Positions 1 through 64,000 of a stretch of DNA of 64,000 bases are shown here, in pieces. Each line of letters opens with the position of its first letter. Within the stretch, counting starts at the first letter, position 1. The stretch is from the NCBI GenBank assembly GCA_039818205.1, contig JBCBUK010000001.1, positions 480,001-544,000 of the forward strand, read 5' to 3'. The notes below the pieces were generated by a model that ran no database searches, had not been told where the DNA came from, and saw nothing but the letters and a program-made list of their open reading frames with translations. The position numbers were made by a program, and so were the translations under genes. Source of the DNA: Verrucomicrobiota bacterium (GTDB lineage: Bacteria; Verrucomicrobiota; Verrucomicrobiia; Opitutales; Cerasicoccaceae).

Positions 1-838
1 TCAGCGAAGCCGGGTTGTTATCCAAGTGCGGACGCCCCATCCGATGCTCTAGATACGCATCTTCGGCAGTCTCGAGATGATCAGAATCAAACTCTTCGAG
101 CATGATCGTTTGGCTGCCGTCTGGCGCGACCTTAATCACCCGATTGCTTATGATGCTGGTCACCCAAAGGTTGCCCTCGGTGTCTCCTGTTAGGCCGTCC
201 GGATAGGTGCCGGCTCCAAATGCCGCAATAACTTCCGGGGCACTCGCGTTACCGTCAGCGTCTAAATGGTAGCGGACCAACTGGCGTCCGAAGGTAGCGT
301 TAACATAGAGCTCAGTGCCTTCGGGATTAACCCAACACTCATTCGTATATCCGATATTATCGGCGACGATTCGCGGGCCTTTCTTGTCGACAAGTACAAT
401 AAAACCATTGCTTACGTTCGAGCGATACGCGTAGGCCCGTGGCTGGACGCAGGTGCTCACCGTGATCCAGATACGCCCAAGGTAATCGAGATAAACGAAA
501 TTCGTGGGAGGCAATGCGATACCATCGACCTCCAATAGGAAGGGAGAAATTTCATTATCGCGAGTTAGCCGAAAGACGCCGCCCTGCTCCTGTCCAAGAT
601 GAGCAATCAAGAAACTACCATCTTTGAGCAATGCGAAACCGTTGGTCTGCAAAACTCCCACCTCTTCGCAGCAGCCACCATAAAACTGCTGCGTGCCGTC
701 AGGTTTGATGACACTGACACCGCCGCGAAAATCGGAAACAAAGATCTCTCCTCGCTCATTGGCCAAGACACACTCGGGGCGAACCAAATCTTGCCCCAGG
801 CATCGGATTGGTTCATTAAAGCGATTGAGCTGGCTCAT
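1..838 (-). CDS. SMP-30/gluconolactonase/LRE-family protein (3' end runs off the window; absent from the ORF track)
   Basis: ATG at 838 overlaps the upstream stop (ATGA). Manual translation MSQLNRFNEPIRCLGQDLVRPECVL...QTNGFALL...PPTNFVYLD...GYTNEC...YPDGLTGDTEGNLWVTS stays open to base 1 and carries the RPE, N and PDG motifs of SMP-30 propellers. Confidence 0.8.
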   Translation of the reverse strand, partial: MSQLNRFNEPIRCLGQDLVRPECVLANERGEIFVSDFRGGVSVIKPDGTQQFYGGCCEEVGVLQTNGFALLKDGSFLIAHLGQEQGGVFRLTRDNEISPFLLEVDGIALPPTNFVYLDYLGRIWITVSTCVQPRAYAYRSNVSNGFIVLVDKKGPRIVADNIGYTNECWVNPEGTELYVNATFGRQLVRYHLDADGNASAPEVIAAFGAGTYPDGLTGDTEGNLWVTSIISNRVIKVAPDGSQTIMLEEFDSDHLETAEDAYLEHRMGRPHLDNNPASL

Positions 839-1866
839 AGGGAAACTACGCATCGTTGCTCGTGAGACCTATAGACGGACTCTTCAATCAGGATATTCTT
901 CAGATAGTCCGTCGCCTGGTTTTCCAATTCGGTGTTTTCGAGGAAATGACTTACCACATGGCGAGTTAACAGATAAACACAGTCGCCACCAAACCCGTTA
1001 TCCTGCCAGGCATAGTCAACCAGCTGTTCGTCATTCTCTCCAAACTGGCGGAGCCAAATCCGTGCTTCTCCATCGAGACGAATAGTGCCTTGCGTTCCCT
1101 CAAGCCACATCTCACCCATCGTTCGGCGACGATTCGAGGCGGCATGATCCAGGCATCGGTTTCCATCAAACACTCCCTGTGCACCGCTCTCGAACTCAAA
1201 CACGATAAGCCCGCTGTCTTCACCCGCGATCGCCGGATTGCACTTTCGAAGACGCGCACTCACGGAGTTCATTTCACCGAGCAGATAGCGAAAGACATCG
1301 ATCATGTGGATGGCTGTTTCGTGCACGAGAAAACGCGGCATCGTCTGAAAATATGGCTGTCGATCCAAGTATGCCTGGTCCCCTTGTCCATCACCGGGGC
1401 GCAAGCGATAAGAAATATTCAACACCTCACCAATAGCACCTTTCGAATGCATCTCGGCAATTTTTCGATACCATGGCATGAAGCGAAAATTCTCATGAAC
1501 GACAATTTTCTGCCCGGCCTCGTGCGCCACATCGACCAGCCGTTGGGCCTGCTCACGATTCTCCGTAAATGGCTTCTGGCAGATAACGTCCTTACCCATC
1601 TCAAGAGCCTGCGTAACCAGCGCGACGTGGGTGGTCGGTGGCGTGATCACATCCACCAAATCAAACGCCAGCTCACTCAACTGACTCAAATCCGTCGCCC
1701 AATGATCAATATCCAGGGAGGATGCTAACTGCTTGGCCTTTTCGAGGTCTTGGTCGACAACGCAAACGAGCTGAACCGCAAACTCCTGCTCTAATCGCTT
1801 CCACGCTGCGTAATGAAACTGCGCGAAATAACCTGCCCCCACACATACGACTCTCAATTGGTTCAT
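835..1866 (-). CDS. Gfo/Idh/MocA-family NAD(P)-dependent sugar dehydrogenase
   Basis: Rossmann VGAGYFA, CQKP motif, HENFRF, ETAIHMID; overlaps both neighbours by 4 nt. Confidence 0.9.
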   Translation of the reverse strand: MNQLRVVCVGAGYFAQFHYAAWKRLEQEFAVQLVCVVDQDLEKAKQLASSLDIDHWATDLSQLSELAFDLVDVITPPTTHVALVTQALEMGKDVICQKPFTENREQAQRLVDVAHEAGQKIVVHENFRFMPWYRKIAEMHSKGAIGEVLNISYRLRPGDGQGDQAYLDRQPYFQTMPRFLVHETAIHMIDVFRYLLGEMNSVSARLRKCNPAIAGEDSGLIVFEFESGAQGVFDGNRCLDHAASNRRRTMGEMWLEGTQGTIRLDGEARIWLRQFGENDEQLVDYAWQDNGFGGDCVYLLTRHVVSHFLENTELENQATDYLKNILIEESVYRSHEQRCVVSL

Positions 1867-3410
1867 GATGCTTCTCCCCCGCTCGATCCATTACCCATAA
1901 GCCGATTCTTGAGCGATCCAAGCACCTTCTTCGCCCACGGCGTCTGCTGTAGAACCAATATGATAATGGCGATGAAGAAAAGGACCGCAACCGGGCGCTC
2001 AAACATTGGCCAAGGATTGCCTTCTGTTGTGAGCAAGGCACGGCGCAGATTCTCGTCCGCCATTGGGCCAAGGATCAACCCAATCACCAAAGGCGATATT
2101 GGGTAATTCATCGAGATCATCGCGTAGGCCAAAATGCCAATTGGTAGCATCAACATCAGGTTGAAAACGCTAAGTCCTAAAGCGTATGACCCCAAAACGC
2201 AGAGCAATGCAATCACCGGCATGAAGAGTGCAGCTGGGATCTGAAGGAGTTTTACCACTTGTTTCGCCAGAAACAGACCATTGCCAAACATTGCCAAGGA
2301 CGCCAGGACCATAACTGCCGTGACTTCCATCAGAAACTCCGGCTTTTCCACCGCAAGGGTTGGCCCGGGGTTCACGCCGTGGAGCATCAGCGCGCCCAAG
2401 AGCATTGCCGCGGGAGCGCTTCCGGGAATACCAAGCGTTAGCAACGGGATCAAAGCACCGCCAATACAGGCATTGTTAGCCGTCTCGGCCGCAATCAAGC
2501 CTGACTCATTGCCCTCGCCAAATGGCGGTTCCTCGCCCTTCTTTTCATCTTTTGCTTTCGAGGCACCATAGGAAACCCAGCCCGCGATGTCCTCGCCAAT
2601 ACCAGGTACTGATCCGATACCCACACCAATCATTGCGGACCGCAGGATCGTTTTCGCCCGACGAAAGATCGCTTTCACCTCTGGAATAATCCGACCAAAC
2701 TGTCGGGCTTTTGCCAGAGCCTGCTTCTCGGAAAGCACTTTGATAATTTGCGGAATGCCAAACGCACCAATCAGCACCGGAACGATGTCCAAGCCACTAT
2801 CGAGTTCAGGATAGCTGAACGTAAACCGTGGAAAAAACTGCAACGGGTCGCGGCCAACCATTGCCAAAAACAAGCCAATGAATCCCGCGATCCACCCTTT
2901 GATTGCGTTCCCTTGGCTCGTAAGTGTGCCGCTAATCAGGATACCAAAAATGGCCAGTAGAAAGAACTCAAACGATGTAAACTGAAGCGCAATCGACGCG
3001 ATCAAGGGGGCCAGCAAGACCAAGATCAGCAGGCCAAAAATCGTTCCAATCATCGAGGCCGTTGTCGTCAGCCCCAACGCCTTTCCGCCTTCACCACGAC
3101 AAGCCATCGGGTAGCCTTCGACCGCTGACGCAGCTGCCGCGGCCGTGCCCGGAATATTGATCAAGATACTTGGGTATGAGCCACCGTAAATGGCTCCAAC
3201 GTAGAGGCCCAGCAACGCTAACAAGGCCGAACTCACGTCGAGCCCATAGGTAAGGGTCGTCAAAAGAGCGACTCCAAGGGTAGCCGTCAACCCGGGCAAT
3301 GCCCCAAAGAGAATCCCAAGAAAGCTCGCCCCGATCACAATCAGGATATTTACCGGGTTGCTAACGATCTCCCACAGGATCTGAAAGAACAAGCTGAACT
3401 GTTCAATCAT
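1863..3410 (-). CDS. tctA: Tripartite tricarboxylate transporter large permease TctA
   Basis: GALPGLTAT, YGGSYPSILINIPGT, AAETANNA, IPLLTLGIPGS; many TM helices. Confidence 0.93.
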   Translation of the reverse strand: MIEQFSLFFQILWEIVSNPVNILIVIGASFLGILFGALPGLTATLGVALLTTLTYGLDVSSALLALLGLYVGAIYGGSYPSILINIPGTAAAAASAVEGYPMACRGEGGKALGLTTTASMIGTIFGLLILVLLAPLIASIALQFTSFEFFLLAIFGILISGTLTSQGNAIKGWIAGFIGLFLAMVGRDPLQFFPRFTFSYPELDSGLDIVPVLIGAFGIPQIIKVLSEKQALAKARQFGRIIPEVKAIFRRAKTILRSAMIGVGIGSVPGIGEDIAGWVSYGASKAKDEKKGEEPPFGEGNESGLIAAETANNACIGGALIPLLTLGIPGSAPAAMLLGALMLHGVNPGPTLAVEKPEFLMEVTAVMVLASLAMFGNGLFLAKQVVKLLQIPAALFMPVIALLCVLGSYALGLSVFNLMLMLPIGILAYAMISMNYPISPLVIGLILGPMADENLRRALLTTEGNPWPMFERPVAVLFFIAIIILVLQQTPWAKKVLGSLKNRLMGNGSSGGEAS

Positions 3411-3434
3411 TGATTCCCCTCCGCTGCTGCTGGA

Positions 3435-4190
3435 TTAACCATGGCGTATTCCAAAATAGATCCAATCGATGATGAGTAGTATGCTCCCTTCCGCCGGCAT
3501 GGGAACCAACAGGAGAAACTTAAAAATTAGCACGACAATGAACGGTATTAACACCGTCGCCCACAGCAATTGCCTGCGCTGCCGCTGCAGCCCCTGGCCT
3601 TGCAAATAGATCCAGACCTGAGCCCATCCAAAAGCAAGAATTGGTAAAACCAATGTGTCTGCGGCGAGCACGCGACGCGATTCCTCATCGAAAGCACCCA
3701 CAACGTTGATCGCTAACGCCCATAGCGACGCCCCACCGATCAGCCAAAACATTAGTTTACCGACGGCTCCCGCCTCGGGTACAAAAAACCTAAATGATAG
3801 ACAGATGAGGAACAGCCAACTCGCGACCAGAAAGTCGACATTTGGAATCAAGCAAAGAACATAAGCCGCCAGCAACGCGATGATCTGGACCACCGACCAC
3901 TGCGTTTCTGTGAAGCGTTTCACGGTCCAAAAATCTACCTTACCGATTGCCGACCATCCAAGAGCAGCGCCCGCCTTCCCCATCAAGAATAGGCTAAGGA
4001 TCAACAAGACCAATCCAATGAACAAGGGCATCAGGGCCGGAGATACATACCAGGCGTTATCCACGCCACCGTATGCACCCGTCAACGGATACTGGGCGCC
4101 CTGGATGAGTACGTATACCGAAAACAGGCTGAGGATCAGCCCTGAGATAAAGTCTTTTCGTGGAGATTGTTGGTCGGATGATTCAGCCAT
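3435..4190 (-). CDS. TctB-like small membrane subunit (unusually long, 251 aa)
   Basis: Hydrophobic, lies between tctA and tctC; SPALMP after TM1 and C-terminal FKFLLLVPMP resemble TctB. Confidence 0.7.
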   Translation of the reverse strand: MAESSDQQSPRKDFISGLILSLFSVYVLIQGAQYPLTGAYGGVDNAWYVSPALMPLFIGLVLLILSLFLMGKAGAALGWSAIGKVDFWTVKRFTETQWSVVQIIALLAAYVLCLIPNVDFLVASWLFLICLSFRFFVPEAGAVGKLMFWLIGGASLWALAINVVGAFDEESRRVLAADTLVLPILAFGWAQVWIYLQGQGLQRQRRQLLWATVLIPFIVVLIFKFLLLVPMPAEGSILLIIDWIYFGIRHG

Positions 4191-4202
4191 GGCGGCGGCC
4201 TA

Positions 4203-5261
4203 TTAATTCGGCGGATTAATACCGAGGGTATCGGGGTGGCGACGGGTGACTCCCAATTCATGAAGGGTCCAGGCAAACAGCGACTCTAGCTTAGCGAAGC
4301 CCTCTTTCGCTTCCTCACCGGACGCTCCAGATAAAACAAAGTAATTATCCTTAGCCCATCGCTGTAGCCGCTCACTTTGCAGCGCGTCTTTAAATGCACG
4401 GTCAAGCGCGTCTTTGACTGCAGGATCAGCGTCGTCCCTAATTGCGAAACCAATCACTTGAGTTATTGGCAGGTATTGCTTCAAGCTCGGATAAGCTTTG
4501 AGCGCTGACGGCACATCGCCAATGTCCGGGTCGCTAAAATCATCGTCGCCCAACATTGCCAATGGCCGCAATTGGCCACCTTTAATTAGCTGCTGCTGCT
4601 CGGCCAGAGAGGTGATGACGAGGTCCACCTCCTTGGTAACAGCGGCTGTCTGCGCCGGCGCCGATCCCGGATAAGGAACAAAACGCATGTCGATACCCGT
4701 GCCTTTGAGAAATGCCAGTAGATTCAAATGGTGCAACGAACCTGAGCCGCCGGCTGCCGCCTTGATTGTGCCAGGGTTCTCCTTTGCGTAAGCAACGAGT
4801 TCTTCGAGACTGTTAATTTCAGAATCCGCACCTACGGATATGAGGTCCGTCGAACCACCAATGACAAAGGGGTGCCAGACGTCCATCTTTTGGTCCCAAC
4901 CGCCCATAACTGCAGCGGTCACACACGACTCGCTAATGCCGACCAACGTGTAACCGTCGCTCGCGCGCTGTTTAACATAATTCATCCCCAAGGAACCCGC
5001 GATACCACCAGGCTTATTTGCGACATTTACGTCGATCCCCAGAGCTTCGCCCAACTCTACAGCGACCATTCGATTAGCAACGTCGGTCCCGCCACCCGCT
5101 GACCAGACGACAACGTTAGTAATTGGACGACGTGGATAATTATTCGAACTCTCAGGCAAAGAATATGCACCGACCAATACCGCTACCACCAAGATCGCAA
5201 ACACCGCGTAGACGGGAGCTTTGCGAACCTTTGATTGGGGTTTAACTGGCGGTTGATCCAT
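4203..5261 (-). CDS. tctC: TTT substrate-binding protein (TctC/Bug family)
   Basis: YPRRPITNVVVWSAGGGTD, NKPGG, DGYTL, VPYPGSAPA motifs. Confidence 0.9.
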   Translation of the reverse strand: MDQPPVKPQSKVRKAPVYAVFAILVVAVLVGAYSLPESSNNYPRRPITNVVVWSAGGGTDVANRMVAVELGEALGIDVNVANKPGGIAGSLGMNYVKQRASDGYTLVGISESCVTAAVMGGWDQKMDVWHPFVIGGSTDLISVGADSEINSLEELVAYAKENPGTIKAAAGGSGSLHHLNLLAFLKGTGIDMRFVPYPGSAPAQTAAVTKEVDLVITSLAEQQQLIKGGQLRPLAMLGDDDFSDPDIGDVPSALKAYPSLKQYLPITQVIGFAIRDDADPAVKDALDRAFKDALQSERLQRWAKDNYFVLSGASGEEAKEGFAKLESLFAWTLHELGVTRRHPDTLGINPPN

Positions 5262-5265
5262 CTAA

Positions 5266-6393
5266 CTATTGGGTTTCAAGCGATCGGAAAATTTTATCGG
5301 AAATTTGCTCAAGGCCATCCTTGCCGCCAAACTCAATCGGCAACAATTGGTTCGACTGATAAGCAGCCAACACTGCCTGGTTAATCTGCTTCGCTGCATT
5401 AACCATACCTGCGTGTTCATGCTTCTCACCCAACCAGTCGAGCATCATCGCCGCCGACAAAAACATAGCCGTCGGATTCGCTTTGCCCTGCCCCATAATA
5501 TCTGGCGCGCTGCCGTGACAGGGCTGAAAAACTGCTAGTGAATGACCGATATCAGCAGAGGGTGCCATGCCCATCCCGCCCATGAGTCCGGCTCCGAGGT
5601 CGGAAAGAATATCGCCGAACATATTCTCAGTCACCATGACATCAAAGATCCATGGCTGGCGGACCAGCTGCAATGCTGCGGCATCCACATAAATGTGACT
5701 CGCCTTAATATCTGGGTATTCGCGGGCGACTTCGTCGAACACCTGACGGAAGAAATAAAATGACCCCAAGACGTTCGCCTTGTCTACACAGGTTACTTCG
5801 CCCGGGTACCCGAGCAGTTTGCGCCGACGAGCCGTTTGGAACGCAAAATGAAACAAACGCTCCGATCCCTTGCGGGTAATAACCTGGGTATCTTTAGCAA
5901 CCTCGGCTCCGGATTCGCCTTCCATCACGAATCGATTCCGTGATGCAAACAAGCCTTCGGTTGATTCACGGATCAGTACGAAATCAAGTTTCCGTCCGCG
6001 CTCATCCGCCAACGGTAACGGAAGATTTGGAACCGTCTTTACCGGACGGACACCAGCGAATAAGTCGAGCTCCTCGCGAAGTTCGAGCTGTGGTGCAATC
6101 TCTCGCCCGTCCGGATATCGAATCGACGGCATTCCCATGCAGGCCAAGAGAACGGCATCGGCCGCATGAGCTGCTTGGAGCGACGTCTCGGGCAGTGCAA
6201 CGCCCGTCTTCTGATAATGGGCAGCACCGGCTTCCAGAACTGAAAACTCGCACTGAGTGTTGTTCATCTGGCAGGCTTGCTCGATGAGCTTGAGGGCGAC
6301 CGGCGTCACCTCTTCACCTATCCCATCGCCGGGAAACACAGCGATACTAAAGACCTTAGACATGGATGAGCTTCCTTCGGAAAAGGATTTCAT
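5266..6393 (-). CDS. Isocitrate/isopropylmalate/tartrate dehydrogenase family (beta-decarboxylating dehydrogenase)
   Basis: [48 protein letters not shown]. Alternative start at 6363. Confidence 0.9.
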
Positions 6394-7073
6394 AACTGAT
6401 TAAATCGATGTTTTTCCAGCAGCGACAGCATCGCTTCTTTACCTTTAACTCGATGAATGCGATGGATCTCAGCTGCTTTCTCAGCGTTTCCCAAACAAAT
6501 CGCATCAACAACAGCGACGTGATCGCGAGTCGAATCGGTAGGCTTGGGTCGGATGTATAAAGTGCAATAACGTGCGCGATGGGCTTGGCCCCAAAACTGC
6601 AAAACCAGGTCGAGTAATCGCTGGTTGCCTGTCAACTCGACCAACGCCAAATGAAAAGATTCATCCGAGGCGGCCCACGCTTCACGATCATCCTCCTTCA
6701 TCGCTTGCTCCATGGCCATCGTCGGCCGCGTTAGGCGTTCGATCTGGGCTGCGCTTAAATCTCGGGCAGCCAATATGCGGGCTGCTTCAGATTCCAAGGC
6801 CGTTAGCACCTGATAGATTTCCGCCATATCATTGATCGATATCGGTTTGATGCGGATGCCATGCCGAGGCTTGATGTCGACCAATCCTTCGCGCTCCAAA
6901 CGAACGCACGCTTCGCGCACCGGAGTTCGGCTGACCCCCAGTCGCTCGCCAAGCTCCTTCTCAAGGATCTGCTCTCCCGCGCTCAATACATTGTTCAAGA
7001 TGTCCTCCCGCAGCGACTGATAGGTCATCTCAGCTAACGGAACTCCCGATGTTTTCTTTATGGAAGCACTCAT
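6390..7073 (-). CDS. GntR-family (FCD) transcriptional regulator
   Basis: wHTH ELGERLGVSRTPVREA and FCD-type DESFH...GNQRL...DH...H. Confidence 0.93.
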   Translation of the reverse strand: MSASIKKTSGVPLAEMTYQSLREDILNNVLSAGEQILEKELGERLGVSRTPVREACVRLEREGLVDIKPRHGIRIKPISINDMAEIYQVLTALESEAARILAARDLSAAQIERLTRPTMAMEQAMKEDDREAWAASDESFHLALVELTGNQRLLDLVLQFWGQAHRARYCTLYIRPKPTDSTRDHVAVVDAICLGNAEKAAEIHRIHRVKGKEAMLSLLEKHRFNQL

Positions 7074-7146
7074 TTAAATGGGGGTAATGGCGAGCGAGGT
7101 CGAATATTGCAAAAATTTTAAACTAACTTATTTCCTTGAAGGCAGA

Positions 7147-7166
7147 ATACATTAGTGCATACATTA
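7147..7166. promoter_or_regulatory. Candidate GntR operator in the divergent promoter
   Basis: ATACATTA occurs at 7147-7154 and 7159-7166, overlapping near-palindromic TGCATACA, in the AT-rich gap between gntR and otnK. Confidence 0.35.
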
Positions 7167-7220
7167 ATTTATTCGCCATGTTGGCCAGATAAATCTCGGA
7201 TTTCAACCCTTTTTCGCAAA

Positions 7221-8522
7221 ATGCAGCCTCACTTCAGCAGGACGCCTATTCTAGGTTGTATTGCCGACGACTTTACCGGTGCTTCTGACCTTGCCGGCTT
7301 TATCCTAAAGAGTGGATTGCGGGTCGTGCAGGTAAATGGTGTTCCCCGTCCAGGGCAGCATTTGAGCGGGGACTACGACGCAGTGGTTATCGCACTGAAG
7401 TCTCGGACTTGCCCAATTGAAGAAGCAATTCAAGACAGCGTTAGCTCACTCAACTGGCTGAAAGGTCTTGGCTGTCAGAAATTCTATTTTAAGTATTGCT
7501 CGACCTTCGATTCCACTTCGCGAGGGAACATAGGACCGGTTGCAGAAGCGTTGATGGAGCAGCTCAATTGTCCGCAAACAATATTCTGTCCGGCGCTTCC
7601 CGTCAACGGGCGAACAGTCTACCAAGGACATCTTTTTGTTTTCGATCAGCTGCTTTCCGATAGTCCCCTGCGAAACCATCCCCTAACTCCCATGCGGGAC
7701 AGCTCGTTAATACGCCTGCTTCAAGCCCAGCTTACAGCTCCGAATCGAGAACGGGTAGCTCTGCTCGACCATGCTTCGCTGACCAATGCGCCTGTTGACG
7801 CCGATGAATACCTTAATCGTTTTGTTGTTACAGATTGTATTGACGACGCAGATCTTGAGCAGATCGCAAAGTCATTTGGATTGAAAAGCGATTGGCCCCT
7901 ACTCACCGGTGGCTCCGGACTTGGCGAATACCTTGGTCGAGAATATTTGGATGCGAATCTAATCGAGCCGAGTGCAAATGCTGGCAACATCCAACCGAAT
8001 CCCGGGCGGACCTTATTTCTAGCAGGAAGCTGCTCAGAGGCAACGCGCCAGCAAGTTGCCCGTGCCCAAGAAGCCATGCCGAGCTATGAGCTCGACGTAG
8101 CGGCACTTGCAAAAGGCCAGATTAACGCTGAAGACATTTTTAGCTGGGTCCAAGATTCTCAGAGCGAAGCCTGCCTGGTCTACAGCTCGGCAACGCCCGA
8201 TGCAGTCGCAACGAATCAAGAGCAATTTGGAGTTGGATCAATCAGCGAACTCATCGAAGAGTGTTTCACACAAGTCGCCACCCTAGCCAGACGGGCAGGA
8301 ATACTGAACCTTGTCGTCGCTGGCGGAGAGACCTCTGGAGCCATCGTTCGAGGTCTTGGCTTGTCGGAGCTCACCGTTGGCCCGAGCATCTGCCCAGGTG
8401 TACCGCTCCTCCAAGCCCCCAAAGACGACCGACTATTAGTTGCCTTAAAGTCGGGAAATTTTGGCAACCAAGACTTCTTTCTTTCAGCCCTAAACCTGAT
8501 TCGATCTCACGTAGTTTCATGA
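7221..8522 (+). CDS. otnK: 3-oxo-tetronate kinase-like four-carbon acid sugar kinase (DUF1537 family)
   Basis: IADDFTGASD, FKYCSTFDST..GNIG, VAGGETSGA, LKSGNFG. ATG 7221 preferred over the GTG at 7155. Confidence 0.85.
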   Translation: MQPHFSRTPILGCIADDFTGASDLAGFILKSGLRVVQVNGVPRPGQHLSGDYDAVVIALKSRTCPIEEAIQDSVSSLNWLKGLGCQKFYFKYCSTFDSTSRGNIGPVAEALMEQLNCPQTIFCPALPVNGRTVYQGHLFVFDQLLSDSPLRNHPLTPMRDSSLIRLLQAQLTAPNRERVALLDHASLTNAPVDADEYLNRFVVTDCIDDADLEQIAKSFGLKSDWPLLTGGSGLGEYLGREYLDANLIEPSANAGNIQPNPGRTLFLAGSCSEATRQQVARAQEAMPSYELDVAALAKGQINAEDIFSWVQDSQSEACLVYSSATPDAVATNQEQFGVGSISELIEECFTQVATLARRAGILNLVVAGGETSGAIVRGLGLSELTVGPSICPGVPLLQAPKDDRLLVALKSGNFGNQDFFLSALNLIRSHVVS

Positions 8523-9154
8523 CCGCAGAATCAGAAGCCCGCCAACAGCTCGTAACGATCGGTAAATCACTGTTCGATCGCGGACTGACGCCCGGTGCCT
8601 CGGCCAACATCAGTATCCGCATTGCCGAAGGCTTTTTGATGACACCAACCGGATCATGCTTGGGCTTCCTCGAAGCCGATCGCCTATCGTTACTTGATCC
8701 ATCCGGCAACTGGATGAGCGGGGACAAACCATCGAAGGAATTCATTCTTCATCAAGCGATTTACGACCAGAGACCCGATGATCACGCGGTCGTCCACCTT
8801 CACAGTACTTGGAGCACTGCGCTTTCCTGTTTGGCAAACCTCAACCCAGAAGATGTCATTCCGCCGCTAACTCCCTACCTCATAATGCGGCTGGGGCGAA
8901 TCGTCCTTGTCCCCTATTTTGCTCCCGGCTCCCAGGAGCTCGCTGCTGCCGTTCGGGAAAAGGCCGGCGAGCACGCCGGAATATTGATGGCCAACCACGG
9001 GCCCATTGTTGCCGGAAAAGACCTGACTACCGCAATGTACAATATCGAGGAATTTGAAGAAAGTGCCAAATTGATGCTGCTACTCAAGGACAGAAAAACG
9101 CGACAGCTGTCCGATCAAGAATACCAGGAACTGTTGACCCGATACGCAAAATAA
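8519..9154 (+). CDS. otnC: 3-oxo-tetronate 4-phosphate decarboxylase-like class II aldolase
   Basis: TPGASANIS, TPTGSCLG, SGDKPSKE, VVHLHST, ANHGP; ATG 8519 overlaps the otnK stop (ATGA). Confidence 0.85.
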   Translation: MTAESEARQQLVTIGKSLFDRGLTPGASANISIRIAEGFLMTPTGSCLGFLEADRLSLLDPSGNWMSGDKPSKEFILHQAIYDQRPDDHAVVHLHSTWSTALSCLANLNPEDVIPPLTPYLIMRLGRIVLVPYFAPGSQELAAAVREKAGEHAGILMANHGPIVAGKDLTTAMYNIEEFEESAKLMLLLKDRKTRQLSDQEYQELLTRYAK

Positions 9155-9164
9155 AAGGAATACC

Positions 9165-9452
9165 ATGTACGTGATAACCGTAGAATTTATGATTAAGCCC
9201 GATCGGCTTGATGCATTTATCGATGCGATCCAAGAGAATGCGACGACTTCGCTGCAGATAGAAGATGGTTGCCATGGCTTTGATGTGTGCCAAAGCGAAG
9301 CTGACCCCAATCGAATATTCTTGTACGAATTGTATACCGAAAAAGAAGCCTTTGAGGCCCACTTGGAATCCGAACACTTTCGTGAGTTTAATGACCTCTC
9401 CTCTGAATGGGTTGAGAGCAAGAAAGTTGATTCCTGGGTGTGGAATGCCTAA
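9165..9452 (+). CDS. ABM-family dimeric alpha-beta barrel protein (LsrG-like)
   Basis: 95 aa, EDGCHGFDV, FLYELY, AFEAHLESEHF; AAGGA RBS upstream. Confidence 0.8.
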   Translation: MYVITVEFMIKPDRLDAFIDAIQENATTSLQIEDGCHGFDVCQSEADPNRIFLYELYTEKEAFEAHLESEHFREFNDLSSEWVESKKVDSWVWNA

Positions 9453-9556
9453 CCCTTGGCAAGATCTTGCAAGTAAACCCAACGATTAGCCTTTCGATTT
9501 GAAAGACTCCTTTCTGAACAAAACTGGAGGAAGCGGAATGCGCGTATCAGCACCCC

Positions 9557-10426
9557 CTAGTTCTGTGGTGTAAGGTCCTTGATAAATATATTTTTGTACA
9601 TCGCAGACCCACCGGGTTGCCATCTTCCTCCGGGATGAACCTGCAATGCGATTGATCCGCTACCGCCCGTTATTTTTTGGACTTTCTCGCTATCCCAAGC
9701 ACTCGGCTTGTCCCAGTCCTGTTGAATCTCATCCCGAAGCTGGCGGCCGCGATACAGGCTACCATCGAACTCCATTACTTTAACGCCGTTTATCCAGGTA
9801 GTAATAAATGGTTCCGGACCGACACAGACAACTTTCAAGGTATTCCACTCGCCATGCTTCCAAGCTTGGTTCCAGCCCTCGGCATCAATCGCGTAGAGTA
9901 AGCCATCAACCTCAACAGCGTCATAGATGTCGCGAGCAATGACATCGTTCGCTTCACTCACGTTTGGCTCCCCATAAAGGCGAATGGGTCTCGAAATATA
10001 GGCACCCGTTCCCTGCCCGAAAGGAAAACCAATAGAGCCATCTTCTAGGTAGTCGTTGAGAACCTGAATGCCGCGTCCGTCGTCGGTACAACGAAGGAAA
10101 ATCCCGGAATCGCATCCCCAGTCGCTTTTAATATCAATCAGCAATTCAAAGTCTCGAAACTTCTTTTCTGAAAGGAGGAGACCACCTTTTCGCTCTGGCC
10201 CTGTTTGGAAGCAGTGGAGCGCACCACCCTTTACGAAGAAATTTTCTTCGGTTGCATAGTATTTATTATCCGCTGGCACCTCCATAATCTTCCAGCCATC
10301 CAATGAGTCTCCATTGAACAGGCTTTGATGCTCGGCGGTCGATGAGCAACAACTAGGCTTGGCAAACACACTACAGATTGCACCTACGCCTAAACAAAGC
10401 GAAAAGCAGATGGTCGGGATTTTCAT
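9557..10426 (-). CDS. DUF1080 (3-keto-disaccharide hydrolase-like) secreted protein
   Basis: SLFNGDSLDGW, FRDFEL, DSGIFLR, GEWNTLKV, GSIALQVH, YKNIFIK; signal peptide from ATG 10426. Confidence 0.85.
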   Translation of the reverse strand: MKIPTICFSLCLGVGAICSVFAKPSCCSSTAEHQSLFNGDSLDGWKIMEVPADNKYYATEENFFVKGGALHCFQTGPERKGGLLLSEKKFRDFELLIDIKSDWGCDSGIFLRCTDDGRGIQVLNDYLEDGSIGFPFGQGTGAYISRPIRLYGEPNVSEANDVIARDIYDAVEVDGLLYAIDAEGWNQAWKHGEWNTLKVVCVGPEPFITTWINGVKVMEFDGSLYRGRQLRDEIQQDWDKPSAWDSEKVQKITGGSGSIALQVHPGGRWQPGGSAMYKNIFIKDLTPQN

Positions 10427-10446
10427 TATCGTTGCTTGTTGAATGT

Positions 10447-11835
10447 TTAAGCCTTCCAGAGCTCGTCGCCATACTCCCACCCCTTACGAGTATCCCCGCG
10501 CAGGTAGGCATTTAACTCAGGCCGATTGGTGATTCCTTTCTTTGGATCCCATTCGATACGGCCACCAACCTTCGTCGCAAGCACACCGATCAACATCATC
10601 TCCGTGAACGGCCCGGCAAAATCAAAGTTAGCGCCCGGTTCAGGTCCATCTCCCTTAATGGCGTTCACCCACTCGCGAAATGGACCCCCCTTAAGACGAG
10701 GATACTTTTGTTCGGGATAGCCTGCGGCTTTAAACTCCCTCATCGCCTCTTTGTCGGCCAGCCGCGGGTTGTTTGAGCGCGCATCCGTGAAGACATCTTG
10801 TTTCTCACCAAAGTAATAGGTTCCGGTATCCGGGAGCTTCTCTCCCCAGGTCCATTTTTCCGGAGCATTCGGTAACATCTCAGCCGCACCGTTGTGCCAG
10901 TAGAACTTGCAAGGTATTTTGCTTCCTCGCTCTTTAAACTCCCACCGAACAACATTGCCGTCCGGGACAATCCAATCGTTTCCGCCGGAGACTGTTTCCG
11001 CCTCAACCACAACCGGCTCATACAAATCAAGAACCCAAACCGGCGCATCTGCCACGTGCGGCATCCAATCCCCGATCAATCCATTGCCAAATGTATTAAA
11101 CCCGCGCCAGCTTTTTGGATGGTAGAGCTTATTGAAAGGCGTATCGGCGGAGACCGGTCCAAGCCAAAGATCCCAATTCAGCTGTTCCGGAACAACATCG
11201 GTCACCGGAGGAAATTCAATGGGCTTGTGAAAGTAACTATTATCCTCCCCGATAGGCCTCCACTTTGGTCCAACGCGCCACGAATGGACTTCGTTTATCT
11301 GACCAAAAACATCTGCCTCGTACCACTCGCGCATCTGCCGGATGCCATCAAAGGTATGCCCTTGGACTGCCATGTTCGTGACGACCTTGTAGTAGTCCTT
11401 GGCTTTCTTCAAGGTCTGCGCCTGCCAAATGTTGTGCGTGAGCGGTTTCTGAGTACAAACATGCTTACCCAATTGCATCGCATGCATCGTCGCAACGAAG
11501 TGCGTATGGTCGGGGGTATTGATGCATACTGCGTCAATTTCCTTGTCCATCTTGTCCAACATCTGCCGGAAATCGTCAAACTGTGCCGCCTCCGCGACCT
11601 CCGGGTGCTTCTCTTGGTGCTGAAGAAAACGGCGTGAATCAACATCGGCGAGCGCCACAATGTTTTCTCCCTTACAACCGCCATAAGCCATTGCCGCGAT
11701 GTTTCCAGCGCCGATCATGGCAATGTTGATTTTACTGTTAGCCGATGGTCCAGGCTTCCCAATACTAAAGCGCGGAAGCGTGAATGCGCCAGCGGTTGCT
11801 ACCGCTGATGTCTTGATGAAGTTACGACGATTCAT
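10447..11835 (-). CDS. Tat-exported Gfo/Idh/MocA oxidoreductase
   Basis: Twin-arginine [48 protein letters not shown]. Confidence 0.9.
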
Positions 11836-11952
11836 TTACTCTTGAGGTATCTTTGGTTTTCACGACGCCATCCGACTCAAACGGCATTAAGGCATGTATC
11901 TTTTGGCAATTCTAGTGAGCAACCTCATTACCAAAAGCCTTTTTTGTGACGA

Positions 11953-11965
11953 TTATTGTCAATAA
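11953..11965. promoter_or_regulatory. Palindrome TTATTG-T-CAATAA upstream of the Gfo-DUF1080 pair
   Basis: 13-bp inverted repeat in an intergenic region; contains a minus-strand TTGACA. Confidence 0.3.
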
Positions 11966-12087
11966 ACCAAAGTCTAGAAACCCAGCACTCCAGAGCAAAC
12001 TATCTATCTATAGCCCAACCAATCCTCCGCTCCGTGCAGCGGACAATAATGCCCCTCAAATAATGACCGGTTGATGGCGCCGTGAAA

Positions 12088-13146
12088 TCAACCAATGGAA
12101 CCGTCCCAACGCAATCGCACGTGGTAGGACGCCGGGGTATTCCCAGGCAAATCAGCCGGTCCCAAGATATGCTCATTGCTGGGTGCGACCCCAACCGGAG
12201 CCGGTTGAACAGCCAACAACAAGTAACGACTCCCGTCGGTATCGATAAAAATCTGCGGTCGCTCCAGACGCTCAAACTGAATATGGGCGCCATCGTCCAT
12301 CTCGACCTCACGATCAATTACGAAGTGGGGGTCGCTTGGCTTCCAATTGATGCCATCCGTAGATTGAAACAAGAGTAAGCCCATTTCTCCAGTGGGCGAA
12401 ATCCTCGCGTCCATCGTCTTCATCAAGCAAAAGATGATGTCGTCTTCGACCCATATAGCAGGGTCTTCATATGGAAAGAGTTCACCGGGCAAATCAAACA
12501 AGCAATCTGGATGGAGTTGGAAAGGTCCAGTCGGAGACTCAGCAAAAGCAACGCCATGCCTAACGGCTCCTCCACGTGTTTCCGTGCCTTCGGCGACCCC
12601 CTTAAACATTAAAAGGAAGCGCCCATCGGGCATCTGGGTTGCAACTGGATTTGCATGCATCAGCCCGTCCCACTGTCCGGATCTTGGAATCAGCAAGGGT
12701 TCATCTGAACGCTTCCATGGTCCCGCCGGGTGATCGGCCACCGCAACTCCGATCCGTTGATTATTGCGATGGCTCCAGTAATCGCCGTTTCCATGGTTGC
12801 CAGTGTAGTACATGTAATAGCGATCGCCGAACTGCTTAACCAGAACGTTGTGCGCATTGTCCGCGTCCCAAAAAGCCCCTGTTCGTTTTCCCAACACCAG
12901 CTCCTTGAACTCAAATGGCTTATCCAACGAAGTCGACTCCGCACGAATAATTTCGGATTGATTAATCCAACCATCGTGACCGGAGGACTCGGGCCAGCGA
13001 CAGAGAAACAGGTGATAGCGCCCCTCAGGGTCGCGGACCATTGAAGCGCACCAAACAAACCAACCCTGCATCTTGAAGAAATGCCTTTCGTTCGCGGGTT
13101 GGAATCGGTTCTTTGTTTTGGGATCAGACATTACAAGATCTTTCAT
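12088..13146 (-). CDS. Five-bladed beta-propeller glycoside hydrolase (GH43/32/117-like), no signal peptide
   Basis: WCASM, YYMYYTGN, NNQRIGVAVADHPAGPW, HANP, HGVAFAESPTGPF, EDPAIW, ERLERPQ. Start placed at ATG 13146, just after the upstream stop. Confidence 0.75.
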   Translation of the reverse strand: MKDLVMSDPKTKNRFQPANERHFFKMQGWFVWCASMVRDPEGRYHLFLCRWPESSGHDGWINQSEIIRAESTSLDKPFEFKELVLGKRTGAFWDADNAHNVLVKQFGDRYYMYYTGNHGNGDYWSHRNNQRIGVAVADHPAGPWKRSDEPLLIPRSGQWDGLMHANPVATQMPDGRFLLMFKGVAEGTETRGGAVRHGVAFAESPTGPFQLHPDCLFDLPGELFPYEDPAIWVEDDIIFCLMKTMDARISPTGEMGLLLFQSTDGINWKPSDPHFVIDREVEMDDGAHIQFERLERPQIFIDTDGSRYLLLAVQPAPVGVAPSNEHILGPADLPGNTPASYHVRLRWDGSIG

Positions 13147-13150
13147 ATCG

Positions 13151-15148
13151 CTACCGAGTGGTTTGCGTATCAATCCGCACAGTGCCAATTGTCGCTTTCG
13201 GAGCCTTTCCAGCAGATAGCTTCAAGCTTATCTCATTGTCGCCGGCTATTAAAGCGCTAGCGGGAAGGGGCAATCGAATCGGTGCAAGCAGGTCGACGCT
13301 ACCTTCGGCGATGCCGAGATCGAACTCCTGAGAAAACCCATTCACGTCGGCCGTCAATACAGTGCCTTTCGTAAACCCTTTTGGAGCTGAGACGGACACA
13401 ACCAATGTGGCCTCTTCATTAATCCGTTTGCTTGGCAAATCAATACGATAGGTAGCGGGTTCGCTCCCCAAAGGTTTAATCGTTTGACTGGCGTAGAAAC
13501 GCTCAACCACACGAGTGCCTTTCAGCTCGGCTGAGGGAAGTTTCACTTTCACAATTGCGGTTTCTTCCGGCGCCAGAACTAATTCCGTTGGGTCGATCAC
13601 TTCCTTGGCCTCCGTATCAATCCGCCACTTGCCAGTAATTTCCTTAGCGGTGTAATCCTCAGGATACTCTCCGTCCCAACGCATCCGGGCAATCGTTGCA
13701 TCCCCCTTGGCGACATCGAAGCCAAGGTCCAAGTTCAACTGAAGTTCCTCATCGGGTGCATTGTGTAACAGCACAAGCAGCTCATCGTCATTACGTGCCG
13801 CGATTAGGAACAAGCCGAGCTCATTTTGGGCATCAATACCGACCCAGCTTGCTGGAACACGGGTGCCTTCAAAATTCCGATAGAACTTGTAGAAATCTAG
13901 CAGGAGCGTTGGTTGCAGACTCATGTCATCGGGATAACCAGGGCGAGTATACAGTGCCTGACCACGCTGTTGTGCATATCCGGGATCACTGACCGGCAAG
14001 ATAAATGGAACCGTGAGTTGAATCTCAGGCCGGTCCATAAACGCCATCCACAGACGAGTGATCGTGGTTCCGAAAAGGTAATAGGAGTAATCGTTGAACC
14101 AAGGACCCTTTTGCGGAGTGATTCCCTGTCGGCCAAACTCCGTAATAATCAGCGGCAACGACGGGCCACCCCAAGTCGCTTGGTGATGAGCATACACCAA
14201 ATCCATAAACGACTCGATTTTACCGAAGTCCCAAACATATTGGTTTCCGTTAAGAAACGCTTTATACATGCTTGGCTCGGGCTGCTGCTGTTCCGGGCGA
14301 TGATTTCGTGTAATCCCAGCCGAACTAGCCCATCCCTCTTTACTATATACGTGCAAATCATAAGCGCCGGCAACGTCGCCAACTTCCTCGATGAAAATTC
14401 TCTCCCAACCGGAATCTTGCCAACGTCGCCAATCACTCCTCGGATGCGGCCACGCCGAGCTTGGTCCGGACAAGAGAACGTCAGGATGTTTATTCTCGAA
14501 AAGCTCAGCTAACTGCCGAGCAAACATTGCATGATCGTAGGCCGGGTCAGGTGTCTTACCCCAAGCGGCATCGGGCTCATTTAAAGGAGTAAAATATCGT
14601 GGCGGATTTGCTCCACCAGCTTTGATTGTCGACACCCATTCATCGATTAGATCGACATTCAATTCGATGTCGTCAGGGTGCACCCCCTTCCGATCCTTGG
14701 TTAACATCGTTGAGTCGACTTCCGCGCCGTTATCGCCGTGAGTCACCTGATTTGAACCGGGATAGTTTCCACCTGAGAGCGAATGAAGAACCCCGGGATA
14801 ACGCTCGTCCGCGTTCCGGTAAATGCGAACATAGTTGTCGAACTGCTTCTGCAATTTCGGAGCCCAACCGGCTCGCTGTGTATCTCCACCATTGTGCCCG
14901 AGGTATGGACCCGTGCCTCGGCCCGGCGAAATATTCAGCTCTTTCATCCAAGCAGCCTGCTCGTCGCTAAACATGCCGGGGATGTGGTACGTTCGGAAGT
15001 ACCGCTCGCGAGCAACATCGTCGATTTTATGAGGACCGGCTTTGAGTTCTAGAACAAGTTCGGGCTCAATCTTCAGGGTCACTGGTTCAGCAACCGCATT
15101 AGCGATTGAAAGAGAAGCAATGATCGTCGCCAACAATGTAGGTTTCAT
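13151..15148 (-). CDS. Divergent GH86-like (clan GH-A) glycoside hydrolase, beta-agarase/porphyranase-related
   Basis: Signal peptide MKPTLLATIIASLSIANAVA; LNEP acid/base and IITEFG nucleophile motifs; colinear similarity to the GH86 at 60784-62631. Confidence 0.65.
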   Translation of the reverse strand: MKPTLLATIIASLSIANAVAEPVTLKIEPELVLELKAGPHKIDDVARERYFRTYHIPGMFSDEQAAWMKELNISPGRGTGPYLGHNGGDTQRAGWAPKLQKQFDNYVRIYRNADERYPGVLHSLSGGNYPGSNQVTHGDNGAEVDSTMLTKDRKGVHPDDIELNVDLIDEWVSTIKAGGANPPRYFTPLNEPDAAWGKTPDPAYDHAMFARQLAELFENKHPDVLLSGPSSAWPHPRSDWRRWQDSGWERIFIEEVGDVAGAYDLHVYSKEGWASSAGITRNHRPEQQQPEPSMYKAFLNGNQYVWDFGKIESFMDLVYAHHQATWGGPSLPLIITEFGRQGITPQKGPWFNDYSYYLFGTTITRLWMAFMDRPEIQLTVPFILPVSDPGYAQQRGQALYTRPGYPDDMSLQPTLLLDFYKFYRNFEGTRVPASWVGIDAQNELGLFLIAARNDDELLVLLHNAPDEELQLNLDLGFDVAKGDATIARMRWDGEYPEDYTAKEITGKWRIDTEAKEVIDPTELVLAPEETAIVKVKLPSAELKGTRVVERFYASQTIKPLGSEPATYRIDLPSKRINEEATLVVSVSAPKGFTKGTVLTADVNGFSQEFDLGIAEGSVDLLAPIRLPLPASALIAGDNEISLKLSAGKAPKATIGTVRIDTQTTR

Positions 15149-15208
15149 CGTGTATAGGTATTCTATTAACATGATAGCACTTTGCGATCAAAACGCTAGG
15201 TCATTGAC

Positions 15209-15233
15209 GACGCAAAATGTTCATATTTGCGCC
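15209..15233. promoter_or_regulatory. Imperfect palindrome (CGCAAA-N9-TTTGCG) upstream of the GH86-like gene
   Basis: GACGCAAAATGTTCATATTTGCGCC lies about 60 bp upstream of the ATG at 15148. Confidence 0.35.
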
Positions 15234-15300
15234 AGATTGATCGAAAATACTAAAGAAAATTTGGTTCTTTGGTTCTATTTATACAGTATTAAAGCAAGGC

Positions 15301-16977
15301 TCATTGACCAAACTCTCCAAAGGGATGAGGTAGGTCTGCGAGATAATCCGCCAGCTGGTGCTGCATGGATTGAAGGTCATCATGGTAAGCCGGATCGCTC
15401 GCGAGATTCTTTTGTTCGAAGGGATCTGCCTTCAGGTCATAGAGTTGGTCCTGGTCAAAGTAGTAAGGAAACTCGCGGTCGCTATCCATAATGATGCCCT
15501 TGCTGACATTGTGGGGTGTATTCGTTCTCCCATCCCACCCCGTTCGGCGCCGACGCTTCTGCTCCATCGCCTGGACATTGTCTTGCGCCATCAGTTCAGC
15601 AATGTCAGCTGGTGGACGAGCAGCGATGTATTTATACCGATCAGTCACGACGCCTCGAGTATGCATAACTTCGAGGTACAGAGAGCTACGGCACACCGCT
15701 GATTCCCCAGTAAGCATTGGAAGCATCGTGACGCCATCCATACCGACATCGCCGACATCTTTGCATTGGGCGATGTCTAGTATCGTCGTAACCAGGTCAA
15801 CATTCGAACTCAGTCCTGAGCCCCGCGAACCCGCCTCAATATGACCGGGCCAACGGATGACAAATGGAACTCGAGCCGACTCACCAATCGTATTTTTGCC
15901 ACGACTTTGATGGTCCGACGTGAAAATGAAAACCGTGTTATCGCGCAGCCCCTCATCGTCGAGTTTCTTTAGTACTGCTCCAAGACTGTCATCAATATAG
16001 GTCCCCATAGTATTCACCATCGGGATACCGGCCTCCTGACACCGGCGAACCACATCCGCGCGGGAAGGCATACAGTCTGACACCTGCTCCAGAAATCCTC
16101 CGGGCGTCCCACGCGCATCACGCTCAAACCAATAGGAAGCGTTGGGGTTACGTGCCTGCGAATCGTAATACTGGCGGTGTGGAAGCGGAAGCGAAACGTA
16201 GAGGAAAAATGGTTTCTCGTCACTTTCCATCGCAAAGTCGATAAAGTCGATCGCTCCTTGGGTTACCCACTCTAGATTCTCTTGCCGCAGCTCGGGTGGC
16301 GTTCTCAAAGCGCCAACGTTTCCGATCTGAATGCTGGCGGCAAAATCAAAGCCCTGCTGAACTTTCATTGCCTCACATTCAAGTTGCTGTGCCTCCATAA
16401 TAAGCTCGTTGACCCCAGAATCAGACAGTTTCATGTCCCGCATCTCCTTCGTGTAGGCACCCGCATTGTGACCGTTGTGCCATTTCCCAACGATGCCAGT
16501 CGTATAGCCATTCGCCTGAAGCACTTTGGCGAGACTGTTCTCGTCTTTGGAGAGGTTCGTGCTCCAGTCGACACTGGCCGGAGTTCCAGCAGGATGCTTC
16601 TTCTGAAAGTCCTTGCTGCGACTCGCGTAGCGCCCAGTTAGGATTGAATATCTACTCGGCGAGCAGATAGGCGATGTAATGTAAAAACGCTCCAATACCA
16701 TCCCTTCTTTCGCCAGCTGTTGAAGGTGCGGCATCAGCATCTTGGGATTAGAGAAATAATCCCGCTGCGGGCGGTCATACTGGGGCAAATCGTCATCATA
16801 GTAGCCCTTCTGTTTCATCCCAGTATGACTCGGAAAACGATCAAGGTCGTAAAGGCCCTCCGGCACTTCGTCGAAATCAAGATCATCGGTAAAATACAGG
16901 ACAATGTTTGGTCGATCGTCTGCGCAAAGCAGAGCCGTCGTCACAAATACCAATACAAAACAGAAACAGTTTCTCAT
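15301..16977 (-). CDS. S1 formylglycine-dependent sulfatase
   Basis: [30 protein letters not shown]; signal peptide. Confidence 0.93.
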
Positions 16978-16984
16978 AAAATTA

Positions 16985-18715
16985 TCACGTATCCGTTTGA
17001 GTTTTCTTCAGCAATAGTTTGGCGAGCAAGACACTCGTTAGAACAAGTCCAATCCCCATAATTGAGAGTGTCTTTATCTCATCGGGTGAGAACAATATCA
17101 GCACGAACATCATCCCCCCCAAAAGGCCGAGACTCCAAACAAGAATTTGCAGGGGTAAACGCGTAGAACTTGGGACACCTGGGCCCGCCATTTGTTTCGC
17201 TTGGGTCGTCGCCTCTTGCAAACGATCCCAGCCCGATGCGACTCCCCTCGCCCGCAGCTCGGCAACGACCAGTATCGCTAAAGGGACTAAAACACCAACG
17301 AGCAAGTCGCTCTCGCGCGGATTCGCAGCAACAAACCGCGATAGACCGGCTAAGGCCTCGACGTTGCTGAACCAACCGCCTTCACCAAAACCAAATTTGT
17401 AGAGTGACCCGGCAACAATACCGCCACCCAAAGTCCACCATACAACCTCTTGACCAACTCGTTTCGAAAACAGTGCCCAAAGAGTCGGCAGAAGAATTGA
17501 CGACCCAACAAGACTGCCGATCAAAATTATGATATCTCGATAGCTACCGAGCCGCGGCAGAATCAACGCCCCCGCCAGCATATAGATACCGATTACAATT
17601 GTGAAAATCCGCCCTGCCCGAACGGTTTGCGATTCGGAGGCATTCGGTTTGATGCGTTTTCGATACACATCGTCCGTTAACACACCGGCAAACATATTGA
17701 GCACGCTCGAAAGCGAGCTCGCGGTTGCCGAAAACATCGCCGCAACCATCAATCCGACAATGCCGGCAGGAAGTACCGCTTCGCAGGCCAAGATGTAAGC
17801 TTCCTGCGGGTCTGCTTCACCATTAATCGAGCGATAAATTAGCGGCGGTGCCATCCACACAAACGGCGTTACCAAATAGAGCCATCCAAAAAGATACATT
17901 GCCTTCCGCGAATCACGCTTCGTTGGAACACAAAGATGCCGCTGAATAAAATGCCACTCTGCCCCCAGCTGGAAACAGTTAATGAGCATCCACCCGACGA
18001 GAAATATCCACGAAAAACCTGGGGCTGTCGGTTTAAAAAATCCCTCGGGTGAGTTGGCAACGACGTTAGACCAACCGCCACCGAGATCTAGAATCAATGG
18101 TAGAACAAAAATCACGCAAACGCTCAGCACAATGAACTGAAGCATATCCGTCATCAACACCGCCCAAAGCCCGCCGATCATAGTGTACGTAATGACAATT
18201 AGGGCGATAATAATGCAGGCTAAATCGACCGACAGATTGCCCGTCGCAGGGTCTCGCAGGAGATGGCCTTCCTCCAATGGAATCAGCGGGCAAAGCATAA
18301 CGGACAACGCATAAAGCGATAGACCGTGAACACAGAGAAAGACACCACGATATAAAGTGTAGAAATTGAACGGTCCTTTTCCAAACCGAAGCTGCACAAA
18401 CTCGGCTCCAGTTGAGAGCTGGGTGTCGTGCCAACGTCCCGCAAAAAATCGCCCCGCAAAGAAAGCTCCGATACCATAGACCGAGCAGATAATTGCACCG
18501 ACCAATCCGAACTCATACGTAATCCCACCCCATACCACAAAGGTGCCAGCCGAAAACATGGTCATATAGGCGGACACGCCAGACAGCCACCAAGGAGAAG
18601 ATCGTCCAGCAACGAACATGTCGGAAGCCGTGGTATTTGAGCGCGCAAATAACCCACTCACAGCCACCAACCCTACGAAGTAGAGCAGAATAACAAACCA
18701 ATCAATTCCGGTCAT
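16985..18715 (-). CDS. Sodium:solute symporter (SSS family)
   Basis: [48 protein letters not shown]; many TM helices. Confidence 0.92.
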
Positions 18716-18982
18716 TGAACAACGATGTATATTTCGGGTATCGCATACGGGATAGAGCGGCCAATTTAGCAGGTTTCGTCATTGCGACCTAGTGCTCATA
18801 ACGCAATAATGGTGCACTTTTACGCCACACGCCACTGTTGGCGCATTGTTGCACATAACATACGCTTGCGACAGTATGCATTCACACCAAATTGGCCTAT
18901 CATTCGGCCAAAAATATGGGCAGTCGCCCGATTCCCCGCGCTCGGGGCCTGTAACAATCAAGATTCCGCACACTCCCCAACG

Positions 18983-20122
18983 ATGACAAGCCCTGGCAAC
19001 ATTACCCGCGTCGCAATCCTTATTGATTCATCATCCTCATGGTCACGCTCGCTGATCGAGGGCATACTCGTCTACACAAAAGAAAATGAGCCATGGCACA
19101 TGCACCTCGAGGCACAACCGAGTGGTGATTCCCTCCTGCTGCCCAAAGGATGGAATGGGGACGGTATCATTGCGCGAGTTTCCAGCCCGGAAGTTGCCGA
19201 ACAGCTGGAGGCCCTTGGTCGACCCGTCGTCAATATCTCTTCGATCAAGCTCGAGGGTGTAAACTACCCGCGTGTGATCACCTCTCCGATCTCGGAGGCA
19301 AAACTCGCCTTCGACACTTTCAACACCCGTGGGTTTAGAAACTTCGCCTATGTTGGCGATTTGAGTAAGGGCTACGTTCAAACCGAATACCAAGCCTATC
19401 GATCGCACCTGCAGGAAAACGGAAAACAACTGCACACCTTTGATCTGAGCACAGACCGCTCACTGGGCGATTGGCTGATCGCCCTGCCCAAACCCGTTGG
19501 CCTCTACTGCTGGGGCGCCTACCTCGGGCACGAGATTATCGATACCTGCAAACTCGTCGAAGTGAACGTGCCAAACGATGTGGCTGTCCTTGGGGCGAAC
19601 TATGATCGACTCATGAGCGAGGCGTCCTATCCGGCACAAGCAGGTATTTTGATGGACTCACTCCAGATCGGCCGAACAGCGGCACGAATTCTCGATGAAA
19701 TGATGCAGGGCAAGGAACCGGAGAAATTGGAATGGCACCTGGAACCACTCGGCATAGTGGAGAAGCTCTCGATCGATGCCATGGCGGTTGCCGACCAACG
19801 CATGGCCAACGTAATGCGGTTCCTCAACGAGAACGCCCTCGGACCAATAACTGTTGATGATGTTCTGGCAAAAAACCCAATGGCAAGGCGGACTCTTGAA
19901 AGAAAGTTTCGCCAAACCTTTGGCTGCTCAATCGTCGAACACATTCGACAGATCCGAGTAAACCACGCACGAAAGCTACTCGCCAGCAGCGACCTCCCGA
20001 TCACCGAGATTGCCGACCGTTGCGGCCTATCCTCCTACAACTATCTCAATCGAATCTTCAAGGGCGCAACGGGACTCTCACCAAGCCAATATCGAGCTCA
20101 ATCGCAGCTTCAAGAGGTTTAG
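18983..20122 (+). CDS. XylR-type regulator (periplasmic-binding-fold sensor + C-terminal AraC HTH)
   Basis: RVAILID, DGIIAR, GFRNFAY, LPKPVG, VPNDVAVLG, RRTLERKF, SPSQYR. ATG 18983 preferred. Confidence 0.9.
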   Translation: MTSPGNITRVAILIDSSSSWSRSLIEGILVYTKENEPWHMHLEAQPSGDSLLLPKGWNGDGIIARVSSPEVAEQLEALGRPVVNISSIKLEGVNYPRVITSPISEAKLAFDTFNTRGFRNFAYVGDLSKGYVQTEYQAYRSHLQENGKQLHTFDLSTDRSLGDWLIALPKPVGLYCWGAYLGHEIIDTCKLVEVNVPNDVAVLGANYDRLMSEASYPAQAGILMDSLQIGRTAARILDEMMQGKEPEKLEWHLEPLGIVEKLSIDAMAVADQRMANVMRFLNENALGPITVDDVLAKNPMARRTLERKFRQTFGCSIVEHIRQIRVNHARKLLASSDLPITEIADRCGLSSYNYLNRIFKGATGLSPSQYRAQSQLQEV

Positions 20123-20160
20123 CTCTCGCCCTCGCTTCGATCACTTCACTTCGCAGGCGC

Positions 20161-21666
20161 TTATCCTTCGCGACCCGGAGCCGTTGGCCGGCCGGATTCC
20201 ACGATATCCATATACTCGTCGAACATCTTCTTCGCCAACTCCTTGTATTCTGGGTTGTCCAGAAGGTTCTTTTTCTCCTTCGGATCAGCATCTAAGTTAT
20301 ACAAGGCTTTGGGCTCAAACTGAGTTCGCTTGAAGTTGCTTTGGATAATCAGCTTCCATGGAGAACGACGCAGCATCAACTCCTGCTTCGCGCCAGCCTG
20401 GTTGATAAAATAATCGCGTTGCGCGAACGCGTCGTCACCCAGAAACAGTGGCATTAGATTATTGGAATCCAACGCTTGGCCTGCGGGGATCTTCGTCCCA
20501 ACCAACGCAGCAAACGTTGCCACCATATCCTGATTGACAGCGAGCTCATCCGTGGTTCCGGGCTTAATTTCATTTGGCCAAACCACGAAGAATGGAACTC
20601 GGTGGCCGCCTTCCAACGGCGAGTTCTTATGGCCGCTCCAGCCACCACTTGGATCATAGCCGTGCTTGCGCGCCTGACCATCACTCAATCCCCCATTATC
20701 AGAAGTCAGGATTAACAGCGTGTTATCAAATTCACCGGTTTCCTTTAGCGCATCTACGATTCGCTTTATCTGGAGGTCAAATTCAACCACCATATCAAGA
20801 TGCTTTGTCGGCGTTGTCCCTTTTACTGGTTGACCATCGAATTCAGCTGGCGGCCGGTGTGGAAGGTGCACCATCGGCGAACAGTAATAGATGAAAAATG
20901 GTTCATCCTTTGCCGCGCTGGTTCTAATAAAATCAACGACCTTCTGTGAAAGTATGTCTCCAAGCTGGCGTGAATCCCAATTCGAATCGCCCATTCCGCT
21001 CCCTTTACTGGTGAGATCTTCCGGGAACTTGGCCGACTTCTCATCAATAAAGATGATCTCTGAATCTTCGGCCCAAGGATACCATTTTTCATTCTCATAG
21101 AGAACATAGTGCGGCCCTTGGATTCCACACGGCGTCGTGAAATCATAGTCGAATCCGCAGTCTTTCGGGCCGCCCGCCACAAATTCAGTTACGTCGACTT
21201 TGCCCGTGAGATCACCGTTCTTCTTCCCGCGGTAAATCTCGTCGCTGCCCGGAATCCTAAAGTCACCGCCCAAGTGCCACTTGCCGAAGAAACCCGTATT
21301 GTAACCTGCGTCTCGAACTACCGTTCCCAGGGTCGCTTCACCCGGTTTGAAAGCAGAGGGAGCAAAAGTGCTCCAGACTCCCGTTGGCGCATAAGAGCGA
21401 TAATTATTATTGCCACTCATCACCGCATAGCGGGTCGGCGCGCACAGTGATGTCGCGGAATGACCATCGGTGAACCAAAGTGATTGGGAAGCCAATGCGT
21501 CAATGTTGGGCGTATTAAACAGTGCCTTTTTCTTTTGAATATTTTCAGCGTGGAAACTGATGTCTCCCAGTCCGAGATCGTCGGCCATGATAAAGACAAT
21601 ATTGGGGCGCTCCGCCAAACAGGCTGTCGCCAAGAGACTAATCGCTAAGGTTACAAACCGCTTCAT
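20161..21666 (-). CDS. S1 sulfatase (arylsulfatase-like)
   Basis: [38 protein letters not shown]; signal peptide from ATG 21666. Confidence 0.93.
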
Positions 21667-21685
21667 AAATACTTCTAGTCGCAAA

Positions 21686-23518
21686 TTAAAGATTGAGTTC
21701 ACCATCATGAGCACCGGGTGCAAAGTTGCTGCGATAGACTGTCGTTCCATTTGCCTTTGGGCCCCAGCCAACTTCAACACGACCATCCCCGAGGACAACA
21801 TCGACCAACTTATCCTTCATCGCCATCGCTACTGCTTCATACTCCTTATTGAAGGCCAGGTTGTTAACTTCCTGCGGGTCACTTGGCATATGGTAGAGAG
21901 CTGGATCGAGCTCCTCATAGGTTGCATTGCGCGCCCATTCCAAATTCTTGCCTCGCTTCTTATCGGGCCGAGTCTGCATCGAAAATACGAAGTCCTTCGT
22001 CCGAATGTAGGCCCGCGGCCCCGTGACTGCGTGGCTCTCACCAATCACATAGTCGCGAGCAGGAAGTTCTCCCGCTGCAGTCTTTTCCATATCGCGACCA
22101 TCGAGATACGTAAAGGTTGCGTCTTCCAAGTCGGCACCACCGGCAGCGAGGATCGTCGGTGCAATATCGACGAACTCCGTGAAGTCTCTGACGACTTTAC
22201 CTGAAGGGAAGGCACTCTTGTCCGAAGACACCACAATAATCGGATTGTGGCTATCGATATCCCAAGGCGTGAACTTGGATACCGCCCCATGATCATTTAA
22301 TTTCCAACCATGATCGCCACAGACGTATACAACCATCCACGGCTGCTTCTGCGATTCGCTATACGCGATGAATGAATCAACCGCCTCGCCCACCAAAGCG
22401 TCTCCATAGGCGCAAAACGCAAAGTAGTCCTGAATCATAGCCTGCTTCTCAGCGTCGGTTAAACTATCGCTGTACCCAGCCATTACCTGGCGTTTCAGCT
22501 GAGCGGGCATCGTTTCCAATTCAGCCTTATCTAACTGCGGAACCTTATAGGTGTGCTTCTGGAAGCGAGCACGGTAGTCCGCCGGTGGAAGGACCGGCGT
22601 GTGAGGAAAATCGTAGCCTAAGTGCAAAAACAACGGCTTTGAGGGATCGACGCCCTCGAAAGTTGCCGAGCCAAATTTGAAGGTCTCGTTCGGGTGATCA
22701 AGGTATTCGTTGAGCGCAATGTTATAGTAGCCATCACGTGTCTTCCCTGCTGGCTGAGGGCTTACCCCAGCGATGATCATGCCCTTATCGAGGTGCTTAC
22801 CCTTCTTTTCGTTGTAGTGCCGGAGTAAGTCATACTGTTCGATAACACGTTCCGCGGATCCAGCAAACTCTGGCATCTTCTTCTCCAGCTCCAGCGACGA
22901 ATACTCGAACTCTCCTTCGGGTGTGACGAAGTATTCCAGATTCTTGATCGGCTGATCCAACTTCTGCCCATTGATTTCGTAGAACCAGTCCTTACCCCAG
23001 TCAGTCAAACCGTCGCGATGCATTGGTTTGAAATATATATCTTCCTGATAAATCTTGTGTGGGCGAACTTTACCATCTTTTACCGTCCGGAGGCGAACGC
23101 CAAGCTTGCCAATGTGAGTTGTCTGGTAACCCAACTTAGCCATCTGCTCCGGTAAGGTCGGCTCGCAGTGCTCAGCATTGTTGTTATGGTATTCAAACTC
23201 ATAAATGCCCGATCGAAACGGGTAACGACCATAGTGCATCGACGCGCGCGATGGCGCACATCCCATTGCTTGGCAGTAGGTATTGATGAAGGTCGTCCCC
23301 ATATCTGCCAAACGGTCGGTCTCTGGTGACTCCACATAGCCAAGAGCGCTCATGTCTCGGCCATGGAGCATCTGGTTGAAAGCGCGTATCGAGTCGTAGC
23401 GCTGATCGTCGGTAATAATCCAAAGGATGTTCGGCTGAGTTGTGGCGAATGTTGATCCACCGGCAAGCCAGGAGGCAATACCGCAAGCAGCAAGAGTAAG
23501 TTTATTCAGGAGTTTCAT
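21686..23518 (-). CDS. S1 sulfatase
   Basis: [29 protein letters not shown]; signal peptide. Confidence 0.9.
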
Positions 23519-24969
23519 TTAAAATTGCCCTTAACGATTGGCTGATAGCCAGCTTCGATTGCCTCTTTTGGAACCACCTCCAAGAAGAATTGATCGCGCT
23601 TCTTGTGGTAGTTTTTATAACCTAGCATTCGGCACGGCAGATTATTCTGATTCCATGCGGTCCACTTTGCCTTAAGTTGTCCGGCGAGTTCGGAGTGGCT
23701 GCCTAGCACATCATCGCTTTCGGATATGTCATCGGGAAGATAAAACATCTGAGGCTTCGAGCTGTCTTTGTCTTTCAAGTACTTGTAGCCATTCGACGAG
23801 AGTACGGACCAAACACTGCCGTTGCCTCCTCGCCAAAACAACGCGTCGTGGGGCGCGCCATCGACCGCTCCAGTAACGTAGGGAACAAGATCAATCCCCT
23901 CCATGGCCGGTCCCGTAGAAGCATTGGCACCCGCCACCGCAACCGCTGTGCGCCCAATATCCAAGGCGATCACCGGATACTCGTAAACCTGTCCGGCAGG
24001 GAACTTGGCCGGCCACGAGGCGATAAACGGAACATGGACGCCACCATCGTAAAGGTTGCCCTTGCCTCCGCGGAACGGCTCGTTGTCCGACGCATTACCA
24101 CCATTTGGATTCTTCGCCGAGTTCTGCGGCCCACCATTGTCACTCAAGAAAAAGATCAGCGTATTGTCGCGAATGCCATGCTTCTCCAGCTCACTCACCA
24201 CCTCGCCAATGCCACGATCCATCACGTCGACCATGGCGGCGTAAACGCGACGTTTTTCGTCCGAAATGTGTGAATACCTTTCAATATCTTCCTTCGGTGC
24301 CTGCAAGGGAGCATGAGGCGCATTGTAAGCTAAGAAGAGGAAAAATGGCTGATCCTTGTTCTGAGCAACAAACGCCGCGGCATCGCGGCTAAGCGCGGTG
24401 GTCAGATAGCCTTCAAAATCCGCAGGGCGTTTGTTTCGAACCAAGCCTTGCAAATACGCTTCCTTAACCGGTTGGGTCATATCGATCCGAAAATAATCAT
24501 GCCCTCCCCCGAGAAATCCATAGAAGTAATCAAATCCGCGGTTGTTCGGGTGATAGTCTTCCGCGGCGCCCAAGTGCCATTTACCAACGCAGCCGGTCAC
24601 ATAGCCAGCTTTCTGTAGACGTGCGGGAAACAAGATCTCATTGGGATCGATGCCCATCAACGGATTTGCTGGGTCGTACGCCGGGTTCGTTTCAAATCCA
24701 AAGCGGTGCTGATACCGGCCTGCTAGCAGCGCCGCACGGCTAGGACCGCAAAACGGATGAGTCGCATACCCCTGTTTGAAGATAACTCCGGATGCCGCCA
24801 GCTCGTCCAGATTTGGTGTCAGAATGTCTTTGGAACCCGTAAATCCGGTATCCGCAAAGCCCATGTCATCGGCCATGATCACGATAATATTCGGCTTCGA
24901 ATTCTGCCCAGACAGGCACAACTGAAAGCCAAGCAACAGAGTAACAATCGTTAGAACACGCTTACGCAT
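23515..24969 (-). CDS. S1 sulfatase
   Basis: [45 protein letters not shown]. Start at ATG 24969. Confidence 0.93.
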
Positions 24970-25062
24970 ACAACAGACAAAATTTGGTTTTACGACCAAC
25001 GCCGGGGTAACATCTCGGCGAGATTTAAAACCAATATCTACAAACCAATACCGTTCGGCAAT

Positions 25063-25075
25063 TTATCTATAGATA
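25063..25075. promoter_or_regulatory. Palindrome TATCTATAGATA; TTATCTATAGA recurs at 26220-26230
   Basis: Perfect 12-bp palindrome at 25064-25075, upstream of the three-sulfatase operon. Confidence 0.35.
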
Positions 25076-25133
25076 TACCGCCGCCTGTACGAAACGGTTC
25101 CCGAGAGTCTTTGGCCAGGGGGCACTCCTCGGA

Positions 25134-26216
25134 TTATTCGTCTGCTATCTCGGCTTCTTCTTCAGGAGGCCACTCAACTTTGAGCAGGATCTTATCTACG
25201 AGGCGCTTCGCCGTCGTGAGCTGATCGGTGTCGTAATATAACTCACCAGGCGGAACCGAGCTACTTCCGCTATGACTGGTTAAATCCATAAGGTAATATT
25301 GGCGGTCATCACTCGGATAAATCAACGCTTCATAGATTACCGAGGGTTGCCCAATCCCCGGGCGCGTATACCCGTCATTAGACTCGATCTGTCCCGCGTG
25401 AAAGAAGTCATTGTCATCATTCGGCGCGTTGACCTCCACGTAGACGACAAACGGGATCGCATCCATCTTAAGGTGGCCATCCAAGGAAAAGTCGCGCGTT
25501 GGTGTTGCCGAACTCACGGCGTCCAGATCCTCCTCGGGTTCCTGACCAATTATGTCTTGGTAGCGCTCATACCAAATCGGCAGAACTTCATTCCGGTTCC
25601 GTTGGTGACCGCCAAATTCCTGATCGTTGGACATCGCTGAGTCCTCAGTCACATATAGCGTTTCCAGGACTGTGCCATCCTCCGACTCAGCCCAGATCGC
25701 GAGCTGGGGGTGTCCATCGCCCCATAGGTCAGTCTCATCAACATCTGGGCCAAAGGAATCGCCCCAGTCAAACTCCAGTCGTAGACTCGCCCCCTGGTCG
25801 TTTATCCGTTTGACCTTTAAGCCATCGTCAATCGGCATATACGCAGTGTCCCGATTGGGACGAAAAATATCCCGTGCATGCTGGGACTCGTGGCTCGCGC
25901 TAATCAAGAGCGGAATCGGCCACCAGTTCCACAACGAGGCCGCAACGGCATACAGCCAAAAAATCAGCACGCTGCCTAACAGTGTGATGGGTGAGCCTTG
26001 CTTGCCCTTAGAACGATTGCGCGGCTTCTTGATCAACCCCCAGAAATACTTTCCCCGAGACGATAAATGCAGCGTGATAAAGATAACCAGCGCGAAGCCG
26101 GATACGATATGCAACCGCGTGACAACCAAATCGAAAGGCTGAAAGAAACGAAGCATTCCGGAAATGGCCAATGTTGCAAAGAAGAACAACAAGGAGACGT
26201 TAACGAAATGCTTCAT
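25134..26216 (-). CDS. Membrane protein: N-terminal His-pair (DUF4405-like) TM domain fused to a DUF2271-like extracytoplasmic domain
   Basis: Three TM segments with H36 and H50 on one helix, then PQLAIWAE..DG..LETLYVT, LPIW, DAVSSATP, YVEVN, GQPSVIY. Confidence 0.6.
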   Translation of the reverse strand: MKHFVNVSLLFFFATLAISGMLRFFQPFDLVVTRLHIVSGFALVIFITLHLSSRGKYFWGLIKKPRNRSKGKQGSPITLLGSVLIFWLYAVAASLWNWWPIPLLISASHESQHARDIFRPNRDTAYMPIDDGLKVKRINDQGASLRLEFDWGDSFGPDVDETDLWGDGHPQLAIWAESEDGTVLETLYVTEDSAMSNDQEFGGHQRNRNEVLPIWYERYQDIIGQEPEEDLDAVSSATPTRDFSLDGHLKMDAIPFVVYVEVNAPNDDNDFFHAGQIESNDGYTRPGIGQPSVIYEALIYPSDDRQYYLMDLTSHSGSSSVPPGELYYDTDQLTTAKRLVDKILLKVEWPPEEEAEIADE

Positions 26217-26271
26217 ACCTTATCTATAGAACGTTGAGGTACGCTCTGGCTAGTATAGAAATACGACCAAA

Positions 26272-29200
26272 CTATTCATTGTAGGCGCGCACCTCGTAAA
26301 TGCGGGCGGCCTTATCTCCGTTGGTCTGATTGACAACAACTCGGAACTTCGAAGTTTCAACCTCAGAGAATCGGTGAATGCGGCGGCGCTGATAATTATC
26401 TTCAGTTTTACCCAACGACACCCATCCATCACCGTCTTCGTAGAAAATCTCATAGTCGCGAACCGATTCGGGAACCATGCGGTCGGTATCTTTGAACTCC
26501 CAGGTTTGGTGCTTCGCCTGATTCACGTTGGTATCAAAGGTCAGATAGATAGAATTCAATTTTTCGGGCGAGCCGAAGTCGACCTCTAACCACTGCGGCA
26601 TTGGAAGCGTTGCGTCTGATTTCCACATGTTCGTCGCACCATCGACAATACGCGATACGCCACTAATCACGTTACTCGGACTGTAAGCCGGATTGGGGTT
26701 GATCGGAACGCCCAGGTGGAATGCGTAGTATTCCCCTTGAACTGGATTCCATCGTTCCTGCGCGGCGTCATAGTAGGCTCGTCCGGCGGATATCGGCCCA
26801 TTCTCCATCATCACCCACGAAATCCCATCATGGGCATCCATCGAAATTTTGAGAAACTTTGAACTCACTGGTTGATTGAATTCGAAAGTAACCCAAGTGC
26901 GGCCGTTTGCTGGAACCAGTGCGTCTGCAGAGGCCAGGTCATCGATCCACTCGAAATTCCCATACTCAGCCGCAAGTTGGAGATCCAAGGTCACTTCTGT
27001 CTCGTCGCTATTGGTGGACTCAAGCAGGACTGAAACCGAATCAATTTGTGAAAGCTCGCCAGCCCCAAACATCATTGCGCGTCGTGTGTTGAGCGGATGC
27101 GACTTGTCCATTGCCACGACATCCTCCTTGGAGAATCCTTCCTGAACATCACTGCTTGACGCGGAAATCTTAGCTTTGAGAGCCAGGTCATTTGGATCCT
27201 CATTCTTCAACTTGATAATGTATTGGTCATCCTTAAGCAGCTCCTGCTGCAGCTCGGTAATGTGCTTTTCATAAATACCACGCGGATTGGTATCATACTT
27301 CGCACACATTGCAGCAGCGGTGCCAACGGCCTGCCCCATGACACCCGTTGTTCCTTGCACCCGAACGGTGCCAAGTGCTACCCGCGAACACGACACATCG
27401 CGACCGGCAAACATCAAGTTGCTTATGTTCTTAGAATACAACATGCGGAACGGAATGCTGTACATTGGCGTGTGAGTATTGAAATCGAAGGGTCCTTCGG
27501 TCGAAAAGATTCCGTCCGGATGGTGAATATCCAAGCCCCAGCCACCAGTCGCAATTCGATCAGGGAAAATCGTTGCTTCCAAGACTTCGTCCTGAGTCAA
27601 GATATGGTCGCCAACCAGGCGACGAGTCTCCCGCTTTGCATTGGTCACGGGCAAAGCAATGATCTTGCGATTACGAGCAACGTTATCGGCCTTATTGGAA
27701 TCCGTTTTGATCCAATTCATGTAGCTTAGGCTTACGCGAATGAGCCCATCGCGGGCACTCTCCGGATCCCAAAGATCATCAACGTCTCCCCGATTCTCGT
27801 GCCACCAGGTTCCCGACTTGTAGGTATTCTCGTAGCCCTTGCGCGCTTCGAGGTTCTTGGTATTATAGCTCAGGTCCCACAACCACTCTGGCGAATCCAT
27901 GTCGTAGGGCTCTCCAGTATCTTTGGTGTTGTATCCCAGCACAGACCCCTGGAACAGAGACCCACTCATGGTGATATCGTCCGCTTTGTCGGGTGCGTTG
28001 CTTTCGCCAAAAGTGTCCTTAGCTTCCCGGCCAAACATATACTCCGCACCAGCATAGTAGCCGAGCCAGCCATCGCCTGTGCAATCGATAAAGATCTTAC
28101 CCGTGTAGCGTGTCAGCTTCGCGGTGATCATATCAAATGCGCGCACGCCAACGATCGTGTTCCCGTCCATCTCTGCGTCGTATACGTGGGTGTTCAGGAA
28201 CAGGGTTAGGTTCTCTTCTTTCTCAGCAATCTTTTGAGAAGCCGTGCTCCACTTGGATAGAAAATTAAACGACTGGTATCGGCCGATCTCTTCGTTCAAC
28301 CCACTTTCGCGAGCGTTCTTCTGACCGAAGTCCGCTGGCCCAAGAACCGGCACACCCAGCTCAGCGCTATTGTTTCCACCGAGCATCGGACGGTCCTGAA
28401 TCAGCGCCGTTTTGGCTCCGTTCCGAGCCGCCGCAATCGCTGCATTGGTACCGGCAACACCACCACCGACAACCACGACATCAAAGTCTCCCATAAAAGC
28501 GATATCGGTTTCTTTACCGGTCAGACGATCACGTTCCGCTTTGTATGAAGCGAGTTCGGTCGGTGGCTCATAGGACAGGTCCCGAGTCAACAGTAAGGCG
28601 TCACAGCGACCATAGTAACCCGTTAGATCCTTGATCGCGATTGCGAGCTCACCCTTCTCGAGATTAAAGGTCCCACCATCTTGCCATACCCAGTCATCCG
28701 TTTCATCGGTTCCAAATACTGTGTTCGATTTGTCGCCCCCGATGACAACCTCAAACTTTCCTGGAGTATGCTCGGGAAGCCAGTTGCGGCTCCTTACCCA
28801 AAGGCGATAGTCACCGGCCTGATCGATGTCGACCGAAGTTGTAGCATCCTCAACCGGATAGCCAATTCCCGCTGCGAGCAGGAAGGGCGAACCCATCTGC
28901 GGAACAAACTGGGTGTCCATCCACCAGCCTCCGTAGTCTTGAAAATCCTCTGCATCGATCCACAAGTATCCATCAACGACTTCCTTGGGAGTTCGCTTGC
29001 TGCTCTTGTTATAAAACGAAGTAAACCGACTCTGGGCCCGCTCGATTTCAAATCGACCGGACTCATGCGAATCGTAAATTGCCTCAGCTGACCGCGGAGC
29101 GCCAGCAACAATGACTTCATCCAGCGTCCCACTCAGCGGCATCCGACGATTCAGCGAACCAAGGTAGAGCGGCGACTTGCTATTGGAAATTGATTTTGGA

Positions 29201-29766
29201 GACGACAACTCTCTCTCGTTGTCCAGCTCACCGTTGACATAAACCCGCATCGTTTGCCCATCGAAGGTACCCACGATGTGTTCCCATCGACCATTCGGCC
29301 AGGTCTTGTGTTTTGTGCTTAGCTTTTGCTCCTTACCATCGACCCAGATCGAGAAGGTGACTGATTTGCTGCGGTCAAAATAGAGTGCATAGGCACCCTG
29401 CTTGCGAATAATCACTGGAGTTTGCGCATAGCGCGGATTCCAGACCTTGACCCAAGTTTCAAGGGTTAACCCATCGCTCACATCAAGACTGTCATCATCC
29501 TCAACTTTGACCCATCCCTGCCAGTTAATCTGCAGAGAGGCGTTGTGAACGCCATTAATCCAGCGAACCTCGCTCGCCTGACCGGTATTGTCGTTGCCCG
29601 AACTATCGGAAACTTGCAACTCAGCTCCATCGTCTAGTCGCCAATGCGCGCGAAGATCTTCAATCTCCTCGTTCGGAGTTTCTGCCAAGGCCGGGACAAT
29701 ACCCAACAAAATTAGGCAGCTTTGGAATAGGAATTTTGTCATACGAGATTTCGACATGAGGTTCAT
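26272..29766 (-). CDS. Secreted multidomain FAD-dependent oxidoreductase (LamG + FAD domain + discoidin/F5-8C-like)
   Basis: Signal peptide; LamG (HWRLDD, WEHIVGTFDG, GTLDEV); VVGGGVAG, LGGNNSAE, IDCTGDG, RETRRLVGD, GWGLDIH, AGRDVS; C-terminal PQWLEVDF...ARIYEVRAY. The true start may be a few codons downstream. Confidence 0.8.
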   Translation of the reverse strand: MNLMSKSRMTKFLFQSCLILLGIVPALAETPNEEIEDLRAHWRLDDGAELQVSDSSGNDNTGQASEVRWINGVHNASLQINWQGWVKVEDDDSLDVSDGLTLETWVKVWNPRYAQTPVIIRKQGAYALYFDRSKSVTFSIWVDGKEQKLSTKHKTWPNGRWEHIVGTFDGQTMRVYVNGELDNERELSSPKSISNSKSPLYLGSLNRRMPLSGTLDEVIVAGAPRSAEAIYDSHESGRFEIERAQSRFTSFYNKSSKRTPKEVVDGYLWIDAEDFQDYGGWWMDTQFVPQMGSPFLLAAGIGYPVEDATTSVDIDQAGDYRLWVRSRNWLPEHTPGKFEVVIGGDKSNTVFGTDETDDWVWQDGGTFNLEKGELAIAIKDLTGYYGRCDALLLTRDLSYEPPTELASYKAERDRLTGKETDIAFMGDFDVVVVGGGVAGTNAAIAAARNGAKTALIQDRPMLGGNNSAELGVPVLGPADFGQKNARESGLNEEIGRYQSFNFLSKWSTASQKIAEKEENLTLFLNTHVYDAEMDGNTIVGVRAFDMITAKLTRYTGKIFIDCTGDGWLGYYAGAEYMFGREAKDTFGESNAPDKADDITMSGSLFQGSVLGYNTKDTGEPYDMDSPEWLWDLSYNTKNLEARKGYENTYKSGTWWHENRGDVDDLWDPESARDGLIRVSLSYMNWIKTDSNKADNVARNRKIIALPVTNAKRETRRLVGDHILTQDEVLEATIFPDRIATGGWGLDIHHPDGIFSTEGPFDFNTHTPMYSIPFRMLYSKNISNLMFAGRDVSCSRVALGTVRVQGTTGVMGQAVGTAAAMCAKYDTNPRGIYEKHITELQQELLKDDQYIIKLKNEDPNDLALKAKISASSSDVQEGFSKEDVVAMDKSHPLNTRRAMMFGAGELSQIDSVSVLLESTNSDETEVTLDLQLAAEYGNFEWIDDLASADALVPANGRTWVTFEFNQPVSSKFLKISMDAHDGISWVMMENGPISAGRAYYDAAQERWNPVQGEYYAFHLGVPINPNPAYSPSNVISGVSRIVDGATNMWKSDATLPMPQWLEVDFGSPEKLNSIYLTFDTNVNQAKHQTWEFKDTDRMVPESVRDYEIFYEDGDGWVSLGKTEDNYQRRRIHRFSEVETSKFRVVVNQTNGDKAARIYEVRAYNE

Positions 29767-29804
29767 ATAGATAAATGACTAAATTTAGTTGAGAGGCTCT
29801 TGCG

Positions 29805-31211
29805 CTATTTCTTAGCTTTCCGCGCCGCAGCTAGCTCTCTTGCTCTTTGATTCAATGGCTCCGGCAACGAATCAACAAAGGCACCATACTTCTTCATCAA
29901 CCGGTCAACCAATTCGGGCTGTTGCTTCGCGTGATCCGTGGACTCTCCGATATCATCGGCTAGATTGTAGAGCCAATGCATATCTTGCCAAACGAGAAGC
30001 TTCCAATCGCCGTCGACCACCGCTCCAGAGTCGTCGTGATACCAGTAGAGCGTCTCATGAGGAGCACCCGTTTGCTCTCCAGACAAATAGGGCATCAGGT
30101 CGACACCATCAAGCTGGGTCGTGTCAGGGACGGCTCCATCCGCCGCGGCGAGAAATGTTGGATAGAAATCAAGTGTGCTCACCGCCTCGTCGTAAACCTG
30201 ACCGCCCTCGATCTGGTCTGGCCAACGCATAATAAACGGAACCCGGTTGCCGCCTTCAAAGTTGGATCCCTTATGGCCGCGTAGTGGGCCATTGCTTCCA
30301 AGGAGCTCCCGTGGCCAATCTTCTGGCCACAAGACGTTGTAAGCAAAGGTTGCTCCATTGTCGCTGGCGAAGGCAACGATCGTATCTTCAGCAAGTCCAA
30401 GGCGGTCCAAGGCCTCAAGCACCTTGCCGATATTCTCATCCATAGATATCAGCATAGCGCCGTAAAGTTTGGTTGCTTCAGTCTCGAGGTGGGCAACCTC
30501 AGGCTGGTGGCTAATTTTTGCCTGCATCGGACTATGAGGGGCATTGAATGCCAGGTAGAAGAAGAATGGATCGTCCTTGTGCTCCTCAATAAACTCAACT
30601 GCCTGCCTACCGAGGCGATCGGTTAGATATTCATCCCCCTCGCGCTCTGGGCCCCAAAGTATTCGCTTATGGCCACCTCGTGCATTTGGTTCATCGACGC
30701 CGTTGTAGGTGCCATCCTCGTTCGGGAAATACTCACCACCAAACGCCATGATCGACTGATACTCGTCAAAGGTGGTATTCGGATAGCAAGGCATGTTCGA
30801 CTTCCCAACCATACCCGTAACGTAGCCATTGGCGCTCAAAGCCTGATTCACCAGCAATTGTCCCTTGGGAATGCGATTATCAGTCAAAGTCTCTGTCTTA
30901 CCGTTCCTCAGGTCACTCCATGTATCTGGGTTCCACTGAACACCAAGTTTCTGCTGATACATCCCAGTCAATAGACCAAACCGACTGGGGCCACACGCGG
31001 ATGCAGTCACGTATCCCTGGGTGAATCGAACGCCTTCCTCTGCCAATCGGTCGATGTTTGGCGTCGGGACCAAATTGTCATATCCGTAACAACCAGCGTC
31101 ACCATACCCCATATCATCAGCGTAGATCAGGATGATATTGGGCTTTCGAGCCGATGCCACGGACAACAGAATAACTGAAAAGGCGATTAGAAAGAATCTC
31201 ATAGGTTTCAA
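29805..31211 (-). CDS. S1 sulfatase
   Basis: [46 protein letters not shown]. Start TTG 31211 or ATG 31202. Confidence 0.92.
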
Positions 31212-31684
31212 ATGCGGTAAGAAATAACGGGTAACTATAGTCTATTTCAACGGGCAATCATATCCTTTGTTGCTATAAAAAGATATAAACCAATTGGACT
31301 AGATAACCTTATTTCGAAGCGAACGAGCTGACCTTTTCGTCTCCGCAACCCGTGACACTCCATGCTTCAAGTAGAATATTTCGATTAGGCTATTCCAATA
31401 CTGCAATAAACTGACGGGCTTTCTAAACGACCCGACTCGAATGAATGGAAACAATATAACACCAAGAATCTCTACCGAATAGTTCCAAATGCGTATAACA
31501 GATATACATTCACGCCACTCCCAAATCATACCCAGCATCGAGCATAACAAAACCGACCATTTCTCGAATCATCGAGGACACAAGTGAATCAACAAGATTT
31601 CCACAGCTTATCCATTAACCAAAAATAACACAAACAGGACCTGGATAACTAATTCATCAGATCACCAAACGGGCTTACACCACC

Positions 31685-32542
31685 TCATGGTCGCACACTA
31701 GGCGGATGCCCAAAATGCGCCTTATACGCACGACTGAAATCATTGAAATGATGATATCCAAGGAGGAAAGCGACTTCCTTTACCTGCATCCCCCGTTCAT
31801 TCAACATGCGCGCAGCATGATCCATGCGCAGACAATGAAAGAAATCTGCCGGACTTCGATTAGTGGCTGCCTTGAACAATCGATACAGCGATGACTGGGA
31901 AACATCCAGATAGTCACACAAACGAGCAATCGGCTCCTTACTATCTAGGTGCGTCTTCATCCATTGTTGCGCCTGCTGAAACCGCTTCTCACTCTGGTCA
32001 CCCCCGGCCTCTGATTCAATCAGTCGCTCAACTAGGATCTCAAAAATCAATCGACACCCGTGCAGGTATTTAAGCGTTCGTTCATTGTAGTCGAGGACCT
32101 CGCGCCGGCATTGATTATGATTCTGCCGAAACGGCTGGGACTTACCGCGTGGTATCCGCCGAATAAAATGTCCATCACGATCGGCATTCGGAGAAAAATC
32201 GCTGCTAAACTCGGTCCACATCCATTGCAGAAATTTGCAGTTACTATCATCGATTGAAGCCCAGCCAAACGGACAATCCGGGCCGATAAAAACCAACTGC
32301 CTCGGTGCCAATCGCACCGTCTTCCCACGAATCACCATGCTTGGCGTCCCTTCTTCGATCACCGTGCAAACCCAGCCATCGTGCTGACATTCCGGCAAAA
32401 ACTCTTTGCTGAAATCACGCCTCCCCCAAGCCAAGTATCCCAGCTGGGACCCGGAATCCGCGTCTGCCTTCCAGAAAGAGCGATCTTTTGTCGGCAAGTA
32501 GAGACTTCTGTAATCGGTTTCCAATATAGCATCATTAGTCAA
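31685..32542 (-). CDS. AraC-family transcriptional regulator (cupin sensor)
   Basis: C-terminal VSQSSLYRLFK...VKEVAFLLGY..FNDFSRAYK..FG.PP; divergent from the oxygenase operon; TTG start. Confidence 0.9.
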   Translation of the reverse strand: MTNDAILETDYRSLYLPTKDRSFWKADADSGSQLGYLAWGRRDFSKEFLPECQHDGWVCTVIEEGTPSMVIRGKTVRLAPRQLVFIGPDCPFGWASIDDSNCKFLQWMWTEFSSDFSPNADRDGHFIRRIPRGKSQPFRQNHNQCRREVLDYNERTLKYLHGCRLIFEILVERLIESEAGGDQSEKRFQQAQQWMKTHLDSKEPIARLCDYLDVSQSSLYRLFKAATNRSPADFFHCLRMDHAARMLNERGMQVKEVAFLLGYHHFNDFSRAYKAHFGHPPSVRP

Positions 32543-32650
32543 ATGATTTTCGAGGCAATATCAAGCTATTTGCCAATTACAAACGCCTATGGTGTCGTTA
32601 AGGAATGGTGATCGGAGCCTCCGCAGCTCCCATAAGCCCCACGCAATGCA

Positions 32651-34957
32651 ATGAGCACCCTTACCGCAGAGAAAGAACGCTTGCCCAACGACCCACCGGT
32701 CCAACCGATGGACTACAGTTTGATCGGCACGGAATCCAAACGGGCAATCGAACAAGGCTTAGCCGAGGCGGATTGGTACACGACACCCATTCCGCGAGAA
32801 GAGCTGAAACAACTGCTCACACGAAGAGATTGGCCCGCAATTCGCGACTGCTTCATATACTTTGGGCTGATTGCTTTTTTCGGCGTAGCCACCTACAGCC
32901 TTTGGGGAAGCTGGTGGGCCTTCCTACCAATGATGGCATACGGAATCCTTTGGGCCTCAGCCTCGGATGCCCGCTGGCATGAATCCAGCCACGGCACGGC
33001 TTTCAAAACCGATTGGTTGAACAACCTATTGTATGAAGTCGCATCCTTCATGGTTCTACGCGAATCAGTTCCCTGGCGTTGGAGCCATACTCGACACCAT
33101 AGCGACACGATCATTGTTGGACGCGACCCCGAGATCGCAGTTCCCCGCCCACCCAATCTCCGGCAGATGCTCCTTAAGTGCATCAACTTCCAAGCCTTTC
33201 GTCGCTATCTCAAGAACATCACCCTCCACAGCCTTGGACGTGTTGCGGCCGAAGAAGCCGCCTTTATCCCCGAGAGCGAATACCCAAAGGTCTTCCTAAG
33301 AGCACGTATCTATGCCACGATCTACCTGGCAATTATCGCATTGGCGATCGTCTACCAAACCTGGCTTCCCTTCGTGTTTGTCCTGGGACCCAATCTCTAT
33401 GGGGCTTGGCTCATGCCCATCTACGGGTGGACCCAGCATGCGGGCCTCGCTGAGAATGTCCTCGACCACCGGCTCAACTGCCGGACGATTTCGATGAACT
33501 TCGTTCATCGCTTCCTTTACTGGAACATGAACTACCACCTGGAACATCATATGTTCCCGTTAGTACCCTACCATCAATTGCCGAATCTACACCAACTAAT
33601 CAAAGACGATTGTCCAGCGCCCTACCCAGGCTTAATCGCGGCCTACAAAGAGATCATCCCAACAGTACTCCGGCAGATCAAGGACCCAGGATACTACGTT
33701 AAACGGAGCCTGCCTGCCTCGGCAAAATCGACCCGAAACCATGACAATAGAAACAGCACCATTGAAGCTCGAGACACGGGGAGCGGCTGGCTCGACCTGG
33801 GCGCTGCGGATCGACTCTATCCCAATGAAATAACTCGGCTAGACCACGCAGGCCGCACCTACGCAATCTATCGCACAAAGAGCGGGCACTACTACGCGAC
33901 CGATGGCATCTGCACCCATGGCAATACTCACCTCGCGGATGGCTTTCTCAAAGGTGAAACCATTGAATGCCCAAAGCACAACGGGCGCTTTAACATTAAA
34001 GATGGCGCAGCCGTTCGGCATCCGGCCTGTGTTGCACTGAAGACCTATCCCGTGAAAGCAGATGGCGGACGCCTCCTTATCAATCTTGAAGCTGCCAGCG
34101 GCCTCGGCGCGAAAGAGCAGGCGTATCAACTCCGCGTAGTTCGCTCGCAGTACGTTGCCACATTTATCAAAGAAATAGTACTAGAACCCGCCGAGGAGAA
34201 TGGGTTGCCAGACTATCAGCCGGGGCAATATCTCCAATTTGAGATCCCAGCCTTCAACGAGATCTCGTTCAGTAACTTCAATGTTCCGGAACCTTATTCC
34301 TCAGTCTGGAAAGCTAACCATCTCTTCGATTATTGCTCAACAAACTCGGCAATCATTCGCCGCAATTATTCCTTAGCAACCTCTCCGCAAGCTGCGAAAA
34401 ATGAACTGCGTTTCAATGTTCGCATCGCAACGCCGCCTCGGGGGCTCGACTGCGACGCTGGTGTCGGCTCAAGCTACATGCACAGCCTAAGCGCAGGCGA
34501 TATCGTAACAGTCTACGGCCCCTACGGCGACTTCGAGATCAAGGACAGCGAGCGAGAAATGGTTTATATCGGCGGCGGCGCGGGCATGGCCCCGCTACGC
34601 TCGCACATCTCACATCTATTTAATACACTGCGCACAAAACGCACGGTTAGCTATTGGTATGGAGCCCGCTCGAAGCAGGAAGTGTTTTACGAAGAATACT
34701 TTCGCGCCCTGGAGAAATCGTTTCCGAATTTCACGTTTCACATTGCGCTTTCCGAACCCCAGGAGAACGACAATTGGGATGGCCCAACCGGATTCATCCA
34801 TGAGGTCGTGCGGGAACGATTGCTGTCTGAGCACCCGAATCCAGAAGGCCTCGAGTATTACTTATGTGGCCCGCCACCAATGATTCAAGCCACCCAAAGT
34901 ATGCTCACAGACGAGTGGGGCGTCTCCCAGAACAACATTGCCTTCGACGAGTTCTAG
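32651..34957 (+). CDS. Fusion of a MocD-like membrane di-iron (fatty acid desaturase family) oxygenase, a MocE-like Rieske ferredoxin and an NqrF-like FAD/NAD(P)H reductase
   Basis: His boxes HESSH, HTRHH, QH, HLEHH (aa 1-355); Rieske CTH...CPKH (aa ~378-480); RRNYSLA, GVGSSYM, GGGAGMAP, YLCGPPPM, terminal FDEF (aa ~490-768); one uninterrupted frame. Confidence 0.88.
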   Translation: MSTLTAEKERLPNDPPVQPMDYSLIGTESKRAIEQGLAEADWYTTPIPREELKQLLTRRDWPAIRDCFIYFGLIAFFGVATYSLWGSWWAFLPMMAYGILWASASDARWHESSHGTAFKTDWLNNLLYEVASFMVLRESVPWRWSHTRHHSDTIIVGRDPEIAVPRPPNLRQMLLKCINFQAFRRYLKNITLHSLGRVAAEEAAFIPESEYPKVFLRARIYATIYLAIIALAIVYQTWLPFVFVLGPNLYGAWLMPIYGWTQHAGLAENVLDHRLNCRTISMNFVHRFLYWNMNYHLEHHMFPLVPYHQLPNLHQLIKDDCPAPYPGLIAAYKEIIPTVLRQIKDPGYYVKRSLPASAKSTRNHDNRNSTIEARDTGSGWLDLGAADRLYPNEITRLDHAGRTYAIYRTKSGHYYATDGICTHGNTHLADGFLKGETIECPKHNGRFNIKDGAAVRHPACVALKTYPVKADGGRLLINLEAASGLGAKEQAYQLRVVRSQYVATFIKEIVLEPAEENGLPDYQPGQYLQFEIPAFNEISFSNFNVPEPYSSVWKANHLFDYCSTNSAIIRRNYSLATSPQAAKNELRFNVRIATPPRGLDCDAGVGSSYMHSLSAGDIVTVYGPYGDFEIKDSEREMVYIGGGAGMAPLRSHISHLFNTLRTKRTVSYWYGARSKQEVFYEEYFRALEKSFPNFTFHIALSEPQENDNWDGPTGFIHEVVRERLLSEHPNPEGLEYYLCGPPPMIQATQSMLTDEWGVSQNNIAFDEF

Positions 34958-34975
34958 GCGACTCGACTTAGAAAC

Positions 34976-35956
34976 ATGAACTACCAACCATTTGGACAGA
35001 CTGGGTTCCAAACCTTTCCGATTGCCTTTGGCGCCATGCGCATTGAGGCCAATGAGCGAGGTTACTCAAGCCCCCTCCTCCACGCCCTCGAACGTGGAAT
35101 TAACTTCGTCGACACCGCGCGTAACTATGGCCAAAGCGAAGAGGTCGTGGCCCGCACCCTCAAAGAATGGCGAGGCGAACAACCCTTTATCGCAACCAAG
35201 GTTAAACCGCTCGACGTAGCGAACTGGCGTTTCTACGTCCCCCTCGAAGAGCAGTTTACACCAGAGAGCATCCGAGCATCTGTTGAGACAAGTTTAACGA
35301 CACTGGGCATCGACTGCATTGACCTTATTCAGCTGCATCAATGGTATTACTTATGGTCGCATCGACCGGAGTGGCTTGAATCCCTTCTAAGTTTACAGAG
35401 TGAGGGAAAGGTTCGATTCATTGGCGTTAGCGCTCAGGACCACGAGCACGATGCCATCCTCCCTTTGATAGATAACAATGTCGTCGACGCGGTTCAGATC
35501 TTCTTCAACGCCTTCGAATCTCGGCCGCGTGTGAGCGCCCTTCCGTTGGCTCAACAATGCTGTGTCGGCGTTATTGGGCGATGCACCTTTGACCACTCAG
35601 GATCGCTAGCAACGGGAGGCAATCGAGAGACTCTCGCCGAGGACATAAAACTCGCCAATGCGTCTAAAGAGATCGTGACCGAATACCTCAATCGAATCGA
35701 TCGGCTCCGCTCCGAATTTTGCGACGGCGATTGTTCGTTGGCCGAGCTCTCAATCCGTTTCGCCCTTTCCCACCCAGGCATGTCAAACCTCGCAATCTCA
35801 CTGGCGGACGAGTCTCAAGTAGATGCCGCAATCGTGGCTGCCGACCGAGGTCCACTCCCGCAGGAGATCGTGGAGCGAATCACCAAGGACCACGTTTGGG
35901 TCAAAAACTTCTATTACTTTAGCCGGAGGACAGTCGATGGAAACTCTAGCCAATGA
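34976..35956 (+). CDS. Aldo/keto reductase
   Basis: FVDTARNYG.SEE, IATKV, IDLIQLH, GKVRFIGVS. Confidence 0.88.
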   Translation: MNYQPFGQTGFQTFPIAFGAMRIEANERGYSSPLLHALERGINFVDTARNYGQSEEVVARTLKEWRGEQPFIATKVKPLDVANWRFYVPLEEQFTPESIRASVETSLTTLGIDCIDLIQLHQWYYLWSHRPEWLESLLSLQSEGKVRFIGVSAQDHEHDAILPLIDNNVVDAVQIFFNAFESRPRVSALPLAQQCCVGVIGRCTFDHSGSLATGGNRETLAEDIKLANASKEIVTEYLNRIDRLRSEFCDGDCSLAELSIRFALSHPGMSNLAISLADESQVDAAIVAADRGPLPQEIVERITKDHVWVKNFYYFSRRTVDGNSSQ

Positions 35957-36671
35957 TCACCCTCAGCCAATACCAGTGAGTTTCGTGTTTGATGATGGCT
36001 TCACTGCCAGTTGCCTGAAGATCGCCGACGTATTTGAGTCTCGCGGCCTACGGGCAACCTTTGCCGTATTAGTCGATCACGATGGCTTTATGCCGGACTT
36101 TCCCAAAGGAGACTTTCAGCTCTGGAACGAACTCCTCGACCGTGGCCATGAAATCCATCCTCACGGTTTGGACCATTCCGATCTGACAACAATCTCCCAT
36201 GAAGACGCCGACCGTATGATCGATGATTGCTTGAACTTTTTCCAAGAGAACCTTTCTGATTTCAAGGTAGCCGACACCGTATACCACCTCACCTACAATC
36301 GGTCGACACCCTCAATAGACTCTCACCTTCTGAATCGTGTTGCTGCCATCCGAACCAACGGGAAAACTAGCAAATCCGGAACAGGGCTCAATACCCTTAA
36401 CGATCTTAGCTCGCGCATTATCAAGTGCACTGGACACGGCCCGGGCCACTGCGACGAACACCTCCAACAGTGCCTCAGCCATGCTGAGGAATCCAACGCT
36501 GCTCAATTCTGTTATATGCTGCATGGTCTAGACAATGAAGGCTGGGGCCCAATCAGCCAACAAGGCCTCGAAGAATCGCTCGACACAATACTGGTATCGA
36601 ATCGCTTGTTCTATCAACCCATCGGCTCCTTTGTTCTTGAGCATGTAAAACCAGCCTCAGCGAATGGATAA
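35937..36671 (+). CDS. Polysaccharide deacetylase (NodB/CE4-like) domain protein
   Basis: SFVFDDG, RATF, GHEIHPHGLDH, MLHG; ATG 35937 preceded by GGAGG; no signal peptide. Confidence 0.75.
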   Translation: METLANDHPQPIPVSFVFDDGFTASCLKIADVFESRGLRATFAVLVDHDGFMPDFPKGDFQLWNELLDRGHEIHPHGLDHSDLTTISHEDADRMIDDCLNFFQENLSDFKVADTVYHLTYNRSTPSIDSHLLNRVAAIRTNGKTSKSGTGLNTLNDLSSRIIKCTGHGPGHCDEHLQQCLSHAEESNAAQFCYMLHGLDNEGWGPISQQGLEESLDTILVSNRLFYQPIGSFVLEHVKPASANG

Positions 36672-37689
36672 GATTAAAACCGCAATAATCGGCTATGGGC
36701 GAACGGCCCAAAACCTGCACGCAGCTGGCCTGCGCTCCAACAGCGAATCGTTTCAGGTCAACGCCGTTGCAGGTGTAACGCCAGGCAATCTCGAACAGGC
36801 AAAAGCAGATTTTAACTGCGAGACCTACACGAACTATCAGGCGATGCTCCAGGAGCAAGATCTCGACTTGGCCATCGTAACGACTCGCAATCACCAGCAT
36901 TGCAGCATGGCTATTGATGCGCTCAATAGCGGCGCGCATGTTCTGGTTACCAAGCCAATTGGCATCAACCAAATAGAGGTTGAGCGCATCTATGACGCAG
37001 CGGAGAAGGCTGGCCGCAAAGTCTTCCCTTATCTGCCAGCGCGGTGGGGAAGCGACTTTCGCCGCATCCAGGAGATCGTTAACTCAGGAGAGATCGGCAA
37101 GGTCTTTTCAATCCGTCGTTCAGTGTATGGCTTTGCCACCCGTGATGATTGGCAAACAGAAACCCAATCGGGTGGTGGCATCATCCTCAACTGGGGAGCG
37201 CACCTGATCGATCCACCAATGCAAATCGCCGGCGGTAACCCCAAACAACTTTATGGGTCATGTAGACGACTTCTCAACTCCGGTGATGCCGAAGACTGCT
37301 TCTACTCGATAATCGAAATGGACAACGGTATTCGAGTCCACGCGGAGTGGTCGTTTGCGCCAAAGGGCTTGGCGAATTGGTTTGTCCAAGGAACCCGTGG
37401 CGCTATCATCGTCAACGGAACGCAGCTTGAAGTCCATGCTGGCGAGCCGTCAAAACCAAGCGACCCCACCTGTTTCAAAAACATGGAGGGCAACGGATAC
37501 AACTCACGAGAGGAAACGCTCAGCGACGCAATCTACGGAGACCCCGTTGAGATCTATCGTTCGGTGGCTCAAGACCTATTTCACCGCATTCCGTTTCCCA
37601 TTGTAAAGAATGATGTAGTCCAACTCACTCGGGCGATGGACGCCATCAAGGTCGCTCAAAACTCCAGCCAACTGATTCAATTATCATGA
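36664..37689 (+). CDS. Gfo/Idh/MocA oxidoreductase
   Basis: IIGYGRTA, HVLVTKP, GGGIILNWGAHLID. Confidence 0.9.
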   Translation: MDKIKTAIIGYGRTAQNLHAAGLRSNSESFQVNAVAGVTPGNLEQAKADFNCETYTNYQAMLQEQDLDLAIVTTRNHQHCSMAIDALNSGAHVLVTKPIGINQIEVERIYDAAEKAGRKVFPYLPARWGSDFRRIQEIVNSGEIGKVFSIRRSVYGFATRDDWQTETQSGGGIILNWGAHLIDPPMQIAGGNPKQLYGSCRRLLNSGDAEDCFYSIIEMDNGIRVHAEWSFAPKGLANWFVQGTRGAIIVNGTQLEVHAGEPSKPSDPTCFKNMEGNGYNSREETLSDAIYGDPVEIYRSVAQDLFHRIPFPIVKNDVVQLTRAMDAIKVAQNSSQLIQLS

Positions 37690-38615
37690 TTTTTTTAACC
37701 GGTTTCGCCGATGAAGCGGCCGACAATATTGACGGGCAGATTCGCGCGATTCAGCAGCTTGGCTGGTCGCACATCGAGCTGCGTTCGATCGACAAGATTA
37801 ACATCACCGATATCCCCAACAAGGACTTCGAGATCGTCGCCGACCAAATCGAAAAGGCCAACCTTCAAGTCAATGCCTTTGGCTCGACGATATGCAACTG
37901 GGGAAAGTCGATTCTCGAACCGATGGACCGGGATCTTGAAGAGATCGAACGCGCAATCCCGCGAATGCAAGCACTGGGCACGAGGTACGTTCGGATCATG
38001 AGCTATGGCGTGCTCCGCGACCGCGATCCAAACGATCAATTTGTTGAAGAACGAATCAAGCGACTTAACCAAGTCGTCGAGCGTTTTGCCGACGCTGGAT
38101 TGCAAGCATTGCACGAGAACTGCGCCAACTATGGCGGGATGGGCTGGCAGTTCACTCAGCGGCTCCTCGACGGCGTGCCCGGACTTCAGCTGATCTTTGA
38201 CACCGCTAACCCAGCAACAACCTTGGACCGCTCAAAGCCGATGCCCTACCCCACGCAATCGCCATGGGAGTTCTATCAGAATGTGCGCGATCACATCGCC
38301 CATGTGCACGTTAAAGATGGGCGCTTCATCGCCGACAATCCTGACTCGATTTTCGAAGACGCAGAATACGTTTGGCCCGGTGAAGGCGACGGTGACGTCA
38401 AACGTATCGTCGAAGACCTCATCCATAACGGGTACCAGGGTGGCTTCAGCATCGAGCCTCATCTGTCCGTCGTCTATCATGACGAGAACCAGAACAGTCC
38501 CAAACAATACCGATTCGAGAGCTTCATCGAATACGGCAAGCGCCTAGAACGAATCATCGACGAAATTCGAAACAACGCCGCAAGCACCCAACCGACCGCC
38601 ACTAAACTCCCATGA
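37686..38615 (+). CDS. Sugar-phosphate isomerase/epimerase (xylose-isomerase-like TIM barrel)
   Basis: TGFADE, IELR, LHEN, FDTAN, HVHVKD, PGEGDG, SIEPH. Confidence 0.88.
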   Translation: MIFLTGFADEAADNIDGQIRAIQQLGWSHIELRSIDKINITDIPNKDFEIVADQIEKANLQVNAFGSTICNWGKSILEPMDRDLEEIERAIPRMQALGTRYVRIMSYGVLRDRDPNDQFVEERIKRLNQVVERFADAGLQALHENCANYGGMGWQFTQRLLDGVPGLQLIFDTANPATTLDRSKPMPYPTQSPWEFYQNVRDHIAHVHVKDGRFIADNPDSIFEDAEYVWPGEGDGDVKRIVEDLIHNGYQGGFSIEPHLSVVYHDENQNSPKQYRFESFIEYGKRLERIIDEIRNNAASTQPTATKLP

Positions 38616-39931
38616 GCTCCGCGAACCAAACTCCGGCCGAAAGCAAAGAACGCATGACGCCCTACCATTGGACGGTCGTCATCCTCGCCTCTCTCGGTTG
38701 GCTTTTCGACTGCATGGACCAACGCTTGTTTGTCCTCGCCCGCGAAGCCGCAGTAAACGCCTTGGTTGGTGACACCGTTGATGCCTCCCTTATCAAAACT
38801 TACATTGGCTACGCGACGACTTCGATGATTCTAGGTTGGGCGACTGGCGGTATCATTATCGGTATGTTCAGCGACCGATATGGACGCGTCAAATCCCTGG
38901 CAATCACTCTGATCCTCTACTCCCTTTTTACTGGCCTGTCCGGTATCGCCCAAAGTTGGAACGAATTCATGATTTATCGCTTTGTTGCCGGTATCGGAAT
39001 CGGTGGCATGTTTGGCTCAGCGACGACTTTGGTCGCGGAGTCTATTCCGGGAAGGTTCCGCCCGGTTGCGCTCGGGGCGCTGCAAACTCTCGCCGCCCTA
39101 GGCAATATCATGGGCTCGATGGTCTCGCTCGTTATTCCCCCAAGTGCTACCGAAACGTTCATCGGATTTGAAGGTTGGCGCACGCTCTTCTTTATCGGAA
39201 TAATCCCAGCGCTTCTCGTTGCTCCCATGCTCGGCTTTTTGAAGGAACCTGAGCCATGGATCAAAATGAAGGAGGACCTCCGCAAAGGGGTTACAGGGAC
39301 AAAAGCGGGCTCACCAATCGAAATGTTTCGCCATCCCACTTGGCGCAAGCACGCCTTGATCGGCCTCTTCCTTGGCGTCGCTGGTATGGTTGGTCTTTGG
39401 GGTATCGGGTTCTTCTCACCGGAACTCATCTCGACAGCACTTGAGGGCGAACCACAGGACAAGATCGATCGGGTCCGAGCTTGGGGAACCGCGCTACAAG
39501 ACATTGGCTCCTTCTTGGGTATGGCGGCCTTTACCACGATCGCAACGATGCTCAGTCGTCGGCTCGCTTTCCTCATGTCGTTCACGCTTTGCTTCGTGAC
39601 TACCGTATTCGTATTCAACTCCCTGAATTCAGCATCCGACGCCTACTGGATGCTCCCAATAATGGGATTTGCTCAGCTCTCATTGTTCGCCGGTTACTCC
39701 ATATATTTCCCCGAACTTTTCCCGACCCGCTTGCGTGGAACCGGCGTTGGATTCTGCTATAATACCGTACGATATCTTGCCGCACCGGCTCCAATCCTAC
39801 TCGGCTACCTCAGCACTTTGCTGCCCTTCAGAATCGCCGCAAGTATCATGGCCGGTATTTACATCATGGGAATCATCGCACTTATCTGGGCACCTGAAAC
39901 GAAAGGCAAAGCCCTGCCTGAGGACGACTAG
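38612..39931 (+). CDS. MFS transporter
   Basis: GWLFDCMD, SDRYGR, RFVAGIGIGG, PELFPTRLRGTG, APETKG. Confidence 0.93.
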   Translation: MSSANQTPAESKERMTPYHWTVVILASLGWLFDCMDQRLFVLAREAAVNALVGDTVDASLIKTYIGYATTSMILGWATGGIIIGMFSDRYGRVKSLAITLILYSLFTGLSGIAQSWNEFMIYRFVAGIGIGGMFGSATTLVAESIPGRFRPVALGALQTLAALGNIMGSMVSLVIPPSATETFIGFEGWRTLFFIGIIPALLVAPMLGFLKEPEPWIKMKEDLRKGVTGTKAGSPIEMFRHPTWRKHALIGLFLGVAGMVGLWGIGFFSPELISTALEGEPQDKIDRVRAWGTALQDIGSFLGMAAFTTIATMLSRRLAFLMSFTLCFVTTVFVFNSLNSASDAYWMLPIMGFAQLSLFAGYSIYFPELFPTRLRGTGVGFCYNTVRYLAAPAPILLGYLSTLLPFRIAASIMAGIYIMGIIALIWAPETKGKALPEDD

Positions 39932-40188
39932 TCACCACGGCTCAGTGGAACCACACACCACTTCCTAACGCGGGCGCTCGGCGAACCTGCCATCTGGAAA
40001 TCTGCGAACCCAACTTGTAAACAGTTTGCTAAAAAATGACCATAAGCAGAAGCCCTCATTGTTTTAGATGGAAACAAACCATATAATACACGTGTTAAGT
40101 TCGAACTGACCCCCCAATATACAGCCCTCCCCAATATACGGTCCGAACACCTATCCTGCCTCCCCTAACTCTCAACCCCTGAAAACGT

Positions 40189-41340
40189 ATGAGAAAAAAC
40201 CGTCTCGTATGGGCTGTACCTGTGTGCTGTCTCATCGCATCACTATCGACTACCTCAATGCACGCGGCAACGCGTTACCTCTCGAACTATTCCGGCGACT
40301 TCAAATCACGCATGACCGCTGCGGTCAATCAGTCCAGCAGTGGCGACGTGATTAGCGTCAACGTAAACCTCAATGCAAATAGTCCCTACACACTGACCAA
40401 GAGCGGCCTAACCTTGACCGGCAACGGAACAATAACCGCAAACGGCAGCAAAATACTCAACCTAAAGGCAAGCAATACCACCATCAAGAACATCACGTTT
40501 AATGGTGGAACCCGCACGATTGATGTTACCTCAAATGGAACCCTGAACAACATCACCTTTGACAATGTGAAGGTGAAAAACGGGCCTTACCGAGGCATTG
40601 GTTTCTATGAAACCAATATAAACAACATTACGGTCAAAAACTGTACCTTCACGAACAAACCGTTCTCTGTGGAGATCCATGACTGCGCGATGGCCACGAA
40701 TGTGACCATCACCAACAATACCTTCAACTCGAGTGATCATCAGGTTTCGCTCGATTGTGCCGACCTCGGGAACAACCTGAATCACAGCAACATCCGCATC
40801 ACTAACAACACCTTCAACGTGACGGCTCGCCATAACCTTGCGCTGGCAAACATGAAGGCCAGCCTAATCAAAGGGAATGTTATGAAAGGTGGAACCGCTG
40901 GCTACACCCAGTGTGTGCACATCGAAGACCGCACCCGAGGAGCCTACATCAAGGAAAACCAAATGACTAACTGGGGCAATGGAAGTGGCTCTGGCGATGC
41001 CGTGATCATCTACACAACCGATCGATTCGGTCACGGAACCGGCGCTCTCCTTACCCCACAACAAAAGCGCGCCTACGCATCTGGTCCCGTATCACTCGAG
41101 AATAATACGATCATTGGCGCCGGGCGGCATGGCGTGCTGATCAGCTACTTACAAGGGAAAGCCAACTTTTGGGGAAATAACCAAACCCTCAAAGGAAACA
41201 ACAAGGCGATCTTCAAGAGCAACATCGTGAATACCTCCCAGCTCAACATCGCAGATTCAACCAAGTTCAAAAACAATCGGACTTGGGGCGTCTTAAAGAA
41301 CTGGTCGCCCAGCGCAAGAAGCGGTTACGTCAACTTCTAG
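40189..41340 (+). CDS. Secreted right-handed parallel beta-helix protein
   Basis: Signal peptide; repeated NITF/NITVKNCTF/NVTITNNTF/NIRITNNTF units; Asn-rich. Confidence 0.75.
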   Translation: MRKNRLVWAVPVCCLIASLSTTSMHAATRYLSNYSGDFKSRMTAAVNQSSSGDVISVNVNLNANSPYTLTKSGLTLTGNGTITANGSKILNLKASNTTIKNITFNGGTRTIDVTSNGTLNNITFDNVKVKNGPYRGIGFYETNINNITVKNCTFTNKPFSVEIHDCAMATNVTITNNTFNSSDHQVSLDCADLGNNLNHSNIRITNNTFNVTARHNLALANMKASLIKGNVMKGGTAGYTQCVHIEDRTRGAYIKENQMTNWGNGSGSGDAVIIYTTDRFGHGTGALLTPQQKRAYASGPVSLENNTIIGAGRHGVLISYLQGKANFWGNNQTLKGNNKAIFKSNIVNTSQLNIADSTKFKNNRTWGVLKNWSPSARSGYVNF

Positions 41341-41355
41341 CAATACAATAACGCT

Positions 41356-42171
41356 ATGGCGAAACACCTTCCGTTTTGGTTGGGCTTTGCTGCGCTTACA
41401 TTTCTCCTCGGGTTCTACACCCGAGGAGTTATTGCGACTGCGCCGCAAACGCCAAGCCCTTTGGTAATTTCCGATCTACCAATTCCATCGACCTCCGATG
41501 ATCGAGAAGACACTCACGTTGAACGCCTAGAGGCCGAACTCGAAACCGAATCGGCGCTCGAGCCGATTGATTTGGTGATCTTTGACCCCGATAACCCGGT
41601 GGAACGGCTGCAGGCACTTGAAACCGTCCGATACGAACTGCCAGGCTCCGCGTTCAACCGACTCGTTCCCGACGCATTCGACGATGAACATCATATTTCC
41701 GCGGAAATGCGGGCACTGATGGATCTATCCGAAGAAGAAACTGAGCAGCTAAATGGAATGCTCGACCGGTCAATGATGGAGCTCCGTGCTATCGAAGAAG
41801 CTCAGGTTGTCGCAAGAGTCGGAAAAAATGGCGAGCTTACGTTCACAATTCCTCCCTATCCAGACCAAGGGCTCAAAGTTCGGGCGGCACTTTTGCGGAA
41901 CATCGAATCAGGCCTGGGCGAATCACGCCGACACTTATTCGAAATGATGCTCATTCAAAAACCGTCTTCCTTTGGTAACTTCGGCAAGGACACCATCGCA
42001 GTCCGAAATCCAACCTTTGAAACCGTCAACGGCTGGCGCGAAATCGTTACGATCCAAGTCGGCAAAATGGTCGACATTGGCACCGAAGACGAGCGCTTCG
42101 AAGGCGTCGAACGCGCATTTCTACCAGCCGCATTCCAAAAACGCTACGGACATTTCTTCGACTTCGAATAA
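41356..42171 (+). CDS. Hypothetical protein with N-terminal membrane anchor
   Basis: 271-aa ORF 15 bp after the beta-helix gene; hydrophobic N-terminus and Pro-rich linker; no family recognised. Confidence 0.7.
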   Translation: MAKHLPFWLGFAALTFLLGFYTRGVIATAPQTPSPLVISDLPIPSTSDDREDTHVERLEAELETESALEPIDLVIFDPDNPVERLQALETVRYELPGSAFNRLVPDAFDDEHHISAEMRALMDLSEEETEQLNGMLDRSMMELRAIEEAQVVARVGKNGELTFTIPPYPDQGLKVRAALLRNIESGLGESRRHLFEMMLIQKPSSFGNFGKDTIAVRNPTFETVNGWREIVTIQVGKMVDIGTEDERFEGVERAFLPAAFQKRYGHFFDFE

Positions 42172-42218
42172 ACCAAAAACAACCAAGAGACTGGAAAAAG
42201 CGGTTAGGCGATTCGCAC

Positions 42219-43055
42219 TTACCGAGGCGGAGCCTCATAGACGGCATCTTTGAAGTCGTCACGATCTTCCATCTTGATCTTCACGACATCGTCATCAGAG
42301 ATGTTTGTAACTTGAACTGCATCGTCAGGAATCGCAAATGAGCGATATGTCACCCGCTCCGGATTCCGGGAGTCCTGGAACACGATGATCAAATGTCGAC
42401 CATCCCGCTTTACTGCATAGCGCTTTTTTTCAATAACGTAGCTTTCTTCATTATTGAAACCAGCCATCGCAAACGGCACGAAAAAGCGCCGCGTGTCACC
42501 TGAAAACGAGTAGTCCTTCAAACTCATGGGAACGATATCTGCAATCGTTTCACCGACCATTGCCCGAACGGTCTGCTTACTGAAATTAATGATGCGAACC
42601 TTATTTTTCCCAAAATCATAACCACCGATGTCGACTGCCCGGGCGGAAAGGCGCCGCTGCGAATTCGGAGTCATAATAATCAGCTTGGTTCCAGGTTTGC
42701 CAAGGTCGACCCTTGCCATCGGTTGACGAACCATACCACCCTCGCCATCAGGAACCTCCTTAAAAAAGGTGAGGACACTTGAGCCATTGGAATAGGACAT
42801 GGCGCGCGATAGCTGATTCGGGTAAGCAGCCACTTGGTAGACCTCGTCGCCGTTCGTAGCGAACTTGAGATCAACACCAGAATCCAATACGCCGCTACCA
42901 ATATCGTTTTTCGCGAAATACAGGACATGAAAAATGTAGCGATCAGCTTTCTCGTCAGCAGAACCGCGATTTTGGGCCAACAGCCCCACAGACGGGGCTG
43001 TCAACGAAATGCAAACAAGCAATATAAAACCTATAGTCTTCTTCGAAAAGGACAT
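42219..43055 (-). CDS. Hypothetical secreted protein, probably co-transcribed with the PilX-like gene
   Basis: Signal peptide from ATG 43055 (alternative TTG 43076); beta-rich, VRIINFS motif. Confidence 0.7.
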   Translation of the reverse strand: MSFSKKTIGFILLVCISLTAPSVGLLAQNRGSADEKADRYIFHVLYFAKNDIGSGVLDSGVDLKFATNGDEVYQVAAYPNQLSRAMSYSNGSSVLTFFKEVPDGEGGMVRQPMARVDLGKPGTKLIIMTPNSQRRLSARAVDIGGYDFGKNKVRIINFSKQTVRAMVGETIADIVPMSLKDYSFSGDTRRFFVPFAMAGFNNEESYVIEKKRYAVKRDGRHLIIVFQDSRNPERVTYRSFAIPDDAVQVTNISDDDVVKIKMEDRDDFKDAVYEAPPR

Positions 43056-43082
43056 GAGAAATAGCGTGAGAGACAATCGTTA

Positions 43083-46000
43083 TTAAATTTCATTTTCGCT
43101 CAGCCAGCGAAACGATACCACTTCAAATTTTCGACCGAATTGTTCGTTTACTGCCGAAAAGTTAGCAGGATCGTCGAACGAACGGTTCGAAGGGTCAACG
43201 AAATCTGGTGAACGCTGAACAACCATCTCACAGTAGGCCTTGGCAGTTTCCTGCCCAGTGAGTGGATCCACTGCACTTCCAAAAGAACGAATCGTAAAAG
43301 TATCGCTTCGAGCGGTGAGAGCCGGCCCAATCTTCGCTAAGACATCCGCTTGAGTGAGTGATCCTGGCGCGCCGTCGATGAATGGACGGTTTCTTACGAC
43401 TTCGAGTGACTCACCATAGTAAGGAGCCGTTTCAGTGGGAAGGGGGGCAGTAATATAGTCAATATTCCAAAGGCCATCGCCGAGCTGGGTCCCCCATGTC
43501 TCATTCAGAGCCGGCCGTCCATTGATTTCCGATTGTTCGATCGCAAACTGCAAGGGACCGGTATAGGCAAACCGTCGGCGATCAGATTGAGATACGTCGG
43601 AAGCATCAATTGACCGGTTCACGAATGCTCCCAAAGACAGAAATGGATAGCCTCGGGCAGCTGAACGGGTCTTGATTTCATCGACAATCGAATTTGCTAA
43701 CGCGGTGATCTGATTATCGGAAAGATTTCGATATCCAGCCACCAAGGAATCAATTCCAGCGTCGTTATAGTCAGGCTTTTCACCCGTCGATGAGAGCTTT
43801 GGTGCGGCAAACCGCGCAAAATTATGTCGAAGGTCTTGAGATACGGAAGCCTGTCCCAACGTTTGAACGTCACGAAGTGCTCCAAGAATAGACTCCCATG
43901 CAGCGACTGAAGTAGAATTCACATTGAAACCACCTTCCAAATACAAATTGGCAGCGGCTCGGGTATTGTCTAACAGGTCGCCAGTGGTCACCGAGTTGTT
44001 CTTCTTAATCATCCGTCCGTTCGGAAGCGGGAAAGAAACACCGGGATTCAATGACGGGATGATCGATGACATAAAAAACTCATCCCAAAGAGCCTCATTC
44101 AAGAGATAGGAGTAGTCGTAGTGAGCTCCATTGTAGTTATTGGGCATACCACGCGGACCACCATTGAAGAATCCGGATGTGTCATTAATCGCTAGACTGG
44201 TCTCAGTCAGCGGAAGGTGGATGTTCGCGATCGAATTACCAATTGCATAGGTCGGCATGGTAAACGGTTGCTGCATGTTAGAATACCAGGAATTACCGTC
44301 TAACGAATGGCCCACGCGATCGACATTCATCAGATTTGCGTGCATGAACTGGCCAATTCCGACAGGGGGCCGAGTTGGGGCCTGGAACAAGATCATTTGG
44401 TCACTACCTTGTTCGGCACCGTCATCGTGTCCGAGACCAACATAGGCGACACCACTGTCGACACCACCAAGGTAATTACTTGTCTGCGTATTCGAGCTAT
44501 CCCACCACGCGGTTGGATTTGTTCCGTAAAGGCGATAAATAAACGTTCTTCCAGAATTCGGGAGACCACGCATCGAACGGACATGGGCCTGATCAGTGAC
44601 GTACGGAGCTCGCGGATTCATCTGTGACAACAAATGAACGGTTTGCTCGTTCCAATAATCATATTCAGGTCCTTCGGTGTTCGCGAATTTCATTCGCAAA
44701 CCGGTCCCGATAAGCGTGGTAGCCCACGACTCAACAATATTCAGATCGACGTCAGAAATGCCAGTGTTGCCTTCAGTCGCAGAAGAACCGGCGGGAAAAA
44801 CAAAATCATTAAATGAAGTGAAACCGCTGTCCAGCTCACGAATATCAACTACCCGAGGAGCTTTACTGGTGCGATAATACACTCCTGGCCCAGCGCCAAT
44901 AACCGCCAAAAAGCGAAGGTCAGGATTGGCATCATCCTCGAACGGAGCTGAATAAAGATTAGTGACCTGCAAGTCGACATTTGCGTGAGGCGCGAATGCA
45001 ATCCGCGATTTTGAATTTGGATCAGCCTCATTAAACTTGAACGGAATAGTTGTCGTATCAACCCCAGCTGAACCAGCTGCCGGAGTCTTGGGTGGAATGT
45101 TTCGTGGCTGGCTGAAAAATCCAGTAACCAATGACCCACCGGCACCCTCGCTCAAGACATTATTGGTGTAATCACCGAAATCCATGAATGAGTTCACCGA
45201 TGGCGTGTATGTCCGAGCCTCGCCCGCTGGAATGACTCCTCCTTGAATGCGGAAGCCAATCATGTTGCGGTTCTGATCTTGCGGGTGTGTGAAATGAGAA
45301 CCCCACTTATTGATCAAGTCGGCTAGGTTATCATCGCCGGGATTATTGATATTTGGAGCTTGGCCATTAAGTCCACGATGATCTACGAGAAATACTCCCC
45401 GCATATCTGTCTCGAGTCCCAGATCAGGGATCGTCATGTCCTCGTCGTAGGGATTCCATAGAGTGATGAGAGGAAAAATTCCAACGGAGTACTGATAGTC
45501 GATCGCCAGATCTTCGGTTTGGCTAGATACTACACTCTTACGATCAGCAAATACTTGAACGATAAAGTGAAATCGGGTCATGATTGGAGCAATGGCGTTC
45601 GTATCATTATCCTGCAGCTCGAAATTTATGCCAGTGCCAGGATTTCCTGCTACCGACTCCTGGTAGAAGTCGGCCAACTGTTCCCATGTCGGTCCACCAG
45701 GGTCGCCATCTTGCACACCACCACCGGTAATGGCAGGAAAAATGGGTCCAGTAAGATCGTTTGGTAAGACTTCCAAGGCAGTTGAAAGGTCACGTTTGAT
45801 GCCTCCATCTTTGACATTCGTCAGCACCGATTTGGAATCGACCGTGAACTCGTGGAAAAACTCGCGTTGAAGATCCGCCTTATCATTATCTTCTGTAAGG
45901 AGAGAAATCGATTCATTGTCTGCTACACTAACAACCGGGGTCGATTCATTTCTCCAAAGTGAAACAGCTGCCGAATTGCCCGGAGAAAAGCGGCGGTTTC

Positions 46001-46781
46001 CATCCTCATCAACGGTAACCGAGGGGTCAGCAAACTGGGCGATTGAAGCGTCGTAATATCGAAGATTGTCCGCAGACGCTCCTTGGTAAGGACTATCCAT
46101 GTTGACGCGTGCTTTTACACCGTCGTCACTAACCCAGTATGCATAATAACCGCTCAGGAAATTCTCGGCGTCGCGAATTTCAACGCGAGGCGCCTGAACA
46201 GTCTCTTCCGGACGATTCACAGAAACGTCCTCGGTTGCTAGCGCAACCCTATCTGCGGCGACATTATTAACGTCGGGGTTTTCTCCACTCACTAGCCACT
46301 GGACGTTATTATTATCCAAACCTACCAGAACATCAGTCGCGTCGTTAAGCGGATTTCCAGATTGGTCCAGCTTTGACGACCAAACACCGGTCCAATGCGC
46401 TTGCCCTTGAGTGATGTTCACGGTTGGACCACCCGGATCAAAAATCACGTCTGCCCGAGCGGTAACTCGCTGGTCGGGGCCGGCTAGCTCTTGCAGTTGG
46501 GCGAGCGCCGTCATGGCTCCCATGCGGGCATTCATTTTCGCTTGCTCTTCGGCTTTGGAAATCGTCGCTGTTGCGGTCTCGACTTTCACCATTGTTACGA
46601 GGCTCAAGACGAGGAGAACGATGAAAGCCATCAATCCAAGGGCGATCACAAGGGCGAAGCCACCTTCGGACCGACTGCGCGGCGCTCGAAAGCCGCCACG
46701 GTTACCGTCAACACCGATGGACCCAGATCGTAGAGGGATGGCTGATCCAAGGGTGTGCGGGGGTAAATTACTAGTTTTCAT
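43083..46781 (-). CDS. Giant PilX/GspK-type minor pilin-like protein (Verru_Chthon cassette protein A-like)
   Basis: G|FALVIALGLMAFIVLLVLSL prepilin-like segment without Glu+5; GPDQRVTARA, YAYWVSDDGVKA, GGFNVNSTSVAAW, LTARSDTFTIRSFG, FGRKFEVVSFRWL. Confidence 0.75.
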   Translation of the reverse strand: MKTSNLPPHTLGSAIPLRSGSIGVDGNRGGFRAPRSRSEGGFALVIALGLMAFIVLLVLSLVTMVKVETATATISKAEEQAKMNARMGAMTALAQLQELAGPDQRVTARADVIFDPGGPTVNITQGQAHWTGVWSSKLDQSGNPLNDATDVLVGLDNNNVQWLVSGENPDVNNVAADRVALATEDVSVNRPEETVQAPRVEIRDAENFLSGYYAYWVSDDGVKARVNMDSPYQGASADNLRYYDASIAQFADPSVTVDEDGNRRFSPGNSAAVSLWRNESTPVVSVADNESISLLTEDNDKADLQREFFHEFTVDSKSVLTNVKDGGIKRDLSTALEVLPNDLTGPIFPAITGGGVQDGDPGGPTWEQLADFYQESVAGNPGTGINFELQDNDTNAIAPIMTRFHFIVQVFADRKSVVSSQTEDLAIDYQYSVGIFPLITLWNPYDEDMTIPDLGLETDMRGVFLVDHRGLNGQAPNINNPGDDNLADLINKWGSHFTHPQDQNRNMIGFRIQGGVIPAGEARTYTPSVNSFMDFGDYTNNVLSEGAGGSLVTGFFSQPRNIPPKTPAAGSAGVDTTTIPFKFNEADPNSKSRIAFAPHANVDLQVTNLYSAPFEDDANPDLRFLAVIGAGPGVYYRTSKAPRVVDIRELDSGFTSFNDFVFPAGSSATEGNTGISDVDLNIVESWATTLIGTGLRMKFANTEGPEYDYWNEQTVHLLSQMNPRAPYVTDQAHVRSMRGLPNSGRTFIYRLYGTNPTAWWDSSNTQTSNYLGGVDSGVAYVGLGHDDGAEQGSDQMILFQAPTRPPVGIGQFMHANLMNVDRVGHSLDGNSWYSNMQQPFTMPTYAIGNSIANIHLPLTETSLAINDTSGFFNGGPRGMPNNYNGAHYDYSYLLNEALWDEFFMSSIIPSLNPGVSFPLPNGRMIKKNNSVTTGDLLDNTRAAANLYLEGGFNVNSTSVAAWESILGALRDVQTLGQASVSQDLRHNFARFAAPKLSSTGEKPDYNDAGIDSLVAGYRNLSDNQITALANSIVDEIKTRSAARGYPFLSLGAFVNRSIDASDVSQSDRRRFAYTGPLQFAIEQSEINGRPALNETWGTQLGDGLWNIDYITAPLPTETAPYYGESLEVVRNRPFIDGAPGSLTQADVLAKIGPALTARSDTFTIRSFGSAVDPLTGQETAKAYCEMVVQRSPDFVDPSNRSFDDPANFSAVNEQFGRKFEVVSFRWLSENEI

Positions 46782-47351
46782 GATACTTCAAACAACAGAT
46801 TAATGTCTGAGCGCTCGGTTGCGCGTCCAAAGACTAACTAATTGAGACAAACATACGGATGAATCGGATTCAACTCATTTTCTAGATATCGCATTACGGT
46901 TATTTATGCACCCTAGAATAGCCGGTTGATGGCTCTTTCCAGGGGTCAGATACCGCCAAATGCTGCTAGAATCGGGGCTAAAATATCGCAATTCATTGAT
47001 ATACAATTGATACTCAATTTTCAGATAATGTCTAGCGGGTAGCACTGTTTCATAGCCTCTTTCGGCTTGAAAACCTCCGTTGTTCAGAATCCGCACATCT
47101 GCTACTTATTCCCGCATCTACTGACAATTTTTGTGGACAAATTGACGGATTACACGCGTAACTAAGTGGATCACCCCTGAATACGATCTTCGCCAAGTGG
47201 GAACAAAATCGGCGTCAAATAGCTCCATATCATATACTTGAATAGACAAGTTGTGGCGGGACGATTGACAATTGCCGCACCAGACAAAACACCTCAAGAA
47301 GCTAACTTGTTTAATATTAAAAACTTACATTCCACACAGTCGAAATTTGGC

Positions 47352-48869
47352 ATGAAACTAATTCGCACCCTGACAATAGCCGCACTGGCGAGCGCCGCTT
47401 CACTGGCCTTCGGAGACCGCCCCAATATCGTCCTTATTATGGCCGACGACTTCGGTCCGGGCGACGTTGGTCGCCAACACCAAGAGCGCACGGGAAACCC
47501 AGCCCTTTCGCCCACACCAACGCTCGATGCTCTCGCTGACGCTGGCATGTGGTTTGACGATGCCCATTCCCCGACCTCGCTCTGTTCTCCGAGTCGCTAC
47601 GCTATGATGACCGGCAACTACAACTATCGCAGCTACGCTCCGTGGGGCGTTTGGGGCACCTTCCGCCCAACCGCGATTACCGAGAATGACGCAACGCTGG
47701 GGCGAGTCGCACAAGAAGAGGGTTATTATACTGGCTTTGTCGGCAAATGGCACCTTGGCGGAGATTTCTACCAGAAAGGCTCCACAAAATTTTACCGCGG
47801 GGACGACCGGGGCGACACGCCACTCAATGTCGACATGAGCAAGTGGATTGCGAATGGCCCCCAGGACATGGGCTTTGACTATGACTACACCCTGCCAACC
47901 GGCGTTCAAGGCCCGGTTTATGTAGCATTCGAGAATGGCGTTTGGGCTCCGCTGAACGAGAAATCCGAACTGATCCACTACGACAAGCACTCGGCCAAAG
48001 ACCCGTTCTTTGTTTCGGACAAAGGACCAGGAACCGGAGACTCAGAGTGGGATGCCTACAAATTGCCCGAGATTCTGGCCGAGAAAGCTGTTGGCTTCAT
48101 CGACCGCGCATCGAAGAAGCAACCGTTCTTCCTGTGCTATTGGTCACCGGCGGTTCACATTCCGCACACACCACCCAAGATGTTGGACGGAAAGAAGATC
48201 CGCGGAACGACCCCAACCCACCACACTGATATGAACCGCGTGCTGGACTGGGAGGTCGAACAAATCGTCGATGCTTTGAAAGCCAATGGCGTCTATGATA
48301 ATACGCTCATTATATTCACTTCGGACAATGGTGGTCTCTCAGACGTCAAGGCTGCCAAGGCGGGTCACCTCTCCAACGGCGGTCTGGTGCGTGGAACTAA
48401 GAACCACGCCCATGAAGGCGGCCATTTGGTGCCACTGATCGTCGTCTGGCCAGGTGTCGTTGAAGCAAATTCGCGCAGCGATGTTTTGGTGAACGGCACC
48501 GACTTCCTTGCCACCATCGCCGAGATGACTGGCCATCACCTCACGGAGGACCAAGCAAAAGATTCCCACAGCTTCCTCAAGCTACTGAAGGGTGACCATT
48601 CATTCCAGCCGCGCGCCGAGCTCATGCATCAGGCGGGCAGCATGAACGAGTTAATGTTTCGCCAGGGAGACTGGAAGTTGATCATGCAATCGGATCACCA
48701 ATTGACGAAAATGGATCCCGTTGCCCTATTCAATTTGGCTGACAATCCGATTGAGGATGAGTCCAAGAACCTCATCAACAATCCGGAATATGCCGCCAAG
48801 GTGAAAGCGATGAAAGACCACTATGTGGCCGTTCGCGAATCACCCGACCGGACTGCTCCGCTTCCCTAA
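47352..48869 (+). CDS. S1 sulfatase (paralog of 20161-21666)
   Basis: [32 protein letters not shown]; signal peptide from ATG 47352. Confidence 0.93.
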   Translation: MKLIRTLTIAALASAASLAFGDRPNIVLIMADDFGPGDVGRQHQERTGNPALSPTPTLDALADAGMWFDDAHSPTSLCSPSRYAMMTGNYNYRSYAPWGVWGTFRPTAITENDATLGRVAQEEGYYTGFVGKWHLGGDFYQKGSTKFYRGDDRGDTPLNVDMSKWIANGPQDMGFDYDYTLPTGVQGPVYVAFENGVWAPLNEKSELIHYDKHSAKDPFFVSDKGPGTGDSEWDAYKLPEILAEKAVGFIDRASKKQPFFLCYWSPAVHIPHTPPKMLDGKKIRGTTPTHHTDMNRVLDWEVEQIVDALKANGVYDNTLIIFTSDNGGLSDVKAAKAGHLSNGGLVRGTKNHAHEGGHLVPLIVVWPGVVEANSRSDVLVNGTDFLATIAEMTGHHLTEDQAKDSHSFLKLLKGDHSFQPRAELMHQAGSMNELMFRQGDWKLIMQSDHQLTKMDPVALFNLADNPIEDESKNLINNPEYAAKVKAMKDHYVAVRESPDRTAPLP

Positions 48870-48881
48870 GTTTTTTGTCAT

Positions 48882-48914
48882 GCGCCACCTGAGAAACCGG
48901 GTGGCGCTTTCTTT
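48882..48914 (+). terminator. Rho-independent terminator
   Basis: Stem GCGCCACC (48882-48889) pairs with GGTGGCGC (48900-48907), followed by TTTCTTT; 12 bp after the stop. Confidence 0.7.
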
Positions 48915-49066
48915 CCTTAGGGAACTCGCTTGCGCAGCAACCGCCGCATTATCCAAAGATAGTTTGCGACAGCTGCTTGCGAGGGTCCTAAAATTTATCC
49001 CCCACGATACAAACGACGACACCCGAGAAACATTTCAACCGAATATCCAAAACCTCATTTGGTAGT

Positions 49067-50743
49067 ATGAACTTACGATACACTGTTGTTTCCTCGGTCC
49101 TAACCCTGGCTAACCTTTTCAACACCGCGACAGCACAAAACGCAAGCAGCAGCGAATCCCTGCCGCCACCCAACATCATTTTCATCCTGACCGACGACCA
49201 GCGGGCGGATTCCGTTGGCTTCATGGGCAATGACATCGTTGAGACGCCAAACCTCGATCGTCTGGCCGAAGCGGGACACGTTTTCGAGAACGCCTACGTC
49301 ACCTCGGCGATTTGCACGCCCAGTCGCGCTTGTTATATGCTCGGTCAGTTTGAGCGGAAACACGGGCTGAACTTTAACTCGGGCACATCGATCTCTCCGG
49401 AAGCATGGGCCAAATCCTATCCGGTGATTCTTCGGGACAACGGGTATTTTACGGGCTACGTGGGCAAAAACCACCTGCCGATCGGCGATCAGGGATACTA
49501 CACTGGTATCATGGAGGACAGCTTCGACTTTTGGTACGCTGGCCACCACCACATTGGATTCTACCCGAAAGACAAACACGCGATTTTTGACAACGCCGAT
49601 AGTGACACTCAAGCCGAGATCATTACCGAGAGCGCCCTCGCCTTCCTCGACCCAGATTCGAACGAAGCGTTCCTCAATGAAGCAGAAAGCTTCCTCGCCA
49701 AGCGGCCAAAAGATAAGCCATTTTGCCTCTCAATCTGCTTGAACCTCCCGCATGGCTTCAGTGTCAACAAGATGGAGCAGCGCCCAACCGACGCGGACAT
49801 CTACCGAACCGCCTATCGAGACCAGCAAGAGATGCTGCCGCTAGCGCCCCACTATGTCTCCCGGGCAGATATTCAGGATCCGAAACTCCCGGCAGACGTA
49901 TTGCTCACCCAGATTCGCCAGGAGATTTATGACTGGGTTGATACACCCGCTTCGGCTCGCGACTACATGGTCCGCACCATGCAGGCGATCACCGGCATCG
50001 ACCGCATGGTCGGAGAACTCCGCACTATTCTTGAGAAACAAGGATTAGCCGACAACACCGTGATCATATTTAGCTCCGACCACGGACTACTGTTTGGCGA
50101 GCATGGCCTCGGGGGAAAGTCGCTGTGCTATGAAACCACACTGCACGTGCCCTTCATCATCTATGATCCGCGCCTTCCCGAGGCTGACCGTTTGAGCGAC
50201 CTCGTCTTGTCGATCGACGTTGCCCCAACCATCTTGAGCCTAGCGGGCATCAATATTCCGGAGTCCATGCAAGGCGCTGATATCACTCCGCTACTTCGCG
50301 GTGAAGATGTCGAGTGGCGGGACGCTGCATTTGGCGAAAATCTTTGGTCAAATATCTTCGGCAATCCGCGATGCGAAACAGTCCGCACCGACGAGTACCG
50401 TTATATTCGTTACTTCGCGAATGACAATCTCGAGAAACGGAAGAACACGCCGCCCGAAAAGCTCTATGTCGTCGGTGATGATATGGCGAACGACTACCAC
50501 AACTTTTTAACCGCCTCGATCAAGGGCGAGCAACCGGTCTATGAGGAGCTTTTCCATACCTCCGAGGACCCCTACGAAGCCGTAAATCTCGCCGATGACC
50601 CCGCCTACGCGGATGTTCTCGAGGATTTGCGAGCCAAGTGCGCTACCCTGGTTGCTGAGGCGAAAGGCGATGTTGATACGGAGCCGTCAACCATTCGGAT
50701 TGAACCCAAATGGACCCGAACAAGCTACCGCAATCAGCGTTAA
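49067..50743 (+). CDS. S1 sulfatase
   Basis: PNIIFILTDDQR, ICTPSRA, GKNH, SSDHG, GKSLCYE; signal peptide. Confidence 0.93.
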   Translation: MNLRYTVVSSVLTLANLFNTATAQNASSSESLPPPNIIFILTDDQRADSVGFMGNDIVETPNLDRLAEAGHVFENAYVTSAICTPSRACYMLGQFERKHGLNFNSGTSISPEAWAKSYPVILRDNGYFTGYVGKNHLPIGDQGYYTGIMEDSFDFWYAGHHHIGFYPKDKHAIFDNADSDTQAEIITESALAFLDPDSNEAFLNEAESFLAKRPKDKPFCLSICLNLPHGFSVNKMEQRPTDADIYRTAYRDQQEMLPLAPHYVSRADIQDPKLPADVLLTQIRQEIYDWVDTPASARDYMVRTMQAITGIDRMVGELRTILEKQGLADNTVIIFSSDHGLLFGEHGLGGKSLCYETTLHVPFIIYDPRLPEADRLSDLVLSIDVAPTILSLAGINIPESMQGADITPLLRGEDVEWRDAAFGENLWSNIFGNPRCETVRTDEYRYIRYFANDNLEKRKNTPPEKLYVVGDDMANDYHNFLTASIKGEQPVYEELFHTSEDPYEAVNLADDPAYADVLEDLRAKCATLVAEAKGDVDTEPSTIRIEPKWTRTSYRNQR

Positions 50744-50816
50744 GCACACTCTAAGCAACCCGTCCACCTAAGGGGATGCCGCCCTCGGCCATCATCCAGT
50801 TTCAAAAGCACTCAGC

Positions 50817-52202
50817 CTAGTGGCTGGGTGCTTTTTCATTATCATCGGATTCTTCCGAAGTGGTGTCTCGATCCGTTTTCAAGAAGCGCGAGTTTTCGAC
50901 GTCCTCCGCTTTCACTTGGCCAGTTTGAACCGGTAGCCAAAGCGAAACTTTCGGCATATAAGTCACAATCATTAGGGAGACGAACATCGCTCCAAAAAAC
51001 GGCAGCATAGTCTTGGTAACTTTGGCGATCGTCGTATTGCCGACACCACAGCCGATAAACAGGCAAGTACCAACCGGAGGCGTACAAAGCCCGATGCAGA
51101 GATTGGCAATCATCATGATCCCAAAGTGAACCTCGTGCATCCCCAGAGAAACTGCTACTGGCAAAAATATCGGTGTAAAGATCAGCACCGCAGGCGTCAT
51201 ATCCATAAACGTCCCGACCACCAAGAGCAGTAAGTTAATCGTCAGCAAAATAATAATCGGGTTGTCCGACATGGCGAGCAAGGCAGCGCTGACCGATTGC
51301 GGGATATTTGCCATGGTCATAATCCAACTCATTCCCGAGCTCGCCCCGATCAACAGCATGATGACTGCCGTTGTGACGCCAGTTGCCAGCAGAATCTCGG
51401 GTAACGTTGAAAAGGAAATTTCCCGATAGACAAACACGGTCAAAACAAACGCATACACCACTGAAATGGCGGCTGCTTCGGTCGCGGTAAAAATTCCTGC
51501 GAGGATACCGCCGATAACCACAACGATCAAAAAGAGACTGAGGAAGGCGTGACGAAAGCTCGTTAAGATATGCGTGAACGAAGAGCGGGCTTCTCGGGGG
51601 TAGCGATGCTTCAGCGCAAAGCCACCGCAAACCAGCATAATAAATAGCCCAGCAAGCAGGCCCGGGATGATTCCCGCCATAAACATCGCCGCAATTGAGA
51701 CTGATCCAGCCGCGACCGAATACACGATCATGATGTTACTCGGCGGAATCAGCAAGCCGGTCGTGGCGGCCGTTGTGGTGACGGCGACATTGAATTCTCG
51801 ATTGTATCCCTTTCGGTTCATTTCGGGGATCATGAAGCCACCAACCGAAGACACTGCCGCCGCAGCCGATCCAGAGATAGAACCAAACAGCATACATGTC
51901 AGTGTGTTGACATAAGCTAGTCCGCCAGGAAGAAAGCCGACCAAGGCCCCGGCAAAATCAATTAAGCGCCGCGCCATACCACCCCTGCCCATCAAGTGGC
52001 CCGAAAAGATAAAAAATGGAATCGCCAGCAACGCGAAGCTATTGACCCCGTTGGCCATCTTAGAAGCGATTACCACGGAGGGGTCAGATCCCTCGACTAA
52101 GATCGCGGCAAAGGTCGCAAGAGAAATCGCAACCGCAATGGGGACATTCATCACTAATAGAATGACGAATACCGAGACTAGAGTAAGGGCAACAATCTCC
52201 AC
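50817..52202 (-). CDS. dctM: TRAP transporter large permease DctM
   Basis: LLAIPFF, FGSISGSA, LIPPS, FTATEAA, TPPVG. Confidence 0.93.
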   Translation of the reverse strand: MEIVALTLVSVFVILLVMNVPIAVAISLATFAAILVEGSDPSVVIASKMANGVNSFALLAIPFFIFSGHLMGRGGMARRLIDFAGALVGFLPGGLAYVNTLTCMLFGSISGSAAAAVSSVGGFMIPEMNRKGYNREFNVAVTTTAATTGLLIPPSNIMIVYSVAAGSVSIAAMFMAGIIPGLLAGLFIMLVCGGFALKHRYPREARSSFTHILTSFRHAFLSLFLIVVVIGGILAGIFTATEAAAISVVYAFVLTVFVYREISFSTLPEILLATGVTTAVIMLLIGASSGMSWIMTMANIPQSVSAALLAMSDNPIIILLTINLLLLVVGTFMDMTPAVLIFTPIFLPVAVSLGMHEVHFGIMMIANLCIGLCTPPVGTCLFIGCGVGNTTIAKVTKTMLPFFGAMFVSLMIVTYMPKVSLWLPVQTGQVKAEDVENSRFLKTDRDTTSEESDDNEKAPSH

Positions 52203-52702
52203 TATACCTCCTCCTTTTCACCGCTCGCTTGAAGCGTTTCAACGAGATTCTCGAGGGTAAAGATCAACATAAAAACTCCCGAAATCGGTAATGCGAGGTA
52301 CACGTACCCCATCTTCCACCCCAATGCCGGAGTCGTCTGATCAAGAGTCAAGGCATCCATAACAACCTGGATTCCGCCAACCACAAAAATAGAGGTTGCG
52401 AAAAACAACACCACGAGGTGCGACGTGATTGCCATCAGACGCCGAGCGTCCGGATGAAGCTGTTGGACAAAATAGTCGACACCGAGATGGGCTTTCGCAC
52501 CAAATGCAAGAGCACTGCCAATCAAGGCCACCCAGATCAATAGAAAGCGTGCCAACTCCTCGGTCCACTTCGCCTGTTCGCCCAGCACATAGCGAGTAAA
52601 TACACCCCAGACGACGTCGAGTACGAGAAACAACACCGCCAGGATCAACACCCACTCGAGTATGCGCGTTAAGACATTGCGGACTTTCAACAAGGCTTCC
52701 AC
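52202..52702 (-). CDS. dctQ: TRAP transporter small permease DctQ
   Basis: WTEELARFLLIW, HLGVD, TPALG; four TM segments. Confidence 0.92.
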   Translation of the reverse strand: MEALLKVRNVLTRILEWVLILAVLFLVLDVVWGVFTRYVLGEQAKWTEELARFLLIWVALIGSALAFGAKAHLGVDYFVQQLHPDARRLMAITSHLVVLFFATSIFVVGGIQVVMDALTLDQTTPALGWKMGYVYLALPISGVFMLIFTLENLVETLQASGEKEEV

Positions 52703-52705
52703 GCG

Positions 52706-53719
52706 CTACTGAATTTCCTTTATTGATTGGACCAGTGATTGAAGCTCGGGGTCATCGATGGCATCGTACATCGGTTGGACTTTTTCCGCGAAGGCAGCCG
52801 TATCGACCTCGTACATCGTCACGCCTTCGGCCTTAGCCGCCTCAATGGCGTCTATCGTTTTCTGTTGCCAGAGCTCGCGCTGAACGACCGAAGAATCATC
52901 GGCTGCTTGTTGAACCCACTCCTGCTGTTGAGGGGTCAACCGATCCCATACTTTTGTGCTGATCATCAGCATATCAGGGATTCTGGTGTGCCCATCAAAA
53001 GAGAAATGCTTACAGATCTCGTAGTGTTTATTCGACGTGAAACTCGGTGGATTGTTCTCCGCGCCATCAACCGTGCCTTGGGCCAACGCCGAGTAGAGTT
53101 CGCCCCAGGCGATCGGGGTCGGCGCCCCTCCCATGGCTTTAACCATGTCGATCGCCGTTTTACTATTCATTACGCGTATCTTCAGACCCTCTAGATCTTC
53201 GGGCGATTTGATTGGGCGATCCTTCGTATAGAAGTTGCGGCTACCTGCGTCGTAATAGCAAAGTCCGCGGAGAAACTTATCCTCGCCCTGCTGCAAAAGA
53301 CGTTGTCCGAGCTCACTGTGAAGCACATTCCAGAAGTGATCTTCGTCCCTAAAAATGTACGGAAGGCCAAAGGCTGACATCAGCGGAACAAAGTTTTCCA
53401 TCGCGGCCGCTGACGTCTTCGTCATGGCCAAAGAGCCGTTTTGCAGCTGCTCAATACATTGAACCTCGGAACCCAAAACACCACTGGGATAAATATCCAT
53501 GGACATTTGCCCGCCGGACAGTTCCTCCAGTCGAGTCTTCATTTTTTCCATCGCCAGGTGCACGGGATGCGCCGTGTCCAAGCCGTGGCCTAGTTTGAGA
53601 ACCTTCTGGCTGGTCGAAGTATCAGTCGCCTGATAGCGCAGGAAAAGCGTGAATCCGAAAATCGCTACCAACGCGCCGATCAAAAGACCAGAGACGAAAA
53701 ATGAAATTCCTCGATTCAT
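52706..53719 (-). CDS. dctP: TRAP substrate-binding protein DctP
   Basis: HPVH, YPSGVLG.E, GSRNFY, LKIRVM, ELYSAL..GTVDGAENN. Confidence 0.93.
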   Translation of the reverse strand: MNRGISFFVSGLLIGALVAIFGFTLFLRYQATDTSTSQKVLKLGHGLDTAHPVHLAMEKMKTRLEELSGGQMSMDIYPSGVLGSEVQCIEQLQNGSLAMTKTSAAAMENFVPLMSAFGLPYIFRDEDHFWNVLHSELGQRLLQQGEDKFLRGLCYYDAGSRNFYTKDRPIKSPEDLEGLKIRVMNSKTAIDMVKAMGGAPTPIAWGELYSALAQGTVDGAENNPPSFTSNKHYEICKHFSFDGHTRIPDMLMISTKVWDRLTPQQQEWVQQAADDSSVVQRELWQQKTIDAIEAAKAEGVTMYEVDTAAFAEKVQPMYDAIDDPELQSLVQSIKEIQ

Positions 53720-53749
53720 ATCGTGGGTAGACGCAACGGAAATACCAGG

Positions 53750-54580
53750 CTACTTAAGGTCACGAATGGCAATGTGATCCATGTCATCAAAGCGCTGATT
53801 CTCCCCTCCCATAGCCCAACAGAAAGAATAGGCTGTTGTGCCGCATCCAGCATGGATTGACCACATGGGAGAGATAACCGCTTGCTCATTGGACATTGCC
53901 AGGTGGCGAGTCTCATCACCCGGTCCCATAAAGTGAAAGACCTTGGCGTTCTCATCGAGATTAAAATACATGTATACCTCAGTGCGTCGCTCATGGGTGT
54001 GGCACGGCATTGTATTCCAAACGCTGCCGGGTTCTAACGAGGTAAAACCCATGACGAGCTGACAACTCTTAATTCCATTCTCATGAATGTATTGGTAGAT
54101 GGTTCGCTTGTTCGAGTCTTCCACCGAGCCCAAATGCAATGCGTTAGCATCAGCCTTCTTCGCGTGAACCGTGGGATACTCCGCATGCGCCGGATAACTC
54201 ACCAAATAAAAGCGCGCGGGAGATTGGGTATCGTTGCTTGCGAACGAAATTTCTTTCGAGCCTCGTCCGACATACAATCCATCCAGGTTATCCATCGAAT
54301 AGGTTTCCCCGTCGACCGTGATCGAACCGGGGGCACCAATATTCAAAACGCCAAGTTCGCGTCGTTGGCAAAAATAGTCTGCCGCAAGCTCCTTGCCGGC
54401 CTCCAAGACCAATGGTTGCTCAGATGGAATGGCTGCCCCCACAATTGAACGCTCTACTTCGCAATAAAGTAAGTTCAACTGGCCTTCAACGAACAACGAT
54501 TCGATCATGAAAGTCTCCCGCAGTTCCTGCGTATTCATGCGCCGATACTCGCTTTGCCCAATAGTATATTTTATTTCCAT
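53750..54580 (-). CDS. kduI: 5-dehydro-4-deoxy-D-glucuronate isomerase KduI
   Basis: RRELGVLNIG, SCQLVMG, WNTMPCHTHERRTEVYMYF, SPMWSIHAG, WAMGGENQ. Confidence 0.93.
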   Translation of the reverse strand: MEIKYTIGQSEYRRMNTQELRETFMIESLFVEGQLNLLYCEVERSIVGAAIPSEQPLVLEAGKELAADYFCQRRELGVLNIGAPGSITVDGETYSMDNLDGLYVGRGSKEISFASNDTQSPARFYLVSYPAHAEYPTVHAKKADANALHLGSVEDSNKRTIYQYIHENGIKSCQLVMGFTSLEPGSVWNTMPCHTHERRTEVYMYFNLDENAKVFHFMGPGDETRHLAMSNEQAVISPMWSIHAGCGTTAYSFCWAMGGENQRFDDMDHIAIRDLK

Positions 54581-54594
54581 GGTTATCTCAAATT

Positions 54595-55896
54595 TCAGAA
54601 TCCCAAGCTCGCCATTACACGACTGTCGTAAGTCCTATAGTCTCGATACTTGCCGCTAAACCAAAATAGTGCTTCAGGGAATCCACGAACGATTATCGGA
54701 CGCAAATTATCATTAACGGAATCGAATGTTAGCTGCGTCCATATCCATTGTCCATTCTGACGTTCACCTCTAAACAACTGATAGACACGGCCAGATAGCG
54801 GTTCGCCGGTTTCGGGGTTCACATCGGCCGAAATGATTAGTTGCTGATCGTTGTTCGGATCCAAGGCAATGCCGCCGGCGTAGTGCTCCTCTTGCGGATA
54901 CAAATTACTCCCAGCATACGCTATCTCCTCACAGACCCATTCTCCATTCTCGAAGCGAGCAGTCCAATAACGCATATCGGAACCCATTTTACCGCTGGGA
55001 GACGAGATGAAGGCGCCATAAGGCTGCCCTTCCTGATCATACTCCAGGTCCCAGACCCAGCCGCGCCCTGAGTCTTGGCTACCGTCAAATACCAGCGTGC
55101 CTTCTTCGGGAACGAGCGGCCGAGACTCCAAGGCCTCAAGGGTCCGAATCTCCTTACCGTTAGAATCGAAAAACGTACCCTCTTTATAATACATGTGGTA
55201 GACGTTGTTCTGATGGACCTTGCGTGGATGCCCATCGGTATAGAAAATATCGATACGATCGACGCCATTCGAAATGTATTTTACGTAGGGTCGCTGATTG
55301 CTGTTTTCCCCAACAAAAAGGAGAAGGGTTGGGTCACTCCAGCTCTCGGCATCGTCGTCAGAGGTCACAAAGTTTGGGTTGAAGTTGTTTCCCCGGAAAA
55401 AATTATAGATGCGCCCGCCCTCGCCTTCGAGACGCATTAAATTTTGGTAGGTCAGACCGCGTCGAGTATCGACCACCTCAAACTTCTCTTCATCCGACAG
55501 AATCAGAGCCCCGCCATCGCCAACAATGAGTCTCCGCTGATAGAACGCGTTGTGCCACCCATGAGTTCCGTAGGTGGTAAGAATTTCATCACCATTCAAT
55601 GCAAGGAAAGCAGCGTTGTTATGATCGTCCTTCTGCTTCCAAGTGCTCAGGTCGAATTCATTGGGTTCCCCCAAGCTCGATTCGCCGTCAAGGCCAATAG
55701 CCGTCATCGCAGTGGTGCCATCGCTTTTCACGTAACTCACATAGAAAACATCGTCGTTAAAAATTGCGCGTTCATCATTGAACCAGGTCCACGCTCCGTC
55801 TTCGGCCACGACTATCGGCTCGAATGCCGACGCACAGACCGTCGCGCAGTATGACAGGACAAACCCAACAAAAACTTTCAATAGCGGCATCATCAT
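54595..55896 (-). CDS. BNR-4-repeat beta-propeller secreted protein
   Basis: Signal peptide; GAWTWFNDERA, DDHNNAA, SDDDAESW (Asp-box), RPYVKY.SNG, TDGHPR. Confidence 0.75.
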   Translation of the reverse strand: MMMPLLKVFVGFVLSYCATVCASAFEPIVVAEDGAWTWFNDERAIFNDDVFYVSYVKSDGTTAMTAIGLDGESSLGEPNEFDLSTWKQKDDHNNAAFLALNGDEILTTYGTHGWHNAFYQRRLIVGDGGALILSDEEKFEVVDTRRGLTYQNLMRLEGEGGRIYNFFRGNNFNPNFVTSDDDAESWSDPTLLLFVGENSNQRPYVKYISNGVDRIDIFYTDGHPRKVHQNNVYHMYYKEGTFFDSNGKEIRTLEALESRPLVPEEGTLVFDGSQDSGRGWVWDLEYDQEGQPYGAFISSPSGKMGSDMRYWTARFENGEWVCEEIAYAGSNLYPQEEHYAGGIALDPNNDQQLIISADVNPETGEPLSGRVYQLFRGERQNGQWIWTQLTFDSVNDNLRPIIVRGFPEALFWFSGKYRDYRTYDSRVMASLGF

Positions 55897-56769
55897 TTAT
55901 TGACCAGCGGAGAACCCACTCAAGTAGGCGTTCCATTCCCTGGGATCTGTGATAGCGCCTGCACGCTCCCAACCGTAACCCGCGTGATATTCAAGAATCC
56001 CCTGATCATCAGTCTTCGCAATGAGCAAAGCGTGGTCCCCCAAAGGTTCATCCGATTCCAAGAAAACAAATTCATCAACTGCGCCTGGGTGAATCACCAC
56101 GCCAGTGCCAAGCCCAGAACCATCGATAGTTTCCCATATCGACATCCAGCCTTCATCCAAGTCATGCGCAACGAGATCATCATCGTGGTGGCGGACCAAT
56201 CCAATCGCGATCGGCAAGCCCGCGGCCAACTCGCCATCCTTGGTGAAGGTGGATCTCGACCGGAACAGTCGCTTGCCCGATTCAATCGATATCTCTTTCC
56301 GTTCTTTGTAAGCGTGGCCACCGTGTTCCCATTGATAGCTCAACACAAACACGGCTTCATCACCTTCCAGCTTCAAAATCTCCCATTCATCGAAAACATT
56401 GGAAGTGACCAACTGGCCATCAATCCAAAGGCCCAAGCCACCACATCCGCGCGAGCTACCGACTTTATACGGATCATACCCCTCGCCATGATCAGTGTGG
56501 TAGGATTTACCCGCTGCGTTCCCGGCATACCACTTGTCGATGATCGGGTATTCAACGCGCTTCAACCATGCATCGAAGCCACTATCCTCCCCACTATCCT
56601 TAAGCGTTGGCCCGTAGGCCCGGAAAGCGATCAGATCGTTTTCCCAAGCGAAGTCATCGGCGCGTTCCGGGACGAATCGGCAATGAACCAATACGTCGTC
56701 GGCACAAAACGCCGCCAGCGGAAAAATCCCGAGACCGAAAAGGCACAAGATACGAATGTGGGTAATCAT
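55897..56769 (-). CDS. DUF4861-family protein
   Basis: RFVPERADDFAWEND..AFRAYGP, SGFDAWLK, YHTDHGEGYD.YKVG.SRGCGG; signal peptide from ATG 56769. Confidence 0.82.
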   Translation of the reverse strand: MITHIRILCLFGLGIFPLAAFCADDVLVHCRFVPERADDFAWENDLIAFRAYGPTLKDSGEDSGFDAWLKRVEYPIIDKWYAGNAAGKSYHTDHGEGYDPYKVGSSRGCGGLGLWIDGQLVTSNVFDEWEILKLEGDEAVFVLSYQWEHGGHAYKERKEISIESGKRLFRSRSTFTKDGELAAGLPIAIGLVRHHDDDLVAHDLDEGWMSIWETIDGSGLGTGVVIHPGAVDEFVFLESDEPLGDHALLIAKTDDQGILEYHAGYGWERAGAITDPREWNAYLSGFSAGQ

Positions 56770-56872
56770 GGGTGCTAAACTGATGTTCGATCCCAATTTT
56801 ACCAGACGGTACGGCAGCGTCCATACCAGTTAAGGCATCCATACTATCCAATTTGCGACCACTCTCGAAAGG

Positions 56873-58027
56873 CTAAGATTGCGCATGCGAACGTTTACGA
56901 AACTCAGATGGCGTCTCGCCTCGCACCGAAACAAAAAAACGGGTCAGGTGGGAAGCCTGAGAAAACCCGCTTTCCTCTGCGATCTCCTCAAGGCTCATTT
57001 GCGTCTCCACAATCAGCTTGGCCAAGTGAGCCGCACGCAATTCCCTGCTTCGCTTCTGAATACTCTGGCCGAGCTGGTCGCGAAACCGCCTCTCAAGCCC
57101 ACGCCGGAACAGACCACTGGCTTGCGCAATCTCGTCAACGGTAACTGGCCGATGGGCATTTTCTTGCATGAACCGTAAAGCCTTTGAAACCGCAACATCC
57201 TCGACGGCGAAAATGTCGGATGACTGGCGGATCACTAGCTCCCCGACTTGGGCCGTTATCTTGAGATCATCTGGTTTTTCGCCGCGCATCAATTTATCCA
57301 GAGCGGCCGCGGCGCGGTAGCCCGCTTGATACTGATCAATCGCGATACTAGAAAGGGGCGGATTGCAAACGCCACATACCACCGGGTCATTATCAACGCC
57401 AATGACAGAACAATCATCCGGCACTCGAAGGCCCGCGCTTTGGCAGGCCTGAACCATCCACTGACCTGCATCATCATTTGCCGTCATGATCGCCACCGGC
57501 TTTGGCAAAGAATGCAACCACTCGCAGGCATTCTTCAGTTGTTCCGCATCGTTCTTTCGGTCGAGGCTACTGAGATCAATCCAAAGCTGGTCCGTTGCAT
57601 AGCCAGAGGACTTTAGAACATCGTCGAAGCAAGCACCTCGCTTGCGCGCCCAAGGAGCACCCTTCTGACCACAGAATGCGAAGTGGCGAAATCCCCGACT
57701 CAACACATTGCGAGCAATAGCTTCCCCAATACCTTTGTCGTCAACGTCAACGACTACCGTACCATCGATGCCTTCAGTAAGATAGGTAAAGGCGACGATC
57801 GGAATTCCAACTGACGAAAACTCGCGTACAACCGCGACATCGCGCACAAGCAAACCATCGAACTGATGGTCTGCGAGAGGCGCTGCAAGGCCCTGGACTC
57901 CCTGCGGTTGCCAGTGGATTTGCCAGGGACCGAAGTGCCGCGCATAGTCCGCGACACCCGAAATGAGCTTCCTCCCGGATTCACGGGAGGACTCAATCAT
58001 CATTAAAACATTTGGTTTCTTAGCCAC
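56873..58027 (-). CDS. XylR-type regulator (LacI-like sensor + AraC HTH)
   Basis: GFRHFAF, LPKPVAIMTANDD, VPDDCSVIGVDND, RRGLERRF, TPSEFR. Confidence 0.9.
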   Translation of the reverse strand: MAKKPNVLMMIESSRESGRKLISGVADYARHFGPWQIHWQPQGVQGLAAPLADHQFDGLLVRDVAVVREFSSVGIPIVAFTYLTEGIDGTVVVDVDDKGIGEAIARNVLSRGFRHFAFCGQKGAPWARKRGACFDDVLKSSGYATDQLWIDLSSLDRKNDAEQLKNACEWLHSLPKPVAIMTANDDAGQWMVQACQSAGLRVPDDCSVIGVDNDPVVCGVCNPPLSSIAIDQYQAGYRAAAALDKLMRGEKPDDLKITAQVGELVIRQSSDIFAVEDVAVSKALRFMQENAHRPVTVDEIAQASGLFRRGLERRFRDQLGQSIQKRSRELRAAHLAKLIVETQMSLEEIAEESGFSQASHLTRFFVSVRGETPSEFRKRSHAQS

Positions 58028-58082
58028 GGATTAGACGAAGGGCTAATCTACCAAATCACAAAGATAGTCAATGTCCGTATTA

Positions 58083-59711
58083 TTAATTCTTCAGGCCCGG
58101 ATAGGTTCCCGGCAGGTCATCCAGATACTCGACCAAGAGCTCCTGCATAGCTTTTAACTGCGTAGCATACTCCGGGTTCTCTGCCAGGTTCGTGTTCTCC
58201 GTTGGGTCGTCCTTGAGGTTGAAAAGCTGGTCTTGATCGAAGTAGCTGGATGCCCAAGGTGTATTCTCTGGATCCTTAAGCTGCCAGCGTTCAAAGCGGA
58301 AGCCACCGGGCTGCATCCCTAATTGGAAATACGGAGCATCTTCAAGGAATGGGTAGTCTTCCGCCATCCAAGGAGCTTCTTCAAGCATCTCCTGGTAATA
58401 GATTTTTGCATCGGCAACGCGCTCTGCTTTCGTGCGTTGCAAGCTTGGTGGAACATAAAACGCTACGTAGCTCCAGTCCGCAGTAGACACCGCGCGAGCC
58501 AGTCCGATCTCGCTGTAGACCGCTTTGCGCCAGTCGTCTGGGCTCTCACCACGGAAAATCGGCATGAGGCTATCGCCATCGAGCATCATGTTTTCGGGTG
58601 GCTCAATACCAGCTATCTCAAAGAAGGTCGGACCAAAATCCACGTTCTGAACCAACTCCTGCGGCCGTGCACCGGGCTCGATCACACCGGGCCAGTAGGC
58701 CATAATCTGAGTGCGAATACCACCTTGGTAGTTCGTTCCCTTGGAGTGATACTCCATACCATTATCATTGAAGTAAACAATCAAGGTATCCTCAGCGATG
58801 CCAAGCTCATCAAGCTTATCCATAATCGCGCCGATCCCGTCATCCAACCAGGTTGCTGCCGCGTTCTTGCGCGGGATACCAGCCGCTTTCGTACGCTCCA
58901 CGACTGACTCCCGTGATGGCTGCACACCGGTAATTGGTTCATCAAGCACACCCATTCCGCTTAGGCGCGGATCACCAGTCAATGATGCATAAGTATCCGG
59001 CACGTGCATGAGGGTTGGCGCAAAATAGAGGTACCAGGGCTCATCCTTGTTTTCCTCGATAAAATCAATGGCCGCTTTCGTGTTCCACTCCTGATTATGA
59101 ACATTGCACTTCGTGTTGATCAAGGACTTGTCGTCATCAGGGTTGCCACCATAAACAGCGGCAGCGAAGTCAAAACCGAAACGTTTGATCTCGTTGGCAA
59201 TAATCTCCTGGTTCTTCCGCATCACCGCTTGAACTTCGGGATCATACGGATCGCTTCCAGGCGCAATCGGCTCGATCAGGTGCATCGTTCCATTGAGGTG
59301 CCACTTACCCGAGAAGCCCGTTTTATAACCAGCATCTTGGAGGACGCTCGGAATGTTCGGTTGCCCCTCGGCAAAACCGAGATTCCAGAGGATGCGGGTA
59401 ACGCCATCCTCAGTAGTCCCCTCGGCAAAGTATGGCTGAGGGCAACGACTCGCGAAGTGACCGCTCATGCAGGTATAGCGACTGGGCGAACACACGCTTG
59501 ATGAAACAAAGCCGTTTTCGAAGTAGATTCCCTCGTTGGCCAGCCGATCGATATGCGGCGTCAACGAGTCTCCTCCGAGAAAGCCGAAGTGATCACGGAA
59601 CTGATCGTCCGTGATGATAAACAAGATATTGGGCTGCTTGCGCTCAGCCGAAGCAATGAGGCAGACGGCAGTCAACAAACCAAAAACAAGTGCGCTAATT
59701 TTTTTAACCAT
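58083..59711 (-). CDS. S1 sulfatase (paralog of 15301-16977)
   Basis: [27 protein letters not shown]; start overlaps the GH117 stop. Confidence 0.93.
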
Positions 59712-60780
59712 GATATTCTCCTATTTCGCTCCAAGGGCGGTGACTTTCAAATCGACGGATATAATTCCAATTCCAGCTCGCATCGTATTGATGACAAAGC
59801 CCCCAATCCAAACCGGCCAATGGAGACTTGTTCGCATCGAGATTCTTAACCAGACCAGCTGCTTCTGGCCCCCACTTGATGTGGGACATGATTTCAAAAT
59901 TTACGCCGTCTTCGGCAAACTGCATGGTGTTCTTCTCAGGCCCATCGGTGATCAACATCGCCGCGACCCCATCTTGATAGTTCCAGGCACATACTTCATG
60001 CCCACTGTTTGTAATGGGGTTATAGGGTGACTTAATGTAGGGTCCTTCGAGTTTGTCGGCAATTGCGACGCCCCATTTGATCTCACGCCCACCGAACGTG
60101 AGTTCTTCGCCCATGGTCTCACCCTTATAGTAGAGATAGAATTTGTTGCGGAAGAAAAGCAGGCACGGGTCATGCGTCTTGTGGCTATCAAAGTCACCCT
60201 TCTCCAATACCGCAAAGCGGTCGTCCTCCTCGCCTTTCCATACCCCATTGGTTGCCGGTGAGAGGATAGGCGCGGGCAACTTATTCCAAGGCCCATGCGG
60301 TGAGTCCGCGATCGCCATGGCGATCTCTTCCTTAACGCGGTTAACGTAGGGCGCCTTCACCGTTTGGTAAACCAGGATAAACTTCCCATCGTGCGCCAAA
60401 ACCTCGGGCGTGAATACCGCGCGGTCATCGTAGGCACCCGCTGGGCCGTGGCCAATGGCACAGCCTTCTTCTTTCCACTCCCATCCGTCTTTGGATGAAG
60501 CATACCAGACTTCAGTCTTGTCCCACGGGAACACCTTAGCCTCGGGATCGCCCGAGCCAAAGCCCAACGTTTCGCCCACGCCCTTGGTGTACCAAGTGTA
60601 GTAAACGCCATCCACTTCCAGAACGGCGCTGGGATCGCGTCGAATAACGCCCTCTTCAAAGGCAAAATCGCCACCGAGGTCATAGAGTTTAAATTCGGTG
60701 AACCACTCGGAGCTCTTTTTATCGTAGCCACGTTCGATGGCACGCTTGGATGCAGCACTTAAGGGTTTCTCTTCGCTCAT
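59704..60780 (-). CDS. GH117 alpha-1,3-(3,6-anhydro)-L-galactosidase (neoagarobiose hydrolase-like), no signal peptide
   Basis: LSAASKRA N-terminal motif, [40 protein letters not shown]...GPY.KS.YNP.TNSGHE, DGPEKNT.Q. Confidence 0.9.
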
Positions 60781-60783
60781 AAC

Positions 60784-62631
60784 TTATGATTGTTCAATCA
60801 GATTAACTTGTAAAACGACGCAAGCCACCTTGCCTCCAGTATCCGGATAGATAATCTCCACGGTGTTCTCTTCGCGGACGTATTCCATAGGCACAGGCAC
60901 TTCGATCATACCAAAAAAGTTTGCGCGACCGGCTTGATCATCTCCGGCCCAATTGTCGGGAATTTGTAAGTCATAACCATTGAACTCGATCGAATCAGGC
61001 AGCACTTGCTTGCCCAACTCGCGACCAGGTGAGAGGCGCAGAATCGCACCACCGGCCCCGGTAGGCGTATCGACAAATGTAAACTCAATCGGTTCGCCCG
61101 AATTAATATCTTTTAGATAGTCAGTGGCATAAACACGGTGTTCGGCAACCCGGCCGCGGATCCCAACGGGTTCCGGCAAATCGACAATGATCATCGCTCC
61201 CATACCAGGGAGTAAGTTCATTTGATGGGGAATTTCTGGAAGGACCATTTCACCAACGCGAGGCTGCTCGCCATTAGTCGTCAATACGCGAGCGGTGATG
61301 GCGACTGGCTCCAGGTCCTCGAGACCGGAAAGCTCCAGCAGCATGTTTTCGTGAGCCAGATTTGCGAGGATAACCCAAAGTCGATTACCGTCGTTTAACA
61401 AGTGCACCCGAACATCGGGGTTTGAACTCTGGCTTACGCGCCACTGCCCTTCCACCCCTTTCCAAAACTCATAGAAAAGCATGAGGTCCGTCGTCACGAA
61501 ATTTCCCTCAGCAGTCCGGCGCCAAAGTAAAAATGGATTAGCCTGCCCTGGCTCGCCCGTCCCCTTCAAACTGTAGGTCCAAAGCGCCTTCCCCAACACA
61601 AACGGAATCGTTTTCAGGAGGCGGTCTGGGTGATCCATGTAAGTCATATTCTGGCCGTTGATCGAGTAAAGCATCCCACCCGAGCGAGCGGGGCTATAAT
61701 CCATCATACCCATGTTGCCCTCTGGGATCTTGCCGTACTCAGTAATCATGAGCGGCTTGGCGACACCAAACTTAATGTGGCTGTAGGTATCGATCAAATC
61801 CATGATCGCCTCAGAATTACTTCCAGTGCGATCGCGCGGCGTGCCCTCAACGTTGACACCGTCGTATACATGGTAGGAAAAGAAATCCATGTTCTCTCCC
61901 GCGATATCCATGAAGGTCTTTTGCCAATTGTTCCAATGATCAAAGTTTCGGGCCTCAACCTCGACCCATGCTGCCGAGTACCCACCAACCATCACATCGG
62001 GATTCAATTCGCGCACCCGCTTGGCAACCACGTTGTGCTGCTCCGATAGCCGCTGGACATCGGTCCCGATCTTCTTCGCCTTCACAAAGGGCTCATTGAA
62101 TACCTCGATGTATTTCGGGCGCTGATCATGGTCGTAGTAATGTTTCAGAAACTGAGCGGTAAACTCGGCAACGCCTTCGTAAGTGCGTGGCCCCCACGCT
62201 GCGTGATCATTGTCCGGCATTGCATGCATGAGCTCCGGATGCGTGCAAATCACCAACTCCCGCATGTGCTCGGTCGTTGCCGCAGGAAAGCCGCTTAAGT
62301 GTTCACGCTGGCGCTTACCCTGCTCTGCCATCTGCTCGACATCCGGCATATCCGGGTTGTCGGCACTCGCGCGGATGCCCTTGGCTGTGCCAGATAGGTT
62401 GCCGCCGTCTCGCCCATAACGAGCATCCAGCTCGTTGCCGAGATAGACCCGCTCCTCTTTCGTCAAGGAGCGGGACCCAAAGTTCTCGTGGACTGTAATA
62501 AACTGATTGCGATCAAACTCTGTCACACCGCCGATATCGCGGATATAGTCAGGAGCTAACTGAATTTCCACAAGCTCGTCCTGCCCGACCAATAGAGTTG
62601 GAATCAGGGCAAACAGCGTGAAGAGTCTCAT
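60784..62631 (-). CDS. GH86 beta-porphyranase/agarase-like glycoside hydrolase
   Basis: [65 protein letters not shown], resembling porphyranase-A-type GH86. ATG 62631 (alternative TTG 62640). Confidence 0.85.
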
Positions 62632-62684
62632 CGTGATCAATCAGTGTTTAAAGCGCGGAGTAATTCCGCCCGTTTAGGTTAATA

Positions 62685-64000
62685 TTATTCTCCAGTAGCA
62701 ACACCGCGGCGACGCTCCAATTCAGCACGAATCTCGGCCATCTTCGAGCGGGTCAGCGGATACTTAAACAACAGGACCAAGCAAACCAGCAATGCGACAG
62801 CTTGGGGAATAGAATAGAAGAACCGGAGTTTCTCCATCGTGCCTTCCTTCTGATTATCCAGAACGGCGGATTGGCGTTTGGCCTCCTGAAAATCTTCCAG
62901 CGTTACCGGAGAATGACCAAACCACTTGTATCCGAAGTAACTGAAGATGTTGTATCCCTTAAATTTCACTACGGGATCGCCGTCTTTCACATCCTGAGGA
63001 ACGGACGCATATTCGATCTCGGCCTGCTTATCGATGGCTTCGTCGGCATCTTCCTTGGCTTTCTCCAACTTCTGGTCGGTAAACTTTTCCAGGGTCAGCG
63101 GACCATCACCGGAAAGCTGATACTCAAACCAACCAGCGAAGTTCGAAAAGCTAAACGGCACGACTGGGTCACCCGCCTTCTCTTCGGGAGTCAACGTATC
63201 GTAATCAATAGCTGCCTGCGCGACAACGCGCTCCATCAGTTCTTCATTCATGGCCTTACTATCGAACTGAACCACATGCTCGAGGTTCGCGCCGGAGATT
63301 ATAATCGCCAGCGTCATGGCGATCTTGTTGCACCAATTAGTAATCGCCGCAATAAGACCCTCACTCCGAGTACCTGTTTTATATTCATCCCAGTCACACA
63401 CGTCGGCCCGCATCGAGAGAATCAAGACCCAGAAGCCGCATTCACCAATCGCAACCAAAGGCTTCATCGAAAGCGCTAGCCAAGGACGTCCCGGAATGGT
63501 GGTGAAGTAAATTCCAACGAACGCAACAATCAGGACGACGACCGACCAAATCATGATCTTATGCTTGTCCACTTTATCGGTCAATTTTCCGATAACTGCT
63601 GCTGCAGCCAGAGCGAAGAACATTCGCAAGGTGCCATCAAACCCACCTAGGTTCGCTCCCGCCTGAATATCACCTTCATAAATGTAGTAAACATTGACAA
63701 AGTAAGACAAGTTGGCCGTAGCCATGATCGAGAAAAGGTAGAAAGCGATCACCCCGATCACGATCAAAAGCGGCTTGTTTCGAGCCAATGCCGAAATGCC
63801 TTCCATGAAGGTTCCAGCACCTTCCTTCGTAGCAATACTTTTGTATCGTTCCTTATTGAATAACGCCGGAAGGATTCCCGCTCCTATAATAATAGCAGCA
63901 ACCAGCCAGCTTACATAACGGATGCCGTTAGCGTTGCTACCGACCGAGTCAAAGGTCGCGAGCCAAGCCGCAAAGGGAAATATCCAGACAATTCCTAAAT
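62685..64000 (-). CDS. Glycoside-pentoside-hexuronide (GPH/MelB-like MFS) sugar:cation symporter, 5' part outside the window
   Basis: Frame stays open to base 64000 ([12 protein letters not shown]...KERY); [20 protein letters not shown] and [21 protein letters not shown] are typical of the family. Confidence 0.85.
62877..63218 (-). repeat. Tandem protein-level duplication (two ~50-aa units, 64-aa period) inside the GPH transporter
   Basis: [50 protein letters not shown] aligns without gaps to [50 protein letters not shown]. Confidence 0.85.

Follow-up and report, generated by a model that had tools for sequence, protein, structure and literature searches.

Sugars that carry methyl ethers resist degradation. 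The locus analyzed here raises the question of whether a single polypeptide that carries its own redox partners removes such groups and, if so, from which sugar. The window, i.e., the whole stretch of 64,000 nucleotides from a Verrucomicrobiota bacterium, contains a reading frame (32651-34957, forward strand) that translates into 768 amino acids with no internal stops, hereafter called the fusion. The fusion, its domains, and the surrounding genes are:

31685..32542, - strand: divergent AraC-family regulator, 108 bp upstream of the fusion (domain scan)
32651..34957, + strand: the fusion, composed of a MocD-type di-iron oxygenase, a Rieske ferredoxin, and an NqrF-type FAD/NAD reductase (translation, domain scan, AlphaFold2)
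32909..33628, + strand: membrane His-box di-iron domain of the MocD clade, residues 87-326 (PF00487)
33788..34051, + strand: Rieske [2Fe-2S] ferredoxin domain, MocE-like, residues 380-467 (PF00355)
34121..34957, + strand: FAD/NAD reductase of the FNR family that matches the NqrF FAD domain, residues 491-768 (TIGR01941, Foldseek)
34976..35956, + strand: aldo-keto reductase (AKR), 18 bp downstream of the fusion (domain scan)
35937..36671, + strand: small hydrolase of the NodB/CE4 (polysaccharide deacetylase) family; overlaps the AKR gene (domain scan)
36664..37689, + strand: Gfo/Idh/MocA-family NAD-dependent dehydrogenase (Gfo; domain scan)
37686..38615, + strand: xylose-isomerase-like TIM barrel (AP_endonuc_2; domain scan)
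38612..39931, + strand: MFS transporter, final gene of the putative operon (domain scan)
59704..60777, - strand: GH117-type 3,6-anhydro-L-galactosidase, 25 kb off and outside the operon (PDB 3r4y, E 4e-161; 3p2n, E 2e-135)
60784..62640, - strand: GH86-type beta-porphyranase/agarase, 26 kb off (PF18040, PF18206)

Pfam placed FA_desaturase at residues 87-326 (E 1e-32), Rieske at 380-467, FAD_binding_6 at 552-629, and NAD_binding_1 at 640-749, which together with TIGR01941 bears out the first-pass annotation of a single chain of oxygenase, Rieske protein, and NqrF-like reductase. The 13 metal ligands claimed there are all in place (H110/H114, H146/H149/H150, H263, H296/H299/H300, and C421/H423/C440/H443). 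In an alignment of 117 sequences, 12 of the 13 are invariant and C440 is found in 116; the nine-His set, consisting of three His boxes with one further His between boxes two and three, is invariant in all 117. Because 118 of the 119 best homologues (58-69% identity) cover at least 96% of the protein, the fusion is no accidental join. The full-length AlphaFold2 model had a mean pLDDT of 83.9 and a pTM of 0.58. Since its Foldseek list was dominated by reductase matches, the di-iron domain was folded separately (pLDDT 91). This second model has a membrane-embedded helical AlkB/SCD-like fold and matched 8xks_K (Z 19.4, rmsd 3.6 over 292) and AlkB 8sbb_A (Z 11.4, rmsd 4.5 over 259, 14% identity). 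Hydrophobic stretches lie at approximately residues 61-85 and 216-250. Sequence and model show that the chain holds three intact redox modules with every metal ligand present. Literature searches, for which subscription journals were mostly out of reach, returned no publication on the fusion.

In databases, these proteins carry another name. The fusion scored 321 bits on the nqrF model TIGR01941 (cutoff 295), aligning with model positions 129-403 of 405 only. Because the match starts at 129, the N-terminal anchor and 2Fe-2S domain of NqrF (unmatched positions 1-128) are missing, as had been claimed, and mislabelling by pipelines is to be expected; indeed, 31 of the 34 named homologues carry an NqrF label. 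The fusion family is real, widespread, and usually annotated as a sodium-pump subunit. That the protein is what its label says, subunit F of the Na+-translocating NADH:quinone reductase, has next to no chance of being correct. The above-cutoff score and the FAD/NADH domain shared with NqrF (Foldseek match to the NqrF FAD domain 2r6h, rmsd 1.3, 45% identity) speak for the label, but NqrF has an anchor helix and a plant-type 2Fe-2S domain, and the fusion has neither. Moreover, NqrF identity is contradicted by the lack of a match for nqrB, the one partner subunit searched for, in the 99.97% complete genome and by the fusion being the sole above-cutoff nqrF match there.

The catalytic domain points elsewhere. 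In the phylogenetic tree, which included just two desaturases and no AlkB, fusions and stand-alone MocD proteins formed one clade (support 0.998) with the fusions as sister group (0.873), and the N-terminal domain grouped with MocD and not with the desaturases. It is 49% identical over 353 amino acids (E 2e-123) to the MocD protein of L118, a true rhizopine locus whose MocR scores above its model cutoff. The Rieske domain is 50% identical to MocE, and its top-scoring Rieske model was TIGR02377 (123 bits, cutoff 136). MocF, a glutathione-reductase-type ferredoxin reductase that matches HcaD/AndAa, does not significantly resemble the fusion (E 3.6). The original description of a MocD-MocE-reductase fusion is thus correct about descent from MocD and MocE but not if the reductase is read as MocF. 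Of the relatives for which a function has been proposed, MocD is the closest; that function is demethylation, according to reviews that cite Bahar 1998. The MocD/MocE/MocF systems of Sinorhizobium and Rhizobium have the oxygenase and Rieske protein in the same order as the fusion; however, they consist of three genes instead of one chain, and their reductase is of the glutathione-reductase type whereas that of the fusion is of the FNR/NqrF type. While the fusion has an AraC regulator and polysaccharide-degrading hosts, moc systems have MocR or LacI, and mocDEF-like clusters occur in rhizobia and in woody-host Pseudomonas syringae. In the window annotation, mocA, mocB, mocC, mocR, and a solute-binding gene are absent near the fusion.

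The architecture itself has a precedent in three-domain AlkB, in which ferredoxin reductase and ferredoxin are fused N-terminally to AlkB and which is also mislabelled in databases as desaturase or reductase (PMC8918992). Both have the make-up of a self-sufficient single-chain membrane di-iron monooxygenase. The redox domains of three-domain AlkB are N-terminal, whereas those of the fusion are C-terminal with a Rieske cluster as carrier, and an alkane context contrasts with a MocD-clade catalytic domain among sugar genes. Together with the FA_desaturase match and the AlkB fold similarity (Z 11.4), this precedent could make the fusion an acyl-lipid desaturase or alkane-type hydroxylase carrying fused redox partners. 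We consider this very improbable, since the protein is only 20% identical (E 0.003) to the DesA-like desaturase of its own genome versus 49% to MocD, its best lipid-desaturase model, DesB (cutoff 500), gave only 43 bits, it lies far from both desaturases in the tree, and its neighbours are sugar genes. The DesB score, the identity to the DesA-like protein, and the tree placement exclude a lipid desaturase.

We compared neighbourhoods across 80 fusion loci. Aldose genes recur (galM in 28 of the 80 loci, RhaT in 5, and RhaM in 2) and point to free aldoses; no iol cluster was found among the gene families common to at least 3 fusion loci. C1 or methyl-handling genes occur within 10 kb of the fusion in 16 of the 80 loci, with queries drawn from the loci themselves; the other 64 and the operon in the window have none. 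These 16 comprise 5 loci with fdhA, 8 with URO-D/MtaA-like genes (3 of them with MtaB/MtaC/RACo), and 3 with FdhF/YdeP, where the URO-D-family and FdhF/YdeP labels are no proof of methyltransferase or formate dehydrogenase activity (TIGR01463 scored below cutoff). The genome-wide control, made for fdhA only, found 15 copies in the 80 genomes, 5 of which lie within 10 kb of the fusion versus 0.04 expected, although these 5 loci are not independent because all are from Acidobacteria. In locus L110, a corrinoid methyltransferase system, ferredoxin, P450, galM, the fusion, FdhD, and FdhF lie within 20 kb. The window genome gave no matches for FdhA, Hps, or Fhs, and none above cutoff for FrmA.

Within the putative operon, orthologues of the AraC regulator adjoin the fusion in L001-L004, L024, and L109. 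The AKR has no close characterized relative (best PDB match E 7e-13), and in 8 of 11 AKR loci, as in the window, the gene after the AKR encodes a CE4 or creatininase-type amidohydrolase. On AKR and hydrolase as a formaldehyde-disposal module, none of 10 AKR loci has C1 genes, compared with 16 of the remaining 70 (p 0.20), and PMC10033563 found no formaldehyde detoxification by the ADH next to CYP236. A dehydrogenase-plus-lactonase reading is an alternative for the AKR and hydrolase. A metagenome scan with the TIM-barrel protein gave 7 loci, with no fusion homologue among ORFs of at least 230 amino acids, and a scan for promoters and terminators found no more than expected by chance (6 versus 7.3 and 8 versus 9.5).

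The fusion had been placed inside an agar/porphyran locus with no visible P450. GH117 and GH86 are indeed in the window, but about 25 kb from the fusion. The association holds for the subclade of the window and not family-wide: the closest orthologous operon (L001) has a GH16 porphyranase 3 kb off and a GH86 15 kb off, but GH86 is present in 4 of 80 fusion genomes, 4 of the 5 GH86 genomes of the phylum sample lack the fusion, and GH86 occurs in 1 of 26 genomes with a MocD-type domain versus 4 of 374 others (p 0.29). A family-wide agar link is rejected on these counts. The statement that no P450 is visible is true of the window, yet another contig of this genome, C6, carries the gene for a CYP236A-like P450 (E 3e-108 to 6G5O; next P450 3e-40), next to a ferredoxin, an esterase, and a FoADH orthologue (ADH, E 2e-165 to 8H2A). 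The CYP236A/ferredoxin/ferredoxin reductase system is a 6-O-methyl-D-galactose demethylase (PMC6292453, PMC10033563). By alignment, 4 of 7 substrate-binding residues of P450ZoGa are identical in the C6 protein (E62/R66/Q70/L267) while V58, F73, and M270 differ; mutants of V58 and F73 in P450ZoGa lost binding (PMC6292453). Of the 26 genomes with a MocD-type domain, 6 carry CYP236-like genes, compared with 9 of the 374 genomes that lack the domain (Fisher p 1.4e-4), and one such gene adjoins the fusion in 3 of 17 P450 loci. They are thus enriched and not depleted, contrary to the idea that the fusion replaces the P450; because both gene types co-occur, replacement and mutual exclusion are rejected as a rule. 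A weak lead is that the fusion reductase may feed the ferredoxin of the P450: 0 of 17 P450 loci have a MocF-like reductase beside the P450, and the genome lacks a stand-alone one. Against such a service, L127 carries its own diflavin reductase, and some P450 genomes lack the fusion.

We give an even chance to the fusion being a self-sufficient, NADH- and O2-dependent membrane di-iron O-demethylase whose substrate is a methylated monosaccharide, in this genome probably one other than 6-O-methyl-galactose. The C1 genes and CYP236-like neighbours back sugar O-demethylation, as originally proposed, by context only, while its P450-free premise fails at genome scale. The kinship with MocD, the aldose genes nearby, and the porphyranase close to the L001 operon also speak for this reading; the 64 loci and the window operon without C1 genes, the scarcity of GH86 in fusion genomes, and the lack of CYP236 matches in the L001 genome speak against it. 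Following the chemistry of the family, NADH would reduce the FAD of the C-terminal domain, electrons would travel one at a time through the Rieske cluster to the nine-His di-iron site, and O2 activated there would hydroxylate the methyl C-H, after which the hemiacetal would collapse to free sugar and formaldehyde. The methylated monosaccharide would come from polysaccharide breakdown. From context, the MFS protein may be its importer and the AraC regulator its sensor, and the AKR, CE4 hydrolase, Gfo, and TIM-barrel proteins may process the demethylated product. Because a CYP236A-like system is already in the genome, a substrate other than 6-O-methyl-D-galactose is preferred, most likely another methylated unit of a sulfated red-algal galactan. 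Examples of such units are galactose or anhydrogalactose methylated at 2-O or 4-O. The fusion would then complement the P450, not substitute for it. Both systems share the proposed chemistry (oxidative O-demethylation to sugar and formaldehyde), occur in polysaccharide degraders, and have a neighbouring dehydrogenase and hydrolase, but CYP236A is a soluble, multi-component heme system and the fusion a membrane di-iron protein of unrelated catalytic fold.

Other substrates and reactions were weighed against this demethylase. It is unlikely that the fusion performs a different oxidation of a sugar-like solute, such as hydroxylation, N-demethylation, or cleavage of another ether (anhydro, lactyl): the His-box superfamily is chemically diverse, 64 of the 80 loci lack C1 genes, and the amidohydrolases after the AKR would fit, but the adjacency of fdhA, corrinoid systems, and CYP236-like genes would be left unexplained. 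Distinctly unlikely is a P450-independent 6-O-methyl-D-galactose demethylase, redundant with CYP236 here and replacing it in some relatives. Genome G172, which is 99% complete and has the same coordinates as G061 (the L001 genome), favours it, because it carries the operon set among sulfatases, a GH16 porphyranase, and GH86 yet has no CYP236-like match, as do the 3 divergent residues of the C6 P450 and its lack of an adjoining MocF-like ferredoxin reductase. Nevertheless, the window genome holds that P450 along with the ferredoxin, esterase, and FoADH-orthologue genes, fusion and P450 co-occur above chance, and galactose would presumably not need the extra AKR, Gfo, and TIM-barrel genes. Demethylation of a methyl-cyclitol or methyl-inosamine (pinitol, ononitol, rhizopine), as in MocD, is quite improbable. 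The fusions are the sister clade of MocD, the Gfo and TIM-barrel proteins belong to the IolG and IolE superfamilies, and one stand-alone homologue adjoins iolG and iolC; however, the Gfo protein reached 76 bits on the iolG model (cutoff 355), the TIM-barrel protein had no NCBIfam family match, and the repeated neighbours are aldose genes, including glycoside hydrolases, and not iol clusters.

More boldly, single-chain non-heme di-iron sugar O-demethylases may form a widespread class that has the fusion as its founding member and represents a second solution alongside CYP236A. We put this forward tentatively, at somewhat less than even confidence. Each subclade would be adapted to its own methyl-sugars (units of red-algal galactan in this case; rhamnose, fucose, and xylose methyl ethers in soil and freshwater relatives), and the fusion would stand in for the P450 in porphyran degraders without one and cluster with P450 and corrinoid demethylases in methyl-sugar islands such as L110. 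The family offers a single-gene candidate that needs no partner proteins for assay; it would also allow MocD chemistry to be tested and might serve as a regioselective biocatalyst. Whatever its function, the fusion yields false Na+-NQR annotations, with an above-cutoff nqrF match in a genome without nqrB.

The fusion gene at 32651–34957 (+) of the window is a stop-free ORF that translates into 768 aa, and the three-part anatomy claimed for it in the first-pass annotation proved right, as the domain scan proposed there matched every expected Pfam family:

Residues 87–326, FA_desaturase (di-iron N-domain)
Residues 380–467, Rieske
Residues 552–629, FAD-binding
Residues 640–749, NAD-binding

All 13 ligands, nine His and four of the Rieske cluster, were found at the positions it had named; when the query was aligned with its best homologues (116 of 119, leaving out three long sequences), 12 ligands proved invariant and C440 is present in 116 of the 117 sequences. 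The AlphaFold2 model of the full-length protein has three ordered domains (pLDDT 83.9, pTM 0.58), and the N-domain folded alone reaches a pLDDT of 91. The modeled reductase domain superposes on NqrF FAD domains at 1.3 Å, and the N-domain model matches 8xks_K (Z 19.4), which we take to be a desaturase-like subunit, AlkB (Z 11.4) and SCD1 (Z 4.3). All three redox modules of the fusion are intact, and a single membrane-bound chain carries them. From what is known of the family, electrons would pass from NADH, the donor suggested by the likeness to NqrF, through FAD and the Rieske cluster to the di-iron site; this site would activate O2, the O-methyl carbon would be hydroxylated, and the product would collapse into the sugar and formaldehyde.

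The annotation's expectation that the protein would be mislabeled as nqrF was borne out: 31 of 34 named homologues carry this label, and the fusion scores 321 with the NCBIfam nqrF model (cutoff 295), aligned to model positions 129–403 only. Because the window's genome (99.97% complete) contains no match to nqrB and no above-cutoff nqrF besides the fusion, the label is wrong; together with the partial model match, this makes a function as NqrF barely conceivable. The closer relationship is with the rhizopine proteins. Against L118, a true rhizopine locus (MocR 764 bits versus a cutoff of 650, MocE above cutoff), the fusion shows 49% identity to MocD over 353 aa and 50% to MocE, and no significant match to MocF, which indicates at the sequence level that it is a MocD and a MocE joined to a different reductase. 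It probably works like MocDEF but does not belong to that system as defined. In a FastTree phylogeny of 129 N-domains (two desaturases and no AlkB as outgroup; fragments below 230 aa, duplicate loci and six short proteins without the anchor motif omitted), fusions, MocD and stand-alone homologues join with support 0.998; among the branches listed, the fusions form a single group (0.873), and the window's fusion lies within a 24-member subclade (1.0). The suggested comparison with MocD and lipid desaturases thus placed the N-domain with MocD, and a lipid or alkane enzyme is very improbable, given only 20% identity to the DesA-like desaturase of the same genome versus 49% to MocD.

In their available parts, PMC13434037, PMC5132102 and PMC10107442 describe mocDEF as an oxygenase demethylating 3-O-methyl-scyllo-inosamine, and treat it as unresolved in Pseudomonas syringae, in which xylA2 adjoins it. 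An active three-domain AlkB fusion, self-sufficient and of the same superfamily, is also known (PMC8918992, available part), so self-sufficiency among these di-iron enzymes is not new in kind; our fusion differs in its MocD clade, Rieske carrier, NqrF-type reductase and domain order. The literature searched, which covered few subscription papers and main texts without supplements, yielded no paper on a MocD-Rieske-NqrF-type fusion, and the available part of PMC9788770 yielded no support.

The fusion is a real and widespread variant of the MocDEF kind. At least 96% of its length is covered in 118 of the 119 best homologues, and of 601 candidate stretches in a genome scan, 587 were confirmed; the best 80 of these, kept for comparison, come mostly from Verrucomicrobiota and Acidobacteriota, with some from Planctomycetota and Bacteroidota. 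Common as it is, its spread is patchy: of 400 genomes sampled from the window's phylum, 26 encode the N-domain (E 1e-100 or better), in two cases within a short ORF. One homologue, P0048, is a 928-aa variant, lengthened by about 160 residues that lie between its Rieske and NAD domains and without any other Pfam match. A second single-chain oxygenase type (L114:9575–12013, G008:C1; 813 aa) combines a distant MocD-like desaturase domain, 33% identical to the query, with rubredoxin and a rubredoxin-reductase-type domain, and adjoins SDR, altronate-dehydratase-like and RraA-like genes. Genome G046 carries eight distant stand-alone MocD-like genes (31–34% identity; L092, L097, L101–L106, L115–L117), several, judged by eye, near phytanoyl-CoA-dioxygenase-type proteins.

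A divergent AraC gene lies 108 bp upstream of the fusion, which is followed by genes for an aldo-keto reductase (AKR), a CE4 hydrolase, a Gfo dehydrogenase, a TIM barrel and an MFS transporter; with a single 18-bp gap and otherwise overlapping genes, the set from fusion to MFS is presumably co-transcribed. The AKR-CE4-Gfo-TIM block recurs in four of the 80 loci (L001–L004). The window holds seven sulfatases, with GH117 and GH86 about 25 kb from the fusion, and its genome has 12 matches to the GH86 C-terminal domain. The agar/porphyran setting proposed earlier held locally: at L001, the closest orthologue (69%), the operon is surrounded by sulfatases sharing as much as 61% identity with those of the window, with a GH16 porphyranase at 3 kb (E 3e-64 to 3juu) and GH86 at 15 kb. 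It did not hold family-wide, where there is no agar link: GH86 occurs in 4 of the 80 fusion genomes, three of them those of L001–L003, and in 1 of 26 phylum genomes with the N-domain versus 4 of 374 without (p 0.29). The window also encodes a second, distant GH117/GH43-like protein (12088–13221, E 1e-11 to 3p2n) and six long ORFs without a Pfam match at E 1e-5 (13151–15187, 25134–26216, 40189–41340, 41356–42171, 42219–43076 and 43083–46781), among them one for a 1232-aa protein and one for a 678-aa protein that looks secreted and has no PDB match.

The argument from a missing P450 fails for the window's genome. Its one P450 (contig C6, 180551–181699) matches PDB 6G5O at E 3e-108 (next P450, 3e-40), which is P450ZoGa, CYP236A2 (PMC6292453, available part). 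It keeps E62, R66, Q70 and L267 of P450ZoGa, while V58, F73 and M270 differ, and is flanked by a ferredoxin, a FoADH orthologue (E 2e-165 to 8H2A) and an esterase, as in the published CYP236 cluster (PMC10033563, available part). Among 61 relatives, CYP236-like genes were found in 4 of the 5 genomes with the fusion and in 2 of the 56 without it; they occur in 6 of 26 phylum genomes with the N-domain versus 9 of 374 without (p 1.4e-4, kin not being independent), and 3 of 17 P450 loci, these three from two genomes, have one beside the fusion. Fusion and P450 system thus tend to occur together. Twenty-one of the 80 locus genomes carry such genes. The C6 cluster (G000:C6:179427–182010; L081, L107) has no adjacent reductase, and at L127 a diflavin reductase lies beside the P450. 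Many genomes of Verrucomicrobiota and Acidobacteriota without a GH86 match also carry CYP236-like genes, which may act there on other methyl-sugars.

Evidence on the reaction is all indirect and comes from neighboring genes. C1 or methyl-handling genes (E below 1e-20, queries taken from the loci themselves, genome-wide control for fdhA only) occur in 16 of the 80 loci: fdhA in five (the one scanned exceeded the TIGR02819 cutoff), URO-D/MtaA-like proteins in eight (MtaB, MtaC and RACo accompany them in three of these), and FdhF/YdeP in three. Of 15 fdhA copies in 14 of the 80 genomes, five fall within the loci versus 0.04 expected; all five loci are from Acidobacteria, perhaps two or three independent arrangements. 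The 20-kb locus L110 combines a corrinoid methyltransferase set, ferredoxin, P450, galM, the fusion, FdhD and FdhF; at L111 the fusion lies upstream of FdhD and FdhF; and at L118 a panB-like gene and purU come after the true mocDEF. Conversely, C1 genes are absent from 64 of the 80 loci and from the window's operon, and the window's genome has no FdhA, Hps or Fhs match, none that passes the FrmA cutoff, and formate-dehydrogenase-like genes that all score below cutoff, which counts against demethylation. An O-demethylase is plausible and directly testable, and another oxidation is unlikely, if worth keeping in mind.

As for the substrate, the commonest neighbors are TIM-barrel proteins (33 of 80 loci) and galM (28), with RhaT in five, which point to free aldoses. 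From this context, we give even chances to a methylated monosaccharide that in this genome would come from sulfated red-algal galactan and would more likely be something other than 6-O-methyl-D-galactose. The narrower reading of the first-pass annotation, 6-O-methyl-galactose itself, is improbable with a CYP236A-like cluster already in the genome; it stays alive because no CYP236 match was obtained in the genome of L001 (G061, with coordinates identical to those of G172; 99% complete), which has both the operon and porphyranases. A methyl-cyclitol is less probable still.

The window, L119 and 10 of the 80 loci have a full-length AKR, always adjoined by a hydrolase of one of three unrelated folds (CE4, creatininase or alpha/beta esterase), and TIM-barrel proteins of the types counted above occur in 0 of the 10 AKR loci versus 33 of the 70 others (p 0.004, kin not being independent). 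An aldose may be handled by a dehydrogenase and lactonase or by an isomerase; the pattern could reflect these two routes for the product aldose, or C1 oxidation. L110 (G010:C37:874000–893999), L135 and L136 (G090) carry a CYP236-like P450 and the fusion with URO-D/MtaA-like or full corrinoid methyltransferase genes, and are candidate methyl-sugar islands that would pair aerobic with anaerobic demethylases. On alphaproteobacterial plasmids, four loci (L118, 11737–13490; L085, L086, L121) have a panB-like hydroxymethyltransferase gene 3' of the mocD/E(/F)-like ones, with a possible role in formaldehyde handling. At L109:7447–9768, a glycyl-radical (PFL-like) enzyme directly upstream of a fusion from the window's subclade is possibly the anaerobic counterpart for its substrate. 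Rhamnogalacturonan-II carries 2-O-methyl-fucose and 2-O-methyl-xylose, and L005:74–13316, with a fusion, a rhamnosidase, a sialidase-like protein, two GH2 and RhaT, resembles a rhamnogalacturonan-II locus.
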